Shown here one piece after another: positions 1 to 64,000 of a stretch of 64,000 nucleotides of DNA. Both the position numbers and the translations under genes were made by a program. Numbering within the stretch: the stretch's first letter is position 1; each line of letters starts with the position of its first letter. Below the pieces are notes generated by a model. The model had not been told where the DNA came from, ran no database searches, and was given only the letters and a program-made list of their open reading frames with translations. The stretch spans positions 96,001-160,000 of the forward strand of contig JANRKS010000002.1 in assembly GCA_033763315.1 (NCBI GenBank). Reading direction: 5' to 3'. This DNA comes from Deltaproteobacteria bacterium. GTDB taxonomy: Bacteria; Myxococcota_A; Polyangia; Fen-1088.

Positions 1-172
1 GGCGGCGGTGCACGACGATAAAAACATCTTGGCACGCGTCCTCAAGATCAGAAGCCCAGATGCCCATGCGCTGTAGCGTCAACCACACGAAGTGAGCGTG
101 GCTGTCATAGATCGAATCCACCGAAAGTGGTCGGGCCGGAGGAAGCTTGGATATGTGGGCGTGCTCGGGCAC
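1..172 (-). CDS. ECF RNA polymerase sigma factor, N-terminal part (runs off window)
   Basis: Manual translation from GTG at 172: ...SVDSIYDSHAHFVWLTLQRMGIWASDLEDACQDVFIVVHRR, a typical ECF sigma region 2 start; not in the ORF track because it is truncated. Confidence 0.8.
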   Translation of the reverse strand, partial: MPEHAHISKLPPARPLSVDSIYDSHAHFVWLTLQRMGIWASDLEDACQDVFIVVHRR

Positions 173-209
173 CGTTATGCTTTGGTAATGTGAGCTTCGG
201 CCGTTTCCT

Positions 210-1208
210 TCACTGAAATGAGACGCCCAACCCCAATCCGGCGTGGCTCCCAACGGCACTTGGCTGAAACACGGTGCGTTCGGTCCCCTCAACAAAGAAC
301 CGGTGGCGCACAACGGGCGCAACCAAACCTGCATCGAGGGCGATATGCACCGGTCCCCACAGCCTCCAGGCCGCGCAAACGTGAGCTTGGCCGGCCACAT
401 AAAGCCTGTCGCCCGGCGACGTGGGTGCGGGGCTGTAAGTGACGGCGTGAATCAATCCCCCCAACAGGTTGGCGCACCCGGTGACCCGCCAACGTTCCCG
501 CACCCAGCCACGGCACAGGCCCACCCAGGTGGCGGCCAACCCAAACGCGAAACTGCTGTCGCTGACGGGGCGCACTTGCGACAAAACCAGCGCCCCCGCC
601 TGCAGCTGCCAAAGCGCGGCCCGCGCATCGGTTTGTTTGTGCAACGCGATCTCTGTGTGCGTGCCCACCCCGTAAGCGGTTTGTGGCAAGAGGCCATGCG
701 ATACCACGCCCACAACAGCAACAGACGCATGCCGATCGGGTGCCTGCGTCGTCACAGGTACGCTTGCTTTTGCAGCCGGCGGTGGAGGACTCGGTTCGGC
801 TTGCAATGACAATGGATCGATCAACAGCGCGACCGCCAACGCCACGGCTTCACCCAAGGTTTGGCATTCCTCTTTCGTGCCGTGGAAGGTTCTTTCAGCG
901 GCGGTTTCATCGCCTTCAGCCATCCACACCCGCGCCTGCACATCCGTGCCGACCTCCGTCAGCAGAACCTCCACGCGCCGCTTGACCGCGTTGGCCGCAA
1001 GCGTGAATGGGTTGCGTCCCAATTTGCCAACCACGTTGGCGGCGATCGCGACGGCGTCGGGGCACAGATTCAAATGCGGCGTGCGCACCACTGACAACAC
1101 GGTGTCGGCTGGCACTTCCGCAAAAGCAGGGGAGCACATCAACGTCAACGTCCAAACGGCACCGACAAACCACAGGTTCATGCGGTTGATTTGGGCGGGC
1201 TGCACCAC
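210..1208 (-). CDS. Secreted hypothetical protein (myxobacterial ECF-operon-associated type)
   Basis: 332 aa ORF with signal-like N-terminus, Pro-rich linker and beta-strand-rich C-terminus ending GLGVSFQ; directly upstream of the ECF sigma. Confidence 0.6.
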   Translation of the reverse strand: MVQPAQINRMNLWFVGAVWTLTLMCSPAFAEVPADTVLSVVRTPHLNLCPDAVAIAANVVGKLGRNPFTLAANAVKRRVEVLLTEVGTDVQARVWMAEGDETAAERTFHGTKEECQTLGEAVALAVALLIDPLSLQAEPSPPPPAAKASVPVTTQAPDRHASVAVVGVVSHGLLPQTAYGVGTHTEIALHKQTDARAALWQLQAGALVLSQVRPVSDSSFAFGLAATWVGLCRGWVRERWRVTGCANLLGGLIHAVTYSPAPTSPGDRLYVAGQAHVCAAWRLWGPVHIALDAGLVAPVVRHRFFVEGTERTVFQPSAVGSHAGLGLGVSFQ

Positions 1209-1243
1209 GGCCCCAAACTATGCCATAACTTTGCGAGAGCCTC

Positions 1244-1963
1244 GTGGCTTTCGTGGACACCGCCAGCGCAGGCGGTCATGCTGCGCGCATGTTGTTGCGA
1301 GACGCCGTGGTGCAAGGCCTGCGGGCCGCCCGGGCGAACGTGCGGCCTGGCTTGATCCTGTGGGCCATGGCTTTGCTGGTGGTTGGTGGTTACTATTTTT
1401 CCCACCAAGCGCGCGCAGCCTTGGATGCGTTGGCGGCGTTTAAAGAACGGTGGGGCTATGGGTTCGCGATCGTGTCCACGGCCTTGTGGGGGGCCGTGAT
1501 TCCGTCTGTGTTTTTGCGCCTGTTCCACCGCAAGCACATGCTTTCGCTCGGCTCATTCATCTTCTTGGTGGTTTTCTGGGGCTGCAAAGGCGCCGAAGTG
1601 AATTGGCTCTACGAGGTGTTGGCCCGGGTTGTCGGCACCGACTCATCGCTGCGCACGGTGCTCATCAAATGCTCTTTGGATCAATTGCTCTATGGGCCGC
1701 TATGGGCTGTGCCAACTTTGGCGCTGGCTTACTTATGGCGCGACAAGGGCTTCTCCTGGCGGCGGACCTGGGCGGCCCTCGATCGCCATTTCTACGAAAC
1801 AACGGCCTTGCCCATGTTGTTGGCCAACTGGGGGGTGTGGATTCCCACCGTGGCGGCGATCTACGCGTTGCCGACGGGCTTGCAATTGCCCATGCAGAAT
1901 TTGGCGCTGTGCTTGTGGTCACTGATGTTGGCGTTTATGACCGGCAAGCCAGCCACGGCTTGA
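1244..1963 (+). CDS. Mpv17/PMP22 family membrane protein
   Basis: Hydrophobic; motifs K..LDQLLYGP and NWGVWIP...IYALP..LQLP..N. Confidence 0.75.
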   Translation: MAFVDTASAGGHAARMLLRDAVVQGLRAARANVRPGLILWAMALLVVGGYYFSHQARAALDALAAFKERWGYGFAIVSTALWGAVIPSVFLRLFHRKHMLSLGSFIFLVVFWGCKGAEVNWLYEVLARVVGTDSSLRTVLIKCSLDQLLYGPLWAVPTLALAYLWRDKGFSWRRTWAALDRHFYETTALPMLLANWGVWIPTVAAIYALPTGLQLPMQNLALCLWSLMLAFMTGKPATA

Positions 1964-1970
1964 ACATCTC

Positions 1971-4900
1971 ATGTCAACAACCGAGCCCGAATCCCCAGAC
2001 GTTTCCCTGCCGCCCCGTGAGGCGGGAGCGCTGCGCGTGTGGGCGGCCGCCCATGGCGTTGAACCGTTCTTGAGCATGCTGGCCGTGGGCACGCCCGACT
2101 CGCCCATTCCGCACTACATGGCCAGCGGGCAACAAACGGCGTTGACCTTCGAAGACATCCTGACGGGCAGTCCGCGCTTGCTGGGTTCGCTTGGTAAGTT
2201 GCTGCAAGACGCGGTGGCCGAACGCCTGCAAGCCTTTGCGCGCGCCCGTCGCCAGGCATTGCTCGAACTGCACACACGCGCGGCCTATGTGCCACCCAAT
2301 GATCCCGTATTGGCGGGCTTTTTTGATTGGTTGCGCGCCTCCCTGCCGTTTTTAGATCAAGCGCCGCGGCTGCTCGGGCGCTATTGCGGCAGCACGGTAT
2401 CGCTTTGGCGCGAAACCCGCCCTTACCTCGTTTTCAAAGAAGAAGATCTCTATGCGCCCACCTCGCGCAGCACCACCTACTGTTGCTTGCAACTGATGGG
2501 TTGGGAAACGGCATTGCCGCGGCTCACGTTGTGGACCGATCGGCGCCACACAGATGTGGCCCCCCCTCGCGACGTGCAGTTGGCCGCCACGCATGCGTTC
2601 TTGAAGTTCATCAGCGACGCGTCAGCGTCGCAAGCACGCGACCTCAAAGACGTGCTGGCGACGCCGGGCTGGACGTATGTGTTGCGTGAACTTGATGAAG
2701 AGCTTGATCGATCTGATCTATCTGCGCCGCAAGACACAACACCTGAACGCATCGGGTTTCGTCTGCGCACCGTTGGGGGGCGCTTCACCGTGGAACCCGT
2801 CTTGCAGAAGCGCCGCAAAAACGGCCAGGGCTATTCCACCGGGGCGCGCCTCGACTGGCGTGAGCTGCGGGTCAAATCGTCGAGCTTGGACGCCCACGAT
2901 CTGCGTGTGGTGCGCGCATATTTTGATCCCATGCACTTTGATCCCACGATGGCGCCGAGCAATGGCGATGCGGCTGTGTTTGCTTGCTTGTCGGCGATGG
3001 CGGATCACCCGCGCTGTTATGTGGAGGGGCAGGGCGAAACGCCACTTGTGATCGAGAACGCACGTTTGCTCGTGCGGTTTACCGAGGATGCGGGCGGCAA
3101 TCTTCTGCCGGGGTTCGAGCTGGGGCCGCTGTCGTTGTCACCCGCGCAGATGATGAAAGCCGCGCGGGATGGCCGGCACGTCATCGCTGTGTCCCCCGTA
3201 GATCCCAACCACGTGGTCTTGGCGGCATTGAATCCAGCCACCGCCGCTGTGGTGCGCGCGTTCGCCGCAGCACCGGTGCCCATCTCCGTTGAAGCGAAAG
3301 AAGATTTATTGGCGCGCTTGCAGCCCATCCAGCCGCTTGTGGATATGGAGTTGCCGGCGAGTTGGATCGGCGAGATCAAACGCCAGGAGCCACGCTTGGT
3401 GGTGCGTTTGGTGCCCGAGCAAAACGGTGCCTTGGGCGTCGAGGTCTACGTGCGGCCGATGCCCAACGGTCCCGCTTGGCCCGTGTCACAAGGGCCAAGT
3501 GTGGTGATGGGCGGCGTGTTCTCGCAACGTCATTCGGTGCAACGCGATTTCGCCGAAGAAGAAGGCTTGGCCGCTGCGTTGGAAGACAAGTTGAAGCTCA
3601 ATGCATTCGCCATCGAAGGCGCGCACAAGTTCTACTTACCCGCGGGCGATGGCGTGTTCGATTGGTTGACGGAGCTCAAGCAGCACAGCGAAAGTCTAGA
3701 TGTGCAGTGGCCGCGCGGAGGTGCCTTGCAATCAGGCGGGTCGGTGGGCAAAGGCCAACTGCAGTTGCGCGTGAACACGCAGCGCGAATGGTTCGCCGTG
3801 GATGGCAACGCCCGCCTGCAAGATGGTACCGATGTGCGCTTGGCCGAACTGCTCACGGCTGCACGAGAAGGCCGCCGGTATGTGTTGGTGCAGGGCAACC
3901 GCTTTGCCAAGCTCGAAGAAGAGTTGCGCACACTGTTGGCCGCGGCCGATGGCGATCTGTCCGTGCACCAAGGTGCGTTCAAGGTGGGCCGCACGCATGT
4001 GCAGTCACTCATCGAACTCGTGCAGCATCCCGAGCAAATGGCCGCCGATGCGGCGTTTGAAGCCTTCCGTCGGCGCTTGGACGAAAGCCAAGAGGTGGTG
4101 CCGCGCGTGGGTGAAACGCTGGGCGCGGCGTTGCGCCCTTACCAATGGGACGGGGTGCGGTTTCTCGCGCGTTTGGCCCATTGGAATGCGGGCGCCGTGC
4201 TCGCCGACGAAATGGGATTGGGCAAAACGCTGCAGGCGCTGGCCTTGCTTGAACACCGCGCGGCGCTGGGGCCCGCGATCGTTGTTTGCCCCACATCTGT
4301 GTCAGCGAACTGGCTGCAAGAGGCCGCGCGGTTTTCGCCTGATCTCAAGGTCATCTCATATCGAGAAGGCGCCCGCGAAAAGCTATTGCCTGGGGTGGGA
4401 GCGGGGGATGTGCTCGTGGCCAGCTACGCGATTGCTGCGCTCGATGTTGAGGCCCTATCCACTGTGCCGTTTGCCACGCTGGTATTGGATGAAGCACAAT
4501 CGATCAAGAACGCACAAACAGATCGCGCGCGTGCCGTGAGGCGCTTGCAGGCCGATTGGAAGCTGGCGCTCACTGGAACGCCGCTTGAAAACCGCTTAAG
4601 CGAATTGTGGAGCTTGTTTCACACCATTTCGCCCGGTTTGCTTGGCAGTTGGCAACGCTTTCGCAGCGTGTTCGGAGTGCCCATCGAACGCTACAACGAT
4701 GCGGAACGCCGGCGCCGCTTGGCGCAGGTGGTGCGCCCTTATCTTTTGCGCCGACGCAAAACAGACGTGGCGCAAGAGCTGCCCCCGCGCACACCGATGG
4801 TGCGCAAAGTGGTGCTCTCGGCGGTGGAGGCGCGCCACTATGAAACGTTGCGCGCGGCCACCGTGGACGCGCTCTCGAAGAAGAAACGCAAAGAGCGCGA

Positions 4901-5539
4901 CGAACACCCGGACGTGCGCATGATGCTGCTGGCAGCGTTGACACGCCTGCGACAATTGGCTTGCCACCCGCGCTTGGTTCACCCCGACGCCGGTCCTTCC
5001 TCCGCGAAGTTGGATGAACTTGTGCGGTTGGCGCTTGAGTTTCACGACAATGGCAGCCGCATGCTGGTGTTCTCGCAGTTCCGTTCGTTTCTCGACATTG
5101 CCGAGCCCGCCTTGAACGCCGCCGGATTAACCACGCTGCGCCTCGATGGCACCACACCTGCGCGGCTGCGTGGTGAATTGGTGGATAAGTTTCAAGCCGG
5201 GCAGGGCGATGCGTTCTTCATCTCGCTCAAAGCGGGCGGCGTGGGCTTGAACCTCACGGGCGCCGATGTGGTGATTCATCTTGATCCGTGGTGGAACCCA
5301 GCCGTTGAAGATCAAGCAAGCGATCGTGCCACCGCATCGGTCAAACCAAGCCCGTCACGATTATGCGCTTGGTGGCGCAAGACACCGTTGAGGAAGCCGT
5401 GCTGGCCCTGCATGAAGACAAACGAGCCCTGCTTGAAGGCGTGCTTGAAGGCACGGACGTGGCCGGTGCGTTGTCGGTCGATGATCTGGTGAGCCTCATC
5501 AAATCGCCTCGCTCCGCCACCGGCTTCGGCCTGGCCTAG
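1971..5539 (+). CDS. SNF2-family (DEAH-type) helicase/ATPase with apparent 1-bp frameshift at ~5330
   Basis: LRPYQ, LADEMGLGKT, LDEAQ, LTGTPLEN, LVFSQF, SLKAGGVGLNL, DPWWNPAVEDQA; motif VI (HRIGQ) continues in the -1 frame to TAG at 5539. Confidence 0.9.
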
Positions 5540-6141
5540 CGGGGCTTCTTTGCCAGCACCAACAAGCGGTTCAGACCCGTGGCATTTGCGCCAACAGACA
5601 CTGGATGAACCAGCTTCGCTGCCAACCCCGCTGCCCGCAACGCCGCCCGCACATGCGGTTCGCTGTGCCGGCAGCCGCCCGGATCGTCGCCCGCGACCCC
5701 CAAAGTGGTGCCTTCTTCGGCGTAGCCGACTGTGAATGCCACTAGCCCCTGGGGGCGCAGTGAGGTGGCAAAAGCAGCCAACCAGCTATCTAGTGTGCCA
5801 CTCGACGAGCTTGCCGTCGCGCAGGTCAGAAGATCGAAGGCACTTCGATTCGCGCGGAAGAACGATGGGACATCCGCCGTTACGACATCCGTGTAGACCC
5901 TGGAGCCATCATGGCGCAGACGTCTCGCCTGATCGGCCAGCGCAGCCGACGGCTCCACTCCCACGAGGGTTTCGCCTAGCGGCGAAAAGATGGGCCCACA
6001 TAAACCGAAACCACAACTGGCCTCGGCCGTGGCCCCCTTACCGCAAACATACCCCTGGTATTCCAACACGACTTCGGACACGAAGCGGGCACACCCCAAG
6101 GCCAGGTCCATCGTCGGTGCAGAGTCTTCGTGCTCTTCCAA
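5536..6141 (-). CDS. Degenerate class I SAM-dependent methyltransferase-like protein
   Basis: SCGFGLCG (motif I-like), LVGVE, FDLL, LRPQGLVAFTV, HSEPHVRAAL resemble the C-terminal MTase domain of TPR-methyltransferases. Confidence 0.5.
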   Translation of the reverse strand: MEEHEDSAPTMDLALGCARFVSEVVLEYQGYVCGKGATAEASCGFGLCGPIFSPLGETLVGVEPSAALADQARRLRHDGSRVYTDVVTADVPSFFRANRSAFDLLTCATASSSSGTLDSWLAAFATSLRPQGLVAFTVGYAEEGTTLGVAGDDPGGCRHSEPHVRAALRAAGLAAKLVHPVSVGANATGLNRLLVLAKKPR

Positions 6142-6451
6142 AGGCGTGACTTTATCACGTCAAGAGACCTTCCTCTTGAAGGCGTGAGCCCAATGAAAAT
6201 CATCGGTGCGCTCCATGAGCAGCGTGTGCGTCGAAAGGGCCAACGACGTCTTGTGTAACATAGACAGACATGTGGGTCCCCGTGCCCGTCGCGGCCCTTT
6301 GTTGAGGTGCATGGCCGCATGAATCGAACTTTTTTCCCGTATTGCCTAAGTATTTACTCACATTAGACACACCTTAGCGCTAAGACCACGGGCTGCGGCG
6401 CCCTGCGCACGGGCCCCCAAACGACGCTTGGTTGTCTCTTAGGAAGTTCCG

Positions 6452-7777
6452 ATGCCCATGCAAACGTCCACCTTTCTCACGCCCCTGGCACTGGCCGCTT
6501 TTGTTGCAAGCTGCACTTTAGGCGGCTGCCAGCCCCAAGGAGAGGACGGCCCTAGCGGTGAAGGTGGCGCGGGAGGCGAGTTCACGGATGACGGCGGCAG
6601 GGCGGGCAGCGATTCGCCCATCGGTGGGGGGGGCGGCGCCGCTGGCGGTGGCCAAGCCGGGTCGTCTCAAGCGGGCAGCGGTGCTGGGGGCCAAGCGGGG
6701 GCGTCTCAAGGCGGCGCCGCTGGCGGTGGCCAAGCTGGTTCTCAAGGCGGCAAGGGAGGTGCAGCGGGTGCGGCACCTGTGCGTGTCGACTTTGGCATCG
6801 ATAGCCTGCCTGACAACACCACTTGCATCGCCATAGCGACCGCCACCGATACAATTCCACCCAAGCTCAGCGACACGGGATGCGTGCAGAAGCAAAACCC
6901 CCGCGAGCCCGCAACAGGCGTGATCCCCTACGACGTCGCTTCGCCCCTGTGGTCTGACGGCGCCAGCAAACGTCGTTTTATGGCGTTGCCTGCAGGCGGG
7001 AAGATCAAGGTCCAAGCGGATGGCGACTGGGAGCTTCCCATCGGCACCACGCTGATCAAAACGTTTGAGCTTGATGGGCAGATGCTGGAGACGCGTTTCA
7101 TGGTCCGTCTCAAGGACGGTTCGTGGCTCGGTTATACGTACCAGTGGCCGCCGAATGGCACAGACGCGATGTTGCAAGACAAGGACGCGGCTGATCGAAA
7201 GGTTGGCAACATCAGATGGACGTTCCCCAGTCGCGCCAATTGCTTGGCCTGTCACACCGAGGCGGCGGGGCGATCGCTTGGGCTTGAGACCGCGCAGCTC
7301 AACTCCGACTTCGTGTACAGCGGAAACAAGGTGGCCAACCAGTTGGCAACCTTCACTCATCTGGCGTTGTTTACAGCGCCGATTGGCGATCCGGCGAAGC
7401 TTCCCGCACTGCCCAACCCGTTGACCTCCACAACGGCCACCACAGAAGCGCGCGCTCGTTCTTATCTGCATTCAAATTGTTCACACTGCCACCGGCCCGG
7501 CGGGGCCATGGAGGTCTCCTTGGATCTTCGCTACGCCACGACATTGGCGCAAACCAAAACGTGCAACGTGGTGCCTTCCAAGACCACCTACAACATTCCT
7601 GGCGCCATGTTGATCGCGCCGGGCAGCGCGGGTCCCGACAGCCAGTCGATTGTTTCTGTTCGTCTAAACAGCACCATTGCAAACATTCGCATGCCGGCCC
7701 TAGGCACCAGTGTCCTCAATACGCAGGCGGTCGCTCTCATCGACGCCTGGATCACTAAATTGAAGGCGTGTCCCTAG
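6452..7777 (+). CDS. Lipoprotein, SO2930-like diheme c-type cytochrome with Gly-rich tether
   Basis: Lipobox-like LGGC, Gly-rich linker, SPLWSDGA.KRRF, CLACH and RARSYLHSNCSHCH heme motifs, RMPALG. Confidence 0.8.
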   Translation: MPMQTSTFLTPLALAAFVASCTLGGCQPQGEDGPSGEGGAGGEFTDDGGRAGSDSPIGGGGGAAGGGQAGSSQAGSGAGGQAGASQGGAAGGGQAGSQGGKGGAAGAAPVRVDFGIDSLPDNTTCIAIATATDTIPPKLSDTGCVQKQNPREPATGVIPYDVASPLWSDGASKRRFMALPAGGKIKVQADGDWELPIGTTLIKTFELDGQMLETRFMVRLKDGSWLGYTYQWPPNGTDAMLQDKDAADRKVGNIRWTFPSRANCLACHTEAAGRSLGLETAQLNSDFVYSGNKVANQLATFTHLALFTAPIGDPAKLPALPNPLTSTTATTEARARSYLHSNCSHCHRPGGAMEVSLDLRYATTLAQTKTCNVVPSKTTYNIPGAMLIAPGSAGPDSQSIVSVRLNSTIANIRMPALGTSVLNTQAVALIDAWITKLKACP

Positions 7778-7821
7778 ATGTTCGCAGGAACGCCCGACAC
7801 CTAACCATCTTAAGAGGTCCA

Positions 7822-9351
7822 ATGAAGCGTCACACTAAGTTCGTTGTTTCCATGCTTGCGAGCGCCACCGCCATGGCGGTGGCCGTCGTTTCCTGTTCGT
7901 CGTCATCGTCCAATAAGGGCGGTAACGGTGGCGATTCCGGAGGCTCGGGTGGTGAGGATGTCTCTGGAGGAAAAGGTGGTGATTCTGGCGCTGGTGGGAG
8001 CAGCAACAACACCGCGGGAGGCTCAGGAGGCAACGTAAACGGCGGCAACGGAGGTAATGGCGGGGGATCGGCTGGTGGCAGTGGCGGAACCTTATCCGTC
8101 GTGAACACAGCTAGCTGCGTTCCTCCAAAACTCAAGTTGACGTCCGTGGCCACGGCGTCTGACAGCGTTATGGCGATCGCCCAAGCGGAAGGCGATCCAC
8201 GCATCTTCGTGGTTGAACTGAGCGGCATCATTCGAATCTTGCGCGATGGCAAACTTGAGCCCACGCCGTTTGCAGACTTCACCGACAGCGTGATGATCGC
8301 GGGCAATGACGGCACGTCGGAGCGGGGCCTGCTCAACTTGGCCTTACATCCGCAGTTCAAAACGAACGGCCGCTTCTTCGTGTTCTACACGCGCAGAGCG
8401 GCGGATCCCCTTTCCTCGGGCGCTGCGGGCGACATCGTCATCGCTGAGGGCAAGCAATCCACGACGCCCGACAAAGCGGAAACAACGCTGAAGGTCTTCA
8501 CCACCGTGACACACCCCGAGGACAATCACATTGGCGGTATGTTGGGATTCGGGCCTGATGGCAAACTCTATGCGGGCATTGGGGATGGCGGGGGCGGTTG
8601 GGACAAGTTCAAAGCGGGCCAAGACGATAAACAGAAGCTGGCCAAGATCCTGCGATTTGATGTCGATAAGCCGTCCGAGACCGTGCCCGGCAACCTAAAG
8701 GCCGCTGGCGCCGACATTCACTCGTGGGCCAAGGGGGTGCGCAACCCATTCCGAGGCAGCTTCGATCGCGCCACCGGAGATATGTATTTTGGCGACGTGG
8801 GAGAGGCTAGCTACGAGGAAGTGAACTTCGTACCTCCGGGCCAAAGTGATCTGAACTTTGGATGGGGATACGACCCCACACTGGTTGAGGGACAACATCA
8901 AAAACAGTCGGGCATGGAGGGATTGCATCCTTTCCCCTATTTCACGGCTGTGGCGTGGCAGCCTAGAGATTATCTGCCCGTATTTGAGTACCCACACGAT
9001 GGCCCCGGATGGAGTGCCGCCGCTGCGTCCTATATGAGGATGGGGTTCTCGTGCGGCGGCGGAGATAGTTCCGCCTGTTCGGCAGCGGTCGTGGGCGGAT
9101 TCGTGTACCGAGGCAAGAAGATCCCTGCGATGTACGGACGCTACGTGTTCGGCGACAACCCGCGCAACAAGATCAATTCGTTCATCGTCAAAGACAAGAA
9201 GGCCACCTGCGAGGCCGATCTGTCAGACGATCTAGAGGTGAAGGCCGCCGGAACTCGTGTAGGCGGGCTCAGTGGCTTCGGCGAGGATGCAGCCGGCGAA
9301 CTTTACGTCCTTGACTTGGATAAGCACATCTATCGGATCGAAGCCGAGTGA
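7822..9351 (+). CDS. PQQ-dependent glucose/sorbosone dehydrogenase family lipoprotein
   Basis: ATG 7822 after AGAGG; lipobox VVSC; ERGLLNLALHPQF, FGPDGKLYAGIGDGG, GVRNPFR, GDVG...EEVN, GGFVYRG, FGEDAAGELY. Confidence 0.85.
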   Translation: MKRHTKFVVSMLASATAMAVAVVSCSSSSSNKGGNGGDSGGSGGEDVSGGKGGDSGAGGSSNNTAGGSGGNVNGGNGGNGGGSAGGSGGTLSVVNTASCVPPKLKLTSVATASDSVMAIAQAEGDPRIFVVELSGIIRILRDGKLEPTPFADFTDSVMIAGNDGTSERGLLNLALHPQFKTNGRFFVFYTRRAADPLSSGAAGDIVIAEGKQSTTPDKAETTLKVFTTVTHPEDNHIGGMLGFGPDGKLYAGIGDGGGGWDKFKAGQDDKQKLAKILRFDVDKPSETVPGNLKAAGADIHSWAKGVRNPFRGSFDRATGDMYFGDVGEASYEEVNFVPPGQSDLNFGWGYDPTLVEGQHQKQSGMEGLHPFPYFTAVAWQPRDYLPVFEYPHDGPGWSAAAASYMRMGFSCGGGDSSACSAAVVGGFVYRGKKIPAMYGRYVFGDNPRNKINSFIVKDKKATCEADLSDDLEVKAAGTRVGGLSGFGEDAAGELYVLDLDKHIYRIEAE

Positions 9352-9414
9352 CAAAACGACGGCGTCGGATGAGCGCAACGCGACTTCGGCGCCGTTGGAA
9401 TGAGAGCACGGGGC

Positions 9415-10788
9415 CTAAAACACGCCCGTGATAGGCCCGGGCTTGACGCCCTTGGCCTGGGTGCCGAAGGTGGTGTCCTTCTGACCGAACGCCTGCAGCA
9501 CGGTGACGTAGAGGTTGTTGAGCGACTGATCGGTGGAATTCCACACTTGCTCGACGTCGGTGAACGAAAGCAGCCGCCCCATCTTCACGTCAGGACCCAG
9601 GCTGCCCGCCAACACCGCATGCACCGAATTGCCGTTGTGGCCCGCGCCATAGCCGAAGTCGCACGTCCATTGAATGGCTGTGTGATCCAACAACGATCCG
9701 CCTTCTTCCTGCACCTCAGAGAAGCGCGACATCATTTTCGCAAACCGCGACGCATACCAACGGTAACCCGACAGCAGCCCGCTGATGTTGCGCTTGGATT
9801 CCCCCGCGTGCACCATGTCGTGCCAGTTCGCGTATCCCGAAAGAAAGCCGCTGAAGACGCCCGGGTCGTGATCGTCTGTGAACTCGACGGTTGCCACGGG
9901 TGTGAGGTTGCACGCGAACGCCATCGCCAGGATCTCGATTTGCGCTTCGGCGCTGGCTTCGTGGTTCGCGTCGGGGTTAAAGCCCGCCGGCAAGGTCAGC
10001 TTCGGGGTTGTGCATGACGTGCTGCCTTGCGCGGCAAAACGCATCTCAAGCTCGCGAAGCTTATCTGAGTGTTGATCCAAACGGCGTTTGTCTTCGGTGC
10101 CAAGCCGCGAGCGGAAGCTGGCCATATTCTCCTTCACGCCGTCGAGCACTGACTTGCGACGCAAAGCCAAACGTTCCAGTTCTTTGGCCGACTGATCGTT
10201 CGTGGTGAACAGCGAAGCCAGCACCTTGCGCGGATCGCCCTGCGATTCAATGCGATCGCCGGGGCCCGCATAAAGCCGTATCTTCGCCGAGCGGCCCACA
10301 GCCAAATTCAAGCTTGAGCGCTGGCCCGTTTTGCGAATGCGCGACGACAGCACCTGATCAAACGATGGCCCCGTGCCATTGGGGGCGCACGTCAAACACG
10401 TGCTCTGCTTCGTGGTGTGGCCATCGCCGGTCGCGAGATCCGAGACTTTGTTGTCGATGCCGCGCAGAAACAGCATGCGATCTTTGTAGGGAGCGATCGG
10501 CTCCAAAATGGAACCCAGCTTGAAGTCGGTGGGGCTGGTCCCCGGGATCGCCCACTGGTTGTATTGCGTTCCCTGCCCTTGGTGCCACAACAAGAAGCGC
10601 TTTGGCACGCCGGGCGCGGCTTGCGCTTTGCCGCTGAGCGCTTCGATGAATGGCAGACCCAAGGTGATGCCGCCCACGCCCCGCAACAGCGCGCGTCGGC
10701 CCAAAACGAATGCACCAGTCTTGTGCGCTTGTGCGTGTTGTAACTCTTGGTCAACCCGCTTTTGATCGGCGGCCACTTTGCGATTCAT
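9415..10788 (-). CDS. DUF1552 domain protein
   Basis: Start refined to ATG 10788 (AGGAGG upstream); RRALLRG..G.TLGLPF.EAL, SFDQV, RRKSVLD, DKRRLDQH...LRELE. Confidence 0.85.
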   Translation of the reverse strand: MNRKVAADQKRVDQELQHAQAHKTGAFVLGRRALLRGVGGITLGLPFIEALSGKAQAAPGVPKRFLLWHQGQGTQYNQWAIPGTSPTDFKLGSILEPIAPYKDRMLFLRGIDNKVSDLATGDGHTTKQSTCLTCAPNGTGPSFDQVLSSRIRKTGQRSSLNLAVGRSAKIRLYAGPGDRIESQGDPRKVLASLFTTNDQSAKELERLALRRKSVLDGVKENMASFRSRLGTEDKRRLDQHSDKLRELEMRFAAQGSTSCTTPKLTLPAGFNPDANHEASAEAQIEILAMAFACNLTPVATVEFTDDHDPGVFSGFLSGYANWHDMVHAGESKRNISGLLSGYRWYASRFAKMMSRFSEVQEEGGSLLDHTAIQWTCDFGYGAGHNGNSVHAVLAGSLGPDVKMGRLLSFTDVEQVWNSTDQSLNNLYVTVLQAFGQKDTTFGTQAKGVKPGPITGVF

Positions 10789-10805
10789 GGTGGTTCCTCC
10801 TGCGC

Positions 10806-12548
10806 TCATTGCGGCACCCGGCGGTAAAGGAAGTTGTCGCTCAGGCTCAGTGCCACCAACAGCTCTTTGAGATCGCCCTTGGCTTCCGAGAATTTGTTTT
10901 CGATGAACGCGATCGCGCACGCATCGTCGTCGCCATAGCTGCGCGCAATGGCGTATGAAAACAGCTGCCGCGCGAAGCAGCCTTTGACCACCTCACTGCT
11001 GGCCAAACGCTTTGCCAACTCGGGGCCGCCATTGAACGCGCCACTGATGTCGCCTGCGTCCACCAGCTCGCCGCTTGTGTCGACCGTCAAGTTGTTGCCC
11101 TCAGTGGTGCGGAAGCGGCCAAGCGCGTCGTAGCCTTCCAAACCAAAACCGATCGGATCCATCATCGCGTGGCAACCGGCGCACGTGGGATCGTTGCGAT
11201 GCTGGTTAAACCGTTCCCGCCCCCGCACGTTCGGATCCACGGCGGGTGGTTCGATCACGATGTTGGCTGGAATCACGATGTCTTGGCAAAGCATGTGGCG
11301 CCGCACGAAGGCACCACGGGCCACCGGGAAGGACTCCTGAGAACCAGCGTGCGACGCCAAAAACGCCGCCGATGTAAGCAGGCCCGCGCGCTGGCTTTCG
11401 TTCAGCGAAACCTTGGCAAACTTGTCACCCATGCTGGAATCGGCACCGTAGATCTTGGCCAACGACGCGTTTACCATGGTGCTCTTGCCGGCCAACAAAC
11501 CAGCGATCGAGCCGTCGCCACGGAACGCCAATTCAGTGGCGGCTTGGCTGACCTCAGAGCGCATGGCTGTGGCCAAACTCTCATTCCATTCGGGGAATCG
11601 GGCGGCGTCTTTGGTTTGGCTATCCAAACGATAAAGCTCAAGCCAATCTTCCAAGAACGGTCCGTACACGTTGAGCGCGCGGGGATCAGACAGCATCTTG
11701 CGCGCCTGCGCTTCGACGTCCTTCGATTCGTGCAGCATGCCGTCGTCGGCCAGTTGTGAGAGCTCATCGTTGGGCGGGGAATCCCACAACAAGAAGCTCA
11801 ACCGCGAGGCAATTTCGTGGTCCGTTAATGGCACCACGTCCCCTGAAGCGCCTGTCTTGGCGCCGAATTCTGAGATGTATAGGAACTGCGGCGACTGCAG
11901 CACAAGTTCCACGACGGCGCCCAAAGATTCGGCCGGTGTGAAGGCGGCGCCAATCAGTTTGCTGTAGGTGTTATTTAACGTATCGAGCTCGGCCTTTTCG
12001 AGGGGCCGCCTGTACGCCTTGCGCGCAAGCTTTGCGATGTAGCCGCGCGCACAGGCGTCGTCCGCGGCGTTCGTGGGGGCGCAACCGGCCAAGGCTTTCA
12101 CGTCCGTTGTAACCTTGGTGGCGATTGTTGTGGCCGCTGATGATATTTGTTCTGCGCCGTCCGCGGTCACGCTGTTGGCATCAACAAACGTGCGATAGCC
12201 CTCGCGAATCGAAGCCTTGGGAAATGTGTTCGCCGTGGCAGCCGCCGCGCCGAACAGCTCTTTGACCGCATTTTGAAACTGCGACTGTGTAAGACGACGG
12301 TTCAGAACCACGCCAGGCTTGGGTGCCTTGCACAAAGGTGCGGGCGCGCCGGGCTCCGATAGCGGAGGACTGTCGGTGTTCTGGTCGCCGTTGGCGACGT
12401 CGTTGCCATCAGGGCTTTTCTGGCTGCTGTCACCACCGCTGATGCTGCCCGTGCAGGCCGTGGCAAACACAATGGCAGCGTACAAAGCTGAGCGTGCAAA
12501 GCTTTGCGCCTTTGCGAACGCGAACCGGCAAACGAACTGCTGCTGCAT
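10806..12548 (-). CDS. DUF1592/DUF1588 (PSD-family) heme-binding protein
   Basis: RRLT..QF.NAV, RKAYRRP, LQSPQFLY, EIASRLSFLLW...P, RAGLLT...FL, CAGCH, MDPIGFGLEGYD. Confidence 0.85.
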   Translation of the reverse strand: MQQQFVCRFAFAKAQSFARSALYAAIVFATACTGSISGGDSSQKSPDGNDVANGDQNTDSPPLSEPGAPAPLCKAPKPGVVLNRRLTQSQFQNAVKELFGAAAATANTFPKASIREGYRTFVDANSVTADGAEQISSAATTIATKVTTDVKALAGCAPTNAADDACARGYIAKLARKAYRRPLEKAELDTLNNTYSKLIGAAFTPAESLGAVVELVLQSPQFLYISEFGAKTGASGDVVPLTDHEIASRLSFLLWDSPPNDELSQLADDGMLHESKDVEAQARKMLSDPRALNVYGPFLEDWLELYRLDSQTKDAARFPEWNESLATAMRSEVSQAATELAFRGDGSIAGLLAGKSTMVNASLAKIYGADSSMGDKFAKVSLNESQRAGLLTSAAFLASHAGSQESFPVARGAFVRRHMLCQDIVIPANIVIEPPAVDPNVRGRERFNQHRNDPTCAGCHAMMDPIGFGLEGYDALGRFRTTEGNNLTVDTSGELVDAGDISGAFNGGPELAKRLASSEVVKGCFARQLFSYAIARSYGDDDACAIAFIENKFSEAKGDLKELLVALSLSDNFLYRRVPQ

Positions 12549-12865
12549 CGGATCCCTCCACCCACAAAACGACGTATGGGTAATTCGACTAGCGAATAGG
12601 GTAACATTGGGTCGTTTTGGTGTCGCCCATATTTACCCGTTGGGTAGACCTTTTTATCTAAACAGATATACGTAAAATACTTACGGGTGTGTGCGTATGT
12701 AGCAGGGTCAACCACGCCGCCAACCGATAAGGCGCAGCCACTCTAGGGTCAGGCCGCGTTTGCGTTTGGATGCCCTCGGCCACCCGATGGTCACAAGCGA
12801 AACGCGGGGGCCTTGCCGGGTGTTACGGTCACGTTAGTGCGGACACCCATGAAACTCATGCCAGC

Positions 12866-13531
12866 TTAGGGCTCGCTGATCCTCTCGCGCTCTTCACGCC
12901 GCTTGAGCAAAAACTCAGCCAAGGCCCCCTGGGAGTGGACTCCCAACTTGCGGTAAATCGCCTTGAGGTGGTTACGGATCGTGTGCGGTGAGATGCCCAA
13001 CGCCGTGGCCATCTCTGGCGCGCGCCGCCCTTGCAGCAGCAGGCCCAAAATATCTTTTTCGCGCGCTGAGACGGAACCGCGCTCTTCGATCGTTAGCAGC
13101 TCATCCAGCGACCACACAGACGCGGCTGCAGGCATCATCGAGGGGGTGTGGCGAGGCGCGTGTTCTTTGAGCACGCGATCCACAGCGGCGGTGAGTTGCT
13201 CGGGGAAAAACGGCTTGCGCAGATAATCGGCGGCGCGGTTGCGCATGGCTTCGATGACGTCTTCGATGTTGCCCGTGCCGCTCATGATGATGACGGGCAG
13301 ATCCAGGCGGCCTGCGTCGCGCAGGCTTTTGAGCAGCGCGTGGCCGCTCATGTCGGGCAAGCCCAAATCCAGCAGGATCAAGTCGATTGGTTGCTTGAGC
13401 AGGGCGAGCGCTTGCTCAACTGAACTCGCCGTGTGCGTCTGTAGGCCCTGGCGCTCAAGCACCTGCCTCACCGACTTGGACAAGCCAGCGTCATCGTCCA
13501 CGATAAGAACTGTTTTCTGCAAAAGCGGCAT
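12866..13531 (-). CDS. Response regulator, REC + LuxR-type HTH
   Basis: VLIVDDD, LLDLGLPD, KPF; C-terminal SAREKDIL...LGISPHTIRNHLKAIYRKLGV; start refined to ATG 13531. Confidence 0.9.
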   Translation of the reverse strand: MPLLQKTVLIVDDDAGLSKSVRQVLERQGLQTHTASSVEQALALLKQPIDLILLDLGLPDMSGHALLKSLRDAGRLDLPVIIMSGTGNIEDVIEAMRNRAADYLRKPFFPEQLTAAVDRVLKEHAPRHTPSMMPAAASVWSLDELLTIEERGSVSAREKDILGLLLQGRRAPEMATALGISPHTIRNHLKAIYRKLGVHSQGALAEFLLKRREERERISEP

Positions 13532-13701
13532 CTCCCCCCCGGACCCAGTTGCCACGCTCAAACTGCGCCATGGTACGTGAGACGCACACGTTGTCACGAG
13601 ATTCGCTCAATTGCGGCACCCTTTCATAGTTTTTCACGTCAGCCTCGTTACAAAATGGCTCACTATGAGTCAGTTGTCTGTTCGCAATCGGCGCGGTGGT
13701 G

Positions 13702-13729
13702 TCAAAGAAACAGGACAAGCTGCCGATGT
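13702..13729 (+). promoter_or_regulatory. Candidate sigma-28 (FliA) promoter
   Basis: TCAAAG-N14-GCCGATGT, 13 nt before ATG 13743. Confidence 0.55.
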
Positions 13730-13742
13730 TCCGATTTCTGCC

Positions 13743-14600
13743 ATGACCTCGGACGCGTCATCGTCGCCAAATCGAAACGAGCCTGTGTTCCTCGGCGAAT
13801 ACCTCGTTCGCCTTGGCTTCGTGACGGAGCCGCAGCTTGCCGCTGCTTTGGCGCTGCAAAAGGAGGTGAACCTCAAACTTGGCGAGTGCGCGGTGGATTT
13901 GGGGTTCCTGTCACGAGCGGATGCGTTGGCCGTCTATGAAGCGCAACGAACCAACGATGTGACTTTTGGTGTGCTTGCGGTGAAGTTGGGCAAACTTACT
14001 CGACTTCAGCTTGAACAGGCGCTTGAGTACCAACGCTTTAAACACCTTCGCATTGGCGAGGCGTTGGTCAAGTTGGGCGCGATCTCAGCGCCTTTGCTTG
14101 AACAGGCAGCGAAAGCTTTCGAGGATCTGTGGCCTAAACCTGCAGCGAAGACGGCCGCCGCGCCCGCGAGCAAAGTGGCGGAATCTGAGCTTGTGGATTG
14201 TACGCAGCGTTTGTTGGTACGCGTGGCGGGGTTACGCACGAAACAGACGCCCTGGGAACCCTTGGACGCGGGACCTCGGGTTGACCTTCTCACCACAGGG
14301 ATACAGCTCAATGGGCGGGCCCGCCTGGGTTTATGGATTTCAGTCTCGCGGGTGACCGGTGCCGCTTTGGCCAAAGGGTTGCTGCCCGGTTTTGAGGGCC
14401 ATGACGTTGGCCACCTGGCGCTTGATGAACTTGTGAACATGGTGTGCGGCCATGCCGTGTCGGCGCTTGAGAAGGTCGGTTTACATTGGAGCAACTGCCC
14501 TCCCAAGCGAGGCTGGCCCGAGTTACACACGCAAACGGGGCACGTGGTGACTTTGGTTGCCCCGGATGATGAACGCTTGGAGTTACGGGTGACGCGCTAA
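13743..14600 (+). CDS. MshEN-like repeat / CheX-like fusion protein
   Basis: Four LGE.LV..G....QL..AL..Q-type repeats followed by CheX-like GIQLNG...LDELVNMVCG...PP; start chosen downstream of the promoter (ORF open from 13611). Confidence 0.75.
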   Translation: MTSDASSSPNRNEPVFLGEYLVRLGFVTEPQLAAALALQKEVNLKLGECAVDLGFLSRADALAVYEAQRTNDVTFGVLAVKLGKLTRLQLEQALEYQRFKHLRIGEALVKLGAISAPLLEQAAKAFEDLWPKPAAKTAAAPASKVAESELVDCTQRLLVRVAGLRTKQTPWEPLDAGPRVDLLTTGIQLNGRARLGLWISVSRVTGAALAKGLLPGFEGHDVGHLALDELVNMVCGHAVSALEKVGLHWSNCPPKRGWPELHTQTGHVVTLVAPDDERLELRVTR

Positions 14601-14615
14601 AGTCTTCGCGCTGGC

Positions 14616-15686
14616 TTAGACTTTGCGCGCTTCTAGCTTTTGACGTTCGCCTTCAAGCTCGAGCGAGAACGATTTGGCTTCTGAGCCCACCTTTGCTGAC
14701 AAAGCGGCCAGCGGCAAGGCCGCGCGGGTCACGCCGAAATCCAGCACGGTTTGCGGCATATGGGGCGCCACACAATCGGCAGGCTCTTGCACAAATACGG
14801 CCCCGCCCGCGCCCGCAATGGCTGCCGCACCCAGGGCGCCATCGCGGCCAAGCCCCGTCAGCAAGACGCCAATGGTGAACCGACCGCAAGCCACGACCAA
14901 GCTTTTAAACAACGGATCGGCCGCTGGTTTAACGTAGTTTTCGGGCGCTGTGTCGAGCAGCCGAATGCGCCCTGTTTGTGAATCCAAAACCATATGGCGT
15001 TCGCCTGGCGCGACGAAAACGTGGCCCGCCCGCGCCACGACACCCGACGTGGCCAATTCCACCGGCAGCGCAGATCGTTCCCGCAAGCGCTTGACCAGAT
15101 CCTCCATCATCCAAGCCGGTCCGTGTTGCACGACGAAAACGCAGGTTTCGGGTCCCGGCGTTAGGGCTGAGAGAAACGCGCCTAAGGCGGCGGGGCCACC
15201 TGTGCTGGCAGCCACCCCCAGCGCCACGAAGGGAGGCACACCCGTGTGTTTGACGGGACATAGGTCGGCGGACGAAGGGGAGGGCTGGGCGCGCCTCGCC
15301 AACGCTGCGCGCACCACCTGCGCCACCACGGCGGGTTCCGAAGGTTTACCGAGAAAATCATCGGCACCGGAGGCGAGCGCGTGGCTGCGAGCTTCCTGGC
15401 TGGCCAGTGCCGTCAACATGATTACCGCAGGCCTGTGTGGCACCTCGGCCCGCAAGCGGCGGCACAGCTCAATGCCATCCATCTCGGGCATCAACCAATC
15501 TGTCACGAGCGCGCCAAATTCCACTTGCTTGAGCAGGGCCAGAGCGGTCTCACCGTTGTCGGCGCGACGAACGTCGAAACCAGCGTGCGCCAATGCGACC
15601 TCCAATAGACGACCCGACACCGGATCGTCTTCGGCGATCAGCACCCGCGAAGAAGCTTCGGACACGACTGTTTCATCGACAGCCAA
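14616..15686 (-). CDS. cheB: Orphan REC-CheB methylesterase
   Basis: REC (VLIAEDD, TDWLMP) plus ASTGG, VQH, TGLGRDGA catalytic Ser/His/Asp motifs. Confidence 0.85.
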   Translation of the reverse strand: MAVDETVVSEASSRVLIAEDDPVSGRLLEVALAHAGFDVRRADNGETALALLKQVEFGALVTDWLMPEMDGIELCRRLRAEVPHRPAVIMLTALASQEARSHALASGADDFLGKPSEPAVVAQVVRAALARRAQPSPSSADLCPVKHTGVPPFVALGVAASTGGPAALGAFLSALTPGPETCVFVVQHGPAWMMEDLVKRLRERSALPVELATSGVVARAGHVFVAPGERHMVLDSQTGRIRLLDTAPENYVKPAADPLFKSLVVACGRFTIGVLLTGLGRDGALGAAAIAGAGGAVFVQEPADCVAPHMPQTVLDFGVTRAALPLAALSAKVGSEAKSFSLELEGERQKLEARKV

Positions 15687-15695
15687 AGGCCGTTC

Positions 15696-15722
15696 TTTAG
15701 ATACCGCCCTTGTTGCCGATGC
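15696..15722 (+). promoter_or_regulatory. Candidate sigma-28 promoter
   Basis: TTTAG-N14-GCCGATGC, 8 nt before ATG 15731. Confidence 0.45.
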
Positions 15723-15730
15723 AAATCCAT

Positions 15731-16111
15731 ATGCAGGTGCGTGAGGAACGGGAAACCGTCAGCATTGATCGCCTCGCGGCCTTGCTTGGGGGGGACGCTC
15801 AGGGCGCACAGGAGATCCTTAGTCTGTTCTTGGCAGAGATCCCACGCTATGCCCAGCGCTTCGCGGTGGCCACGTCGGTGCCTGAGTTTGCGGGGCTGGT
15901 TCACCGGCTGCGTGGTTCATTGCTGCCGCTTGGGCTGCTGACGGACGCGGCTCGGTTGGCCGACATTGAGCTTGACGCGCGATCATCAACAACGATAGAC
16001 GGCGACGCCATCCGTTGGATCGCTACCTTGCTGCCGGCGCTCGCCGCGGAGACCCAGCAGCAGCTGGACTCACGCGGATCCCAACGAACAAGGCAAGGCC
16101 TTAAGCCATGA
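15731..16111 (+). CDS. Stand-alone HPt phosphotransfer protein
   Basis: LGGD....EILSLFL, VHRLRGS (H-box), helical. Confidence 0.75.
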   Translation: MQVREERETVSIDRLAALLGGDAQGAQEILSLFLAEIPRYAQRFAVATSVPEFAGLVHRLRGSLLPLGLLTDAARLADIELDARSSTTIDGDAIRWIATLLPALAAETQQQLDSRGSQRTRQGLKP

Positions 16112-16128
16112 CGGGGTCTGGCCGATAA
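16101..16128 (+). promoter_or_regulatory. Candidate sigma-28 promoter
   Basis: TTAAG-N15-GCCGATAA (perfect -10), 8 nt before GTG 16137. Confidence 0.7.
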
Positions 16129-16136
16129 CTTTTGCC

Positions 16137-17285
16137 GTGAGCATCTCTTCCAAATTAGTCACGGCGGCGTTGGTGGGAACCGCTTTGCCCACCGTGGGGG
16201 GCATCGTGGGGTTCGTGATGCTTACGCGAGCCAGTGATGTTCCACCCATGTTCTTGTGGGGCGGTCTGGCGGCTTTGGCCCTAGGTGCTTTTGTTGGCGG
16301 CGCGGTGGTGTTGTCTATGGTGCAAAAGGTTTCGTTGCGGATCGAAAGCCTGCGCGAATCGGTACATGAATTGGCCGGCACGCCCAAGAACTTGACCAAA
16401 CGCGCAGCCGTTGACGAGGCTGACGACATTGGCAGCGCCGCCGAATCGCTTAACACGTTTGTATCGGACGTGCAGGGCGTCGTTTCGTCCATCGGCAATG
16501 GTCTGTCGTCGCTCGATGACATTTCCGAGCGCATTCGTTCGGCGAGCGAGGTGTTGGCCCGCAACGCAGGCGCCGTATCCATATCCGCCCAAACTGTTTC
16601 GGCGTCCGCCACCGAGATGCGTGGCAACGTGCAAACGGCCGCCGAAGGAACTTCGCAACTTGAAGCCAGCATCCGCGAGGTGGCTCGCAGCGCCGCACGC
16701 GCTTCCACAATCGTTCACCACGCCAGCGCCGTGACAAAGGAAGCGGCGGCCACGATATCGAAGTTGGGGAAAAGTGGTGAAGAAATCGGCGTCATCATGG
16801 CGGCGATCAATGAGATCACCGAACAAACCAATCTGCTTGCCTTGAACGCCACGATTGAAGCGGCTCGGGCGGGTGAAGCAGGCAAAGGGTTTGCGGTGGT
16901 TGCATCGGAGGTAAAGGAATTGGCGCGCCAAACCGCAGAATCCACGGATGACATCGCCCGTCGTGTCGCAGCCATGCAGGAAAATGTGGCGGGGGCCGTG
17001 GCAGCGATCGACCGCATCGAGCGGGTGATCGGCGAAGTGAGTGAAGCTTCAACGTCGATTGCCGCTGCGGTGGAAGAGCAATCGGCCGCCACCGCCGAGA
17101 TCGGGCGAAACGTTAGTCAGCTCGCCGATGCCGCCAATCTGATCGCCACGGAAATCGAAGGCTTTGCATCTGTTGCGGTACACGTGGCAGACAGCAGCCA
17201 ATCGGCCAACGGAGCGGCGCAGTCATTGGCGTCCATCTCTGGCGAACTGAAAACAGCAGTTTCGCGTTTTCAACGAGCGGCCTAG
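16137..17285 (+). CDS. Methyl-accepting chemotaxis protein (2 TM + HAMP, no periplasmic sensor)
   Basis: [35 protein letters not shown] hairpin tip. Confidence 0.95.
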   Translation: MSISSKLVTAALVGTALPTVGGIVGFVMLTRASDVPPMFLWGGLAALALGAFVGGAVVLSMVQKVSLRIESLRESVHELAGTPKNLTKRAAVDEADDIGSAAESLNTFVSDVQGVVSSIGNGLSSLDDISERIRSASEVLARNAGAVSISAQTVSASATEMRGNVQTAAEGTSQLEASIREVARSAARASTIVHHASAVTKEAAATISKLGKSGEEIGVIMAAINEITEQTNLLALNATIEAARAGEAGKGFAVVASEVKELARQTAESTDDIARRVAAMQENVAGAVAAIDRIERVIGEVSEASTSIAAAVEEQSAATAEIGRNVSQLADAANLIATEIEGFASVAVHVADSSQSANGAAQSLASISGELKTAVSRFQRAA

Positions 17286-17327
17286 GCCTTCGCATGAACA
17301 CTTGGTTGGTTTTGCGGACGACAAGGG

Positions 17328-17789
17328 ATGGCTTTCATGCTGGCGGGTAGCCCAGTGTCGCAACTTGACGAAAAGAAGCTGGTCAGTTGCGTGTCGGACG
17401 TAACTGCGGCCATCTGCGGCATTAAGTTTATGCCCGGCAGCCTCGTGGAAGGAGACGCGTGGATCGCGGCGTGTTTGCCCATCAAAGGCGGCGTGCCCAT
17501 CACCATCGCCCTGTTGAGCGATGAGAGCTGCTCCCGCGCTTTGGCCGCCGGCATGTTGCAGATGGAGCCACACGACCTCGATCGTTTGTTGATTGAGGAC
17601 ACTCTGCGAGAAATTCTGAACATGGTAGCCGGTCAGGTGAAGACGGCGCTCAATCTAGATCAAGCGCTGGGCTTGCCCACGATCGTTGCCCCCGCTGAAC
17701 TGAACAACCGGCTCGCCAATGGCTCAAGGCGCATTGGCTTAGCGTCGGGCCCCTTATCGCTGATGTTGGCTTTGGCCCCAGGACCGTAA
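17328..17789 (+). CDS. cheX: CheX-like phosphatase
   Basis: DTLREILNMVAGQVK (ExxN) and LGLPTIV. Confidence 0.8.
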   Translation: MAFMLAGSPVSQLDEKKLVSCVSDVTAAICGIKFMPGSLVEGDAWIAACLPIKGGVPITIALLSDESCSRALAAGMLQMEPHDLDRLLIEDTLREILNMVAGQVKTALNLDQALGLPTIVAPAELNNRLANGSRRIGLASGPLSLMLALAPGP

Positions 17790-17806
17790 CTTTAGAGGAC
17801 GTACAC

Positions 17807-18994
17807 ATGCCATGCATCTTGACAGTTGATGATAGTCGCGCGATCCGCATGATCGTCTCCCGCGTCGTGCAGGAGATGGGCTTCGAGGTCGACGAAGCGG
17901 AAGACGGCTTGCAGGGTCTATCCCATCTTGAAGAGATGGAATATGCGCTCGTCGTTTTGGACGTGACGATGCCGAACCTCGATGGCCCCGGCATGCTTGC
18001 CAAGATGCGCGAGGCGGGTAACGCCACGCCTGTGCTGATGCTGACTTCGGAATCCAAACGCTCAATCATCGCCGACGTCATGAAGAACAAAATTGAGGAT
18101 TACATCCTCAAACCGTTCAAAAATGACGAACTCAAGGCCAAGATTCTGAAGATTCTAAAGCAAAAGGATCCCGGCATTTTGTCGAGCCTTGGCACCGCCC
18201 AGCCCGAGCCTTCTCGTGGCGTGTCATCGTCGGAGCGCGAAGCGATGGGGGTTTCGGCCGCGTCACCGGACGCTGGCGCACGCCAGTTCGGCGATATCTT
18301 GGTCATCGACGACATGGAGAACGTGGCCAAGAAGCTGCGGACTTTGATCCCCCAACACTTTTCGTTGTCGACGGCGCTGAACGGGCAGGCGGGCCTCAAG
18401 ATCTGCCGCGAAAAAACCTTCCGTCTCATCTTGATCGACCGCGAATTGCCAGACGTTCAGGGCGCGGTGCTGCTCAAACAACTGCGCGTGCTGCAACCGG
18501 GCACGGCATGCTTTGCGATGGCTCTGAAGAGCTCGAACAATCTGGCCCAAGAGGTCAAAGATGAAGGCTTTGACGACTTGCTCGCCAAGCCGTTTACGGG
18601 TGAAGCTGTTGATGAGATGCTGGGGCGCTTCTTTGATGGTCAAGAGCTTGTGACGCGCGAAGAAAACGTCCTTGCTGTTTCGGCCTTCGTTGGCAAGGAA
18701 GATCGCCTCGACCGATATTTCACGCGCGTCAAGCGCCTGATGAAAGACTCGGTGCAGGAGATCGCCGAAGCATGCTTCGAGACGATTATCATTGACGCCA
18801 CAAAAATGCCTGTGGACATGCAACGCAACGTTCAAGTCGTGCAAGAATTGGCCGAAGCCAGTAAGAAGCTTGGTCTCTCAGTTTGTCTGGTGGGGCCGGC
18901 CGAAATCAAAAAGAGTTTGGAATTGTTTGAGGAGACGGCCGGCGTACAGGTGTATTCAACGTTGTCGGAAGCTCGCGCCAGCATGGATGCCTAG
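17807..18994 (+). CDS. Double-receiver response regulator with C-terminal STAS-like domain
   Basis: REC1 (TVDDS, LDVTMP, KPF), REC2 (VIDDM, IDRELP, KPF), C-terminal IIIDATKMP...VCLVG STAS-like segment. Confidence 0.75.
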   Translation: MPCILTVDDSRAIRMIVSRVVQEMGFEVDEAEDGLQGLSHLEEMEYALVVLDVTMPNLDGPGMLAKMREAGNATPVLMLTSESKRSIIADVMKNKIEDYILKPFKNDELKAKILKILKQKDPGILSSLGTAQPEPSRGVSSSEREAMGVSAASPDAGARQFGDILVIDDMENVAKKLRTLIPQHFSLSTALNGQAGLKICREKTFRLILIDRELPDVQGAVLLKQLRVLQPGTACFAMALKSSNNLAQEVKDEGFDDLLAKPFTGEAVDEMLGRFFDGQELVTREENVLAVSAFVGKEDRLDRYFTRVKRLMKDSVQEIAEACFETIIIDATKMPVDMQRNVQVVQELAEASKKLGLSVCLVGPAEIKKSLELFEETAGVQVYSTLSEARASMDA

Positions 18995-19003
18995 GAGTCA
19001 CGG

Positions 19004-19897
19004 ATGCCGCAACCAGGAACAGCAAATGACTCTGATGCCGCCGCTCGCGTGGCGGCGCAGCTTGAGCAGATCGCGCTTGCTCGCATTGAGCAAGACAGGC
19101 TGGCGTTGCCCGCTTTGCCGCAAGTGGCCACCAAGAGTCTGGAGATCTTGCGCAAGAACGACTTTAGCGCCAAGAAGGTCACTGACCTTATCGAAACCGA
19201 TCCCATTTTGGCGGTCCGTATCCTTCGCACCGCCAACAGCGCGGCGTTTGGCGCGCGTCAACCCATCACCAACATTCAGCACGCCGTCACCTATTTGGGT
19301 GCGAACAAGCTCAAGACCGTTTTGATGGAAGCGGCCGCGCGGCCAATCTTTGAATCGCGCGACTCGCGCATCGCCGAAGCAACCAAAGGCTTGTGGGATC
19401 ATTCCATCGGCGTCGCCATTTTGGCGCGTGATCTATCCGTGCTTATGGGCGTGGGCGATCCCGAAGACGCGTATTTGGCGGGTTTGCTTCACGATGTGGG
19501 CAAGCCTGTTTTGGCAACGCTATTGCTTGAGGCCGAGAACATCATGGCCTTGCGATCCACAAAAGAGTGGATGGATTCGGCGGTTTGGGTGGACACGTTA
19601 CAGAAGAGCCATCGCAAGGTGGGCGTGGCCGTGGCCAAGCGCTGGACGGTGCCTGAAAAGGCCATCCAAGCGATTGCCGATTGCGGCGACTACGATTCAA
19701 CGGACCGAACTTCGGCGGCAAATCTTGTGCGTTTTGCCAACGCCATCACGAAGCGTGTTGGTCTTTACGTCGGTAAGGTGGACAGCGACGAAGTCGAAAC
19801 GCTTATCATGATCGGCCGATCGCTCTTGGGGCTCGACGACGAAGGGCTCACACGGTTGGCGACGGGCTTGATCGATCGCGTGCGCGGCCGAGGCTAA
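19004..19897 (+). CDS. HDOD domain protein
   Basis: LPALPQVA, DP.LAVRILRTANSA, W.HS, AYLAGLLHDVGK. Confidence 0.9.
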   Translation: MPQPGTANDSDAAARVAAQLEQIALARIEQDRLALPALPQVATKSLEILRKNDFSAKKVTDLIETDPILAVRILRTANSAAFGARQPITNIQHAVTYLGANKLKTVLMEAAARPIFESRDSRIAEATKGLWDHSIGVAILARDLSVLMGVGDPEDAYLAGLLHDVGKPVLATLLLEAENIMALRSTKEWMDSAVWVDTLQKSHRKVGVAVAKRWTVPEKAIQAIADCGDYDSTDRTSAANLVRFANAITKRVGLYVGKVDSDEVETLIMIGRSLLGLDDEGLTRLATGLIDRVRGRG

Positions 19898-20349
19898 AGC
19901 CCCGCTGCGCGCGAGGCGGTGTCCAGCACCGTAACCCTCACCAGTGCCTGGCCCACGGGAACGTCCACGCTGGCGAGCTGCCCAACGGAGGGGAATACAC
20001 CTGAGGCGCCTTGCTCGGGAACGCTGGGCAACGACATCTGCGCTTGCCCCAAGATGCCCTTTATGTTGCCCGCGATCATGTTCGCAAATTCGTGAACCGC
20101 GTCCTGAGCTTCATCCAATGACGGCGCTTGGTCGCCCGACATGTACATGCGACGAGCCAGCTCAAGGGCCAAGCCTGTGCTGCATTTGACAGCGATCATG
20201 CCTTCGAATCCGCCCTTGAGCGCGACGCTGCTGCGCACAAATGTGTCACCCTTGTCGTTGAGTTCATGACTGACCGTTATCGAAAGCGATTCAAAGATCG
20301 TTTCCACCAACGCAGCAACTTGCTCGTTCAAGGATGTCGCACTTGTCAT
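19894..20349 (-). CDS. cheX: CheX phosphatase
   Basis: V.LKGGFEG, DAVHEFANMIAGNIK, MSLPSV; last gene of che operon 1. Confidence 0.85.
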   Translation of the reverse strand: MTSATSLNEQVAALVETIFESLSITVSHELNDKGDTFVRSSVALKGGFEGMIAVKCSTGLALELARRMYMSGDQAPSLDEAQDAVHEFANMIAGNIKGILGQAQMSLPSVPEQGASGVFPSVGQLASVDVPVGQALVRVTVLDTASRAAGL

Positions 20350-20351
20350 GG

Positions 20352-21179
20352 CTAACTTCTTCCTGCCAGCTTGTAAGCGATGGAGCGGCCAACGGTAACG
20401 CTCGTGAATGTATCAGTCACACCAATGAGTGACTCGGAAGCGCCCAAGAACACCACGCCGTCTGGGCGCACGTGAGCCACCAGCCTGTCCATGATCAGAC
20501 GCCGCGTGGCCGTGCTGAAGTAGATGAGGACGTTTCGAAGGAACACGATGTCTAACGACGGCAAACCTGACCACGGGGCCACGAGGTTCAATTGCCGCCA
20601 CGAAATTGCGTTGCGCAGATAATCCTTGGCGCGCCAACCGTCGGTGGTTCGCTCAAAGTGTTTCACCATCAACTGGGCCGGCAGGCCACGGCCTATCTCA
20701 ACTTGATTGAACACACCTTCGCGCGCCCGATCGAGGATCGACGTTGCGACATCTGTGGCCATAATGTCGATCTGCCAGGAGGCCAGTTGCGGAAAATGCT
20801 CGCGCACCAACATGGCGATGCTGTAGGGCTCCTGGCCTGTTGAACAGGCCGCGCACCAAATGTTGATCCGGCGTTCGCTGCTGCGTGCGGCGATGAGCGC
20901 AGGTATGACGTGGTGTTTGAGTGCCTCAAACGGATGTACATCACGAAAGAAGCTCGTCTCGTTGGTTGTCATGGCTTCAACCGACGCCAGGGCCTCGGCC
21001 CCGTCTGGATGAAGCCTGCACTGAGTCACCAGATCTGAGAGATCCTTGAGGTTGAACTTGCGCGCGACAGGCAGCAAGCGCGACTCCGCAAGATACGCCT
21101 GCCTGTCGTCAAGCACGATCGAGGTGCGCTTGAGAACCAACTCCCTCACGAAGTCGAAGTCTGCTCGCAGAAGGCTCAC
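20352..21179 (-). CDS. cheR: Chemotaxis methyltransferase CheR
   Basis: TTNETSFFRD, IWCAACSTGQEPYS, ATD, RNVLIYF. Confidence 0.95.
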   Translation of the reverse strand: MSLLRADFDFVRELVLKRTSIVLDDRQAYLAESRLLPVARKFNLKDLSDLVTQCRLHPDGAEALASVEAMTTNETSFFRDVHPFEALKHHVIPALIAARSSERRINIWCAACSTGQEPYSIAMLVREHFPQLASWQIDIMATDVATSILDRAREGVFNQVEIGRGLPAQLMVKHFERTTDGWRAKDYLRNAISWRQLNLVAPWSGLPSLDIVFLRNVLIYFSTATRRLIMDRLVAHVRPDGVVFLGASESLIGVTDTFTSVTVGRSIAYKLAGRS

Positions 21180-22276
21180 GGCGTCCTCCGGTGCGTCGGC
21201 AACCCGCCGCGGAGGGTCGACTCATGCACCTTTGTCAGCTCTGCCGCGATGGCATCCAATGGCAACACACGGCACGCATGGCCCGCCCGCAGCACAGCGC
21301 TTGGCATGCCCCACACCACGGAGCTGGCTTCATCTTGAACCCACACGCTGCCCCCGCCGGCCACTGCGGCGCCGCATCCTTTCGTGCCGTCGGCGCCAAG
21401 TCCCGTCATGATGATGGTCAGAAGATGGCTGCCGTAGTGCCGCGCCGCTGAACGCAGCAAAACATCAACTGAAGGGCGGCAGCCATTTTCAGGGGCGTTC
21501 TTGTCGAGCACCGTTCGCAGCTGACCATGGGCGTCTGCGGCCAACGTCATGTGTTGATCACCGGGTGCAAGCAGCACCACGCCGGGTTTGATGACCTCGC
21601 CTCCAGTGGCTTCTTGAACCTTCAGCTTGCCTGTGCTGCTCAGCCGCTCGGCCATCATCTTGGTGAACGTGGCCGGCATGTGTTGCACGATGAGGAGCGG
21701 GACGCTGAAGTTGGCCGGCAAGAACGGGATGACCTGTGCCAAAGCCACGGGGCCGCCCGTGGAGATGCCAATCACGATGAGGCCGACAGGCGCTTGTGAT
21801 GGCGCGGCCAACATCGGCTGCGCGGTTGGACCCGCGATCGCCTTGCGCCCGGATTCTGTGGCAGAGTCGCTTGAGCGGCGTGTGGCAAGCGCCACCACCT
21901 TTGGCACGAGCAGGTCGCGCAGCAGCTCGCGTGATTTATCGATGCCGCCACCCGTGGGCTTGCTGAGGTAATCAGAGGCGCCAAGCGCCAAGGCGTCCAG
22001 CGTGGCTCTGGCGCCGCGGTCGCTCAAGGTGGAGAACACAACGACGGGCAGGCGGCTGTTGCGTTTGCGCAGCTCACGGAGCACGCCGAAGCCGTCGAGG
22101 TTGGGCATCTCAAGGTCAAGCACCATGACGTGCGGGTTAAATGTGGTGACCTTTTCAAGCGCGGCAATGCCATCTTGAGCGGAAGCTGTGGTGATGTTGG
22201 GTTCACGCCCGAGCTCGTCGCAAAGAACCTTACGAATGACCAGCGAGTCGTCGACGACGAGGACGCGTATGCTCAT
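21176..22276 (-). CDS. cheB: Chemotaxis response regulator methylesterase CheB
   Basis: REC plus GISTGGP, QHMP, RPSVD, MTGLGADG, VWGMP. Confidence 0.95.
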   Translation of the reverse strand: MSIRVLVVDDSLVIRKVLCDELGREPNITTASAQDGIAALEKVTTFNPHVMVLDLEMPNLDGFGVLRELRKRNSRLPVVVFSTLSDRGARATLDALALGASDYLSKPTGGGIDKSRELLRDLLVPKVVALATRRSSDSATESGRKAIAGPTAQPMLAAPSQAPVGLIVIGISTGGPVALAQVIPFLPANFSVPLLIVQHMPATFTKMMAERLSSTGKLKVQEATGGEVIKPGVVLLAPGDQHMTLAADAHGQLRTVLDKNAPENGCRPSVDVLLRSAARHYGSHLLTIIMTGLGADGTKGCGAAVAGGGSVWVQDEASSVVWGMPSAVLRAGHACRVLPLDAIAAELTKVHESTLRGGLPTHRRTP

Positions 22277-22277
22277 G

Positions 22278-22652
22278 TCAGGCGTCCAATAGCCCCATCA
22301 GAACCAATTTTTCCCTGAAGCCATCTCGGCTAAAAGGCTTGATGAGATATTCATCCGCGCCTGCGTCGAGGGCGTCCAGGATCTTGTTGGCCTCCGCTTC
22401 GGTGGTGACCATCATCATGCGAACGGCGGCGTGAGCGGGGTTCTGCCGTACGATCTTCAAGAATGAGAAGCCGTCCATTTCGGGCATGTTCCAGTCAATC
22501 AGTGCCACGTCTAGCGGCAACGAGCGCGCGAACACCTCCAGCGCTTCGCGGCCATTCCCCGCCTCAGCGACGACGTCAATCCCCAGCTTGTTCAAGAAAT
22601 TGCGCAGCATGCTCCGCATGGCTCGCGAGTCGTCTATGATCATTGCCCGCAT
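22278..22652 (-). CDS. cheY: CheY-like response regulator
   Basis: IIDDS, IDWNMP, KPF; start refined to ATG 22652. Confidence 0.9.
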   Translation of the reverse strand: MRAMIIDDSRAMRSMLRNFLNKLGIDVVAEAGNGREALEVFARSLPLDVALIDWNMPEMDGFSFLKIVRQNPAHAAVRMMMVTTEAEANKILDALDAGADEYLIKPFSRDGFREKLVLMGLLDA

Positions 22653-22669
22653 CTGACCGGTTCGCTCCC

Positions 22670-23830
22670 TCAATACGCAAATTGCGAAAGCACCTTCTTG
22701 AGCCCGTCTGCCATGCGGGTAATCTCGTCAGCGGCACGGCGCGTGTCGGCCGCGCCCGACGACGTGCTTCGCGCGGCATCCGCCACACCGGCGATGTTGC
22801 TGCTGATCTCTTGCGTGCTACGCGCTCCATCACCCAGCGTATGCGCGATCTCTGAAGCGATGGACCGTTGCTCCTCTAAGGCTGTGCTGATCGCGCTTTG
22901 CATGTCGTTGACGCCGGAAATAACCGCCTTGATGTCACCGATGGCGGCGACGGCAGATTGTGTGTCACCGCGGATGGCTTCAATCTTCCGCGCGATGTCC
23001 GCCGTGGCGCGCGCCGTTTCGTTGGCGAGTTCCTTTACTTCATTTGCTACGACCGCAAAGCCACGTCCCGCGTCGCCTGCGCGCGCGGCTTCGATGGTGG
23101 CATTGAGTGCCAAAAGGTTGGTTTGCTCCGCGATGCTGTTGATGATGCGAACGATTTTGCCAATGTCAGCGCTAGAATCGCCCAAACGTCGAATGGCGCC
23201 ACTGGCTGATTCCACAGCCTTAACCGCTTGCATGGAGGCGCCCGTCGCTTTGGAGCTGTTGTCCGAAACCTCCTGAACAGACGCCTTCATCTGATCGGTT
23301 GCGCCCGCCACAGATGTCACATTCCGCATCACTTGCGCCGAGGCGGCCGTCACCACGTTGGCCTGCGCGGCGGTTTCTTCGGCATTGGCGCTCATCTGCT
23401 CGCTCACCATCCGCAGTTCGTCCGCGGCTAGTGTCAATGTGTCGCTTTGCGACTTGACCTTCAAAAGTGTGCTTCGCAATGTCTCAACCGTTTGGTTGAT
23501 GGAGTTCGCTAAGTCCGAGAGCTCGTTCTGATCCGCGTTGTTAAGCCGTGCGGTCAGATCGTTGTTCGCCACGGCTTCAAGTACGCGTTGGGCTTCCTTG
23601 ATCGGCAAATCGAACGAACGAACGATTCCCCCGGCCACGGAACGGGCAAGTACGAAGAACGCGATCGCGGTGGCAGAGCAGATCACGACGGGCATAACGA
23701 GGCTCCGCCCCGCCGCGGCCTCGCGAAACGCGAAGAATGCAATTGCGGTTTGAGCCCCAAGGCCCACAAGCGTGACCGAGGTGACTCGTGAGAGCCCGCG
23801 GCGGATGGAGCTACTGGTGTTTGAAGGCAT
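22670..23830 (-). CDS. Methyl-accepting chemotaxis protein (2 TM + HAMP, no periplasmic sensor)
   Basis: [37 protein letters not shown]. Confidence 0.95.
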
Positions 23831-23856
23831 CGAACGGCTCTCTCTTCCCTAGGTGG

Positions 23857-24288
23857 TCAAAGTTCCGAAGCGTCCATGGCGCGAACGGCGTCGAGAACCA
23901 GCAACAAGCGCTTTTCTAGTTTGAAGGCGCCGCGTAGCAAGCGGCGGCCCTCGCCTTGGAGGGTCTCGGGAATGGGTTCGAAATCCTCCGAAGGAACCTC
24001 AATCACGTCTGCAACCCGATCAACCAAGAAGCTGACCAACCCGTCCTGACCACGCAGCAAGACGTTGAACGACTTTTTGCCAGGTGGCAGCGGTGCAAAC
24101 CCAAAGCGATGTCGCAAATCGACCACCGGCACGATTTGTCCACGTAGGTTCATCAAGCCCTTGATCGCTGGTGGCGCCAGCGGAACTTGGGTGAGAGGCT
24201 GTTGCCTCAACACCTCTTGCACCCGCAGCGCGTCTACGGCGAGGAAATACGAATCCAAGTAGAACGTGCAGAGCTGTTCCATGGTCAA
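23857..24288 (-). CDS. cheW: CheW coupling protein
   Basis: VQEV...T.VPLAP..IKGLMNLRGQIVPVVDLR. Confidence 0.95.
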   Translation of the reverse strand: MTMEQLCTFYLDSYFLAVDALRVQEVLRQQPLTQVPLAPPAIKGLMNLRGQIVPVVDLRHRFGFAPLPPGKKSFNVLLRGQDGLVSFLVDRVADVIEVPSEDFEPIPETLQGEGRRLLRGAFKLEKRLLLVLDAVRAMDASEL

Positions 24289-26495
24289 GCCGACTTCAGC
24301 AGTGAACGGGCTTGCTCTTCTCCAAGCACCGCGGACAAAACATAGTCAAGGTCAAGGATCTCGGCGATGCGTGACTGAAGGATCAATGTGCCAGCCACAC
24401 CCGGCCGTGTGCCCGCATGTTGCAACGTCACGGGGCCTTCAACGATGTCCAGGATGTCGGCCACCACAAGCCCCATATAGGCACCTGGGCGACCGAACAC
24501 GATGACGTTGGCTTCGTTGTTGCTCGCCTCCGGCGCGTCGCTGCGGGGGCGTGAGCGCCGTTCAATAACCACGCGCTCAACCGGCACCACGGGCATGATG
24601 TCATCGCGGTACTGAATTGCCTCGTGCTCCCCCGATGGCTCCAGCTGATCTGTTCTGATGATCTCAAGGCGCGCCACGCTGGCCAGCGGAATCGCCATTC
24701 GCCCATCGTCGGGCCCGCGGAACAACAAGTATGTGCACCGCTCCTGTGCTGCGAGCACGAGGTCAGATAGCTTTGGCAAAGCCGCGCGTTCGCGGATCTC
24801 GGACACCACATGCCCCCGTTGAGCCAATCCCAATGTGTCCAGGATCAGCGCCACACGGCCGTCCCCCAGGATTGTTGCGCCAGCGAAGATGCCAATGTCT
24901 TTCACCTGCTTCGGCAACGGTTTGACCACGATCTCCTGTTGGCCCGTGACGTTCTCGACCACCAAACCAAACTGGCGGCCGCTGGCTTGCAGCACCACGA
25001 TGTAGAAAGAGGTGCGGCTAACGGAGGAAGGCCTGCCGATCTGTTCGTCGAAGAATATGAGCTGCAACAGCTTGCCGCGCAGGCGGTACACGGGAGCGCC
25101 ATGCACATATTCGATCAGTTGCTCATTGCGACCCTCTTCCACACGCACAAGCTCAAGCAGATTCACCTGAGGAACCGCGAAGCGGTCGGACCCGGAGGCC
25201 ACGAGCAACGCCGGCACGATCGCTAAGGTCAAGGGAATGCGCAGACGGAATGTCGTGCCCTTGCCCAACTGGGTCTCCACTTCAACGGTGCCGCCGATGG
25301 CCTCAACGTTGGTTTTGACAACGTCCATGCCCACGCCACGGCCCGACACGTTCGTCACTTGATCTGCGGTGGAGAACCCGGGCAGGAAGATGAGGCTTGT
25401 GAGCTCCGGCTCGGTGAGCCCTGCCACTTGTTCGGGCGTCACCAGGTTGCGTGCCAAGGCTTTGGCTTTGACTTTGTCGAGTGGGATCCCTGCGCCGTCG
25501 TCGCTCATCTCGATGTTAACTTGGCCACCTTGGTGAAAGGCGCGCACAAGGATGCGCCCTTCGGCGGGCTTGCCTCGCGCCTGACGCACGTCGGGCGGTT
25601 CGATGCCGTGATCCACCGCATTGCGGATGAGGTGGGTGAGGGGATCCTTGATGGCTTCGATGAGCGTCTTGTCGAGCTCGGTGTTCTTGCCCTCCAATTC
25701 AACGCGGACGAGTTTGCGACAGCCACGTGCGAGATCGCGGACGATCCGAGGAAACTTGCTGAACACGCTGTCCACTGGTTGCATGCGCATGCGCATGATT
25801 CCCTCTTGCAGCGCGATCGTGATCAGGTTCAGGCGCTGGGCGGCGGCGGACGACAAGGCGTCAGCGCGCGTGGAGGGCATCTGCATGATCTGATTGCGGG
25901 TCAAGACCAGCTCCCCCGCGAAGTCCATCAGGTGGTCGATCAGCCCCACGTCGACGCGCACCGTTTCGTTGGCAGTGTGACTCTCGTGTTGGGCGGGTGC
26001 GTGTGCGTCCACTGCAATTGGTTCCTCCACCGCCGGCTCGGGCGCGATGTGAACGGGGGCGGGGGGCGCAGCAGGAGCTACGGGTTCGGATCGTTTGATT
26101 TGAACAGCCTCGCCTGCGGCCATCTGGCGCAACGTTTCGGTCAACTCCGAGTAATCCTTGTCGCCGTCGGTGGCACCAACCTCAACCTCATCAAGCATGG
26201 CGCGGATGGCATCAACCATGGCCAACAGGGCGGTGGTCTTCGCGTCGTCCAATCGAATCTCGCCGTCCCGCATGCGGCTGAGCAAGCTTTCACCGGCATG
26301 TGTCAGCGCTTCCAATTTCGTGAAGCCCAAAAAGCCCGACGTTCCCTTCACGGTATGCGCGCAACGAAAGATCCGCGCCAACAGCTCCTTGTCGTCGGGC
26401 GTCTCTTCGAGCGCTACGAGATCGCGGTCCAACTGATCCAAGCCTTCACGACTTTCGACCAGGAACTCGGCGACAATCTCTTGCATTCCGTCCAT
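24285..26495 (-). CDS. cheA: CheA histidine kinase with two CheW-like domains
   Basis: IFRCAHTVKG (HPt), TVRVDV, HLIRNAVDHGIE, SGRGVGMDVV, PLTLAI, GATILGDG, then a second CheW-like domain. Confidence 0.95.
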   Translation of the reverse strand: MDGMQEIVAEFLVESREGLDQLDRDLVALEETPDDKELLARIFRCAHTVKGTSGFLGFTKLEALTHAGESLLSRMRDGEIRLDDAKTTALLAMVDAIRAMLDEVEVGATDGDKDYSELTETLRQMAAGEAVQIKRSEPVAPAAPPAPVHIAPEPAVEEPIAVDAHAPAQHESHTANETVRVDVGLIDHLMDFAGELVLTRNQIMQMPSTRADALSSAAAQRLNLITIALQEGIMRMRMQPVDSVFSKFPRIVRDLARGCRKLVRVELEGKNTELDKTLIEAIKDPLTHLIRNAVDHGIEPPDVRQARGKPAEGRILVRAFHQGGQVNIEMSDDGAGIPLDKVKAKALARNLVTPEQVAGLTEPELTSLIFLPGFSTADQVTNVSGRGVGMDVVKTNVEAIGGTVEVETQLGKGTTFRLRIPLTLAIVPALLVASGSDRFAVPQVNLLELVRVEEGRNEQLIEYVHGAPVYRLRGKLLQLIFFDEQIGRPSSVSRTSFYIVVLQASGRQFGLVVENVTGQQEIVVKPLPKQVKDIGIFAGATILGDGRVALILDTLGLAQRGHVVSEIRERAALPKLSDLVLAAQERCTYLLFRGPDDGRMAIPLASVARLEIIRTDQLEPSGEHEAIQYRDDIMPVVPVERVVIERRSRPRSDAPEASNNEANVIVFGRPGAYMGLVVADILDIVEGPVTLQHAGTRPGVAGTLILQSRIAEILDLDYVLSAVLGEEQARSLLKSA

Positions 26496-26520
26496 GAAGG
26501 GCGCTTTAACTCCGGGTTAT

Positions 26521-26547
26521 GTATCGGCGGTCTTGGGTCGGTCTTGA
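26521..26547 (-). promoter_or_regulatory. Candidate sigma-28 promoter of che operon 1
   Basis: Minus strand TCAAG-N14-GCCGATAC, ~25 nt upstream of the cheA ATG. Confidence 0.65.
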
Positions 26548-26630
26548 GAAGACAAGCCAGGTCCACTGCAGATGCGCGATGCGTTGCGCTTTTTAGCCGA
26601 CCGCCGGGCGCTTTGGTGTATTGTCAGGCC

Positions 26631-29291
26631 GTGACCGTGGCAGGCCTCTGTGTGATCGCAACCATGACCACGATGGTGGCCGCCGCATACGCGTGGCGGT
26701 TCCGGCGCCAAAAAGCATCAGCGCGCGCGATCGCCCTCTATTGTGCGTCGTTGGCTGCGTGGAACGCGCTGCACTTCATTGAGATCCGCACTGGCGGCTT
26801 GGCAGGAAAGGTCGTGGCCGACAGCCTTCAATACCTGGCGATCGGCGTTGCGGGCGCGGCCATCTACCGCGTGGCTTGGCACGAACTGGCCTGGGCGCGG
26901 TTGGGGCAAAAACTGTTTGGCTTTCTGGGCGGCTCTGCATTTGTGACCAGCGTTGTGGCCGCCTTTGCCGGTCTTGCCGGGCGCCCAGAAGCAAGGCTCT
27001 CAGTCTCATCACCCGCCATTCTTGAGTATCCCTTTACCGCCATGGATACGATTGCGTCCCTGGTCTTTTACACCGAGGTGTTTGTGGTGGTGGTCTTGCT
27101 GCTCCGCAAGCTTGCGGGCGAGCCTGCCGTATGGGCGCGGCGCACATTGGCTCTCCTTGGCGCCTTGGCCTTGCCGAGTGTCGTTGCCTTTTTTTCACTG
27201 GCCGTGGGCTTGACGATTCAGGGCGACAGAGACACGTCGCCCGCGAGCAGCATCATCGTCAGTGTATGCGTGTTTTGGCTCATGCGTCGATCCGTCGCCG
27301 CCAACATCACGCCGCTTGGCCGTCAAGCCGTGTTCGAGGCGATTCAGGACGCTGTGTTCGTGATCGACGCCAGCGCCAACGTTATAGACATCAATCATGC
27401 GGCCTGTGCTTTGGTCGGCGTGCGACCTCAGGACGTCGTGGGCAAACCAGTTCACGACATAAAAACGCGTCTCCCCGCTTTGGGCACCTGCTTCGCTGTG
27501 CAGCCACAATTGCATAGCCGTTTGGAAATCGATCTCACGCTTGCGGGGGAAATTCGCCACTTTGAGGTCAGCCAGCACGCCGTAAAGGCAGAAGGTGAGA
27601 TTGTTTTGGGAACGGCGATTCTGCTGCGCGATGCAACCATCGCCGTGCAGTCCCGGCGCGCGCTTTCCGCTTCGCACGCACAAGCGCAATCGGCGCTACT
27701 TCAATCTGAAGAGCGGTTCCGCACACTTTTGGATCAAACGTATCAGGTGATCTTGATGCTGGACGGGGACGGCAACGTAAAGTTCGCCAATCGTGCGGCC
27801 TTGGGCTTTTTCCACACCAAGTTAGACGACGTCATCGGCAAGCCGTGGTCCGCATTGTTGCAGGCTGGGGTTCCACACGATCACCAGGAGAACATGGGCG
27901 CGGCTTTGACCCATGCTAAGGACGGCGCGTTTGAGCGCATCGTGGTGCCGTTTGAGCCAAACGCCGGAGCCAAGCGCGTGCTGGACGTCTCGTTGACCCC
28001 CGTCCGCAGCGCCACGGGCCCTGTTCACGAGATCATTCTTGAGGGCCGTGACATCACAGCCATGTTGGAATCGCAGGCCAAAGGCGAATCCTTGCAGCGG
28101 CAGTTGTTCCAATCGCAGCGTTTGGAAGCTGTGGGGCGCATGGCTGGAGGTGTTGCGCATGACTTTAACAACCTCCTCATGGTGATCCTAGGTAACGTTA
28201 GCGTCTTGACCGAAGACCATTCGGTCAAGCCTGAGCAACGCGTATGTTTGGAAGACATCGAAAGGGCCGCGGTGACAGCGTCTGAGGTGGTCAAACAATT
28301 GCTTACGTTCAGTCGTCCGCGCTCGGTGGGGCACGACGTTGTAGAGCTGACCGATGTGCTGGCGCGCACGCAAAGCCTTGCCGTTCATACCGCGGGCGAT
28401 GGCGTACGATTCGCCTGGCGGGTGCAGGAAGGCCTGTGGCCGATCGTTGGTGATGCCACGCAGGTGCAGCAAATCTTGTTGAACTTGGTGGCCAATGCCC
28501 GAGACGCCACGCCTGAAGGTGGGTCGGTTGAAGTGGACATCCGCAACGTTTCGATTGCACCTGAGCAGAAAAGCCATGGCACCAACAGCCGTCCTGGCAA
28601 CTTCGTGTTGTTTCAGGTTACGGACGCCGGCACCGGGATGTCGACCGCGGTTATTGAACGTGCGTTCGATCCCTTCTTCACCACCAAGCCAGAGGGGCGA
28701 GGTACAGGATTGGGTTTGTCTGTCGTGTATGGCGCCGTCCAGGGGATGGAGGGTTTTCTCGAGCTGCGTTCTGAGGTCGGCAAGGGGACCACGTTTGAGA
28801 TCTACTTGCCTGCGGCCGATCCATCGACCAGAAGAGCCTCACAGGATGCGGTTTTGGTGAAGCAGGCGCCCCTCAAGTCGACGGTCTGGGTGGTTGATGA
28901 CCAAAGCGCCGTGTTGCTCACGATGAAACGGATCCTGGAGCATCATGGCTGCACCGTGCATGTGTTCGACGATCCGGAGGGTGCGCTGGCAGCAGCGCAA
29001 ACTGAAAGCACAGCGCCCGAAATTTTGATTACCGATCTAAGCATGCCGCGGATGTCCGGCACGGGATTGGCGCGCGCGCTGGTGCAACGTTGGCCGCAGC
29101 TGCGGGTGTTGTTTGTGTCGGGATACCCCGACATCGATTCGAAGGAGCTCGACGTCGGCGCGGCTTGTGTGGAACTGATGGTTAAGCCGTTTTCTGCAGA
29201 GGACTTCCTTCAGAAACTGAACGACTTACGAATGACGTCGGTTGACCGCGCCGTTGGGATCGGAGCGGTTCATCAATCTTCAAGAGGCTGA
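26631..29291 (+). CDS. Hybrid sensor histidine kinase: 7TM (HisKA_7TM-like) - PAS - PAS - HisKA - HATPase - REC
   Basis: Multiple TM segments, two PAS-like segments, AGGVAHDFNNLL, NLVANARDA, FFTTK..GRGTGLGL, C-terminal REC; real start near GTG 26631 or ATG 26664. Confidence 0.9.
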   Translation: MTVAGLCVIATMTTMVAAAYAWRFRRQKASARAIALYCASLAAWNALHFIEIRTGGLAGKVVADSLQYLAIGVAGAAIYRVAWHELAWARLGQKLFGFLGGSAFVTSVVAAFAGLAGRPEARLSVSSPAILEYPFTAMDTIASLVFYTEVFVVVVLLLRKLAGEPAVWARRTLALLGALALPSVVAFFSLAVGLTIQGDRDTSPASSIIVSVCVFWLMRRSVAANITPLGRQAVFEAIQDAVFVIDASANVIDINHAACALVGVRPQDVVGKPVHDIKTRLPALGTCFAVQPQLHSRLEIDLTLAGEIRHFEVSQHAVKAEGEIVLGTAILLRDATIAVQSRRALSASHAQAQSALLQSEERFRTLLDQTYQVILMLDGDGNVKFANRAALGFFHTKLDDVIGKPWSALLQAGVPHDHQENMGAALTHAKDGAFERIVVPFEPNAGAKRVLDVSLTPVRSATGPVHEIILEGRDITAMLESQAKGESLQRQLFQSQRLEAVGRMAGGVAHDFNNLLMVILGNVSVLTEDHSVKPEQRVCLEDIERAAVTASEVVKQLLTFSRPRSVGHDVVELTDVLARTQSLAVHTAGDGVRFAWRVQEGLWPIVGDATQVQQILLNLVANARDATPEGGSVEVDIRNVSIAPEQKSHGTNSRPGNFVLFQVTDAGTGMSTAVIERAFDPFFTTKPEGRGTGLGLSVVYGAVQGMEGFLELRSEVGKGTTFEIYLPAADPSTRRASQDAVLVKQAPLKSTVWVVDDQSAVLLTMKRILEHHGCTVHVFDDPEGALAAAQTESTAPEILITDLSMPRMSGTGLARALVQRWPQLRVLFVSGYPDIDSKELDVGAACVELMVKPFSAEDFLQKLNDLRMTSVDRAVGIGAVHQSSRG

Positions 29292-30075
29292 GGCTGTTTT
29301 GCGCGCGCGTTGGATTTGGGTATGGGGAGGGATAATGATGGCGGCGACGTTCGGCTTCGGCGAAGCGCGTGCAGCCGATCTTGGTATCAGTCCACCCAGC
29401 AACCGCCTGTTCGTGTCGGGCGAAGCGGCGGCGGGCGGGATGGTCCGCAGCCAGGTGGCGCTGGGTTACGGAAGGCCACACCAAGCGTGGAGCGGTGCCG
29501 AGGTGTGGGGGCTCACGTTCTCCACCTTCGGCAGCGTGGGCGCGTCTTTGCGCGGAAAACTTCCGTTCATCGATGCGAACATCGGCATTCGGCAAACGTG
29601 GGCGTATCAATTTGGGAGGCTGCCTCCGGAGGAGCATCACAGGGGCGTTGACGATTCTGGCGCACAGAATCGCTACGTGGCGATCGACGCCGGCGTCACG
29701 CTCTATGCGCCGGCACCGTACGGGTATGCGTTTGTGTGGGCCGACCTAACCTTGCCCGACATTCCCAACGATGCGCACATTTACGAAGAGCATCTGCGTG
29801 CCATTGTCGGGCGTGGCGCTTCGTGGGCCGTGCGGCCAACTTATCTGTTCGCCACGAACGAAAGCCGATTGTCGTTCGGTCCGATGCTTGAGTATGTGCG
29901 GTTGGGTGGCCGTCGAGCTGGCATGTGGAGGGTGGGGGGCTGCGTGTTTTATGAACTGTCTAAGCGTTGGGACTTTGGCCTTGTGCTCACGGGCGCCGTA
30001 TCAGGACCCGATGAGTTGTCGCTGTGGGATGGCATGTGGGGCACGGGACGTTTTCGCTACCGCTGGTCCCTTTAA
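29242..30075 (+). CDS. Hypothetical exported, probable beta-barrel protein (start uncertain)
   Basis: Signal-like ...GEARA-ADL, aromatic/Gly amphipathic strands, ends GRFRYRWSL. Confidence 0.5.
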   Translation: MTAPLGSERFINLQEAEAVLRARWIWVWGGIMMAATFGFGEARAADLGISPPSNRLFVSGEAAAGGMVRSQVALGYGRPHQAWSGAEVWGLTFSTFGSVGASLRGKLPFIDANIGIRQTWAYQFGRLPPEEHHRGVDDSGAQNRYVAIDAGVTLYAPAPYGYAFVWADLTLPDIPNDAHIYEEHLRAIVGRGASWAVRPTYLFATNESRLSFGPMLEYVRLGGRRAGMWRVGGCVFYELSKRWDFGLVLTGAVSGPDELSLWDGMWGTGRFRYRWSL

Positions 30076-30089
30076 ACGCCCCGCGGATT

Positions 30090-30107
30090 CTGCGCCTTAA
30101 GGCGCAG
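30090..30107. promoter_or_regulatory. Perfect 18-bp palindrome upstream of class III kinase 1
   Basis: CTGCGCCTTAAGGCGCAG equals its own reverse complement; intergenic. Confidence 0.4.
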
Positions 30108-30149
30108 CTCGCTTCCTCCGAGTAACCCGACAACATTTATGGAGCGGGC

Positions 30150-32210
30150 ATGACAACGAACGACGGTGGCGGCGAAAACCGGCCGGGGGCAGGGCTAAGC
30201 ATCCACGCTTTGCGCCGGTTGATTCTGACCGCGTTGGTGGTTTCCGTCTCTGTCAGTTCGGTTGGCGTGTTCTTGCTGGTTCACCAGATATTCGCCAACT
30301 TCGGCCCAGCTGTAGAGAAGGATCTGGAATGGCGTGCCGTGCGTGGCGCGCGGGAGCTTTCGGCTGCCAGTGCCTTGGGTTTGGCGGTCAGCGACGCCCA
30401 AACGGCGAAAGAGCATTGGATCGATCACATCAAATCACCCGATGTTTTGGCCATCGTGGCTGTGAACGCGGAAGGCGTCGAGGTGGCCCGGCACGGGCAA
30501 ACGACCTTGCGTCTGGACGAGCTGTTCGCGGGAAAGCCCGGCAAGGTGGTGCGGTCCGACAAGTACTTTCTCTCGTGGTCTGATGCGCTCGTTGAAGGTG
30601 GATCCGTGGGCCGCTTGGCCGTCGTGATTGGCACCAAGCGTCTCGTTGAATCGCAGGCGCTGCTGCAAAAGGTGCGCATCACCACGGGCGCCTCCGCGTT
30701 CTTCGCCCTGGTCGGCGGCATTTTGTTCATCACCTTCTTCACGCGCGCCATTATCAAGCGCGACGCGCAGCTAGCGGAATATGCGGCCACCTTGGAGAAA
30801 AAGGTGGAGGCCCGCACCGCGGAGCTAGACGAACGCAACCGCGGTATGCGGCTTGTGCTCGATAATGTGAGTCAGGGTTTCGTGACCGTCAGTCTTGCGG
30901 GGGTCATGGCACCCGAACGATCCGCCGTGGTTGACCAGTGGCTTGGGACGCCGAAGGAAGGGCAAACCTTCGATTCCTTTGTTCGTCCCTTCGATCCCCA
31001 CGCGGCCGATTGGTTCTCGCAGGGCCTCGTTGAAATTGCCGAAGACATCATGCCCCTTGAGCTTTTGATCGAGCAGCTCCCCAAGCGTGTGCGAGTCATG
31101 ACGATGACCCTTGCGGCCTCGTACATTCCGATCATGCGCGCCCAGAAGGTTGAAAACATCTTGGTCGTGTTGACAGACATCACAGCGGCCTTGGAGCGTG
31201 AACGGCTGGAGCGCGAGCAAAAGGAGACTTTGGCCATGTTCGGGGCCATATCCAGCGATCGCAGCGGTTTTGTGGATTTTCTTGAGGACGCCGAGCGCAT
31301 GGTCAAATCCATCACGGAGGCCGAGGACGATGACTTCGACACCGAGAAGCGCCTCATCCATACGCTCAAGGGAAACGCTGGTCTGTACGGCTTAAACAGT
31401 GTTGTGGCTGTATGCCATGACATCGAATCACGTATGGTGGAGGACGGCGAACGACTTAGGCCCCAAGAGCGCTCCTTGGTGCAATCAGCCTGGAGCCCCG
31501 TTGCCGCGGCCGCTCGAGCTCTGCTGGGGGAAGGGGCCAAGGGGCTGGTCATCGAACAGCGAGACTACGATAAACTTGCGCAGCTTATGCAGTCGGGTGC
31601 TTCGCTTGTGGCGCTACAGAAGGAGCTGGCTTCGTGGCAACATGAACCGGTCAACTTGCGCCTGGAACGGCTGGCCACGCAAGCACGCCAACTGGCCCAC
31701 AAGATTGGCAAGCCGGGTATACGCATTCTCACGGACGCGGATGGCGTAAGGCTTGATCCGAAACCATGGCTTGGTTTTTGGTCCGCGTTCGTGCACGTCG
31801 TTCGTAACGCGGTTGATCACGGCATTGAACCGCCCGACACGCGCGTCGATAAGGGCAAGCCCGCGCACGGCAACCTGTGGCTGTCTGCGCGGCTTGAGGC
31901 GGGCGCTTTCATCGTTTCAGCCCGTGACGACGGCAAAGGCATCGATTGGGTGAAATTGGCTGCGAAGGCCGCCGAAAAAGGGCTCCCAGCGAACACGCGT
32001 CCAGAGCTTGAGACCGCTTTGTTTTCAGATGGGGTCTCGACCCTCGACAGCGCCACGACTGTGTCGGGGCGTGGTGTGGGGATGGCAGCTGTACGCCAAG
32101 AGGTACTGGACCGTGGCGGCAAGATCAGCATCCATTCAGAGCTTGGCCTCGGCACCACATTCGAGTTTTCTTTCCCCTATCCGTTGGCGAGCGCTGTGCG
32201 TGCGGCCTAG
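30150..32210 (+). CDS. Class III histidine kinase 1 (TM-periplasmic-TM, PAS-like, HPt, CheA-type HATPase, no CheW domain)
   Basis: Two TMs, RLVLDNVSQG, IHTLKGNAG, HVVRNAVDHGIE, DDGKGID, SGRGVGM; ends right after the kinase domain. Confidence 0.85.
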   Translation: MTTNDGGGENRPGAGLSIHALRRLILTALVVSVSVSSVGVFLLVHQIFANFGPAVEKDLEWRAVRGARELSAASALGLAVSDAQTAKEHWIDHIKSPDVLAIVAVNAEGVEVARHGQTTLRLDELFAGKPGKVVRSDKYFLSWSDALVEGGSVGRLAVVIGTKRLVESQALLQKVRITTGASAFFALVGGILFITFFTRAIIKRDAQLAEYAATLEKKVEARTAELDERNRGMRLVLDNVSQGFVTVSLAGVMAPERSAVVDQWLGTPKEGQTFDSFVRPFDPHAADWFSQGLVEIAEDIMPLELLIEQLPKRVRVMTMTLAASYIPIMRAQKVENILVVLTDITAALERERLEREQKETLAMFGAISSDRSGFVDFLEDAERMVKSITEAEDDDFDTEKRLIHTLKGNAGLYGLNSVVAVCHDIESRMVEDGERLRPQERSLVQSAWSPVAAAARALLGEGAKGLVIEQRDYDKLAQLMQSGASLVALQKELASWQHEPVNLRLERLATQARQLAHKIGKPGIRILTDADGVRLDPKPWLGFWSAFVHVVRNAVDHGIEPPDTRVDKGKPAHGNLWLSARLEAGAFIVSARDDGKGIDWVKLAAKAAEKGLPANTRPELETALFSDGVSTLDSATTVSGRGVGMAAVRQEVLDRGGKISIHSELGLGTTFEFSFPYPLASAVRAA

Positions 32211-32278
32211 GTCGCTAACCGCGGGCCCACGCTCGTGATCGTTGTGCAAGCGAGGCCACCCCTCTTGATATTTTTCAT

Positions 32279-32306
32279 TAAAGCGGCTGGCGCCTCCACC
32301 CGATAG
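32279..32306 (+). promoter_or_regulatory. Candidate sigma-28 promoter
   Basis: TAAAG-N15-CCCGATAG upstream of the PBP/barrel/lipoprotein genes. Confidence 0.5.
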
Positions 32307-32366
32307 CCCTCGTGCATTCAAGCAAGTGCCGGGTCAAGTGAAAAGGCCGCCAGTGCCGGAGGTTTT

Positions 32367-32855
32367 ATGAAAGCGAGAGATGTCATTTCCCGCAGGGCGT
32401 TCGTCCGCGGCGCTTCTTTGGCCGCAGCGGCCGGTGGCTTAAGCTTGTTGCCGTGTCCCGCGCACGCACAAGCTGAACTGGTGGTGGTGGTGAACGCGCA
32501 AGCGGACACGGGGCCGCTCAATGAAGCGCAGTTGGCTTCGATATTCACTGGCGGCGATAAGGCGTGGAAGAACGGTAAACCCATCAAGGTCTTCAACCTC
32601 GCGGCGCAGACACCGGAACGAGCCCAGTTTGACAAGGTCGTTCTGAAAAAGACCCCCGAACAAGTGTCTCAGTACTGGGTCGATAAGTTGGTCCGTGGCG
32701 AGGGACAGCCACCCACGCAGGTACCTCGCGTTGAACTTATGGCAAAGGTTGTGGCGTCGTTGCCGGGTGCCATTGGTTACGTCACGCCTGACAAGGTCGA
32801 TGCAAAACTCATCGTGGTGGCCCGCATTCGCGGTGGAAAGGTGGTGGCGCCATGA
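32367..32855 (+). CDS. Small periplasmic binding protein (PstS-like single lobe) with Tat-like signal
   Basis: SRRAFV signal, AHA cleavage, LVVVVN, IFTG....W.NG.PI, YW......G..PP, PGAIGYV. Confidence 0.75.
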   Translation: MKARDVISRRAFVRGASLAAAAGGLSLLPCPAHAQAELVVVVNAQADTGPLNEAQLASIFTGGDKAWKNGKPIKVFNLAAQTPERAQFDKVVLKKTPEQVSQYWVDKLVRGEGQPPTQVPRVELMAKVVASLPGAIGYVTPDKVDAKLIVVARIRGGKVVAP

Positions 32856-34402
32856 ACTCCTACTTGCGAGCAAACGAGGTAAAGGGAATGAGGCTTAGGT
32901 TCTTTGCAAAAACGGCTCGCACCACAGCTTGTGCGCTTGCGTGCACAGCTCTGCTTGGGTCTTCGCTCGCCAGCGCGGCCCCCGCCCCGGCGAACGCCGA
33001 CATCGAGGCGCTCAAGAAGGAGCTTGCTGAGCTCAAAGCAGAGTTAGGCGCGCAGCGCGAGAAAGTTGATGCGGCTTCTGCCAAAGCCGTGGAGCGTGCG
33101 GTCGTCGAGGTTGTTGATCAAGCCACGCCCGCAAGCAACACGGAACTCGAAACTGTGAAGCAAGAGTTGGCCGCCATCAAGGCGGAAATGGCCTCGGCGG
33201 CTGAAGCCCAGCTTGCCAAAGAGATGGAAGAGCTGCAGGCGGCCGACGCCGAGCGCGAAAAGCCATCCCTCAAGATCTATGGCTTCCTGGACGCCGGTCT
33301 GTCGAAAGCGTGGTTGTCGAATCAGAATCCGTTCGGACCTGCCTATCCGTTCAAAAATGCGACGTTCGTGCCTGGCAATATGAATCTGTATTTCGACGGG
33401 CGGCCGTCGCCCTACTTCCGCGCTTTGCTAGAAACGCGTTACTCGTTCTATCCCCACGGTGATGTTCCAACCACCGGCACCGATGTCAAGCGCACCGATA
33501 CGCGCCTGCTCGATACCTTCAGCACCTCTGGATACAACAAGGTTGTTTGGGGCGGCACGATCATCGAACGCGCCCAGATGGACTGGCTGCCAAAGCAAGA
33601 ATTTAACCTGCGTATCGGATACTTTTTAACGCCCTACGGGATCTGGAACGTAGACCATGGCACGCCCACGCTCATCTCGATGCTGCTGCCGCAATTTCAG
33701 GTGGAAGAAGCGATCCCTCAACGCCAAACGGGTGTGCAGGCCTTTGGCTCTCACAGCGTCGCTCCGTTCGAGGTGGGTTACAACGCCTATATCAGCAACG
33801 GCCGCGCGCCTTTCATCATGCGGACGGCGCCTGGCTTCGGCTCGGGCGGCAGGCTTTACCTGCGGCACATGGGCACCGCCACCACCACGGTGGGCACAAG
33901 TTGGTACTACAGCACGTTCCAGCAAGACAAGCTTGGATTCAAGCTTTCGCCTGAGTTCTCGCTCACGTCGGCGGCCGTGTACAAAGGAACAGAGTGGGCG
34001 GTTGGCGCAGATCTTTCTGTCGACTACGGCCCCTTGCGCATCCGCAGCGAAGGCCTGATTCGCCATGTGAAATATGACGAAGGTTTCCACGAGCCCACAA
34101 GCGAATTTGGTACCAGCAATAAGCCGAACCGCTACGAGAACTATGGTTACGTGATCGCTGCCTACCGCATTGGCAAGTACTTCGAACCCTATTGGTATCA
34201 AGAAATTAAATGGGGGCGGCCCGCGTATACCTCTGCGGAGATCGCGAACGTGACCTCCGGCGGCCTGAACATCTACTTCACGGCCCAGACGATGTTGAAG
34301 CTCCAGTACGTCTACTTGAACTTTTACAATCGAAACGAGGCGCCCGATCCTGACAACCAGGATCTGAAATACTTCATCTCCCGCTTCATCACCGTGTTCT
34401 AG
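32852..34402 (+). CDS. Outer-membrane beta-barrel (porin-like) with N-terminal coiled coil
   Basis: Signal peptide (likely start 32888), ~85 aa coiled coil, KIYGFLD, IERA..DW...FNLRIGYFLTPYGIWN, C-terminal Phe. Confidence 0.75.
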   Translation: MNSYLRANEVKGMRLRFFAKTARTTACALACTALLGSSLASAAPAPANADIEALKKELAELKAELGAQREKVDAASAKAVERAVVEVVDQATPASNTELETVKQELAAIKAEMASAAEAQLAKEMEELQAADAEREKPSLKIYGFLDAGLSKAWLSNQNPFGPAYPFKNATFVPGNMNLYFDGRPSPYFRALLETRYSFYPHGDVPTTGTDVKRTDTRLLDTFSTSGYNKVVWGGTIIERAQMDWLPKQEFNLRIGYFLTPYGIWNVDHGTPTLISMLLPQFQVEEAIPQRQTGVQAFGSHSVAPFEVGYNAYISNGRAPFIMRTAPGFGSGGRLYLRHMGTATTTVGTSWYYSTFQQDKLGFKLSPEFSLTSAAVYKGTEWAVGADLSVDYGPLRIRSEGLIRHVKYDEGFHEPTSEFGTSNKPNRYENYGYVIAAYRIGKYFEPYWYQEIKWGRPAYTSAEIANVTSGGLNIYFTAQTMLKLQYVYLNFYNRNEAPDPDNQDLKYFISRFITVF

Positions 34403-34411
34403 GACCCCCTC

Positions 34412-34813
34412 ATGCGAGCCATGCATCTCATCACCATGTTGTCGTTGATGTTGGGTTTCACCGCCATCGCCTGCACAGAAGACGATCCGTGTGACCCCGG
34501 CTTCATTCACGTCAAATCCGCGTGCGTGAAGCTGCCGCCAGCCCCCGTGGCACCCAACCTAGATGCGGCCGACGACGCCGCCAGCCCCGACGCCATGGCG
34601 GCCAAAACTTCAGAGTTGGGGGACCCATGCACAAGCAACGCCGATTGCGTGGGCGCTAACAACATATGCATCAACGACTTCTCCAACCCTATGTACTGCA
34701 CCAAGAGTTGCGTACAAGGCGACCCCTCCGCTTGTCCCGCCACATGGACGTGTTTCAATGCAGAGCCCTTTCTCCCCGGGACAGGGCAGATCTGCGCCAA
34801 ACCTCGAAAGTAG
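34412..34813 (+). CDS. Cys-rich lipoprotein A (8-Cys C-terminal domain)
   Basis: Lipobox AIAC, Asp/Ala linker, C-x5-C-x6-C-x9-C-x3-C-x7-C-x5-C-x13-C. Confidence 0.75.
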   Translation: MRAMHLITMLSLMLGFTAIACTEDDPCDPGFIHVKSACVKLPPAPVAPNLDAADDAASPDAMAAKTSELGDPCTSNADCVGANNICINDFSNPMYCTKSCVQGDPSACPATWTCFNAEPFLPGTGQICAKPRK

Positions 34814-34816
34814 CTC

Positions 34817-35314
34817 ATGACCATGTTTAAGAACGCTCTGTTGACGATTGGCGTGGTTGCGCTTGCGATGTCTGCAGGCTGCGACAAGGATCCCGGATGT
34901 CCCGACAATGGGGTTTTCGGCAAGTACGGTTGCGAACCAGCCACCGACGCGGCGGCTGACGTGGCAATGAGCACGAACGGTTCAGACGTCAGACCTGCAA
35001 CTGACGGTTCAACGGTAGACGCCGCAACGGACGGCCCCGCAGCCATCCGCGACGCGGGCTCCGACGACGCCATGTCCGTTGCAGACACAGGCGCAGGCGA
35101 CGCAGCGCCTTCCTTTGGGTCGGCCTGTTCGTCGAACGCCCAGTGCACGGGTGCCGTTGACTATTGCAGCAAGCAGCCAGGTGCGCCCGTCGGCTATTGC
35201 ACGCACACGGGATGCAACACGATGCCTGCGATTTGTCCCGCGAATTGGTCTTGCCTTAACTTGGGCATGTTCGCGCCGAATCTGCCCCACGTGTGTGCCA
35301 AGCCAGCGACGTAG
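34817..35314 (+). CDS. Cys-rich lipoprotein B (paralog of A)
   Basis: Lipobox SAGC, DA-rich linker, C-x5-C-x6-C-x10-C-x4-C-x6-C-x5-C-x13-C. Confidence 0.75.
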   Translation: MTMFKNALLTIGVVALAMSAGCDKDPGCPDNGVFGKYGCEPATDAAADVAMSTNGSDVRPATDGSTVDAATDGPAAIRDAGSDDAMSVADTGAGDAAPSFGSACSSNAQCTGAVDYCSKQPGAPVGYCTHTGCNTMPAICPANWSCLNLGMFAPNLPHVCAKPAT

Positions 35315-35328
35315 GACTCAAAGTTAGC

Positions 35329-35363
35329 CGGCGCAAAGTATTGATTTGCGCCGACCTTCTTCT
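35329..35363 (+). terminator. Probable intrinsic terminator
   Basis: CGGCGCAAA-N7-TTTGCGCCG perfect stem followed by a pyrimidine tract, between convergent genes. Confidence 0.5.
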
Positions 35364-35422
35364 TCCGTGTACTCCGAAAACCTTCTGGGCGTGATCGATA
35401 AGATCTCGTCTCTACGTTCGCG

Positions 35423-35947
35423 CTAGAACATCAACGATTCACCTTCTTCTACGGCTGCCTGCGTCTCGTCACGTTCGAACGACATCTCAAAACCGTCCAA
35501 GAGTTCGATATCGATCCACACCGTGATAACGCCGCCGGGCGCATCGAACACCAAGGGGCGAAGGCAAGAGCTCGCCTCCATGAAGATGTGCTCACCACGC
35601 AAGACCACGGGGGTGCTGATCGAAATGTCCACCTTGTGGGGCAGCATGCGGTTCTTCACGCGTCCGGCCAGCTGGTTCGAAAGCTCTGCGGTCCAATCGC
35701 GCTGCGAACCAGCGCCTGTAACAGGGTTTGATCGCGCCAAGGGCTCTGCGGTGGCTGAAAGTACGAGGCTGCCGCGAAAGTTGTCAGCCGTGAATCCGAC
35801 GATGCCACAGTAAAGGATGCCGTCTGCCCCGCCCGCGGCCCCCGAGCCGTTTTCAGAGACATGAACGTTGTAGTCCTGAAACAGCTTGACGCAGCTCTCG
35901 GTGGTAAGCGTTTCCAAGAAACTTCTAACTTGCTTCTCATCGGTCAT
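35423..35947 (-). CDS. cheX: CheX-like phosphatase (class III kinase-associated type)
   Basis: GIVGFTA..FRGSL, DWTAELSNQLAGRVK, ISTPVVLRG; ends EGESLMF. Confidence 0.85.
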   Translation of the reverse strand: MTDEKQVRSFLETLTTESCVKLFQDYNVHVSENGSGAAGGADGILYCGIVGFTADNFRGSLVLSATAEPLARSNPVTGAGSQRDWTAELSNQLAGRVKNRMLPHKVDISISTPVVLRGEHIFMEASSCLRPLVFDAPGGVITVWIDIELLDGFEMSFERDETQAAVEEGESLMF

Positions 35948-36066
35948 CTCGTCATTCCTTTCCTCAGCCAACCAACGCAGAGGCCGCCGGCGGACGTCGT
36001 GGTGGTAACGCGCCCTCCACGTCGGTCCCTGCTTTCCCCGTGCTTCTCGTACTTTCCTGCCCGCTG

Positions 36067-36094
36067 AAATCGGAGGCCCAGCAACGGAACTTGA
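36067..36094 (-). promoter_or_regulatory. Candidate sigma-28 promoter (toward cheX)
   Basis: Minus strand TCAAG-N15-TCCGATTT. Confidence 0.45.
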
Positions 36095-36118
36095 GCAGTG
36101 CGTTTCTCTGTTTCAGAT

Positions 36119-36146
36119 TCAAGTTGGCCAGGCGCAGAACCGATAC
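36119..36146 (+). promoter_or_regulatory. Candidate sigma-28 promoter (toward cheY)
   Basis: TCAAG-N15-ACCGATAC; back-to-back with the previous site. Confidence 0.55.
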
Positions 36147-36191
36147 GAACATTGGGCTTTTCGTTCATTTTGCAAACAGGAAGGTAGAGGA

Positions 36192-36560
36192 ATGAAGCGC
36201 ATTTTGGTCGTAGACGATTCGCCGAGCGTCAGGCAGCAAGTGAGCATGTCGTTGACCCAGGCCGGTTATGATGTGGTGGAAGCAGGCGATGGCACCGAGG
36301 GCGTAAGTAAGATCGCAAGCGATCGCGCCATTGGCCTTGTTATCTGCGACGTCAACATGCCGCGCATGAACGGGCTCGAAATGATCGAGGTCGTGAAGAA
36401 GGAGCCCAGCAACGCGAGCCTGCCAATCATCGTGCTGACGAGCGAAGGACAACCCGCGCTGATAGAACGCGCGAAGAAGGCGGGTGCCAAGGGATGGATT
36501 GTAAAACCCTTCAAGGCCGACTTGCTTGTGGCCGCCGTGAAGAAGCTGCTCGCTGCCTGA
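36192..36560 (+). CDS. cheY: CheY-like single-domain response regulator
   Basis: ILVVDDS, CDVNMP, LTSE, GWIVKPF. Confidence 0.95.
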   Translation: MKRILVVDDSPSVRQQVSMSLTQAGYDVVEAGDGTEGVSKIASDRAIGLVICDVNMPRMNGLEMIEVVKKEPSNASLPIIVLTSEGQPALIERAKKAGAKGWIVKPFKADLLVAAVKKLLAA

Positions 36561-36566
36561 GGTTCG

Positions 36567-37499
36567 ATGGACTCTGAAGACGCATCCACGCCTCCGATCG
36601 GCGATAAGGCGGTTGAGATCAGCATCACGCTGCGATCCACGCTGGCCCAGCGGATCAGCGAAGTCGTAGCCATGACTGAACGAGAGGTCATGGCCGCCGC
36701 TGAGAGTGTGCATAGCATCGTTGGGGTTGCGTCTGGCCAGGTCACCGCGCTTAAGGAAGTCATTCGGAATTCCACGGATGGAGCCGGTGAATCCTCAATG
36801 GGTCGTGCCATATCGTTGCAGCTAGGAAGCGCGACGAGTTTTGCCAAAGACCTGGCAATGCGTATCGAAGAGCAAAGGCAGATTGCGCGTGCGGCGGCAG
36901 ACAGCGCGGCCGGCATTTCAGAAGCGGCGTCGAGCGTGCAGGGGTTGACCCGACGAGCAAACATCCTGGCGCTCAATGCGCGGATTGAAGCCACTCGTCT
37001 TGCGGGCAACGCCCAGGGCTTCTCCGTCATTGCCACGGACATGAAGAACCTAAGCCAGGCCATCGCCGATTTGAACGGGACAATTTCGGGGCTCGCACGA
37101 ACCGTGCAGTCGTTGATTCCGAAGTTGGCGTCAGGCGTGGAAACGATGAGCCTGAAGTCGCACGACTTTTCCGAAACGTTGCGCGCGGGCATGTCGGAAA
37201 TTGAAGAGGTGTCGATTCGTCAACGCAATGAGGTCAACCAAGCGTTGGAGACGAGTGATCAAGCGATGAGCCGAATCATCCGCGCGTCGCACCAAGCCCT
37301 TTCCCACCTGCAGTTTCAAGACGCTGTGGCGCAGGGACTCATGCGCTTGGATAGCCGCGCAAGAGACGCTGTGGTGGAGCTCTGCAAGTTGAGCGGCCGG
37401 GAAGACCGGATCGCTGGTCTGGCGCCGGCGATGCACATTGAAATGGGTGGCGAGAAGCCTGTTGAGCAGACCAACGCCGGCGAAGTGACGTTGTTCTAA
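36567..37499 (+). CDS. Soluble, unorthodox chemoreceptor-like protein
   Basis: No TM; ANILALNARIEATRLAGNAQGFSVIA tip; LQFQDAVAQ; ends GEVTLF. Confidence 0.8.
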   Translation: MDSEDASTPPIGDKAVEISITLRSTLAQRISEVVAMTEREVMAAAESVHSIVGVASGQVTALKEVIRNSTDGAGESSMGRAISLQLGSATSFAKDLAMRIEEQRQIARAAADSAAGISEAASSVQGLTRRANILALNARIEATRLAGNAQGFSVIATDMKNLSQAIADLNGTISGLARTVQSLIPKLASGVETMSLKSHDFSETLRAGMSEIEEVSIRQRNEVNQALETSDQAMSRIIRASHQALSHLQFQDAVAQGLMRLDSRARDAVVELCKLSGREDRIAGLAPAMHIEMGGEKPVEQTNAGEVTLF

Positions 37500-37558
37500 G
37501 CTCCTCTGGGCGACGAAGCGCTCGCCCGGGCATCACCGAGGGCCAACAAGCGGAGCCG

Positions 37559-39670
37559 CTATGCCGCGGACGCGGATTGCCACCATGTGGCGTTCGCCAA
37601 CGGCAGCTCTATATCGAACCGGGTGCCGCTCCCTGGCTTCGTTTCGACCCTCATCGCACCGCCTTGGACAAGCACAGCGTCTCGCAGCGCGCCCACGCCC
37701 ACGCCACGCCCAGAATTCTCTGTGACTTCACTTGCGGTGGAAGCCCCCCGCGCGCAAACCAGGTCTATCAGCGACCAAGACGCCGCAGCGGCGCCATGAA
37801 TCTGCGTCACCTTTTCACGCAGGCGTTCCACGTCGATGCCACGGCCGTCGTCCTCGATGCTCAACCTCAAAATGCCGTTTTCTGCGCGGCCACGCAGCAC
37901 CACTGTCCCCGTGCGGTCCTTGCCTCGATCGGCCCGTTCCTCCGGCGATTCAATTCCGTGATCCACTGCGTTGCGAATCGCATGAACCATCGACGCCCAT
38001 ACGCCGTCAAACTGCTTTCGATCCATGCGAATGTCGTGGCAATCAACCACCACGTCAACATCCTTGGCCATGCGCTCGCCGATGCGCTTGGCGTGCCCAC
38101 CCAACTGCTCCAGAATGCGTTCAGCCCGTGTGAGTCTCCACGATGAAACGCGGGCCGCGGTCGCGGGATCTCGATGCAATAACGTTTGGCGCAGCCACTC
38201 GAATTCGTCCGGCTGCACCTGCACCATATCCTGGCTCTGACCCGCCAGGGCTTCAACGCGCTTGCGGCTCTCGGCAAACATCTCCTCCAACTGTTCGAAG
38301 CGAGACGGGTCCAGGGCTTTCCCCGTTTCAGCGATCTCGTCTTCCAGTTTGTGGCACGCCTCAGCCATTCGGCCAAAGCCAATCATACCTGCATTTCCCT
38401 TGAGCGTATGCAGATCAGCCTGCTGCCGGATGATCCCACCTTGTTTCATCAAATCAAGACGCCGCAAGCTGTCCTCGACAAAGCCCGTATACAGTTCTGG
38501 ATCGCGAAAGCACAGGCCCACAACGCTGAAGACTTCTTTTGATTCGGCTTCTTGTGCCTCTGCCTCTCGTTGTGCGGTCACGTCTGAAATGACCACCAGG
38601 ACGCCGGCCAACTTCTCGACGCTGCCAACGGCGCGGTAGCTGAGGCCGTAGATCGTTTTGCCGATCTTCAAGTCCTTGGGCATCAGGTCGGCGGCACACT
38701 CGAACGGGAAGATCTCGGACGCCATTTGATCGAACGCCACACTGAATTTTTCAGCGAACCCTGGGCATTGGGCTCCTAGATGCTCCCAAACGGGCACACC
38801 TTCGGGAATCTCTCCAAACCAATCGTTCGTGCGTTTCGAGCACGCGCCAGCGAGCCGCCCATCCATCCCGATAGGTATCAAGGCATCGCCCGTGCTGTCC
38901 AACACCAGCCGCAGGCGCGCGGTTCGATCTGTGATCTGTTCGGCCATGTTGTTGAACGATCTGGCCAGTTCACCCAGTTCGTCTTTGGCATCCGTGTTCA
39001 CAAGCAGCCGTTCGCCTTGCGCCAACGCGCGCACGCCTGCCAGCAGTTTGTTGATGGGGGTTGTGATGCGCGTAAGCACGAAGGCCATGACCAGCAAGGC
39101 GACGAACAGACCCACCGCGGCCACGGTCCAGAACATCTTGACCGGTGCGCGGACGTCCTTTCGAACGCCCACAAGGCTGGCGTCAACACCCTTGCCGATG
39201 CTGATTTTGAGCTTTGCAAGTGTTCCAAGGGCATCTGTGATCGCCTCTTCCAATTGCAGCGCTTCAATTTCATCTAACGCCTTGCCTCTTGACGCTGTCG
39301 TCTTCTCCTGTGCGTCGGAAAAGGTCTTCGACGCTTCCAACAACGACTTCATCACGTCACCTTGCGGGCTGCGGGCAATGGCCCGCTGCAAGTGTTGTTG
39401 AGCGTCTGTCAGAGTCGCAAGGAACCTCACCTGCAAGCCGTCGTCGGGGGGATCGGCCCAGCCTCGGGAAAGCGTTTTGGTCAAGGAATCGCCGTTGTCC
39501 AAGGTGTTGGTCAGGCGAATCAACAGTTCTGATTCGCTCGATACGCGGTCAACAGTGCGCGCGATGCTCGCAAACTGAACCGTTCCCAAGATCGTTACAG
39601 AAAGAAGAAGAGCCGCCAGAAGGCCCGTCGTGGCCATCAAACGGAACCGGATGCTGCTGAGCCAATTCAT
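37559..39670 (-). CDS. Class III histidine kinase 2 (TM-helical periplasmic domain-TM-HAMP, PAS-like, HPt, HATPase; no CheW)
   Basis: DELGELARSFNNM (HAMP), RLVLDSTGD, LHTLKGNAG, HAIRNAVDHGIE, DDGRGID, SGRGVG. Confidence 0.85.
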   Translation of the reverse strand: MNWLSSIRFRLMATTGLLAALLLSVTILGTVQFASIARTVDRVSSESELLIRLTNTLDNGDSLTKTLSRGWADPPDDGLQVRFLATLTDAQQHLQRAIARSPQGDVMKSLLEASKTFSDAQEKTTASRGKALDEIEALQLEEAITDALGTLAKLKISIGKGVDASLVGVRKDVRAPVKMFWTVAAVGLFVALLVMAFVLTRITTPINKLLAGVRALAQGERLLVNTDAKDELGELARSFNNMAEQITDRTARLRLVLDSTGDALIPIGMDGRLAGACSKRTNDWFGEIPEGVPVWEHLGAQCPGFAEKFSVAFDQMASEIFPFECAADLMPKDLKIGKTIYGLSYRAVGSVEKLAGVLVVISDVTAQREAEAQEAESKEVFSVVGLCFRDPELYTGFVEDSLRRLDLMKQGGIIRQQADLHTLKGNAGMIGFGRMAEACHKLEDEIAETGKALDPSRFEQLEEMFAESRKRVEALAGQSQDMVQVQPDEFEWLRQTLLHRDPATAARVSSWRLTRAERILEQLGGHAKRIGERMAKDVDVVVDCHDIRMDRKQFDGVWASMVHAIRNAVDHGIESPEERADRGKDRTGTVVLRGRAENGILRLSIEDDGRGIDVERLREKVTQIHGAAAASWSLIDLVCARGASTASEVTENSGRGVGVGALRDAVLVQGGAMRVETKPGSGTRFDIELPLANATWWQSASAA

Positions 39671-39687
39671 GGTGTCACCGCGCCCAA

Positions 39688-40137
39688 CTATCCCTTGATC
39701 CGAAATACGACTTTGATTGGTTTGTCGCTGGCTTTCTCCAGAGAGCTGGCAGCCACGAAGCCGATGGCGCCCTTAAACGCGCCGATGTATTTGATCACGC
39801 CCTCGTCGTCTGTCATCCGCTTGGGCGGGCTTTCCGCCGAACGGTATTTGATCTCAAGCCAGTGACGTTCCAAGTCGGTTGCGTTTGTTTTGAGAACCTT
39901 GGTGATGAAGACGGTTCGTGCCCCATCGTCCATCTCGCTTTCCACCGGGCGTATTTTTTCGCCATTAGGCCAGGCGCTTTTTTGTTTCATGAAGTGACTG
40001 CGGATGTCGTCCGCGGTCATCGTGGTGTTCGGATTCGAGGCGTGCACGATGACGGCAATCTCAACGGGTGTGGCTGAAACGGCTGGCTTGCCCAGAGCTG
40101 CCAATACGAGAATCAATGCGATTCGTAGAATTTTCAT
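39688..40137 (-). CDS. Small periplasmic binding protein, paralog of 32367
   Basis: Sec-type signal from ATG 40137; IAVIVH, W.NG.KI, HW......PP, GAIGFV. Confidence 0.75.
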   Translation of the reverse strand: MKILRIALILVLAALGKPAVSATPVEIAVIVHASNPNTTMTADDIRSHFMKQKSAWPNGEKIRPVESEMDDGARTVFITKVLKTNATDLERHWLEIKYRSAESPPKRMTDDEGVIKYIGAFKGAIGFVAASSLEKASDKPIKVVFRIKG

Positions 40138-40147
40138 GGTGTGCCCC

Positions 40148-41368
40148 TTAGAAAGCAAAAGCGGTTTGAAGCATCAGTCCGTGTTTCGCGCGAGCTCCCG
40201 CAAGCGCTTCGGAGTACTCGACCTTCACGCGAACCCGGGGGGCGAAATCGTAGGAAAGGCCTCCCATCAACATCGCTGTTCTTGGCACGAAAACGCGCAC
40301 CACATCGTCGCCATCGCCTCGGAGGCCAAGGTAGGGGCCGCCGTTGGTTTGCGGAAGCTTCACGTAGTCAAAGCGCACGTAAGGCTTGAGCGCTCCGGTC
40401 GAAAGCAGATTGGCAGAAAGTTCGACGAATGCACCTTGGAGGGCGCCATTGCGCTCAGTGGCGGGCAGCACATTGTCGCGATCCCTATGCTGCTGATAAA
40501 GGTATTCGCCGATAAGGTTCACGTGGTTGGAGAAGATCGCGAGATGGGCGTCCACGCCAACTTCGGTGAGGCGAAGGCCCTGTGCTGCGGGATTCAGTGT
40601 TGAGTCGCCGCCACCCACCGTGGGAATGTAGAAGCTGGAAATACGGTCATACCAGCCTGAAACACCGAGTGTGGTTGAACGAAAGGCGGGAACCAACCAT
40701 TCGAGCATCGCAGTTGTGGTTCGCCAGCCGTCGTCGTCGCGCGCATATACCGCTTTGTCAGGCGAGGTGTTTCGCCCATTGCCCACCGAAACAGCGTATT
40801 TCAGCAGGTGAGACCGGCCCAGATCGAAGATGCCGTGCGCATGAACGCCCGTTGTGTGCGTGGGAACAAAGTTGTTCTCTTCCTCGAAAAGGTCGGGAAT
40901 TTGCGCCGAAATCATCATCCACGCCCGCGCGTAAAGGTTCCGGTTAAAATAGCCAATGGGTGTGAAGAACAACCCCGCTTGGATGTTCAACTGCGGCAAA
41001 ATGCGGTACTCAAGGAACATTCGTTCCACATCCAGTTCAATCTCGTCCTTGCGGCCACGGGCGGCTTGAAGGTTCACTTCCGCAAGATAGACGAAACGAT
41101 CGTCCAACTCCGTGGTGAGGACAAAGTCGGTTCCTACCAGCCCAAAGCCCTGATTGCTGTTCTTTACAAAAGCGTCTTCGCCACCCGCACCAAAGGCGGC
41201 ACCCTGGGTGGCCTGCGCGGGCTTGCCTCTCAGCACGCCGTACGTGATATCTGAAAACGCCGAAAGTGACGTTTCGAATTCACCCGCACGGCTGACGCCG
41301 GGCAGCGCGAAGAGCCCTACGCCTGCCATCACTGAAGCATACCGAAGCAACGTTGACTTTTGGAACAC
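40148..41368 (-). CDS. Outer-membrane beta-barrel (porin-like), paralog of 32852
   Basis: Signal peptide, VERMFLEY...LNIQAGLFFTPIGYFN, KPYVRFD, ends TAFAF. Confidence 0.75.
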   Translation of the reverse strand: MFQKSTLLRYASVMAGVGLFALPGVSRAGEFETSLSAFSDITYGVLRGKPAQATQGAAFGAGGEDAFVKNSNQGFGLVGTDFVLTTELDDRFVYLAEVNLQAARGRKDEIELDVERMFLEYRILPQLNIQAGLFFTPIGYFNRNLYARAWMMISAQIPDLFEEENNFVPTHTTGVHAHGIFDLGRSHLLKYAVSVGNGRNTSPDKAVYARDDDGWRTTTAMLEWLVPAFRSTTLGVSGWYDRISSFYIPTVGGGDSTLNPAAQGLRLTEVGVDAHLAIFSNHVNLIGEYLYQQHRDRDNVLPATERNGALQGAFVELSANLLSTGALKPYVRFDYVKLPQTNGGPYLGLRGDGDDVVRVFVPRTAMLMGGLSYDFAPRVRVKVEYSEALAGARAKHGLMLQTAFAF

Positions 41369-41400
41369 GAAGACCTCCCTACACGACTCTGATTTTTGGG

Positions 41401-42576
41401 CTAAAGGCCCGACACGAACAAAATCAATTGCTGACGCTCGGCATCGGAGAGAGCCAGGTACGCCGCTTTGACCCCCGACGCCTCACCTGCGTGATCGGCG
41501 ATGGCGTCTGCCACCCCACCCGCGCGTCCGTCATGCATCAACCCGACGTTGCGCGAAAGGCCCCAAAGGGGCGGCGTTCGGAATTCAGCGCCCGTTGCGG
41601 CGCCTTGAACGATCGAATCACCCGTACCCACATCGTGAAGCAGCAGATCCGAATACAGACGCACCGTTTGGTTCGCCAGAGCGGGGGAGACCTGACTGCC
41701 CGTTTGATAGCTAGTCCGGTGGCACGAGGCGCAGCCCACCGACGTGAACAAGGCCGCGCCCGCGGCCATCTCAGGTGTAAGCGGCGCCGACACCGGCGCA
41801 GTGGAGAATCGCATGAAGCTTGCGAGCGCAGGCACCACGCCCAACCGGGCTTCCGGATCTGGGGTGGGATCCATCAGCTTCAGCATCTCAACATTCCCTC
41901 CCGGCGCGTTCTCGGTGGGAAAGATGTCGTTCGTTATGCCCATCTCATTCCGGTACGCGTCTGCAGCGAACACATCCAGCGTTGCGTGCTGCGACTTCCA
42001 ACCGAAACGACCGACGCGCATCACCTTGCTCTTCGCATCCAACACCATGGCGGCCCTGCCGAGCACGCCGGCCGGTTTGGGCTCTTGTGCGGCGGCCATG
42101 ATGGCTTCGTCTGGTATCGCTTCAATGAGGCCTAAACCAAGGACGTTTGTGGTACGGCGTCGCGCGATCGTTTGGCAATGCGCCGGAACGTTCGCACTCG
42201 CCACTTCAGGGCGGGTTGAGAACAAGAAAATGAGCGACCCACCGGGAGGATCGCTTAACGATCCATCGGGACCTTTGCAGGCCGCCCTCGCCACCGTCAC
42301 AACCCCGGGGCCGCCCACGCCTTGGCTCGCGTGACAGCCAGCGCACGATGTCCCGTTAAAGAGTGGCCCGATACCGGCGGCGGCGGATTCAGTTTCCAGA
42401 AACTCGGAGCGTCCGAATATGAATTGCGCGGTTTCGTCCGCTGAAAGACCCTCCATCGCTAAGGCTGCGGTGGCACCGTGAACTTCAGGAGCCGGGGTCG
42501 CGTCTTCACACCCTGCGAGGGGCGCCGAAGCCAATGCAGCCGCCACCAACGCCACGATGCGCAAACCAACTTGCAT
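41401..42576 (-). CDS. Di-heme oxidoreductase (DHOR) family lipoprotein
   Basis: Lipobox LAGC; GPLFN..SCAGCH, GLGLIEAIPD, GRFGWK, CASCH, YSDLLLHD, FRTPPLWG, MHDGRA. Confidence 0.9.
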   Translation of the reverse strand: MQVGLRIVALVAAALASAPLAGCEDATPAPEVHGATAALAMEGLSADETAQFIFGRSEFLETESAAAGIGPLFNGTSCAGCHASQGVGGPGVVTVARAACKGPDGSLSDPPGGSLIFLFSTRPEVASANVPAHCQTIARRRTTNVLGLGLIEAIPDEAIMAAAQEPKPAGVLGRAAMVLDAKSKVMRVGRFGWKSQHATLDVFAADAYRNEMGITNDIFPTENAPGGNVEMLKLMDPTPDPEARLGVVPALASFMRFSTAPVSAPLTPEMAAGAALFTSVGCASCHRTSYQTGSQVSPALANQTVRLYSDLLLHDVGTGDSIVQGAATGAEFRTPPLWGLSRNVGLMHDGRAGGVADAIADHAGEASGVKAAYLALSDAERQQLILFVSGL

Positions 42577-42583
42577 GGGAAGT

Positions 42584-42611
42584 TCATCGGCGCACCACTT
42601 GCGTCACTTGA
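42584..42611 (-). promoter_or_regulatory. Candidate sigma-28 promoter of the DHOR-barrel-PBP-kinase operon
   Basis: Minus strand TCAAG-N15-GCCGATGA, 7 nt before ATG 42576. Confidence 0.65.
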
Positions 42612-42749
42612 GTGAAACCAACCCGGCTGAGGGCTACGTGAATCTTCGTGAGAAGGCCGTCAAAATTCGCGAACCTCCGTGAGACTCATATCGGCTAGGC
42701 ACGGTTCAACGCTTGGTCGAGCCTCGTCCAGATCCGTGGCGATCTGTCG

Positions 42750-43130
42750 ATGAAATACCCGAGCATGACCGCGATCAACTTCAACGCTCAGCTGGACCCC
42801 GTCGCGATGGACAAAGTTAAATCGATCGTCCAAGCGAGTGGGGAGCGATGCGTGGCGTACTTCGACATCGATGGAACGTTGGTAAATGACGACAACGAAC
42901 CGAACGTTCACGTTCTGTCTTTATTGACGTACCTGCACGCGCGTCAGTGCCGGATCTATTTGTGGAGCGCGGGAGGGGATGACAACTGTCGCAAGGTGGC
43001 GGAGCGTTATGGCATCGCATCACTGGTGTCGGCGTATCTTCCCAAACCAGTCATCAGCGTCGATGACATGCGGTACGACGATTATGTTTTCCTCAAGCTG
43101 CATCCGCGCGACCTTGAGCCGAAGGGTTAG
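42750..43130 (+). CDS. Small capless HAD-superfamily phosphatase
   Basis: YFDIDGTLV (motif I), LWSAGG (II), PK (III), SVDD (IV). Confidence 0.8.
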   Translation: MKYPSMTAINFNAQLDPVAMDKVKSIVQASGERCVAYFDIDGTLVNDDNEPNVHVLSLLTYLHARQCRIYLWSAGGDDNCRKVAERYGIASLVSAYLPKPVISVDDMRYDDYVFLKLHPRDLEPKG

Positions 43131-43132
43131 CC

Positions 43133-44635
43133 ATGGCTTTTTGTCCGGTGTGTGGCGCACCTGGGCCTGAGATCTCTACTCGCTGCGAGCGGGTGGCTCG
43201 CTTTTACGGATATTCGCGAGCGGACCTCGACAAGCTGGCGGCCCTTAAGTCTTCGATCGCGGTTCCCTTTTTTGATGTAAAGCGATTTTTCTTTGTACTT
43301 GAGAGCCTCGCCCAGCACCCGTTGGCCACGGAGATGTTGTTGGCCATCGAATCGAATGCCGCCCCACCGCCGCCCAACGAGTTTGGTAATGCTGTGCGGA
43401 TTATCCCTTTTCACAGCGCTGCGTTTCCTGGCTACCAAGAGCTTTATATCAAAGAAGATGTCTCGAAGACTATGGTCGTCTACCAGCATGAAGAGGCCAT
43501 CGAGCATCTGGGCTCTGAGGAGCGCGCCGTGCTTTTCGCGGAGCTCGCCACACGGTTCTTTGGTCGCGAGGATCTCGTTCCGGCGTCGGTCTGTGGCCTG
43601 ACGCAAGCCGGTGCGAAGTTCGTGGCCAGCGCCGGTGTCTCCAAGCAGACGTTTGCTTCGCTACAGGAGCTGCAGGATCCGGACGTGCTTGGGCTATGGC
43701 ACCAAGGCGTGGTTCCTCAGGCCGCGCTCGTTGACCTGGTGTTGGGCCAAAATGATCGCAACTCGCAAAACGTTCTTCTTTCGCGCGATGGTTCTCTTGG
43801 CACAATACGCCTGATTGACAACGATGATGCCTTCGTGACACACGAACGTCTGGTGGCTCCGTTTGCCTATCTGCATCGGCTCGTCTCGGTTCCCGACCTG
43901 CACTTCGGCACGGTGAGAACTTGGTTTGATCACTTCAGCCTCGCGTCGCTCGTTTCCAGGCTCACGCCCTTTGCTCTGCCTGAAGCGACTTTATCGGCGT
44001 TGTGTCGGCGCTTCGCCTTCGCCCGCCATGCGACCGTGTCGTCAATGCCGCTCGAGACCTTTATCAACCAGGTGTTCGTAGAGCGCCCTCCCGTGTCGTG
44101 GCGCTTGCCTGGCTGCCCATGGACGGTATGTCGAACGGTCGTCAAAGAGGAACAGGGGTCAACGTCCTACCGGACCTTTGTCGGCGAAGGCGTCGGCCAT
44201 GGTTTCGTCGTGCATAGGATCGAAGGAAAGCAACTGGATATGCATGTGCAAATAAGCCAACCCTGTTGGGTGTCGCGGCAAGACGAAGCGACGGCCCTTA
44301 TGGATTCTTTGATCAACGACGCTGCGGCCGAGGGCTTCGTGCACATGATCAGACGGCGTTTCTTTGTGGCAACACCTGATGTCCCCGATCGCCTCAGCCT
44401 CAGAGTCGTGGACGTTCGTAGTGATGCTTCAGGGTTTCACGTGGTGGTCAAACGCGGGAGCCTCGATCGTTACGGTTCCCGTCAAGTGGACAAATTCATT
44501 TCGTTCGCCTCTCTTGAACTCGCTTTGGCTGCCGCGGATTCGCTCGAGGCCGAACTCCTTCGCTCGCATTTCGTGGATATGCGCGCGCGTCTAGAGGCCT
44601 TCAAGGCCCCTCGACCGGCCACGTTCTTTGCATAG
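43133..44635 (+). CDS. Atypical kinase-fold protein (PI3/4K/HipA-like) with N-terminal CxxC and C-terminal WGR-like region
   Basis: MAFCPVCG; LYIK; DLVLGQNDRNSQNVLL...LIDNDDAF; C-terminal VVVKRG...F.S...A..AAD.L..E. Confidence 0.55.
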   Translation: MAFCPVCGAPGPEISTRCERVARFYGYSRADLDKLAALKSSIAVPFFDVKRFFFVLESLAQHPLATEMLLAIESNAAPPPPNEFGNAVRIIPFHSAAFPGYQELYIKEDVSKTMVVYQHEEAIEHLGSEERAVLFAELATRFFGREDLVPASVCGLTQAGAKFVASAGVSKQTFASLQELQDPDVLGLWHQGVVPQAALVDLVLGQNDRNSQNVLLSRDGSLGTIRLIDNDDAFVTHERLVAPFAYLHRLVSVPDLHFGTVRTWFDHFSLASLVSRLTPFALPEATLSALCRRFAFARHATVSSMPLETFINQVFVERPPVSWRLPGCPWTVCRTVVKEEQGSTSYRTFVGEGVGHGFVVHRIEGKQLDMHVQISQPCWVSRQDEATALMDSLINDAAAEGFVHMIRRRFFVATPDVPDRLSLRVVDVRSDASGFHVVVKRGSLDRYGSRQVDKFISFASLELALAAADSLEAELLRSHFVDMRARLEAFKAPRPATFFA

Positions 44636-44646
44636 GCCACGTGGCG

Positions 44647-46419
44647 TTAGTCTTTGGAAACCACGGCCGCCCATGTGCCTGAGTCTGAGGTCGATACAAC
44701 CGCTCCCGGCGGCACGATCGTGAGCTCGAGGCACGTGAGATCATCGCTGGCCGCCTCGCGACCCTTCCATGCCGAAAGATCCTCGAGCAGCTTCTGGATC
44801 ACGTCGGCACCTGGGCCCAGCGACTGGATGACGCGCTCAAGTCGTTCGATGCCGAACAACTCATCGGACCCATTGCGTTGCTCCGTGACACCGTCGGAGT
44901 AGAGCAAGAGCCTATCTCCGGTTGAAACGGAAATCGGCAAAAGCGGGAATGTGAGCTGGTTTGACGGCACCACGCCAAGCGGCAGTTGCCGCGTCGCCCA
45001 GCGCGTGGTGGCGCCCGAGTCGGCCTGGTTAATCAATACGGGTGGTGTGCCTGCTGTGAAGAGCTGGACGTTGTTCCAAGCTGAGTTCACTTCCAGTATC
45101 GTGGCCGCGCAGAACATGGATGGCGGCAACAGCTCATGAAGCTTCTGATTGATGGTTGAGATGGACTCGGCCAAAGGCACGCCCTTGCGCACGGTCGCGA
45201 AGAATATGGAGGCCAAGGGAATGGTGCCGATCGCCGCAGCAAGACCGTGCCCGGCAAAGTCTCCCAGGAATACGCGTAATCCACCATGAGGTAGTGGGTG
45301 AACCAAGAGGCAGTCGCCGCTGAACTTCTCAAGCGGTGCCTGAATGCAACGTACGGCGGGGTGCTTCAGTTGGCTGCTGGAAAGCACGTTCGTGAGGACG
45401 CGCAAGGCCATGTCCTGATCCTGTTTGGCCGCCAAGTTCAGCCTAAGCAGCTCATCAAGCTGTGCAAAGACGTTTGTGGTGGCCGCAGGTTGCATCGGTA
45501 TCGGTGTTTGATTTGCTCGGTGATTAACCCCCTCATCGCTCGGCGCCGCCGCGATCTTGGCGACCACGTGGTTGCCTCGCCCCAGGTACTCGAGGCTGTC
45601 AAAAGATATGGCGCGAGCCAGGGCAATGCCGCGGCCGTTCGGTGCGAAGCCCGCGTCTGTCGCCCCCGTCATCCATCGCTCGTGATCGAATCCGTCTCCT
45701 TCGTCGACCACGCTCAAAGAGATTTCGTTGGCCTGTTGGTGCCAAAACACCTGAACGCGTTTGCCACTGTTTTGCGGTTGCTCCAACCGGTGGCTTAGTT
45801 CCGCCTGCCAATCTTGGCCTGAGAGCAGCAGCTGCGCCTTTTCCGCATTGTCGATGCCCAAGTTGCCGTGCTCCACGGCGTTGAGCAGCAACTCCTCAAT
45901 GCCTAACTGCTGGCGAGCTGGGTCCGGGCAGTGGTTGCCAAGCAAGTGAGCCAACCAACGTGCTTCCTCGTGCGAGCGAAATGTGAAGCGTGCTTCACGC
46001 AGCAAGCCGTTTCCTTGTGCGGCGGTGCGCGGACGCGGGGCCGTACACTTAGACGCGGCCTCTATCATTGGTAGGATGTCTTCGGGCGGCACCGGATGTG
46101 TGCAGTGAACGAATCCCGCGCGAACCAAAAGCTCCGTGTCAGCGGTGTGAAATGGCGGCCCGATGGCAATGCCGGGGACGAGGTAGCCCAGCGTGTGGCG
46201 CAGTCGAAACAACTCGGCGATCGCTGCCACGGGACCCTCGGCTGCGTGCACAACCGCAACTTTTATCTCAGACGGGCGGCCGCTCGACGATGTGCCTTCG
46301 CACGATCTTAGCGACACAAACAGAAACCGGGCACTGTTGTCGACACCCGCCAGTGACTCAAGCAAGTCGTCACTGGCCGCGACCCGAATCGGCGTCACAG
46401 TGTTGTTCGCCTTCAGCAC
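44647..46419 (-). CDS. Fused anti-sigma Ser kinase (HATPase) + PP2C/SpoIIE phosphatase with degenerate N-terminal receiver-like region
   Basis: EELLLNAVEHGNL, DEGDGFD, GRGI; SGD, GDFAGHGLAAA, YSDGVTE, DDLT. Confidence 0.85.
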   Translation of the reverse strand: MLKANNTVTPIRVAASDDLLESLAGVDNSARFLFVSLRSCEGTSSSGRPSEIKVAVVHAAEGPVAAIAELFRLRHTLGYLVPGIAIGPPFHTADTELLVRAGFVHCTHPVPPEDILPMIEAASKCTAPRPRTAAQGNGLLREARFTFRSHEEARWLAHLLGNHCPDPARQQLGIEELLLNAVEHGNLGIDNAEKAQLLLSGQDWQAELSHRLEQPQNSGKRVQVFWHQQANEISLSVVDEGDGFDHERWMTGATDAGFAPNGRGIALARAISFDSLEYLGRGNHVVAKIAAAPSDEGVNHRANQTPIPMQPAATTNVFAQLDELLRLNLAAKQDQDMALRVLTNVLSSSQLKHPAVRCIQAPLEKFSGDCLLVHPLPHGGLRVFLGDFAGHGLAAAIGTIPLASIFFATVRKGVPLAESISTINQKLHELLPPSMFCAATILEVNSAWNNVQLFTAGTPPVLINQADSGATTRWATRQLPLGVVPSNQLTFPLLPISVSTGDRLLLYSDGVTEQRNGSDELFGIERLERVIQSLGPGADVIQKLLEDLSAWKGREAASDDLTCLELTIVPPGAVVSTSDSGTWAAVVSKD

Positions 46420-46428
46420 TTGCCGGCC

Positions 46429-46731
46429 TTAAGACAAACGAAAAAGCTGTCCGAAGTTCGCGACCGTTAGCACGTCTTTGGGTTGGCCCTGCGCGTTTGT
46501 AATTTGCACGCGATTGACGTCGCCACCGACCTTGTCGCGCAACAAGAGCAACATCCCCAATGCGGCGCTGTCCATGTATGTGGCGCCGCTAAGGTCCAGC
46601 ATAAAATTCGCGCCGCTGGGCGCCGATGCAAACGCCTTTCGGAACTCTGCGTGACAGGTGAAATCGAAGCGGCCTTCGATCGTGATTTGTACAAGGTTGC
46701 TCTCGGGTTTTGCTGCAATCGTGATAGGCAT
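46429..46731 (-). CDS. STAS anti-sigma antagonist, HsbA-like
   Basis: GRFDF..H.EFR, DLSGATYMDSAALGMLLLLRD, ANF.QLF. Confidence 0.9.
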   Translation of the reverse strand: MPITIAAKPESNLVQITIEGRFDFTCHAEFRKAFASAPSGANFMLDLSGATYMDSAALGMLLLLRDKVGGDVNRVQITNAQGQPKDVLTVANFGQLFRLS

Positions 46732-46747
46732 TTTGCGCCACTTTTCT

Positions 46748-47689
46748 CTAAAACAGTTCGATTTCGCCGTGGCTCATATTTGTTTGTGCCACGGCCCCGG
46801 GTTGAGCCAGCTCCGACAAGAGGCGTGTGATGATGTGCAACTGATCGCTGCCGGCTCGGTCATTGGATGCCATGGCGTCGAACGCTTGTTTGGTCAATGT
46901 CCCAAGAGAAATGACCTTCTTGCTGATGCCATCCAGAAGCTGCGTCAACATGTCTTCAAACTGCATCGATCGCGTGGCATCGGCGATCAATGTGGTCACC
47001 CGAGCGACAGTGCCCTCGAGTGTACCGTTGACTTCGTCCAGCCGTCGCACGACGTCGAACAAACCACTGCGCGATTCGATGGCCGTGTTCATGTCGTGTG
47101 AGGCCAGGTCAGTGGCACTCTTGCGGATGAGCCCGAGGCATTCAACCGATTTGGCTACCTCTTGGCGAATGTGGGAGCTCAAAGTGGCCGAAGCACCAGC
47201 CAAACGCTTAATCTCTTCAGCCACCACTTTGAATGTCACGCCGGCGTCGCCCGCGCGCTGGGTTTCAATCCGCGCGTTAAAAGCGATGAAACGTGATTCT
47301 CGCGCCAGCTGGTCGATGCCAGAGGTGTCCTTCGAGATCATATCGATGTGTTCTGAAAGGACCATGAGGTGCTCGATGATCTGCATACTGGTGCCGCTCA
47401 CTCGCACGACTTGTTCAACGAATTCGCGCAGCAGCTTCGACGTTGTTCCTGTCAGGCCCTCGCCGTGCTTGTGGGCGTTTTCTCGCAACGCCGTCGAAAT
47501 GCTGGCCAATAGCTCACGTTGGGTTGCCACGGCACCTTCGAGGCCGCGAAAGCTCGCCAACAGGTGCCCCACGGCGTCACGCACCACCGCCCGAGCGCGC
47601 ATCAAGTCCCCCTTGAGCCCGTCGAACACGAGATCCAAGCTTTGCTTGAGATTCTCGAGATCCCCACCCTTGGCCATATGTTCGACCAT
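46748..47689 (-). CDS. Soluble chemoreceptor-like protein
   Basis: IAFNARIETQRAGDAGVTFKVVAEEIKRLA, MQFEDMLTQ, ends GEIELF; start placed downstream of the promoter. Confidence 0.8.
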   Translation of the reverse strand: MVEHMAKGGDLENLKQSLDLVFDGLKGDLMRARAVVRDAVGHLLASFRGLEGAVATQRELLASISTALRENAHKHGEGLTGTTSKLLREFVEQVVRVSGTSMQIIEHLMVLSEHIDMISKDTSGIDQLARESRFIAFNARIETQRAGDAGVTFKVVAEEIKRLAGASATLSSHIRQEVAKSVECLGLIRKSATDLASHDMNTAIESRSGLFDVVRRLDEVNGTLEGTVARVTTLIADATRSMQFEDMLTQLLDGISKKVISLGTLTKQAFDAMASNDRAGSDQLHIITRLLSELAQPGAVAQTNMSHGEIELF

Positions 47690-47699
47690 CGGAGGGTGA

Positions 47700-47726
47700 C
47701 CATCGGCAGCCGGGCGCAAAGGTTTA
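47700..47726 (-). promoter_or_regulatory. Candidate sigma-28 promoter
   Basis: Minus strand TAAA-N15-GCCGATGG. Confidence 0.65.
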
Positions 47727-47763
47727 AATGAGATCCGTTGGTTTTGTAGACTTATGTTGGTTG

Positions 47764-47791
47764 TAAAGTTCCTAAAACGGGACGCCGATGT
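47764..47791 (+). promoter_or_regulatory. Candidate sigma-28 promoter of che operon 2
   Basis: TAAAG-N15-GCCGATGT, 8 nt before ATG 47800; back-to-back with the previous site. Confidence 0.65.
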
Positions 47792-47799
47792 GCTGGTCC

Positions 47800-48099
47800 A
47801 TGTCGACCACGCACGCTGGGGGCGTCACTTTGAAGATTGATGGCGAGCTCACGATCGCAGTGGCTCGGACCACGGCTGGCCAATGGCACGAGGCCGTGAG
47901 ACGCGCGGGGCCCGTTGTGGTCGACGTGGAACGCTTAGGGAAGGTGGATACGGCGGGCCTGCAGCTGCTGTTGTCGCTCAAACGCACGTGCGAGGAATCG
48001 AACCGCACGTTCTTGTGGCAGGGCAACTCCGCATCGCTGCAGGACGCAGCCACGCGCTGCGGGTTGGCGGACGAACTTGGGTTGAAAGCGGGAGATTGA
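47800..48099 (+). CDS. STAS domain protein
   Basis: IDGELTI, VD......VDTAGLQLLLS. Confidence 0.85.
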   Translation: MSTTHAGGVTLKIDGELTIAVARTTAGQWHEAVRRAGPVVVDVERLGKVDTAGLQLLLSLKRTCEESNRTFLWQGNSASLQDAATRCGLADELGLKAGD

Positions 48100-48109
48100 A
48101 GGGAACGAC

Positions 48110-48472
48110 ATGGCGCGCATCATGACGATTGATGACTCTGTTTCGATGAGAAAGCTTGTCGCGGCAACGTTGGCCGCTGCCGGCCATGAGGTCGTGGAGG
48201 CCAGCAACGGCAGCGAAGGCCTGAGCCTCGCGAAGCAAGGCTTGGTGCAGCTTTTCATTAGCGACATCAACATGCCGGTCATGGACGGACTCGCATTCGT
48301 GAAAAGTTTGCGCACGATAGCCGCGTACAAGTTCACGCCCGTGCTGATGTTGACCACCGAGATGGATCCCGACAAAAAGAAGGTGGCCAAAGAGGCGGGG
48401 GCCACCGGGTGGCTGGTAAAGCCCTTCGATCCCGATCAGCTCCTGGCGACCATTCGCAAAGTTCTGGACTAG
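48110..48472 (+). CDS. cheY: CheY
   Basis: TIDDS, SDINMP, YKFTPVLMLTTE, GATGWLVKPF. Confidence 0.95.
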   Translation: MARIMTIDDSVSMRKLVAATLAAAGHEVVEASNGSEGLSLAKQGLVQLFISDINMPVMDGLAFVKSLRTIAAYKFTPVLMLTTEMDPDKKKVAKEAGATGWLVKPFDPDQLLATIRKVLD

Positions 48473-48480
48473 GTGGCGCC

Positions 48481-50487
48481 ATGGCACCCAGCCTTTCCGA
48501 ACTCCAACAGCAGCTGTTGGGTACATTCCTCGAAGAAAGTTATGAAGGCCTCGACAACCTCGAGTCGGGGCTTTTGGGCCTCGAGTCTTCTGAGGATGGC
48601 TCTGTGGCGATCAACGACATCTTCCGTGCCGCGCACTCGCTCAAAGGTGGCGCTGCAACCTTCGGCTTCGCGGGGCTCACCGAGCTTGCGCACGAGATGG
48701 AAACGGTGCTCGACGACGTGCGGGCCGGAAAACGCGTGGTCACACCCGCGCTGTCGTCCTTGCTCCTGCAAGGCGTCGATGGCTTACGCGCGCTGCTCGC
48801 TGACGTGCGCCAAGGGCTACCCGCGGACGCCACAGCTTTTGCCGCTCTGATAAGTCAGCTGCGCGCGGTTAGCAAACAGCCCAAGCACACCGACGCCCCG
48901 GTCACGTCGAAGTCTACGGTCGCTGCAACGCGCGCGGCTCCCGGCACATGGCACATCAAGCTGAAAGCCGCGGCGTCGATTCTGTCGTCAGGCAATGAAC
49001 CGCTGCGTTTGTTCCGAGAGCTTGGATCCCTAGGGCAGCTGCAAGTGAGCTGCGATGCCACCGACGTGCCGCCCCTGTCCACCTTGGAGCCGGAGACGTG
49101 TTACCTGTCGTGGGCGATGACGGTCAGCGGCAATATCACGCGGGGTCAAATCGAAGACGTTTTTGCGTGGGTGGCTGACGAATGCCAGCTAGACATCTCC
49201 TCCTCGGCCACGACCAAGGAAAGCGACCCCTCTGCCGCCAGCGCCGCCCCCGTCCGGGTTGAAAGCGGCGCGCGCAATGCAGAAGAGCCGCTTGAGTCCA
49301 TCCGTGTTTCGGTCGGCAAGGTTGACCAGCTCATGAACATGGTTGGCGAGCTGGTGATCACTCAGTCGATGCTGGGCGAGCTTGAGGACGATGGACCAAT
49401 CGATCGCGCCCGCTTGGCACGCATCCGCGAGGGGCTCAGCCTGCTAGCGCGCAACACGCGCTCGCTGCAAGACAGCGTGATGCGTTTGCGAAGCATTCCG
49501 GTGAGCATCGTCTTCGCGCGCTTTCCCCGCCTGGTGCGCGACACATCCCAGAGCCTAAACAAGAAGGTCGATCTGCGACTCACGGGCCAAACCACTGAAG
49601 TTGATAAGACGGTCTTGGAAAAGTTGTCCGATCCGTTGGTTCACCTGGTGCGCAATTCACTGGACCACGGCGTTGAGGGGCCGCAAGAGCGCCTGGCAGC
49701 GGGAAAGCCCGAATCTGGAACGATCGAGCTTCGTGCTTACCACCGCGGCGGCGACATCGTGGTCGAGGTGGAAGACGATGGCCGCGGCTTGTCGCGCGAG
49801 CGCATTCTCGACAAGGCGCGGCGGGTGGGCCTGGTGGCCGATGACGCCGACTTGGATGACAATGCCGTTTACGATCTAATATTCGCGCCTGGGTTTTCGA
49901 CGGCCGAGTCCGTCACCGATCTTTCGGGACGCGGCGTGGGCATGGACGTGGTCCGCAAGAACATCCGTACTTTGGGCGGCGACGTTTCGGTTACAACCAA
50001 ACCGGGCAAAGGCACCAAGGTCTGCCTGCGCGTGCCACTGACATTGGCCATCATCGACGGGCAGCTTGTGCGTTTGGGAGATTACCACTACGTGGTGCCG
50101 CTTTTGTCGATCGTGGAATCAATTCAAGTCGATCCCAAGTTCGTGATGCGGGTGGACGGACGAATCCCCGCCTATCGTTTGCGCGACGAGGTGGTTCGCA
50201 TGGTTGATTTGGCAAAAGTGCTTGCCATACCCGTTGCCAAGAATGAAGCCTCCGATCGCTTGATGGTTGTGGTCGAATCGGATGGCGAAAAGATCGGCTT
50301 GTTGGTGGATGAGTTGCTGGCCCAGCAACAAGTGGTGGTCAAGAGCCTCGAAACAAATTTCGATCACGTGGACGGTGTGTCCGGCGCCACCGTGTTGGGC
50401 GACGGCGGCATCGCTTTCATCTTGGACATTGTCGTTCTGGGACGACTTTCGCGCCGACGTTCGGCTTTAGGATTGGTGGCTGCATGA
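48481..50487 (+). CDS. cheA: CheA histidine kinase
   Basis: IFRAAHSLKGG, SIRV..KVD.LMNMVGELVI, HLVRNSLDHG, SGRGVGMDVV, PLTLAIIDG, GATVLGDG. Confidence 0.95.
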   Translation: MAPSLSELQQQLLGTFLEESYEGLDNLESGLLGLESSEDGSVAINDIFRAAHSLKGGAATFGFAGLTELAHEMETVLDDVRAGKRVVTPALSSLLLQGVDGLRALLADVRQGLPADATAFAALISQLRAVSKQPKHTDAPVTSKSTVAATRAAPGTWHIKLKAAASILSSGNEPLRLFRELGSLGQLQVSCDATDVPPLSTLEPETCYLSWAMTVSGNITRGQIEDVFAWVADECQLDISSSATTKESDPSAASAAPVRVESGARNAEEPLESIRVSVGKVDQLMNMVGELVITQSMLGELEDDGPIDRARLARIREGLSLLARNTRSLQDSVMRLRSIPVSIVFARFPRLVRDTSQSLNKKVDLRLTGQTTEVDKTVLEKLSDPLVHLVRNSLDHGVEGPQERLAAGKPESGTIELRAYHRGGDIVVEVEDDGRGLSRERILDKARRVGLVADDADLDDNAVYDLIFAPGFSTAESVTDLSGRGVGMDVVRKNIRTLGGDVSVTTKPGKGTKVCLRVPLTLAIIDGQLVRLGDYHYVVPLLSIVESIQVDPKFVMRVDGRIPAYRLRDEVVRMVDLAKVLAIPVAKNEASDRLMVVVESDGEKIGLLVDELLAQQQVVVKSLETNFDHVDGVSGATVLGDGGIAFILDIVVLGRLSRRRSALGLVAA

Positions 50488-50963
50488 GCCTTGCTGCTGT
50501 TGCTCCCTCCGCGGTGTCTCATGCCGCCTCAACGCTGCAGATCTTGACGTTCGTGGTCAATGGCGATGAGTACGGTGTTGACATTCTATCGGTGCAGGAG
50601 ATCCGAGGTTGGGCGCAACCCATGCCCATCCCGAACGCACCACCTTCCGTAAGAGGTGTGATAAACATCCGCGGAGAGATTGTGCCGATTGTTGATCTGC
50701 GCTCGATCCTCGGCTTGCCGGAGCGGCGGCCCGACGAAACAACTGTGGTTGTCGTGTTGCGCGATCACAACACGCCACCGCGTGTGCTTGGCACCATCGT
50801 CGATGCGATGGCCGACGTGATGGACATTACGCGCGAAGCCATTAAGCCGCTGCCAACGTTCGAGACCACCGGCGTGACGGTCGGCGTGGTCACTTTGCCA
50901 GAAAAGATGATCAGCTTGCTTAACCCCAATGCTTTGCTGCCACCGCGCAAGGCATCCGTTTAG
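50484..50963 (+). CDS. cheW: CheW
   Basis: EYGVDILSVQEIRG, GVINIRGEIVPIVDLR. Confidence 0.95.
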   Translation: MSLAAVAPSAVSHAASTLQILTFVVNGDEYGVDILSVQEIRGWAQPMPIPNAPPSVRGVINIRGEIVPIVDLRSILGLPERRPDETTVVVVLRDHNTPPRVLGTIVDAMADVMDITREAIKPLPTFETTGVTVGVVTLPEKMISLLNPNALLPPRKASV

Positions 50964-50972
50964 GAGGTTTGC

Positions 50973-51830
50973 GTGGATCGTCCTTTTGAGTTCGCGATGA
51001 CCGACTCAGACTTTTCTCGCGTGCGCGCGTTTGTAAAGCGGCAGTCCGGCATCGAATTAGGTGAGGCGAAGCGGATGCTGGTTTATGGCAGGCTGGCGCG
51101 CAGGCTGAGGCACCTTGGTCTGCAGAATTTCCGCACTTACATGGATCTGGTGGAAAAGGGTGGATCCGATGAGCCCAAACGCATGCTCAACGCGATCACC
51201 ACCAACGTTACCGAATTCTTTCGCGAGAACCACCACTTTGAGTTGCTGGAAAATCGCATTATCCCTGAGCTGATGGTTCGAAATGCCAAGGACAAGCGCA
51301 TCCGCATTTGGTCCGCGGGTTGCTCGACGGGCGAAGAGCCATACTCGATTGCCATGGTGTTGGCGCCGCATTTCCCCCCGGGCTGCGCTTGGGATGTGAA
51401 AGTGCTGGCCACTGACATAGATTCCGACGTGCTCGCGCACGGTGTGCGGGGCGAGTACGCCGCGGCTCGCATAACCAAGTTGCCGATCGAACTCAAGCGA
51501 CGCGGTTTCCTCAAAGGCGCAGGGGCCAATGCTGATCTTGTTCGCATCAAGCCGGAGATCCAAAGCTTTGTCACTTTTCGTCAGCTAAATCTTCTTGACG
51601 CGTGGCCGATGCGCGGCTCGTTCGATCTCATCTTTTGCCGCAACGTCGTCATCTATTTCGACTCCGAGACAAAAACGAAATTGGTTGGTCGATTCCTGCA
51701 CGTGCTGAGCGACACAGGGTATCTTTTCGTGGGCCATTCGGAATCGCTTGTGGGCGTGCAAACGGGCTTGCGGCCCGTGGGCCCAACGGCTCATCAAAAG
51801 CATCGTGACGTTGAGGGCCGCGTGTCATGA
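50973..51830 (+). CDS. cheR: CheR
   Basis: TTNVTEFFRE.HHF, IWSAGCSTGEEPYS, ATDID, FCRNVVIYF, GHSES. Confidence 0.95.
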   Translation: MDRPFEFAMTDSDFSRVRAFVKRQSGIELGEAKRMLVYGRLARRLRHLGLQNFRTYMDLVEKGGSDEPKRMLNAITTNVTEFFRENHHFELLENRIIPELMVRNAKDKRIRIWSAGCSTGEEPYSIAMVLAPHFPPGCAWDVKVLATDIDSDVLAHGVRGEYAAARITKLPIELKRRGFLKGAGANADLVRIKPEIQSFVTFRQLNLLDAWPMRGSFDLIFCRNVVIYFDSETKTKLVGRFLHVLSDTGYLFVGHSESLVGVQTGLRPVGPTAHQKHRDVEGRVS

Positions 51831-52456
51831 GCATCCCGGCCACGGCAAAACGTTTTCCTCCCGAAGCCTTGCCTGGTTTTGAGAAAGCTCACCGCTATTG
51901 GGAAGATTCAACGCAGTCGTGGATCGCGCAGATCCTGCCCGGAGAATACTACGTCACTATGTCCACTGAGGTCCTGGCCACCGTGCTTGGTTCATGCGTC
52001 TCAACTTGCATTCGCGACACCCGGACAGGCCTAGGCGGCATGAACCACTTCATGTTGCCGTACGATCCAGGGCGGGAGAAGGAAGGCGAGGCGATGCGCT
52101 ATGGTTGCTTCGCCATCGAACGGCTTATCAATGAACTGCTCAAGCGTGGCGCCAAGCGTGGTTACCTCGAGGTCAAGGTTTTCGGCGGTGGGCACGTCTT
52201 GCCCGGGGTTGCCGGCGATATAGGGAAGGCGAACGTCGAGTTTGTGCGCCAATACTTGCGTGATGAAGGTTTACCCGTCCGTTCTGAGGACGTCGGCGGA
52301 ACGTGTGGCCGACGGCTGCGCTATTTTCCCGCCACAGGCAAAGCACTGGTCAAACATCTGGAGATGAACGAAACCAGAGCCGTTGCGGTGCAAGAAACCG
52401 CGCACGAGCGAGCCCTTCGCATGAAGCGCGTTCATGGGGATGTGGAACTGTTCTAA
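51827..52456 (+). CDS. cheD: Chemoreceptor glutamine deamidase CheD
   Basis: [32 protein letters not shown]; ends GDVELF. Confidence 0.95.
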
Positions 52457-53499
52457 TGAGTGAACCGATTCGAGTCCTTGTGGTCGATGATTCCGCGCTG
52501 GTGCGCAAGCTTTTGACAAGCCTGCTGTCGTCCGATCCAGAGATTGAGGTGGTGGGCACGGCCTCCGAGCCGTTTGCGGCGCGCGAACTCATCAAGACGT
52601 TGAACCCTCACGTTCTGACCTTGGATGTCGAGATGCCCCGGATGGATGGCGTCACCTTCTTGCGCAATCTCATGCGCTTGCGGCCCATGCCGGTGGTCAT
52701 GGTGTCTTCACTCACCGAGCGTGGCGCCGACGTCACCCTGGAGGCCTTGTCGTTAGGCGCGGTTGATTATGTGGCGAAGCCAAAACTTGGGTTGGCGGAG
52801 GGCCTTGAACGCCTGTCAGACGAGATCATCGCGAAGGTAAAGATTGCGAGCAAAGCGAAGATTCGTCCGCGTGCTCAACCGACCACAGCAGAGCCGAGCC
52901 TTGTGGCGCCACGAATGTCGTTGCGAACGACGGATCGGGTGATCGCCATCGGTGCCTCCACAGGCGGCACGGAAGCGATTGCCGAGATCCTGCAGCAATT
53001 CCCTCCGGACTCTCCTGCCGTCGTCATCACCCAACACATACCCGAAGGGTTCAGCGAGCGTTTCGCCCTTCGCTTAAACGACTTGTGTGCCATGTCAGTC
53101 AAAGAGGCGCGGGATGGCGATCCTGTGATCGTGGGCTGCGCGTACGTGGCGCCCGGCAACCATCACTTGCGCGTGGTGCGCAGTGGCGCTCGTTATCTTT
53201 GCAAGGTCACGCAGGAAGATCCGGTGAACCGTCACAGACCCTCTGTTGACGTTCTGTTTGGATCCATCGCCCAGCACGTGGGGCCAAACGCCGTGGGCGT
53301 CATCTTGACCGGCATGGGTGCTGACGGCGCCGATGGTCTTGGGCTCATTCGTGCGGCGGGCTCTCCCACGATCGCGCAAGACAAAGAAAGCAGCGTCGTG
53401 TGGGGGATGCCAGGCGAAGCCACAAAGCGCGGCAACGCGATGGAAGTTCTACCTTTGGATAAGATCGCCAAGCGCGTGCTTACGCTTGCCACGCGCTAA
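52456..53499 (+). CDS. cheB: CheB
   Basis: Start ATG 52456 overlapping the cheD stop; REC plus [28 protein letters not shown]. Confidence 0.95.
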
Positions 53500-53515
53500 G
53501 CAACGAGCGGCTTCG

Positions 53516-53549
53516 AAAAAACAAACGGGCCCTCGTGTGAGAGCCCGTT
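53516..53549 (-). terminator. Intrinsic terminator
   Basis: AACGGGC.CTC-N4-GAG.GCCCGTT stem with an A-tract on its left (U-tract on the minus strand). Confidence 0.65.
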
Positions 53550-53570
53550 GTTCATTGCGTGACGCTGTGG

Positions 53571-54035
53571 CTATTGCGCGTCTGCGCCCGAGTCAGAACC
53601 TGCATCGCCGCCTGCATCGGTGCCACCGTCGCCCGGGGGCTTCAATTTCGCAGGGTTCACGCAGAGGAAGGTGTTCGCCGGCACACCAGCGAGGTACATG
53701 CTCACGTCTGTGCATGGGTCGCTTGCGGGACAAACACCCGGTTTCAGATTGCAGCCATAGTAGGTACATTGACCGGTGGCTGCGGTGGGCGGTGACTTCG
53801 CGCAATAGTTGGTCGCGCCGCCACAATCAGCAATGCTCGCGCAGACGGTGCCGAAATCAACCGAGCGCACGTCGCCCTTAGGCGCATCGCTACCCGTGTC
53901 TGCCGCACCTGTATCGGCTGATGCGTCGACGCCCGGAATAACCTCGTCGTCGTCATCACAGGCCACGCCCAAAGCGGCCACGCCCAACACAGCACATAGG
54001 CCCAAGGCCCAACGCAATTTCCCAATGTCCTTCAT
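53571..54035 (-). CDS. Cys-rich lipoprotein C (third paralog of 34412/34817)
   Basis: Lipobox GVAC, acidic linker, C-x5-C-x6-C-x11-C-x4-C-x6-C-x5-C-x16-C. Confidence 0.75.
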   Translation of the reverse strand: MKDIGKLRWALGLCAVLGVAALGVACDDDDEVIPGVDASADTGAADTGSDAPKGDVRSVDFGTVCASIADCGGATNYCAKSPPTAATGQCTYYGCNLKPGVCPASDPCTDVSMYLAGVPANTFLCVNPAKLKPPGDGGTDAGGDAGSDSGADAQ

Positions 54036-54186
54036 CGTTTCGTTTCCTCGAGGCTCAGTTGATGATACGCGCAGCCAACGCGCTGCGTCCGGCCGGAGTG
54101 TACATCAACTTTGCTGAAACTTGAAACGTCCTGCGTCGTTTTTTGCCGCAAGTGCAAAGTTATCAAAGGACCAAAAAGGTTGCGAG

Positions 54187-54228
54187 AGCGGGATATCGGG
54201 TTCGAACCGACGACATTCAGCTTGGGAA
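54187..54228 (-). repeat. 3' half of tRNA-Gly(CCC): att-site duplication
   Basis: Minus strand TTCCCAAGCTGAATGTCGTCGGTTCGAACCCGATATCCCGCT = anticodon loop, T-arm and acceptor 3' strand; no 5' half upstream. Confidence 0.8.
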
Positions 54229-54333
54229 TGTGAACAGACACCGTGTGCAGCCGTGACGGGGCGTGCCTGAAGTAAGGAATTCCGAGGAGTTCCGCGACCA
54301 GGCGCAACGGAGCGTCCCCACCCGTCACGGCCG

Positions 54334-54357
54334 CGGGGTGTGAAACGGGGTGTGAAA
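54334..54357 (+). repeat. 12-bp tandem direct repeat (possible integrase arm-type sites)
   Basis: CGGGGTGTGAAA x2, ~105 bp inside the att site. Confidence 0.55.
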
Positions 54358-54358
54358 G

Positions 54359-55072
54359 ATGGCTGGATCGACACGGCGCGCGTGGTGGTCGCGGCGGGAG
54401 GTGGAGAGGTATTTGGAGGTGAGCCGGGCGCGGGTGCGGCAGTTGGCGGCGGATGGGCGGCTGAAGGTGCGGCGGGGAGCGGCTGGTGCGTTCGAGTACC
54501 ACCGGGATTCTGTTCTCGCGTACGAGCGGCACCGCGACGGTATGCCTGGCTCGGGGCGGCGGGGTTTCGAGTTTGCGGACGTGCCCGTTTCGCCGGCCGT
54601 GTCTGGGGACCGGGCCACCCCGGGTGTCGCGGCGGACCCGCAGGCGCGACGAGGACGGCTGTTCGACGCGTTCGACGTCATGCGGCTGCAGTCCGCCGTG
54701 GACGGCCGATGGGACGGCCAGCACCCCGAGGGGTTGGTCCAGGCCATCAATCAGGTGAGGGACACCGAACGGTGGGTTGGCGAGGCACAGGCGGCGGTCC
54801 ACTACCAGCACGCGCTCGGCAGCCTCGAGCGCGAGAACACCCGGTTGCGTCGCGAGCGGGACAACTGGCGGCGGCGGGCGCAGCTCGATGCGCGCGAGCG
54901 CCGGCAGCGTGCCCGCTCTGTGGCGGTGCTGGCGCAGAGGACGGCGGGGGCGCGGGAACCGCTCGCGGAGTATATGTTGCAGCGTCTTTGGAAGCGGTTC
55001 CCGGATTTCTCGCTGTCGGATCAGCAGATTGAGGAGGCGCTTTCGGAAGAGCTCGCGGCCCTGCTACGGTGA
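54359..55072 (+). CDS. Excisionase/MerR-like HTH protein with coiled-coil C-terminus
   Basis: WWSRREVERYLEVSRARVRQLAADGRL winged-HTH pattern; LERENTRLRRERD coiled coil. Confidence 0.6.
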   Translation: MAGSTRRAWWSRREVERYLEVSRARVRQLAADGRLKVRRGAAGAFEYHRDSVLAYERHRDGMPGSGRRGFEFADVPVSPAVSGDRATPGVAADPQARRGRLFDAFDVMRLQSAVDGRWDGQHPEGLVQAINQVRDTERWVGEAQAAVHYQHALGSLERENTRLRRERDNWRRRAQLDARERRQRARSVAVLAQRTAGAREPLAEYMLQRLWKRFPDFSLSDQQIEEALSEELAALLR

Positions 55073-55273
55073 CGATCTGGGTATAGGTGTTACTGGACCC
55101 GCTTACCCATGGTCCACAGGACTAACGCGGGATGGCTGCCCGCGGCGTGGGATCTTCTATCGCGGCTGAGGGTTTTCTCTCGCCCATCGCGAAACAGTGT
55201 CCGGATCCACCACGCCTCGTTCGTCATGATTCTGGGAGCCCATCGCAAGCCCGCCGTAGAAGGAGAGCACCAA

Positions 55274-55615
55274 ATGCAAAAGTACATGTTCCTGTTCAGA
55301 GGTGGTGATGCTGCCCGCGCCGCGGCGTCGCCCGAGGAGATGCAGCAGCACCTAAGGAAGTGGGGGACGTGGTTCCGGGGGCTGGGTGACAAATTCAAAG
55401 GCGGCGAGCCGCTCGACATGACAGGCAAGGTCCTGCGTGGCACGGGCAAGGCGCTCAGCGACGGACCCTTCGCCGAGACCAAGGATCTCGTTGGCGGCTA
55501 TGCCATCGTCGAGGCGTCAAGCCTCGAGGATGCGGTGGAGATCGCCCGCGGCTGCCCCATTTTCGAGCACGATGGCATCCTGGAGGTGCGGCCAATCCGT
55601 GAGATGAAGATGTGA
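55274..55615 (+). CDS. YciI/DGPF-domain protein
   Basis: DGPFAETKDLVGGY, EVRPI; AGGAG RBS. Confidence 0.9.
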   Translation: MQKYMFLFRGGDAARAAASPEEMQQHLRKWGTWFRGLGDKFKGGEPLDMTGKVLRGTGKALSDGPFAETKDLVGGYAIVEASSLEDAVEIARGCPIFEHDGILEVRPIREMKM

Positions 55616-56883
55616 CGGGAACCCCCGAGGAACTGGTCGACCATCTGTTCCGGCACCAGTCCGGGCGGATGGTCGCCGTTCTCACTCGCATCGTGGGACC
55701 GGCCAACATCTCGCTCGCGGAGGACATCGTCCAGGATGTCCTTTGCGACGCGCTCGAGACCTGGAAATTCGGCCGCTTGCCTGAAAACCCGGCGGCCTGG
55801 CTGATGCAGGCTGCGCGGCATCGCGCGATCGATCTCGTCCGCAGGGCTGGGCGGTTTTCCGCGCTGTCGGGCGAGCTCCGACGGCACCTGGAGTCGCAGC
55901 AGCAACTGATCACTGCCATTGATAATCTATTCGGCGAATCGGCGATCGACGATGGCGTCCTGGCGCTGGCCTTTGCCTGCTGCCACCCCGACCTCCAACC
56001 CGATTCACAGGTCACCATCATCCTGAAGTACCTCTGCGGTTTCAGCGTGCGCGAGATCGCGCATGCCTTCTTGGTATCCGAGCAGACCATCGAGAAGAGG
56101 CTGACGAGGGGGCGGGCTGCGCTGAAGTCGCAGATCGCGCTCGACCTCGATCTAGGGCACGGGCTGGAAACGGCTCGGCTCGGATCCGTCCTGCGCGCCA
56201 TTTATCTCCTCTTCAACGAGGGTTATCACGGCGCCAACGAGTCGTTCCCGATCCGCGAGGAACTCTGTTCCGAAGCGCTGCGTCTCGGACTTCTGCTCGC
56301 GACCCGCCCGCCGTTCGATGGGCCCGAGACCAAGGCGTTGGTCGCGCTCTTGTTCCTGCACGGAGCGCGGCTGCCGGGCAGGGTCGACGAAGAGCAGTAC
56401 CTCGTGACGCTGGCCGAACAGGATCGTTCGCGCTGGGATCGCGACCTCATCCAACGAGGCCTATTCTGGTTGGGCGAATCCGCTGCGGGCGATTCTGTGA
56501 GCGAATACCACATCGAGGCGGCAATCGCTGCCCACCATGTCGTCGCGCCCAGCGTGGAGGGAACCGACTGGGGTGAAATACGCACGCTCTACGCGGCTCT
56601 CGCGCAACTGCGGCCATCACCGGTGATCGCCTTGAACCACGCGATCGCCGCCGGCATGGCTGACGGACCCTCGGCGGGGCTGGCCGCGCTCAACTCCATC
56701 GGGGGCAAGGAACGGTTGCAAGCGTACCCCTTCTTTCACGCGGCGCTAGCCGAGTTCCAGGGGCGTCTCGGCGACCTGAGTGCCGCGCGGAGGTCCCTCG
56801 ATCGCGCGATCGCGGCAGCGCGCAACCCGAGGGAACGCGTCCTGCTGCAAGACAGAAGGTTAGCGCTGGGGGAGAATTCATGA
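55612..56883 (+). CDS. ECF42-type sigma factor with C-terminal TPR extension
   Basis: AEDIVQD, P.NPAAWL, FACCHP, IYLLFNEGY, QDRSRWD, SPVIALN; downstream of DGPF gene. Confidence 0.9.
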   Translation: MTGTPEELVDHLFRHQSGRMVAVLTRIVGPANISLAEDIVQDVLCDALETWKFGRLPENPAAWLMQAARHRAIDLVRRAGRFSALSGELRRHLESQQQLITAIDNLFGESAIDDGVLALAFACCHPDLQPDSQVTIILKYLCGFSVREIAHAFLVSEQTIEKRLTRGRAALKSQIALDLDLGHGLETARLGSVLRAIYLLFNEGYHGANESFPIREELCSEALRLGLLLATRPPFDGPETKALVALLFLHGARLPGRVDEEQYLVTLAEQDRSRWDRDLIQRGLFWLGESAAGDSVSEYHIEAAIAAHHVVAPSVEGTDWGEIRTLYAALAQLRPSPVIALNHAIAAGMADGPSAGLAALNSIGGKERLQAYPFFHAALAEFQGRLGDLSAARRSLDRAIAAARNPRERVLLQDRRLALGENS

Positions 56884-57320
56884 GAGTAGACGTGTCGAGC
56901 GACATCGTGATTCAGAGACCACCCGCGATCGTGGCGGCCTTCGCCGCCAACCCGGACAACGCGCCCGCGTGGTACGTGAACATCAAAGCGGTGCAGTGGC
57001 GCTCGCCGCCGCCGCTGAAGGTCGGTGCGCGGGTGGCCTTCGTCGCGCAGTTTCTTGGCCGGCGGCTTGCCTATACGTATGAGATCGCGGAATACGTTCC
57101 CGAGACGCGCATGGTCATGCGGACGACCGAAGGCCCGTTCCCGATGCAGACGTCCTACACATGGGAGGCTGCCGGCGACAGCGAGACGCTCATGACCCTC
57201 CGGAATCGCGGCGAACCGTCGGGGTTCGGCAAGTTGATGGTGCCGTTCATGGTGGCCGCCATGAGGCGGGCGAACCGAAGGGACCTGGCGAGGCTGAAAG
57301 ACTTGCTCGAGGGGGAATGA
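56880..57320 (+). CDS. SRPBCC (START-like) protein
   Basis: V..FAANPDNAP.WY, GPFPM.T.Y.W, DL.RLK.LLE. Confidence 0.85.
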   Translation: MRVDVSSDIVIQRPPAIVAAFAANPDNAPAWYVNIKAVQWRSPPPLKVGARVAFVAQFLGRRLAYTYEIAEYVPETRMVMRTTEGPFPMQTSYTWEAAGDSETLMTLRNRGEPSGFGKLMVPFMVAAMRRANRRDLARLKDLLEGE

Positions 57321-57358
57321 GGTATGGCAGCCCGGTGCCTTCACCGGTGCGGCCGCCG

Positions 57359-57736
57359 CTACCGGTTGCGTGGGCGCGGCTGGCGTCGGTCCTTGCCGGC
57401 ACCGGATTTTTTGGCGAGCAACGCGCCCTCCCGGAGCAGCGCGCCCCACCGCCGACGATCGGGCTCCGGCACGGATACCCATTCCTTGAAGACTCTCCCT
57501 GCGGGAGCAAACGGCTGCCCCGTGCCCGCGGCGACGAGCGCAGCGACACGCTCCGCCGTGAGCTTGACCACCAACCCCGAGCCCTTGTAGTCGACGAGCG
57601 CCAGGAACTCCTCGCCCACGCGAAGGCAGCGCCCGTTCATGATCGTCCCTTCCACGACGGTCGGGCTCTCCCTCATGAGCTCTGCGGCGAGGCTCCAAAA
57701 TAGACGCTCTGTTTTCGATTCTTCTTGTCGCTTCAC
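57359..57736 (-). CDS. TfoX/YjbR-like small protein
   Basis: LVVKL..ERV.ALVA.G.G..F..GRVFKEWVSVP; paralog of 60834. Confidence 0.6.
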   Translation of the reverse strand: MKRQEESKTERLFWSLAAELMRESPTVVEGTIMNGRCLRVGEEFLALVDYKGSGLVVKLTAERVAALVAAGTGQPFAPAGRVFKEWVSVPEPDRRRWGALLREGALLAKKSGAGKDRRQPRPRNR

Positions 57737-58992
57737 GACAGAGCCTCCGGTTCGGTGCCAGGGAGTCGCCCCAGGCGTGTGTCGATCTGCGCACGCTCAG
57801 CGCCGTTCCGCGCATGCTCGCGCGCGACAATGAGTGCCGCGCGCGCATCCGTCGTGCGGCCAAGCTCCTCGAGGAGGACCGCACGGACGAGGTGCACGTA
57901 GGGGTAGCTGTCCACCGTTGGTCCGGCGGGGTGCTCGAGCAACCGAAGGCCGGCAGCTGCACCCTGGGCGCGTCCCACTGCGAACGCACGATTCACCCGG
58001 ACCGCCGGCGTCGGCCGGAGCCGCTCGAGCGCCTCGTACAGCGACGCGATCTCGCTCCAGTCGGTTACCTCGGCGCTCGATGCCCTGCAATGCGCGGCCG
58101 AGATCGCCGCTTCGATCTGAAACGGCCCCACGCGGCCGAGTGAGAGTGCGCGCTCGAGGATCGCCACCGCGCTGGCGATCGCATCCGCATCCCATCGGGT
58201 GCGGTCTTGGTCCGGCAGGGGAACGGGCGCGCCTGCAGAATCGAGACGCGCGCCACGCCGCGCGTCGTGCAAGCGCAAGAGCGCGAGGAGCCCCAGCGCC
58301 TCCGGCTCCCCGGGAAACGCCTCGGCGAGCGAGTGTGCGAGCCCGAGCGCGAGGCGACACAGGTCGCCCCGAATCGGTGCTTCGTCGTCAGTCGACCAGT
58401 AGCCTTCATTGAAGATCAGCACGATCGTCTGGAGCGCGGCGGTGAGTCGGTTGCCGGAGTGTTCGGGCGGTTCGCCGTCTGGATCCCCCCGTTCCCTCAT
58501 GCGCTGTCGCGCGCGGGTCAGACGCTGCTCCATCGTCCGCGGCGCAACAACGAAGGCCGCTGCGATCTCCTTGGTCGACAGCCCCACGATCGTGCCCAGC
58601 GCCAACGCCGCGCTCTCGCCGCCCTCGACAGCCGGATGGCAGCAGGCGAAGAGAAGACGCAATAGCTCGTCCTTCCAGCCGCGAACGAATTCTGGCTGGC
58701 CGACGGCGATCCGCACCCACGGGCTCATCTGGGCAACGACTTCGAGCGCATTCGGGTGCGGGGCCTCGCGCGCCGCTCGGCGTACGCGATCGCGAAAGGC
58801 GTTGTGTGCGACGGCGACGAGCCACGCCTCAGGAACGTCCGGGCGCCCCTGTAGAGGCCACGTCGCGAGCGCCCGCGCGACGGCCTCCTGCACGGCGTCC
58901 TCGGCGTCGGGGAGGTTTTGCGTGAAACCGAGCGTCTTCGCAAGCACGCGCGGATACAAGCCGCGAAGGATGTCGGCGTGGTTCTTCGTCAT
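57733..58992 (-). CDS. Second ECF42-type sigma factor
   Basis: AEDAVQEA, LLFACCHP, LIFNEGY, QDRTRWD, FQIEAAISA.H; ATGA overlap with the upstream DGPF gene (alternative start 59001). Confidence 0.9.
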   Translation of the reverse strand: MTKNHADILRGLYPRVLAKTLGFTQNLPDAEDAVQEAVARALATWPLQGRPDVPEAWLVAVAHNAFRDRVRRAAREAPHPNALEVVAQMSPWVRIAVGQPEFVRGWKDELLRLLFACCHPAVEGGESAALALGTIVGLSTKEIAAAFVVAPRTMEQRLTRARQRMRERGDPDGEPPEHSGNRLTAALQTIVLIFNEGYWSTDDEAPIRGDLCRLALGLAHSLAEAFPGEPEALGLLALLRLHDARRGARLDSAGAPVPLPDQDRTRWDADAIASAVAILERALSLGRVGPFQIEAAISAAHCRASSAEVTDWSEIASLYEALERLRPTPAVRVNRAFAVGRAQGAAAGLRLLEHPAGPTVDSYPYVHLVRAVLLEELGRTTDARAALIVAREHARNGAERAQIDTRLGRLPGTEPEALS

Positions 58993-59381
58993 TTCTTCCA
59001 TCGCCAGCCGACCGGTCTCACCTCGATCGCGTGGCCGTCGATCGCGCAGATCATTTTCGCGCGTTCGACGGCCTCTGCCTGGTTGGTGCAATCGATGAGG
59101 TAGAACCCGACCAACCACTCTTTCGTGTCGATGTACGGTCCGTCCGTGACTGCATGCACGCCTTTCTGCACCGAGATGGTCTTTGCGTCTGTCACGTCAT
59201 CGAGCCTCGCCACGGCGTGCAGGTCACCCGCCGCCCCGGCGAGTGCTTGAAGAGAGCGGTGTCCCTCGAGCGCTCGTCGTTCGTCCTTTCTCGAAAGGTC
59301 GCCCTCCAACGTGCGGTAGATCAGGAGCGCGTATGTAGACTTCGTGGTCAAGTCGTGGTCCTCGATGTCGCTCTGTGACAT
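58989..59381 (-). CDS. YciI/DGPF-domain protein
   Basis: TDGPYIDTKEWLVGFY, IEVRPV. Confidence 0.9.
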   Translation of the reverse strand: MSQSDIEDHDLTTKSTYALLIYRTLEGDLSRKDERRALEGHRSLQALAGAAGDLHAVARLDDVTDAKTISVQKGVHAVTDGPYIDTKEWLVGFYLIDCTNQAEAVERAKMICAIDGHAIEVRPVGWRWKK

Positions 59382-59473
59382 TGCCCTCGGGGTCCCAGGA
59401 CAAAGCTCGTTCAGCCTAGCCCGGCCTCGAGGTCACGCGCGAGCCCTAGCTTGCGCCGGGCGATCGCTTGCCG

Positions 59474-59809
59474 TTACGCCTTCTGCCACAGGGCGACGGC
59501 GGCGCCGCCCGGGTCGCGCACCACCGAAAACTCGCCCGCGGGACCGCGGGTTTTTTCCTTGAGCACGGTGGCGCCGAGGTCCTTGGCCTTCCTCGTGGCG
59601 TCGTCTACGTCAGCGACCTGGACGTAAGGGATCCAACCGACCGCGCCGTCTTCGCTGCCAACCCCGGCCAGCGGACCTTTCTCACCGGCCAGCATCGTCA
59701 TGCCTGGGGGGCCATCGGTGCGCTTCCAGCCGAGCAGTGACTCGTAGAACGCAGCGGATTCACTGGGCTTCTTGCTGCTGTTGTGGAACCAGACGAACGC
59801 TTGCGACAT
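59474..59809 (-). CDS. VOC/glyoxalase family protein
   Basis: FVWF, FYESLLGW, WIPYVQVADVD, DPGGA.VALWQ; AGGAG RBS. Confidence 0.85.
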   Translation of the reverse strand: MSQAFVWFHNSSKKPSESAAFYESLLGWKRTDGPPGMTMLAGEKGPLAGVGSEDGAVGWIPYVQVADVDDATRKAKDLGATVLKEKTRGPAGEFSVVRDPGGAAVALWQKA

Positions 59810-60005
59810 GGGAGACTCCTTGGATTCGTAACCCCCGAAGTAGGGGCGCCTTCTCGTGGAGACGTGTAACGGCGCGTCCCCACGACAGGTCTCTCGATTT
59901 TTTTTCGGAGGCGGGTTGAGAGGTGACCAGTCGCCCGGCGCCGAACCCTCCCGCCCGTGTCGGGTCAGGTTCTCCTGGAGCTTCGCCTCCCACCGTTGAC
60001 CTCCA

Positions 60006-60455
60006 CTACCCCAGGCCCCCTGGTGGTGACGCCTTCCACGGGTCGGGCCCGGGATTACCGCCACCTGCCGCGACGCCGAGCCGCGCGATGAAGTGCGGCC
60101 AGCCGATCGCGTGTTTCTTCGCCTCCGCCGGCACGAGACCGCGGTGCTCGAGCTCCACATGTGTGGACGCGCCCCGTGCCTCGAACGTCACCCGAAGCCG
60201 CGTCGCGCCCGGCGGCATGACCTCGTTCCCTGCTTCACCCCAGGCGATCTCGAGGTAGCGCGGCCGGTCGACGTGTACGAAATGACCCCGGATGAGCACG
60301 CCGTTGATATCTACAGAGAAGAGTCCGCCATCGACCGCATCGAGCCGCGCGAAGTCACCCATCCACCTGACGAGCATCTCGGGCTTGGTGAAGTAGTCGA
60401 ACACCTGCTCCGGCGGCGCTTCGATATCGATGGTGGTCCGGTAGGTCTCGCTCAT
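60006..60455 (-). CDS. SRPBCC/AHSA1-like protein
   Basis: IDIEAPPEQVFDYFT.PE...RW, T.VELEH.GL, GW.HF..RL. Confidence 0.85.
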   Translation of the reverse strand: MSETYRTTIDIEAPPEQVFDYFTKPEMLVRWMGDFARLDAVDGGLFSVDINGVLIRGHFVHVDRPRYLEIAWGEAGNEVMPPGATRLRVTFEARGASTHVELEHRGLVPAEAKKHAIGWPHFIARLGVAAGGGNPGPDPWKASPPGGLG

Positions 60456-60790
60456 CGCTTCTTCTCGATCTCGTCCTTGAGCGCCTTGAGCCGAGGTGCC
60501 CAGAAGCTCTCTACGAACGCGGCTACCGGCGCGAATCCGTCGGGCTTGATGGCAAAAAGACGGCGTGTGCCCTCCCTGCGCGCTTCGACGAGGCCCGCCT
60601 TGTCGAGCACGGCGAGGTGCTGCGACGCCGCCTGCTGGGTCACGTCGAGCTCGCTCGCGATCTCCCCGACCGCGCGGGCCCCCGACCGCAGCACGCGCAA
60701 GATCTCCACGCGTCTCGGTTCCCCGAGCGCCTTCAAGGCCAGGGCCGCCTGTTGCTCCGCTCGCTTCACAAGTACACGCTTGTGTATCAC
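60452..60790 (-). CDS. ArsR/SmtB family regulator (start 60790 or 60769)
   Basis: ALGEPRRVEILRVL, VTQQAASQHLAVL..AGLV..RREG. Confidence 0.9.
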   Translation of the reverse strand: MIHKRVLVKRAEQQAALALKALGEPRRVEILRVLRSGARAVGEIASELDVTQQAASQHLAVLDKAGLVEARREGTRRLFAIKPDGFAPVAAFVESFWAPRLKALKDEIEKKR

Positions 60791-60826
60791 GTGTTCGGGT
60801 GATAAACCACAAGTATCCGCTTGTGG
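60767..60826. promoter_or_regulatory. Two palindromic operators in the divergent ArsR region
   Basis: CACAAG-TACACG-CTTGTG (60767-60784) and CACAAG-TATCCG-CTTGTG (60808-60825). Confidence 0.7.
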
Positions 60827-60833
60827 AGACGAA

Positions 60834-61190
60834 ATGAAGAACACGCCCAAGAAGAAGACCGCCTTGACGGCGAACGGTGAGGTCGATCCGCTGTTCGCGC
60901 CGCTCGCGCGCGCGTTCGAGAAGGTTCGCGACGTGACCGTAGGCAAGATGTTTGGTTCCGCCGGCCTCAAGGTGAACGGCAAGGTGTTCGCCATGGTCGT
61001 CAAGGGCAGGTTCGTCGCGAAGCTCCCGAAGCCTCAGGTCGATGCCCTCGTGGCATCCGGAGCTGGTGAGCACTTCGATCCCGGCCACGGCAAGCTCATG
61101 AAGGAGTGGGTGTCTGTCCCGTCCGATGGGACTCCGTGGCTGAAACTCGCGCGCGAAGCACACGGCTACGTGAAGGGCGGTCCGCGATGA
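60834..61190 (+). CDS. TfoX N-terminal-like protein
   Basis: GKMFGSAGLKVNGKVFAM, KLP..QVDALVA.G.G..FDPG.G..MKEWV. Confidence 0.75.
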   Translation: MKNTPKKKTALTANGEVDPLFAPLARAFEKVRDVTVGKMFGSAGLKVNGKVFAMVVKGRFVAKLPKPQVDALVASGAGEHFDPGHGKLMKEWVSVPSDGTPWLKLAREAHGYVKGGPR

Positions 61191-61681
61191 CGACCTTGCG
61201 CCACCAGACTCGTATCGAGGCGCCGATCACGCTCGTGTGGCAAGCCGTCGCCGGGGACCTCACGGCAGTACAGCGCTACAACCCCATGGTTTCTTCCGCG
61301 CGACTCTTGACCGACACCCAGGAAGGCGTCGGAGCGTCTAGGCGCTGCGAGCTCAAGCCCAGGGGGTTCGTCGAGGAACGCGTCTGGGAGTGGACCCCGC
61401 TGAAGGCGATCGGTCTCGAGGTGGTGGCAAGCGGGTGGCCGATCGTCTTCATGAAGTGGCGCACCGAACTCGCAGCGGATGGAGCGGCGACCGTGGTTAC
61501 CCAGCAGATGAACTACAGGCTGAAGTTCGGTCCCCTCGGTTTTCTCATGGACGCGCTCATGATGCGCCGCAAGCTGGACAGCGGTATCCGCGACATCTTC
61601 GAGAATCTCAAGCGCTACGTCGAGTCGGGTGGCGTGCAGTCCGTCGATGGCCGGACGTCTCCGCGTCCCTCGCGCTCGTGA
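61187..61681 (+). CDS. SRPBCC (polyketide cyclase-like) protein
   Basis: IEAP...VWQ, GVGASRRC, LKRYVE. Confidence 0.8.
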   Translation: MTTLRHQTRIEAPITLVWQAVAGDLTAVQRYNPMVSSARLLTDTQEGVGASRRCELKPRGFVEERVWEWTPLKAIGLEVVASGWPIVFMKWRTELAADGAATVVTQQMNYRLKFGPLGFLMDALMMRRKLDSGIRDIFENLKRYVESGGVQSVDGRTSPRPSRS

Positions 61682-62532
61682 ACTGCAATCCTGCTCCAGA
61701 ACAGGTCGTGAAGACCCTGTGACCGTCCTGCATCGACGTCGCACTCTCGGACAATATTGAGCCGCCGCCCGAGTGACAATACGTCGGGCGCCGGTTCGCC
61801 CTGCCGGCTGGCATCGGGGATCGCATCCCGGAGCCCGCTACATTGGTAGCAGACGCCCTGTTTGTTCACGAGGGCGCAGAGCCCCTCGAACGACCTCTCC
61901 ATGGTGCTACGCGCCTCTGACAGCCTGTGGCGGAAAACCGACTCGGACAGTCCGAGAAATTTCGCTGCCTCCTGGTTGCTCAGTTCCTCGACCTCGCGGA
62001 GCACGAGGGCTACCTGCAGATCCGGATCGAGCGAGCGGCTGACGCAGGTGAAACAGAACGCGACGTGCTCCTTTACGTCGTAGTGGAAGGAGGGCGACAT
62101 CAGGACAGCCCCCACCTCCATCGCGAGCTCGGGTGACGCGTTACACTCGTTGGCGTAGGCGATCTGCGCATGCTCCCGCCAGCGCTTTTCGGCGCGGAGA
62201 AAGTCGATTGTCAGGTTTGTTCCAATTCGGCAGAGCCACGTGGAGAACGCGGAGCGGCCGTCAAAGGACCTGATAGATCCCCAGGCCTTCGCCAGCGCAT
62301 CCTGCACCAAATCATCGGTCTGTTGAGGATGACCAATCATGCGCCGGATCGTTCCGCGGAGCTTGGGCATCGCGCCCTGCGCGAGCTGGTCGAAGGCGCG
62401 GCGATCGCCGGTTTTGGCGGCGGCGATCGCCTGTTCGTCGGTCGAAGGTGGATCCTGCACGGTGAAAGACCATAGCTGCTCGGCGGGCGCCATTCCAATC
62501 GACGAGTGGTGGCTCACGCCATTCGGCTTCAT
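61615..62532 (-). CDS. ECF sigma factor with Cys-rich C-terminal extension
   Basis: DDLVQDA, FDGRSAFSTWL.RI..N, LREVEELS.QEAA..LG; EHVAFCFTC and CALVNKQGVCYQC. Confidence 0.85.
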   Translation of the reverse strand: MKPNGVSHHSSIGMAPAEQLWSFTVQDPPSTDEQAIAAAKTGDRRAFDQLAQGAMPKLRGTIRRMIGHPQQTDDLVQDALAKAWGSIRSFDGRSAFSTWLCRIGTNLTIDFLRAEKRWREHAQIAYANECNASPELAMEVGAVLMSPSFHYDVKEHVAFCFTCVSRSLDPDLQVALVLREVEELSNQEAAKFLGLSESVFRHRLSEARSTMERSFEGLCALVNKQGVCYQCSGLRDAIPDASRQGEPAPDVLSLGRRLNIVRECDVDAGRSQGLHDLFWSRIAVHEREGRGDVRPSTDCTPPDST

Positions 62533-63005
62533 CGGGCGCCCGCGAGGACGCCATCAGGTCGGGCCTCGTCCGACGTGACCCGCCGAAGTCCGAGCGTCGA
62601 AAAAAGGCCTCCTCCCGCAAACAGTAGGGGACCAAGCCACCCGTCGCCCCACGCCATGTACCCGGGGACAAGGAGAAACGCGATCAGCCCGATGTCGAGA
62701 AACCCGGTGAGGGCGAGGTTCAGCCAATAGCCACCGCGCGAGTTTCGCCAGTTGAGGCGTACAGCGATCAGCCCGACGAGCAGCCCGATCCACACCATGT
62801 TGAAGGAGTGGAAAGCGATGATCGCCGAGACCACGGTGTGCTCGTAGAGCGTTGGTAGCTGCGCCGCCGTCGCAGCAGTTCCGATCTCACGCAAGTGGCC
62901 GTTGACGTCCGTCAGGGCGGACCCGACCAGCGTCGCGCCAGCACCTATGTGAAGAAGCGCCCATAGCGCGTAGAACACGGCTCCGACTTTGTGCATCTTT
63001 TTCAT
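62529..63005 (-). CDS. Membrane protein (about 4 TM), unknown function
   Basis: Hydrophobic ORF in an operon between the GST and ECF genes, ATGA overlap. Confidence 0.65.
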   Translation of the reverse strand: MKKMHKVGAVFYALWALLHIGAGATLVGSALTDVNGHLREIGTAATAAQLPTLYEHTVVSAIIAFHSFNMVWIGLLVGLIAVRLNWRNSRGGYWLNLALTGFLDIGLIAFLLVPGYMAWGDGWLGPLLFAGGGLFSTLGLRRVTSDEARPDGVLAGAR

Positions 63006-63020
63006 GGCAACCCGTTCGGC

Positions 63021-63596
63021 TCAGCCTGCGGTCGCCTTGAAGCTCTCGCGCGACGTCATTTCCCCGAGCCAACGCTTCAGCGCGACTCGCTCGCGGGGCG
63101 CGAAGCGTGCATCTTTGCTTTCGGCAAACGCGACCATCGGCGCGACAAAGAGGTCCGCGAGCGAAAGGGTATCACCGGCGAGATACGGGCTCTTGGAGAG
63201 TCGCTGTTCGAGGATGTCGAGGTCCCGCGCGGCTATCTCGGTGGCGCCTTCGGCGATGGCGTCCGCGAGCAGCGCCCCCACGAAGTCGCGGTACAAGTAG
63301 TCGATGGCGACGCTGATCCACTGCATCATCGTTGCCCGCTGAACGGTGCTCGCCGGCTGGAGCGCGGGGGTCGCGGTCAGGCTGTCCAGGTAGGTCCCGA
63401 CCGCGAGTGTCTCGAAAAACGACTGTCCCTCGTGCTCGATGGCCGGCATCTTCAAGAAGGGATGACGGGCGCGATGCGACTCGGCCCGGAACTCGAGCGG
63501 GACGAGCTCGTGAGGGAGGCCCTTCTCGACGCAGATGGCGCGAGCGGTGCGAACGTAGGTGCTTCCAGCGAAACCGAAGATCTTGATGGGATTCAT
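63021..63596 (-). CDS. Glutathione S-transferase family protein
   Basis: STYVRTAR...EKG, HPFLKMP, FET.A...YLD, YLAGD.LSLADL. Confidence 0.9.
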   Translation of the reverse strand: MNPIKIFGFAGSTYVRTARAICVEKGLPHELVPLEFRAESHRARHPFLKMPAIEHEGQSFFETLAVGTYLDSLTATPALQPASTVQRATMMQWISVAIDYLYRDFVGALLADAIAEGATEIAARDLDILEQRLSKSPYLAGDTLSLADLFVAPMVAFAESKDARFAPRERVALKRWLGEMTSRESFKATAG

Positions 63597-64000
63597 TTCG
63601 TTCCTTTCGCCTGGTTAGACGAATGGCGTGCAAGAATCCGCCAAGTCAATGTAATGACTGCGATTTTCTCGGCATCCGGTTCGGGCCAGCGCGATCACTC
63701 GCCACTGCGATGCTCGGCGAGCCCCTGGGCAAGGTCGTTGGACACGGCGTCGAGGCCGTCCGCACGGCGCGGGCCAGCGTGGTCGCCGGCATCGACAGCT
63801 GCAGCGACTCCAGCGCGCGCGCTTCCGCCAGGCCATGTGCGCCACTTCTGAGGCGGGCCCGGCGTGAGCCTTCTGGACTCATGACCCGCTTCGAGGAGGG
63901 CGGGCTCAAACCCTTGTCGCGGGCCGGGTCTAGCCGCCGCCGAAAGTCGGCGATCTCGCCCAGTCACAGCCACTGCCGAAGCCGGGATGATGCACGGCCA

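Follow-up and report, generated by a model that had tools for sequence, protein, structure and literature searches.

Most sensor kinases and chemoreceptors have periplasmic domains without a known cue, and the route by which outer-membrane events reach them is largely unknown. The locus described here raises the question of whether such a route may be encoded next to the sensors themselves. It lies in a 64-kb window (the whole stretch of DNA that was analysed), which is rich in signalling genes, with two full che clusters, several kinases and SpoIIE phosphatases. An earlier note on this DNA had described two gene sets at the locus, each encoding an outer-membrane barrel, a small periplasmic binding protein (PBP), a class III histidine kinase and a lipoprotein input. 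All twelve genes are present as open reading frames at the coordinates that it gave:

30150..32210, + strand: class III histidine kinase 1, 686 aa (Pfam Hpt and HATPase_c only; two transmembrane segments predicted)
32367..32855, + strand: single-lobe PstS-like periplasmic protein 1 (PBP1), 162 aa, TAT signal (NCBIfam TAT_signal_seq, partial PstS-family match)
32852..34402, + strand: porin-like outer-membrane barrel 1, 516 aa (paralogue of barrel 2)
34412..34813, + strand: Cys-rich lipoprotein 1a, 133 aa (lipobox, 11 Cys, paralogue of 1b)
34817..35314, + strand: Cys-rich lipoprotein 1b, 165 aa (same basis as 1a; C-terminal Cys-rich domain)
35423..35971, - strand: CheX phosphatase (Pfam CheX, E 2.1e-6, 28.1 bits against a cut-off of 27)
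36192..36560, + strand: single-domain response regulator, CheY-like (Pfam Response_reg, E 2.5e-28 over all 122 aa)
36567..37499, + strand: soluble MCP-like receptor, 310 aa (Pfam MCPsignal, E 3.5e-10, no second domain)
37559..39670, - strand: class III histidine kinase 2, 703 aa (Pfam HAMP, Hpt and HATPase_c; transmembrane prediction)
39688..40158, - strand: single-lobe PstS-like periplasmic protein 2 (PBP2), 156 aa, Sec-type signal (PBP1 paralogue; family profile A1, E 9e-48)
40148..41368, - strand: porin-like outer-membrane barrel 2, 406 aa (AF2 model, Foldseek)
41401..42576, - strand: di-haem oxidoreductase (DHOR) lipoprotein (Pfam DHOR, E 2.4e-45, and Cytochrom_C; lipobox)

Two paralogous modules around one regulator core

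The geometry is as first described, with module 1 on the + strand (30150-35314), module 2 on the - strand (42576-37559) and the cheX, cheY and receptor genes in between. The module 2 operon begins with the DHOR gene, and its genes are separated in order by 33 bp (DHOR to barrel 2), an 11-bp overlap and 17 bp. Sequence comparison places the paralogy of the two modules well above chance for the kinases (29% identity over 509 columns, E 4e-63), the PBPs (26% over 132 columns, E 4e-13) and the barrels (27% over 131 columns, E 1e-5), and the motifs cited for each of these pairs are seen in the translations. The Cys-rich lipoproteins 1a and 1b are also related to one another (39% identity over 85 columns, E 2e-14). 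The periplasmic domains of the two kinases are mutually unrelated (hhalign probability <1%), again as the note had it.

Class III histidine kinases, as reportedly defined by Adebali et al. 2017, combine a sensor, an HPt domain and a CheA-type catalytic domain, have no dimerisation or CheW-like domain, and are said to occur together with a single-domain regulator and CheX, often also with a soluble receptor. Both kinases belong to this class, judged by Pfam, NCBIfam, transmembrane predictions and neighbouring genes. Kinase 1 is ordered as TM1, a CHASE8-like periplasmic domain, TM2, a PAS-like region, HPt and a CheA-type ATPase domain; kinase 2 as TM1, a 136-aa periplasmic domain of no known family, TM2, HAMP, a PAS-like region, HPt and a CheA-type ATPase domain. 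Both thus have an N-terminal sensory domain (TM1-periplasmic domain-TM2) and carry HPt and the catalytic (P4) domain in one protein (Pfam Hpt and HATPase_c). The NCBIfam CheA models cover the catalytic region only (residues 487-680 of kinase 1 and 509-694 of kinase 2), and neither kinase matches the dimerisation (P3) domain H-kinase_dim or the CheW-like (P5) domain at E<=0.01, whereas the same Pfam scan finds both domains in the two canonical CheA proteins of the window.

The region between the two kinases contains the companion genes, for CheX, the 122-aa receiver and the 310-aa MCPsignal-only protein. In a set of 74 class III kinases, CheX was found within 5 kb in at least 14, CheY in at least 16 and a receptor in at least 3, and these counts are lower bounds because the local CheX and soluble-receptor profiles are weak. 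The locus shares the domain set and the companions of other class III systems, and differs from them in that two kinases flank one regulator core and each kinase has a porin and a single-lobe protein of its own, a pair that to our knowledge is not part of the published description of the class. From their gene position, both kinases would converge on the CheY-like regulator at 36192.

A porin paired with a single PstS lobe

No Pfam family is matched by either barrel or by PBP2 at E<=0.01, and PBP1 has a weak match to Pfam PBP_like_2/PstS. The AF2 model of barrel 2 (pLDDT 80) has 16 strands, the trimeric-porin-type barrel of Porin_O_P, here as a single-chain model. Its Foldseek matches are OmpT (3e-13), OprP (3.8e-13) and OprO (2.8e-12), with OprP and OprO at ranks 2 and 3 amid general porins. 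At the sequence level Porin_O_P is matched by neither barrel at E<=0.01, and by 12 of 39 relatives at E<=0.1 (best 1.2e-7). The modelled barrel is a 16-strand porin, a predicted distant relative of OprP/OprO. Barrel 1 additionally has an N-terminal Ala/Glu-rich coiled-coil stretch, read from the sequence at about residues 45-135, with weak SMC/MuiA-type matches (NCBIfam).

The small PBPs had been taken for binding proteins, a description that structure alignment revises. The best folds for the AF2 model of PBP1 (pLDDT 86) are PstS proteins (Foldseek 4exl, E 4e-8; VIA Z 14.9), and 120 of its residues align to lobe 2 of PstS (VIA). PstS and other type II PBPs have two lobes with a hinge between them. 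The matched chains are 241-373 residues long, and the model aligns over 105-124 residues to one of their lobes, the mature protein having about 125. By its model, then, the 'PBP' is a single PstS lobe, clearly PstS-derived. The conserved Ser-Gly-Ser/Thr stretch of PstS lobe 2, whose residues we take to bind phosphate, is altered: PstS GSGSR reads gsPEr in the family consensus, where PstS NRAAGSGSRATFD aligns to NlaagsperaeFD. The lobe family comprises up to 10,727 clusters at 50% identity (6,946 at E<=1e-10). Annotation pipelines label its members 'phosphate ABC transporter substrate-binding protein', which is probably misleading.

These relationships raise the possibility of a ligand co-receptor, in which the porin would be dedicated to admitting a small solute, probably an anion, which the lobe would bind and present to the sensor; the lobe may do so alone, as a dimer or at the sensor interface. 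LuxP, TorT and AioX present ligands to their partner sensor kinases LuxQ, TorS and AioS. AioX is itself a lower structural match to the lobe, at Z 7.8, just under the value of 8 below which VIA treats a match as possibly just a common arrangement. The distant relationship of the barrel family to the anion-specific OprP/OprO, the descent of the lobe from PstS and the chemoreceptors that are the most frequent neighbours of the pair in a second phylum are all in keeping with such a role. However, two-lobe binding proteins close on their ligand, which a single lobe cannot do, and the family has gsPEr where PstS has GSGSR; we consider a ligand co-receptor fairly unlikely.

Recurrence of the pair and its link to sensor input domains

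The barrel gene adjoins the lobe gene in 41 of 46 related genome loci (a count that includes L081), in 61 of 80 metagenome loci (18 of the 22 that have at least 1.5 kb on both sides) and in 20 of 20 loci of the second phylum. A further search for related loci with the closer lobe alignment A2 gave 6 loci. A chance neighbourhood, in which the shared motifs would mark no more than membership of the same families, could be imagined in a window so dense in signalling genes, but is already contradicted by this adjacency across three sets of loci and into a second phylum; we regard it as hardly credible. In the open-access literature, judged by titles and abstracts, we found nothing on a porin and half-PBP pair beside sensors, and none of the CHASE8 papers retrieved names such a partner there.

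The earlier statement that no ABC permease or ATPase accompanies the PBPs agrees with our scan of the flanking genes, which contain no ABC-transporter domain. None of the 68 ABC_tran and 16 BPD_transp_1 matches in the source genome lies within about 10 kb of its five small PBP genes; three complete PstS genes are found elsewhere in that genome, two of them with adjoining pstCAB. The local profiles detected no BPD_transp_1 permease in any fetched locus of the genome, metagenome or second-phylum sets. ABC ATPase reading frames are limited to one in the genome loci (L014, 5.1 kb away), three in the metagenome set (L186, L190 and L199) and two in the second-phylum set. The lobe genes are thus not encoded with an ABC permease and ATPase in the manner of PstS. 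A conserved pair that lies beside membrane sensors and has no ABC partner is more plausibly concerned with signalling than with uptake; barrel and lobe probably serve to feed the sensors signals, not to import nutrients. This part of the original relay proposal is supported; its restriction to class III kinases is not.

With local kinase and chemoreceptor HMMs, which are blind to other outputs such as GGDEF, a membrane transducer is detected within 3.5 kb of the pair in 33 of 45 genome loci, and no kinase or chemoreceptor in the remaining 12. The 33 neighbouring transducers comprise 26 classical or hybrid histidine kinases, 3 chemoreceptors and 4 class III kinases, and in 17 genome loci the transducer is the next co-directional gene. 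In the second phylum this next gene encodes a chemoreceptor in 6 of 20 loci and a kinase in 3. The neighbourhood survey of class III kinases that the earlier note had proposed therefore has a divided outcome: the barrel-lobe pairing recurs widely, but of the 70 intact class III kinase genes in the phylum sample only 6 have the pair within 5 kb, and as most of its neighbours are classical kinases or chemoreceptors it is not a class III feature.

Some loci have the classical layout of a regulator and its target, the kinase being divergently transcribed (14 of 45 genome loci), often with a receiver-domain match beside it. This would suit a co-regulated envelope function, in which porin, lobe and lipoprotein are a structural or uptake unit that lies near two-component systems, or is controlled by them, and sends no signal. 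The 12 genome loci without a detectable transducer point in the same direction, as do two of the five copies in the source genome, which adjoin a PEGA protein or a metallophosphatase instead of a sensor (C32:479989 and C32:573780). Against this reading, the pair also runs in the same direction as chemoreceptor and class III kinase genes and lies close to them, as the short gaps of module 2 show, and since the products of these genes do not control transcription the pair is not simply their target operon. No inner-membrane transporter is nearby, and lobe clades track sensor input families across outputs, as described below. An envelope unit that sends no signal is accordingly unlikely, in our judgement.

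What the pair follows is the periplasmic input domain of the sensor, often a CHASE8-like one. The arrangement of TM1, a periplasmic domain of about 100-250 aa and TM2 is found in 33 of 38 adjacent transducers examined, and the periplasmic domains were cut between the predicted TM segments. One and the same periplasmic domain family occurs beside the pair on a class III kinase, a hybrid kinase and a chemoreceptor. Mapped on the lobe tree, the sensor families require 4 changes and their shuffled versions 15-18 (the ten listed of 300 shuffles), and the pair accompanies 7 of 8 class III kinases with a CHASE8-like sensor against 3 of 66 with other sensors (n=74), although both sets of counts overstate independence because related genomes share loci by descent. 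Pfam CHASE8 is matched by 8 of 31 periplasmic domains (best E 3.9e-12). The kinase 1 sensor has no direct match to this Pfam family; its CHASE8 likeness comes from the alignment of its own family (A5) to the CHASE8-positive group (A6), with an hhalign probability of 96.3% and E 1.9e-9. By the same method the periplasmic domain of kinase 2 is unrelated to A5 and A6, and it has no relative beside other pairs among the transducers examined.

The lipoproteins had been described as swappable, which proved too simple. Within the PBP1 clade the Cys-rich family belongs to the conserved set as its third member, adjoining barrel and lobe in 44 of 80 metagenome loci. A consensus of its Cys-rich C-terminal domain was built from 55 sequences; lipoprotein 1b gave no reliable family in the ESM Atlas (all scores <0.9). 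The DHOR protein is not conserved with the modules, with no tblastn match in any of the 46 related genome loci.

A proposed input device and its known counterparts

From gene context, we give about an even chance to each module being a three-tier trans-envelope input relay similar to YfiBNR. The tiers would be the 16-strand OprP-like porin in the outer membrane, the one-lobe go-between in the periplasm and, as its target, the periplasmic domain of the kinase, which resembles CHASE8 in kinase 1 and belongs to an unrelated type in kinase 2. The lobe would contact the sensor domain and so set kinase activity, and the porin would control the amount of free or ligand-loaded lobe that reaches the kinase, a role shared in module 1 by the Cys-rich lipoproteins. 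Both class III kinases would autophosphorylate their own HPt domains and pass the phosphate to the single CheY at 36192; CheX would dephosphorylate it and the soluble MCP-like protein would modulate the core. Several points count against this relay: the porin, unlike YfiB, has a channel fold, which fits ligand entry as well as sequestration; the kinase 2 sensor is not CHASE8-like; and some pairs lie beside a divergent kinase or have no transducer nearby. A complex prediction for the lobe (residues 35-162, A1) with the kinase 1 periplasmic domain (A5) scored 0.46, against 0.55 for a control with chain 1 replaced, and speaks neither for nor against binding.

More broadly, and at slightly less than even chance, this unnamed single-lobe, PstS-derived family and the OprP-like porins may constitute a general input device across the envelope, present in at least two phyla and with the Cys-rich lipoprotein added in one clade. 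Such a device would plug into the periplasmic domains (CHASE8 and others) of histidine kinases, chemoreceptors and class III kinases, and would represent a common, hitherto unstudied accessory input route across several output classes. The pair supplies testable partner candidates for CHASE8 and other orphan sensor domains, and a concrete upstream handle for class III kinases, whose signals are unknown. The lobe is also a natural case of one type II binding-protein lobe that exists by itself, which bears on the evolution of two-lobe binding proteins.

The closest counterpart is YfiBNR (TpbB) of Pseudomonas aeruginosa and E. coli. In two published accounts, YfiN has a CHASE8 domain, which is under the control of the periplasmic protein YfiR and the outer-membrane protein YfiB (PMC8085984), and the YfiR fold corresponds to one sub-domain of a periplasmic binding protein (PMC4655355). 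Both systems have an outer-membrane protein, a single-lobe periplasmic protein and an inner-membrane transducer, and the module 1 sensor, by the alignment of its family, resembles the CHASE8 domain of YfiN. They differ in the outer-membrane tier, which is a 16-strand porin here and the OmpA/Pal-like lipoprotein YfiB there, and no module gene has an OmpA-family match in Pfam. The lobe comes from PstS (type II), whereas YfiR is DUF4154: 18 lobe-family members gave no match to PF13689 (DUF4154, the YfiR family) at E<=1, and YfiR is absent both from the sequence matches of the lobe family to solved structures and from the best 50 matches to the lobe model in Foldseek or VIA-align, although a more distant likeness may exist. 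The output is a class III kinase, a classical kinase or a chemoreceptor instead of GGDEF, and kinase 2 has another sensor domain. If the proposed device is real, it would be a parallel invention to YfiBNR, made with another binding-protein lobe and a channel in place of a lipoprotein.

Phosphate uptake by OprP/OprO and PstS-PstCAB likewise combines a porin of the Porin_O_P kind with a PstS-type protein; the modules have no PstCAB and retain half of PstS, with gsPEr for GSGSR. In LuxP-LuxQ, TorT-TorS and AioX-AioS, as here, the gene for a periplasmic member of the binding-protein superfamily lies beside that of a membrane kinase, without an ABC transporter. Those periplasmic proteins are complete, with two lobes that close on the ligand, whereas here one lobe is present and an outer-membrane porin always belongs to the set.

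Gene organization and kinase class

Translations and domain scans resolve the region 30150-42576 into twelve genes, at exactly the positions claimed for them in the earlier note. Two kinase-lobe-barrel-lipoprotein sets (modules 1 and 2) flank a central core.

30150-32210, +, kinase 1, with Pfam Hpt and HATPase_c
32367-32855, +, module 1 small protein (162 aa), with a TAT signal and a weak PstS/PBP_like_2 match
32852-34402, +, module 1 barrel (516 aa), without a Pfam family
34412-34813, +, Cys-rich lipoprotein 1a of module 1
34817-35314, +, Cys-rich lipoprotein 1b, the last gene of module 1
35423-35971, -, CheX, central core
36192-36560, receiver (122 aa), central core
36567-37499, MCPsignal-only protein (310 aa), central core
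37559-39670, -, kinase 2, with HAMP, Hpt and HATPase_c
39688-40158, -, module 2 small protein (156 aa)
40148-41368, -, module 2 barrel (406 aa)
41401-42576, -, DHOR di-haem lipoprotein of module 2

Spacing is tight in module 2, whose successive genes lie 33 bp apart, share 11 bp and lie 17 bp apart; in module 1, 156 bp separate the kinase and small-protein genes, and the small-protein and barrel genes overlap by 4 bp. The paralogy proposed for the two modules is significant for the kinases (29% identity over 509 columns, E 4e-63), the small proteins (26% over 132 columns, E 4e-13) and the barrels (27% over 131 columns, E 1e-5). Lipoproteins 1a and 1b are also related (39% identity over 85 columns, E 2e-14). 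The alignable part of the two kinases begins at the second transmembrane segment, and their periplasmic domains are unrelated, as had been suggested (hhalign probability <1%).

HPt and CheA-type catalytic domains are present in each kinase; at E<=0.01, neither shows a dimerisation domain or a CheW-like one. As a positive control, the two canonical CheA proteins of the window, 24285-26495(-) and 48409-50487(+), each gave H-kinase_dim and CheW matches with the same tool. Judged by domain composition, kinases 1 and 2 are class III histidine kinases, a class whose definition is reportedly from Adebali et al. 2017.

The window holds three separate CheY-centred systems, the class III core included. 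One is a complete canonical chemosensory cluster at 19894-26495(-), with CheX, CheR, CheB, CheY, CheW, CheA (Hpt, H-kinase_dim, HATPase_c and CheW domains) and a 386-aa HAMP-MCP. The other, at 48110-50963(+), consists of CheY, a CheA with all four domains and CheW, and is followed by an ORF at 50973-51830. The CheY genes of these two clusters lie at 22278-22673 and 48110-48472. The product of a long ORF at 25359-29291(+) is a 7TM (HisKA_7TM) PAS hybrid histidine kinase. As listed, this ORF begins inside the opposite-strand CheA gene, so translation probably starts around residue 430. Just outside module 2, 44647-46419(-) encodes a 590-aa protein in which a SpoIIE phosphatase domain is combined with HATPase_c_2, an anti-sigma-factor-like kinase domain.

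The barrel, the PstS-like lobe and the lipoproteins

The barrel is a predicted porin. The model of barrel 2 has 16 strands (pLDDT 80), and its Foldseek matches are OmpT (3.1e-13), OprP (3.8e-13) and OprO (2.8e-12), then general porins and DcaP. Porin_O_P is matched at E<=0.1 by 12 of 39 aligned barrels (best 1.2e-7), and BBP2 by four. By sequence reading, the N-terminus of barrel 1 carries a heptad-like stretch of ~90 residues rich in Ala and Glu, a putative coiled-coil stalk.

The small protein had been taken for a complete binding protein, which is wrong: its model matches one lobe of PstS, and we describe it as a predicted single-lobe protein. The AlphaFold model built from 18 relatives (pLDDT 86) finds PstS at ranks 1-36 among the Foldseek matches listed (best 4exl, E 4e-8), with alignments of ~120-130 columns to chains of 240-320 residues. 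In a VIA-align comparison with 48,161 chains, PstS again comes first (Z 14.9-10.5, with the second lobe aligned), followed by other type II lobes. The family profile matches PDB PstS sequences (4exl at 6.7e-13), and PBP_like_2 is matched by 14 of 18 family members. The PstS stretch NRAAGSGSRATFD pairs with the family consensus NlaagsperaeFD. Because the Ser-Gly-Thr turn of PstS, which binds phosphate, is replaced in this consensus, canonical phosphate binding by the lobe family is unlikely. The most conserved family motif, W[IV]D[RK].[VI]RGE..PP, lies outside the aligned stretches of 4exl and 4ecf and is weakly aligned in 1twy, the three PstS chains compared.

At 50% identity, the lobe family forms 10,727 clusters at E<=1e-3 (a count that may include true PstS proteins), 6,946 at E<=1e-10 and 223 at E<=1e-30; lengths in the best 150 clusters are mostly 140-175 aa. 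Look-alikes of 140-167 aa in the ESM Atlas fall in clusters from Myxococcota, Acidobacteriota and Pseudomonadota, and are often auto-named phosphate ABC transporter substrate-binding proteins. Seven proteins among the best family matches (P0021, P0025, P0026, P0046, P0066, P0088 and P0090) have lengths of 250-290 aa and match over two stretches each, apparently two single-lobe copies joined in one chain.

The consensus of 55 Cys-rich lipoproteins comprises a lipobox, a low-complexity linker and a C-terminal Cys-rich domain. Rather than a swappable input, as first proposed, this family is a conserved third member in the clade of the module 1 lobe: of 80 metagenome loci, 44 have it together with barrel and lobe, and so do several genome loci of that clade. 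The DHOR lipoprotein has no tblastn match in the 46 genome loci and thus appears peculiar to module 2.

Distribution and neighbours of the barrel-lobe pair

The source genome has five small-lobe genes, each adjoining a barrel gene, and its ABC_tran (68) and BPD_transp_1 (16) matches are all more than ~10 kb away from these genes. Three complete PstS genes are located away from the lobe genes, two with pstCAB beside them. The lobe profile matches 54 of 401 genomes of Myxococcota, the phylum of the window. We collected 46 genome loci outside the source genome (six from a related-locus search and the best 40 profile matches), and a barrel adjoins the lobe in 41, namely 40 of the 45 in which a lobe was called locally, plus L081, from the phylum-wide profile search. 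The usual order is barrel then lobe; the loci without a barrel are L047, L048, L068 (a 1.9-kb contig), L080 and L084. Scanning metagenomes gave 498 relatives, and in 61 of the 80 loci kept a barrel is adjacent (45 barrel-then-lobe, 15 lobe-then-barrel and one on the opposite strand). Of the 22 loci whose flanks reach >=1.5 kb on each side, 18 have the adjacent barrel. In a second phylum, Fibrobacterota, 27 of 201 genomes match the profile at E<=1e-8, and barrel precedes lobe in 20 of 20 loci examined (of 41 matches). Local profiles found no permease in the fetched genome, metagenome or Fibrobacterota loci; ABC ATPase ORFs number one (L014, 5.1 kb away), three and two, respectively. The view of barrel and small protein as a conserved, transporter-less accessory of membrane sensors is borne out.

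Two further sets of lobe, barrel and Cys-rich lipoprotein in the source genome (G000), at C32:478528-482137 and C32:573088-576333 (loci L007 and L008), have no kinase next to them. In one case the set comes after the gene for a 483-aa PEGA-domain protein, with a lone receiver gene 0.8 kb downstream; in the other it comes after a metallophosphatase gene. Downstream of the gene for a ClpB-like AAA protein, C23:156981-158791 (L009) carries a barrel and a Cys-rich lipoprotein and lacks a lobe gene.

A kinase or chemoreceptor lies <=3.5 kb from the pair in 33 of 45 genome loci: a classical or hybrid histidine kinase in 26, a class III kinase in four and a chemoreceptor in three. The next co-directional gene is a transducer in 17 of the 45, and a divergent kinase is upstream of the pair in 14. 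Pfam assigned 20 downstream genes to six kinases (HisKA and/or HATPase_c), three chemoreceptors, one class III kinase, one truncated HAMP protein and nine unrelated enzymes or family-less proteins. In the 20 Fibrobacterota loci, the gene that follows the pair in the same direction encodes a chemoreceptor in six and a kinase in three, and several others have a chemoreceptor just upstream; ten genes tested with Pfam were four chemoreceptors, three kinases and three unrelated enzymes. Of the metagenome loci, 11 have flanks of >=3 kb on each side; nine of them encode a kinase or chemoreceptor <=4 kb away.

The pair had been tied to class III kinases, a link that does not hold across genomes. Searching the 401 genomes with the cytoplasmic part of kinase 1 (<=4 matches scored per genome) gave 71 full-length matches outside the source genome, all examined for context. 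Leaving out L087, a stop-interrupted gene, only six of 70 intact class III genes have barrel and lobe <=5 kb away (L067, L069, L076, L089, L104 and L130, the L130 lobe being taken from the phylum-wide profile search). The source genome encodes three class III kinases, each with the pair.

Sensor input domains and a possible envelope relay

Of 38 adjacent transducers examined, 33 share the architecture TM1, a periplasmic domain of ~100-250 residues, and TM2. Clustering of the periplasmic domains gave five multi-member groups. One unites kinase 1, the class III kinase on contig C28, six hybrid kinases and one chemoreceptor; another contains five class III kinases, and a third two kinases and one chemoreceptor. 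Pfam matched CHASE8 in eight of 31 domains (best 3.9e-12), dCache_1 in three and sCache_4 in one, and hhalign aligns the group containing kinase 1 with the CHASE8-positive group of class III kinases at a probability of 96.3% (E 1.9e-9).

The pair is present with seven of eight class III kinases that have a CHASE8-like sensor (one of the seven, L075, entered the set via its lobe) vs three of 66 with other sensors (n=74), and mapping the five sensor groups onto a 49-lobe tree takes four changes, the minimum possible, with 15-18 in the ten label shuffles listed of 300; these figures are not independent events, because related genomes share loci by descent. What the comparisons show is that lobe and input domain are inherited together across transducers with different outputs.

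A CHASE8-like region resembling that of kinase 1 also heads a 497-aa SpoIIE/PP2C phosphatase at G000:C8:108031-109524 (L010:4032-5525, -), the similarity covering kinase residues 14-229 at 33% identity. Contig C8 has no barrel or lobe match.

Two main rival explanations were considered. That the pair forms a ligand co-receptor seems rather improbable to us, and that it is merely a co-regulated envelope function seems slightly more so. The mechanism that we consider most likely, with confidence and doubt about evenly balanced, is a relay resembling YfiBNR, which would act on the periplasmic domain of the sensor. We infer all contacts between its components, as well as phosphotransfer from both kinases to the CheY at 36192. 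A description of the barrel-lobe pair was not found in the open-access literature, the scope of our search.

In YfiBNR, periplasmic YfiR represses YfiN, the OmpA/Pal-like lipoprotein YfiB counteracts this repression, and the periplasmic domain of YfiN is now classed as CHASE8 (PMC8085984). YfiR is described as folding like a single sub-domain from a type I periplasmic binding domain (PMC4655355). The systems differ in that the lobe here is PstS-derived and without a DUF4154 match, the outer-membrane partner is a channel, and the outputs are different; they are alike in their three-tier logic, and the module 1 sensor domain would be of the same kind.
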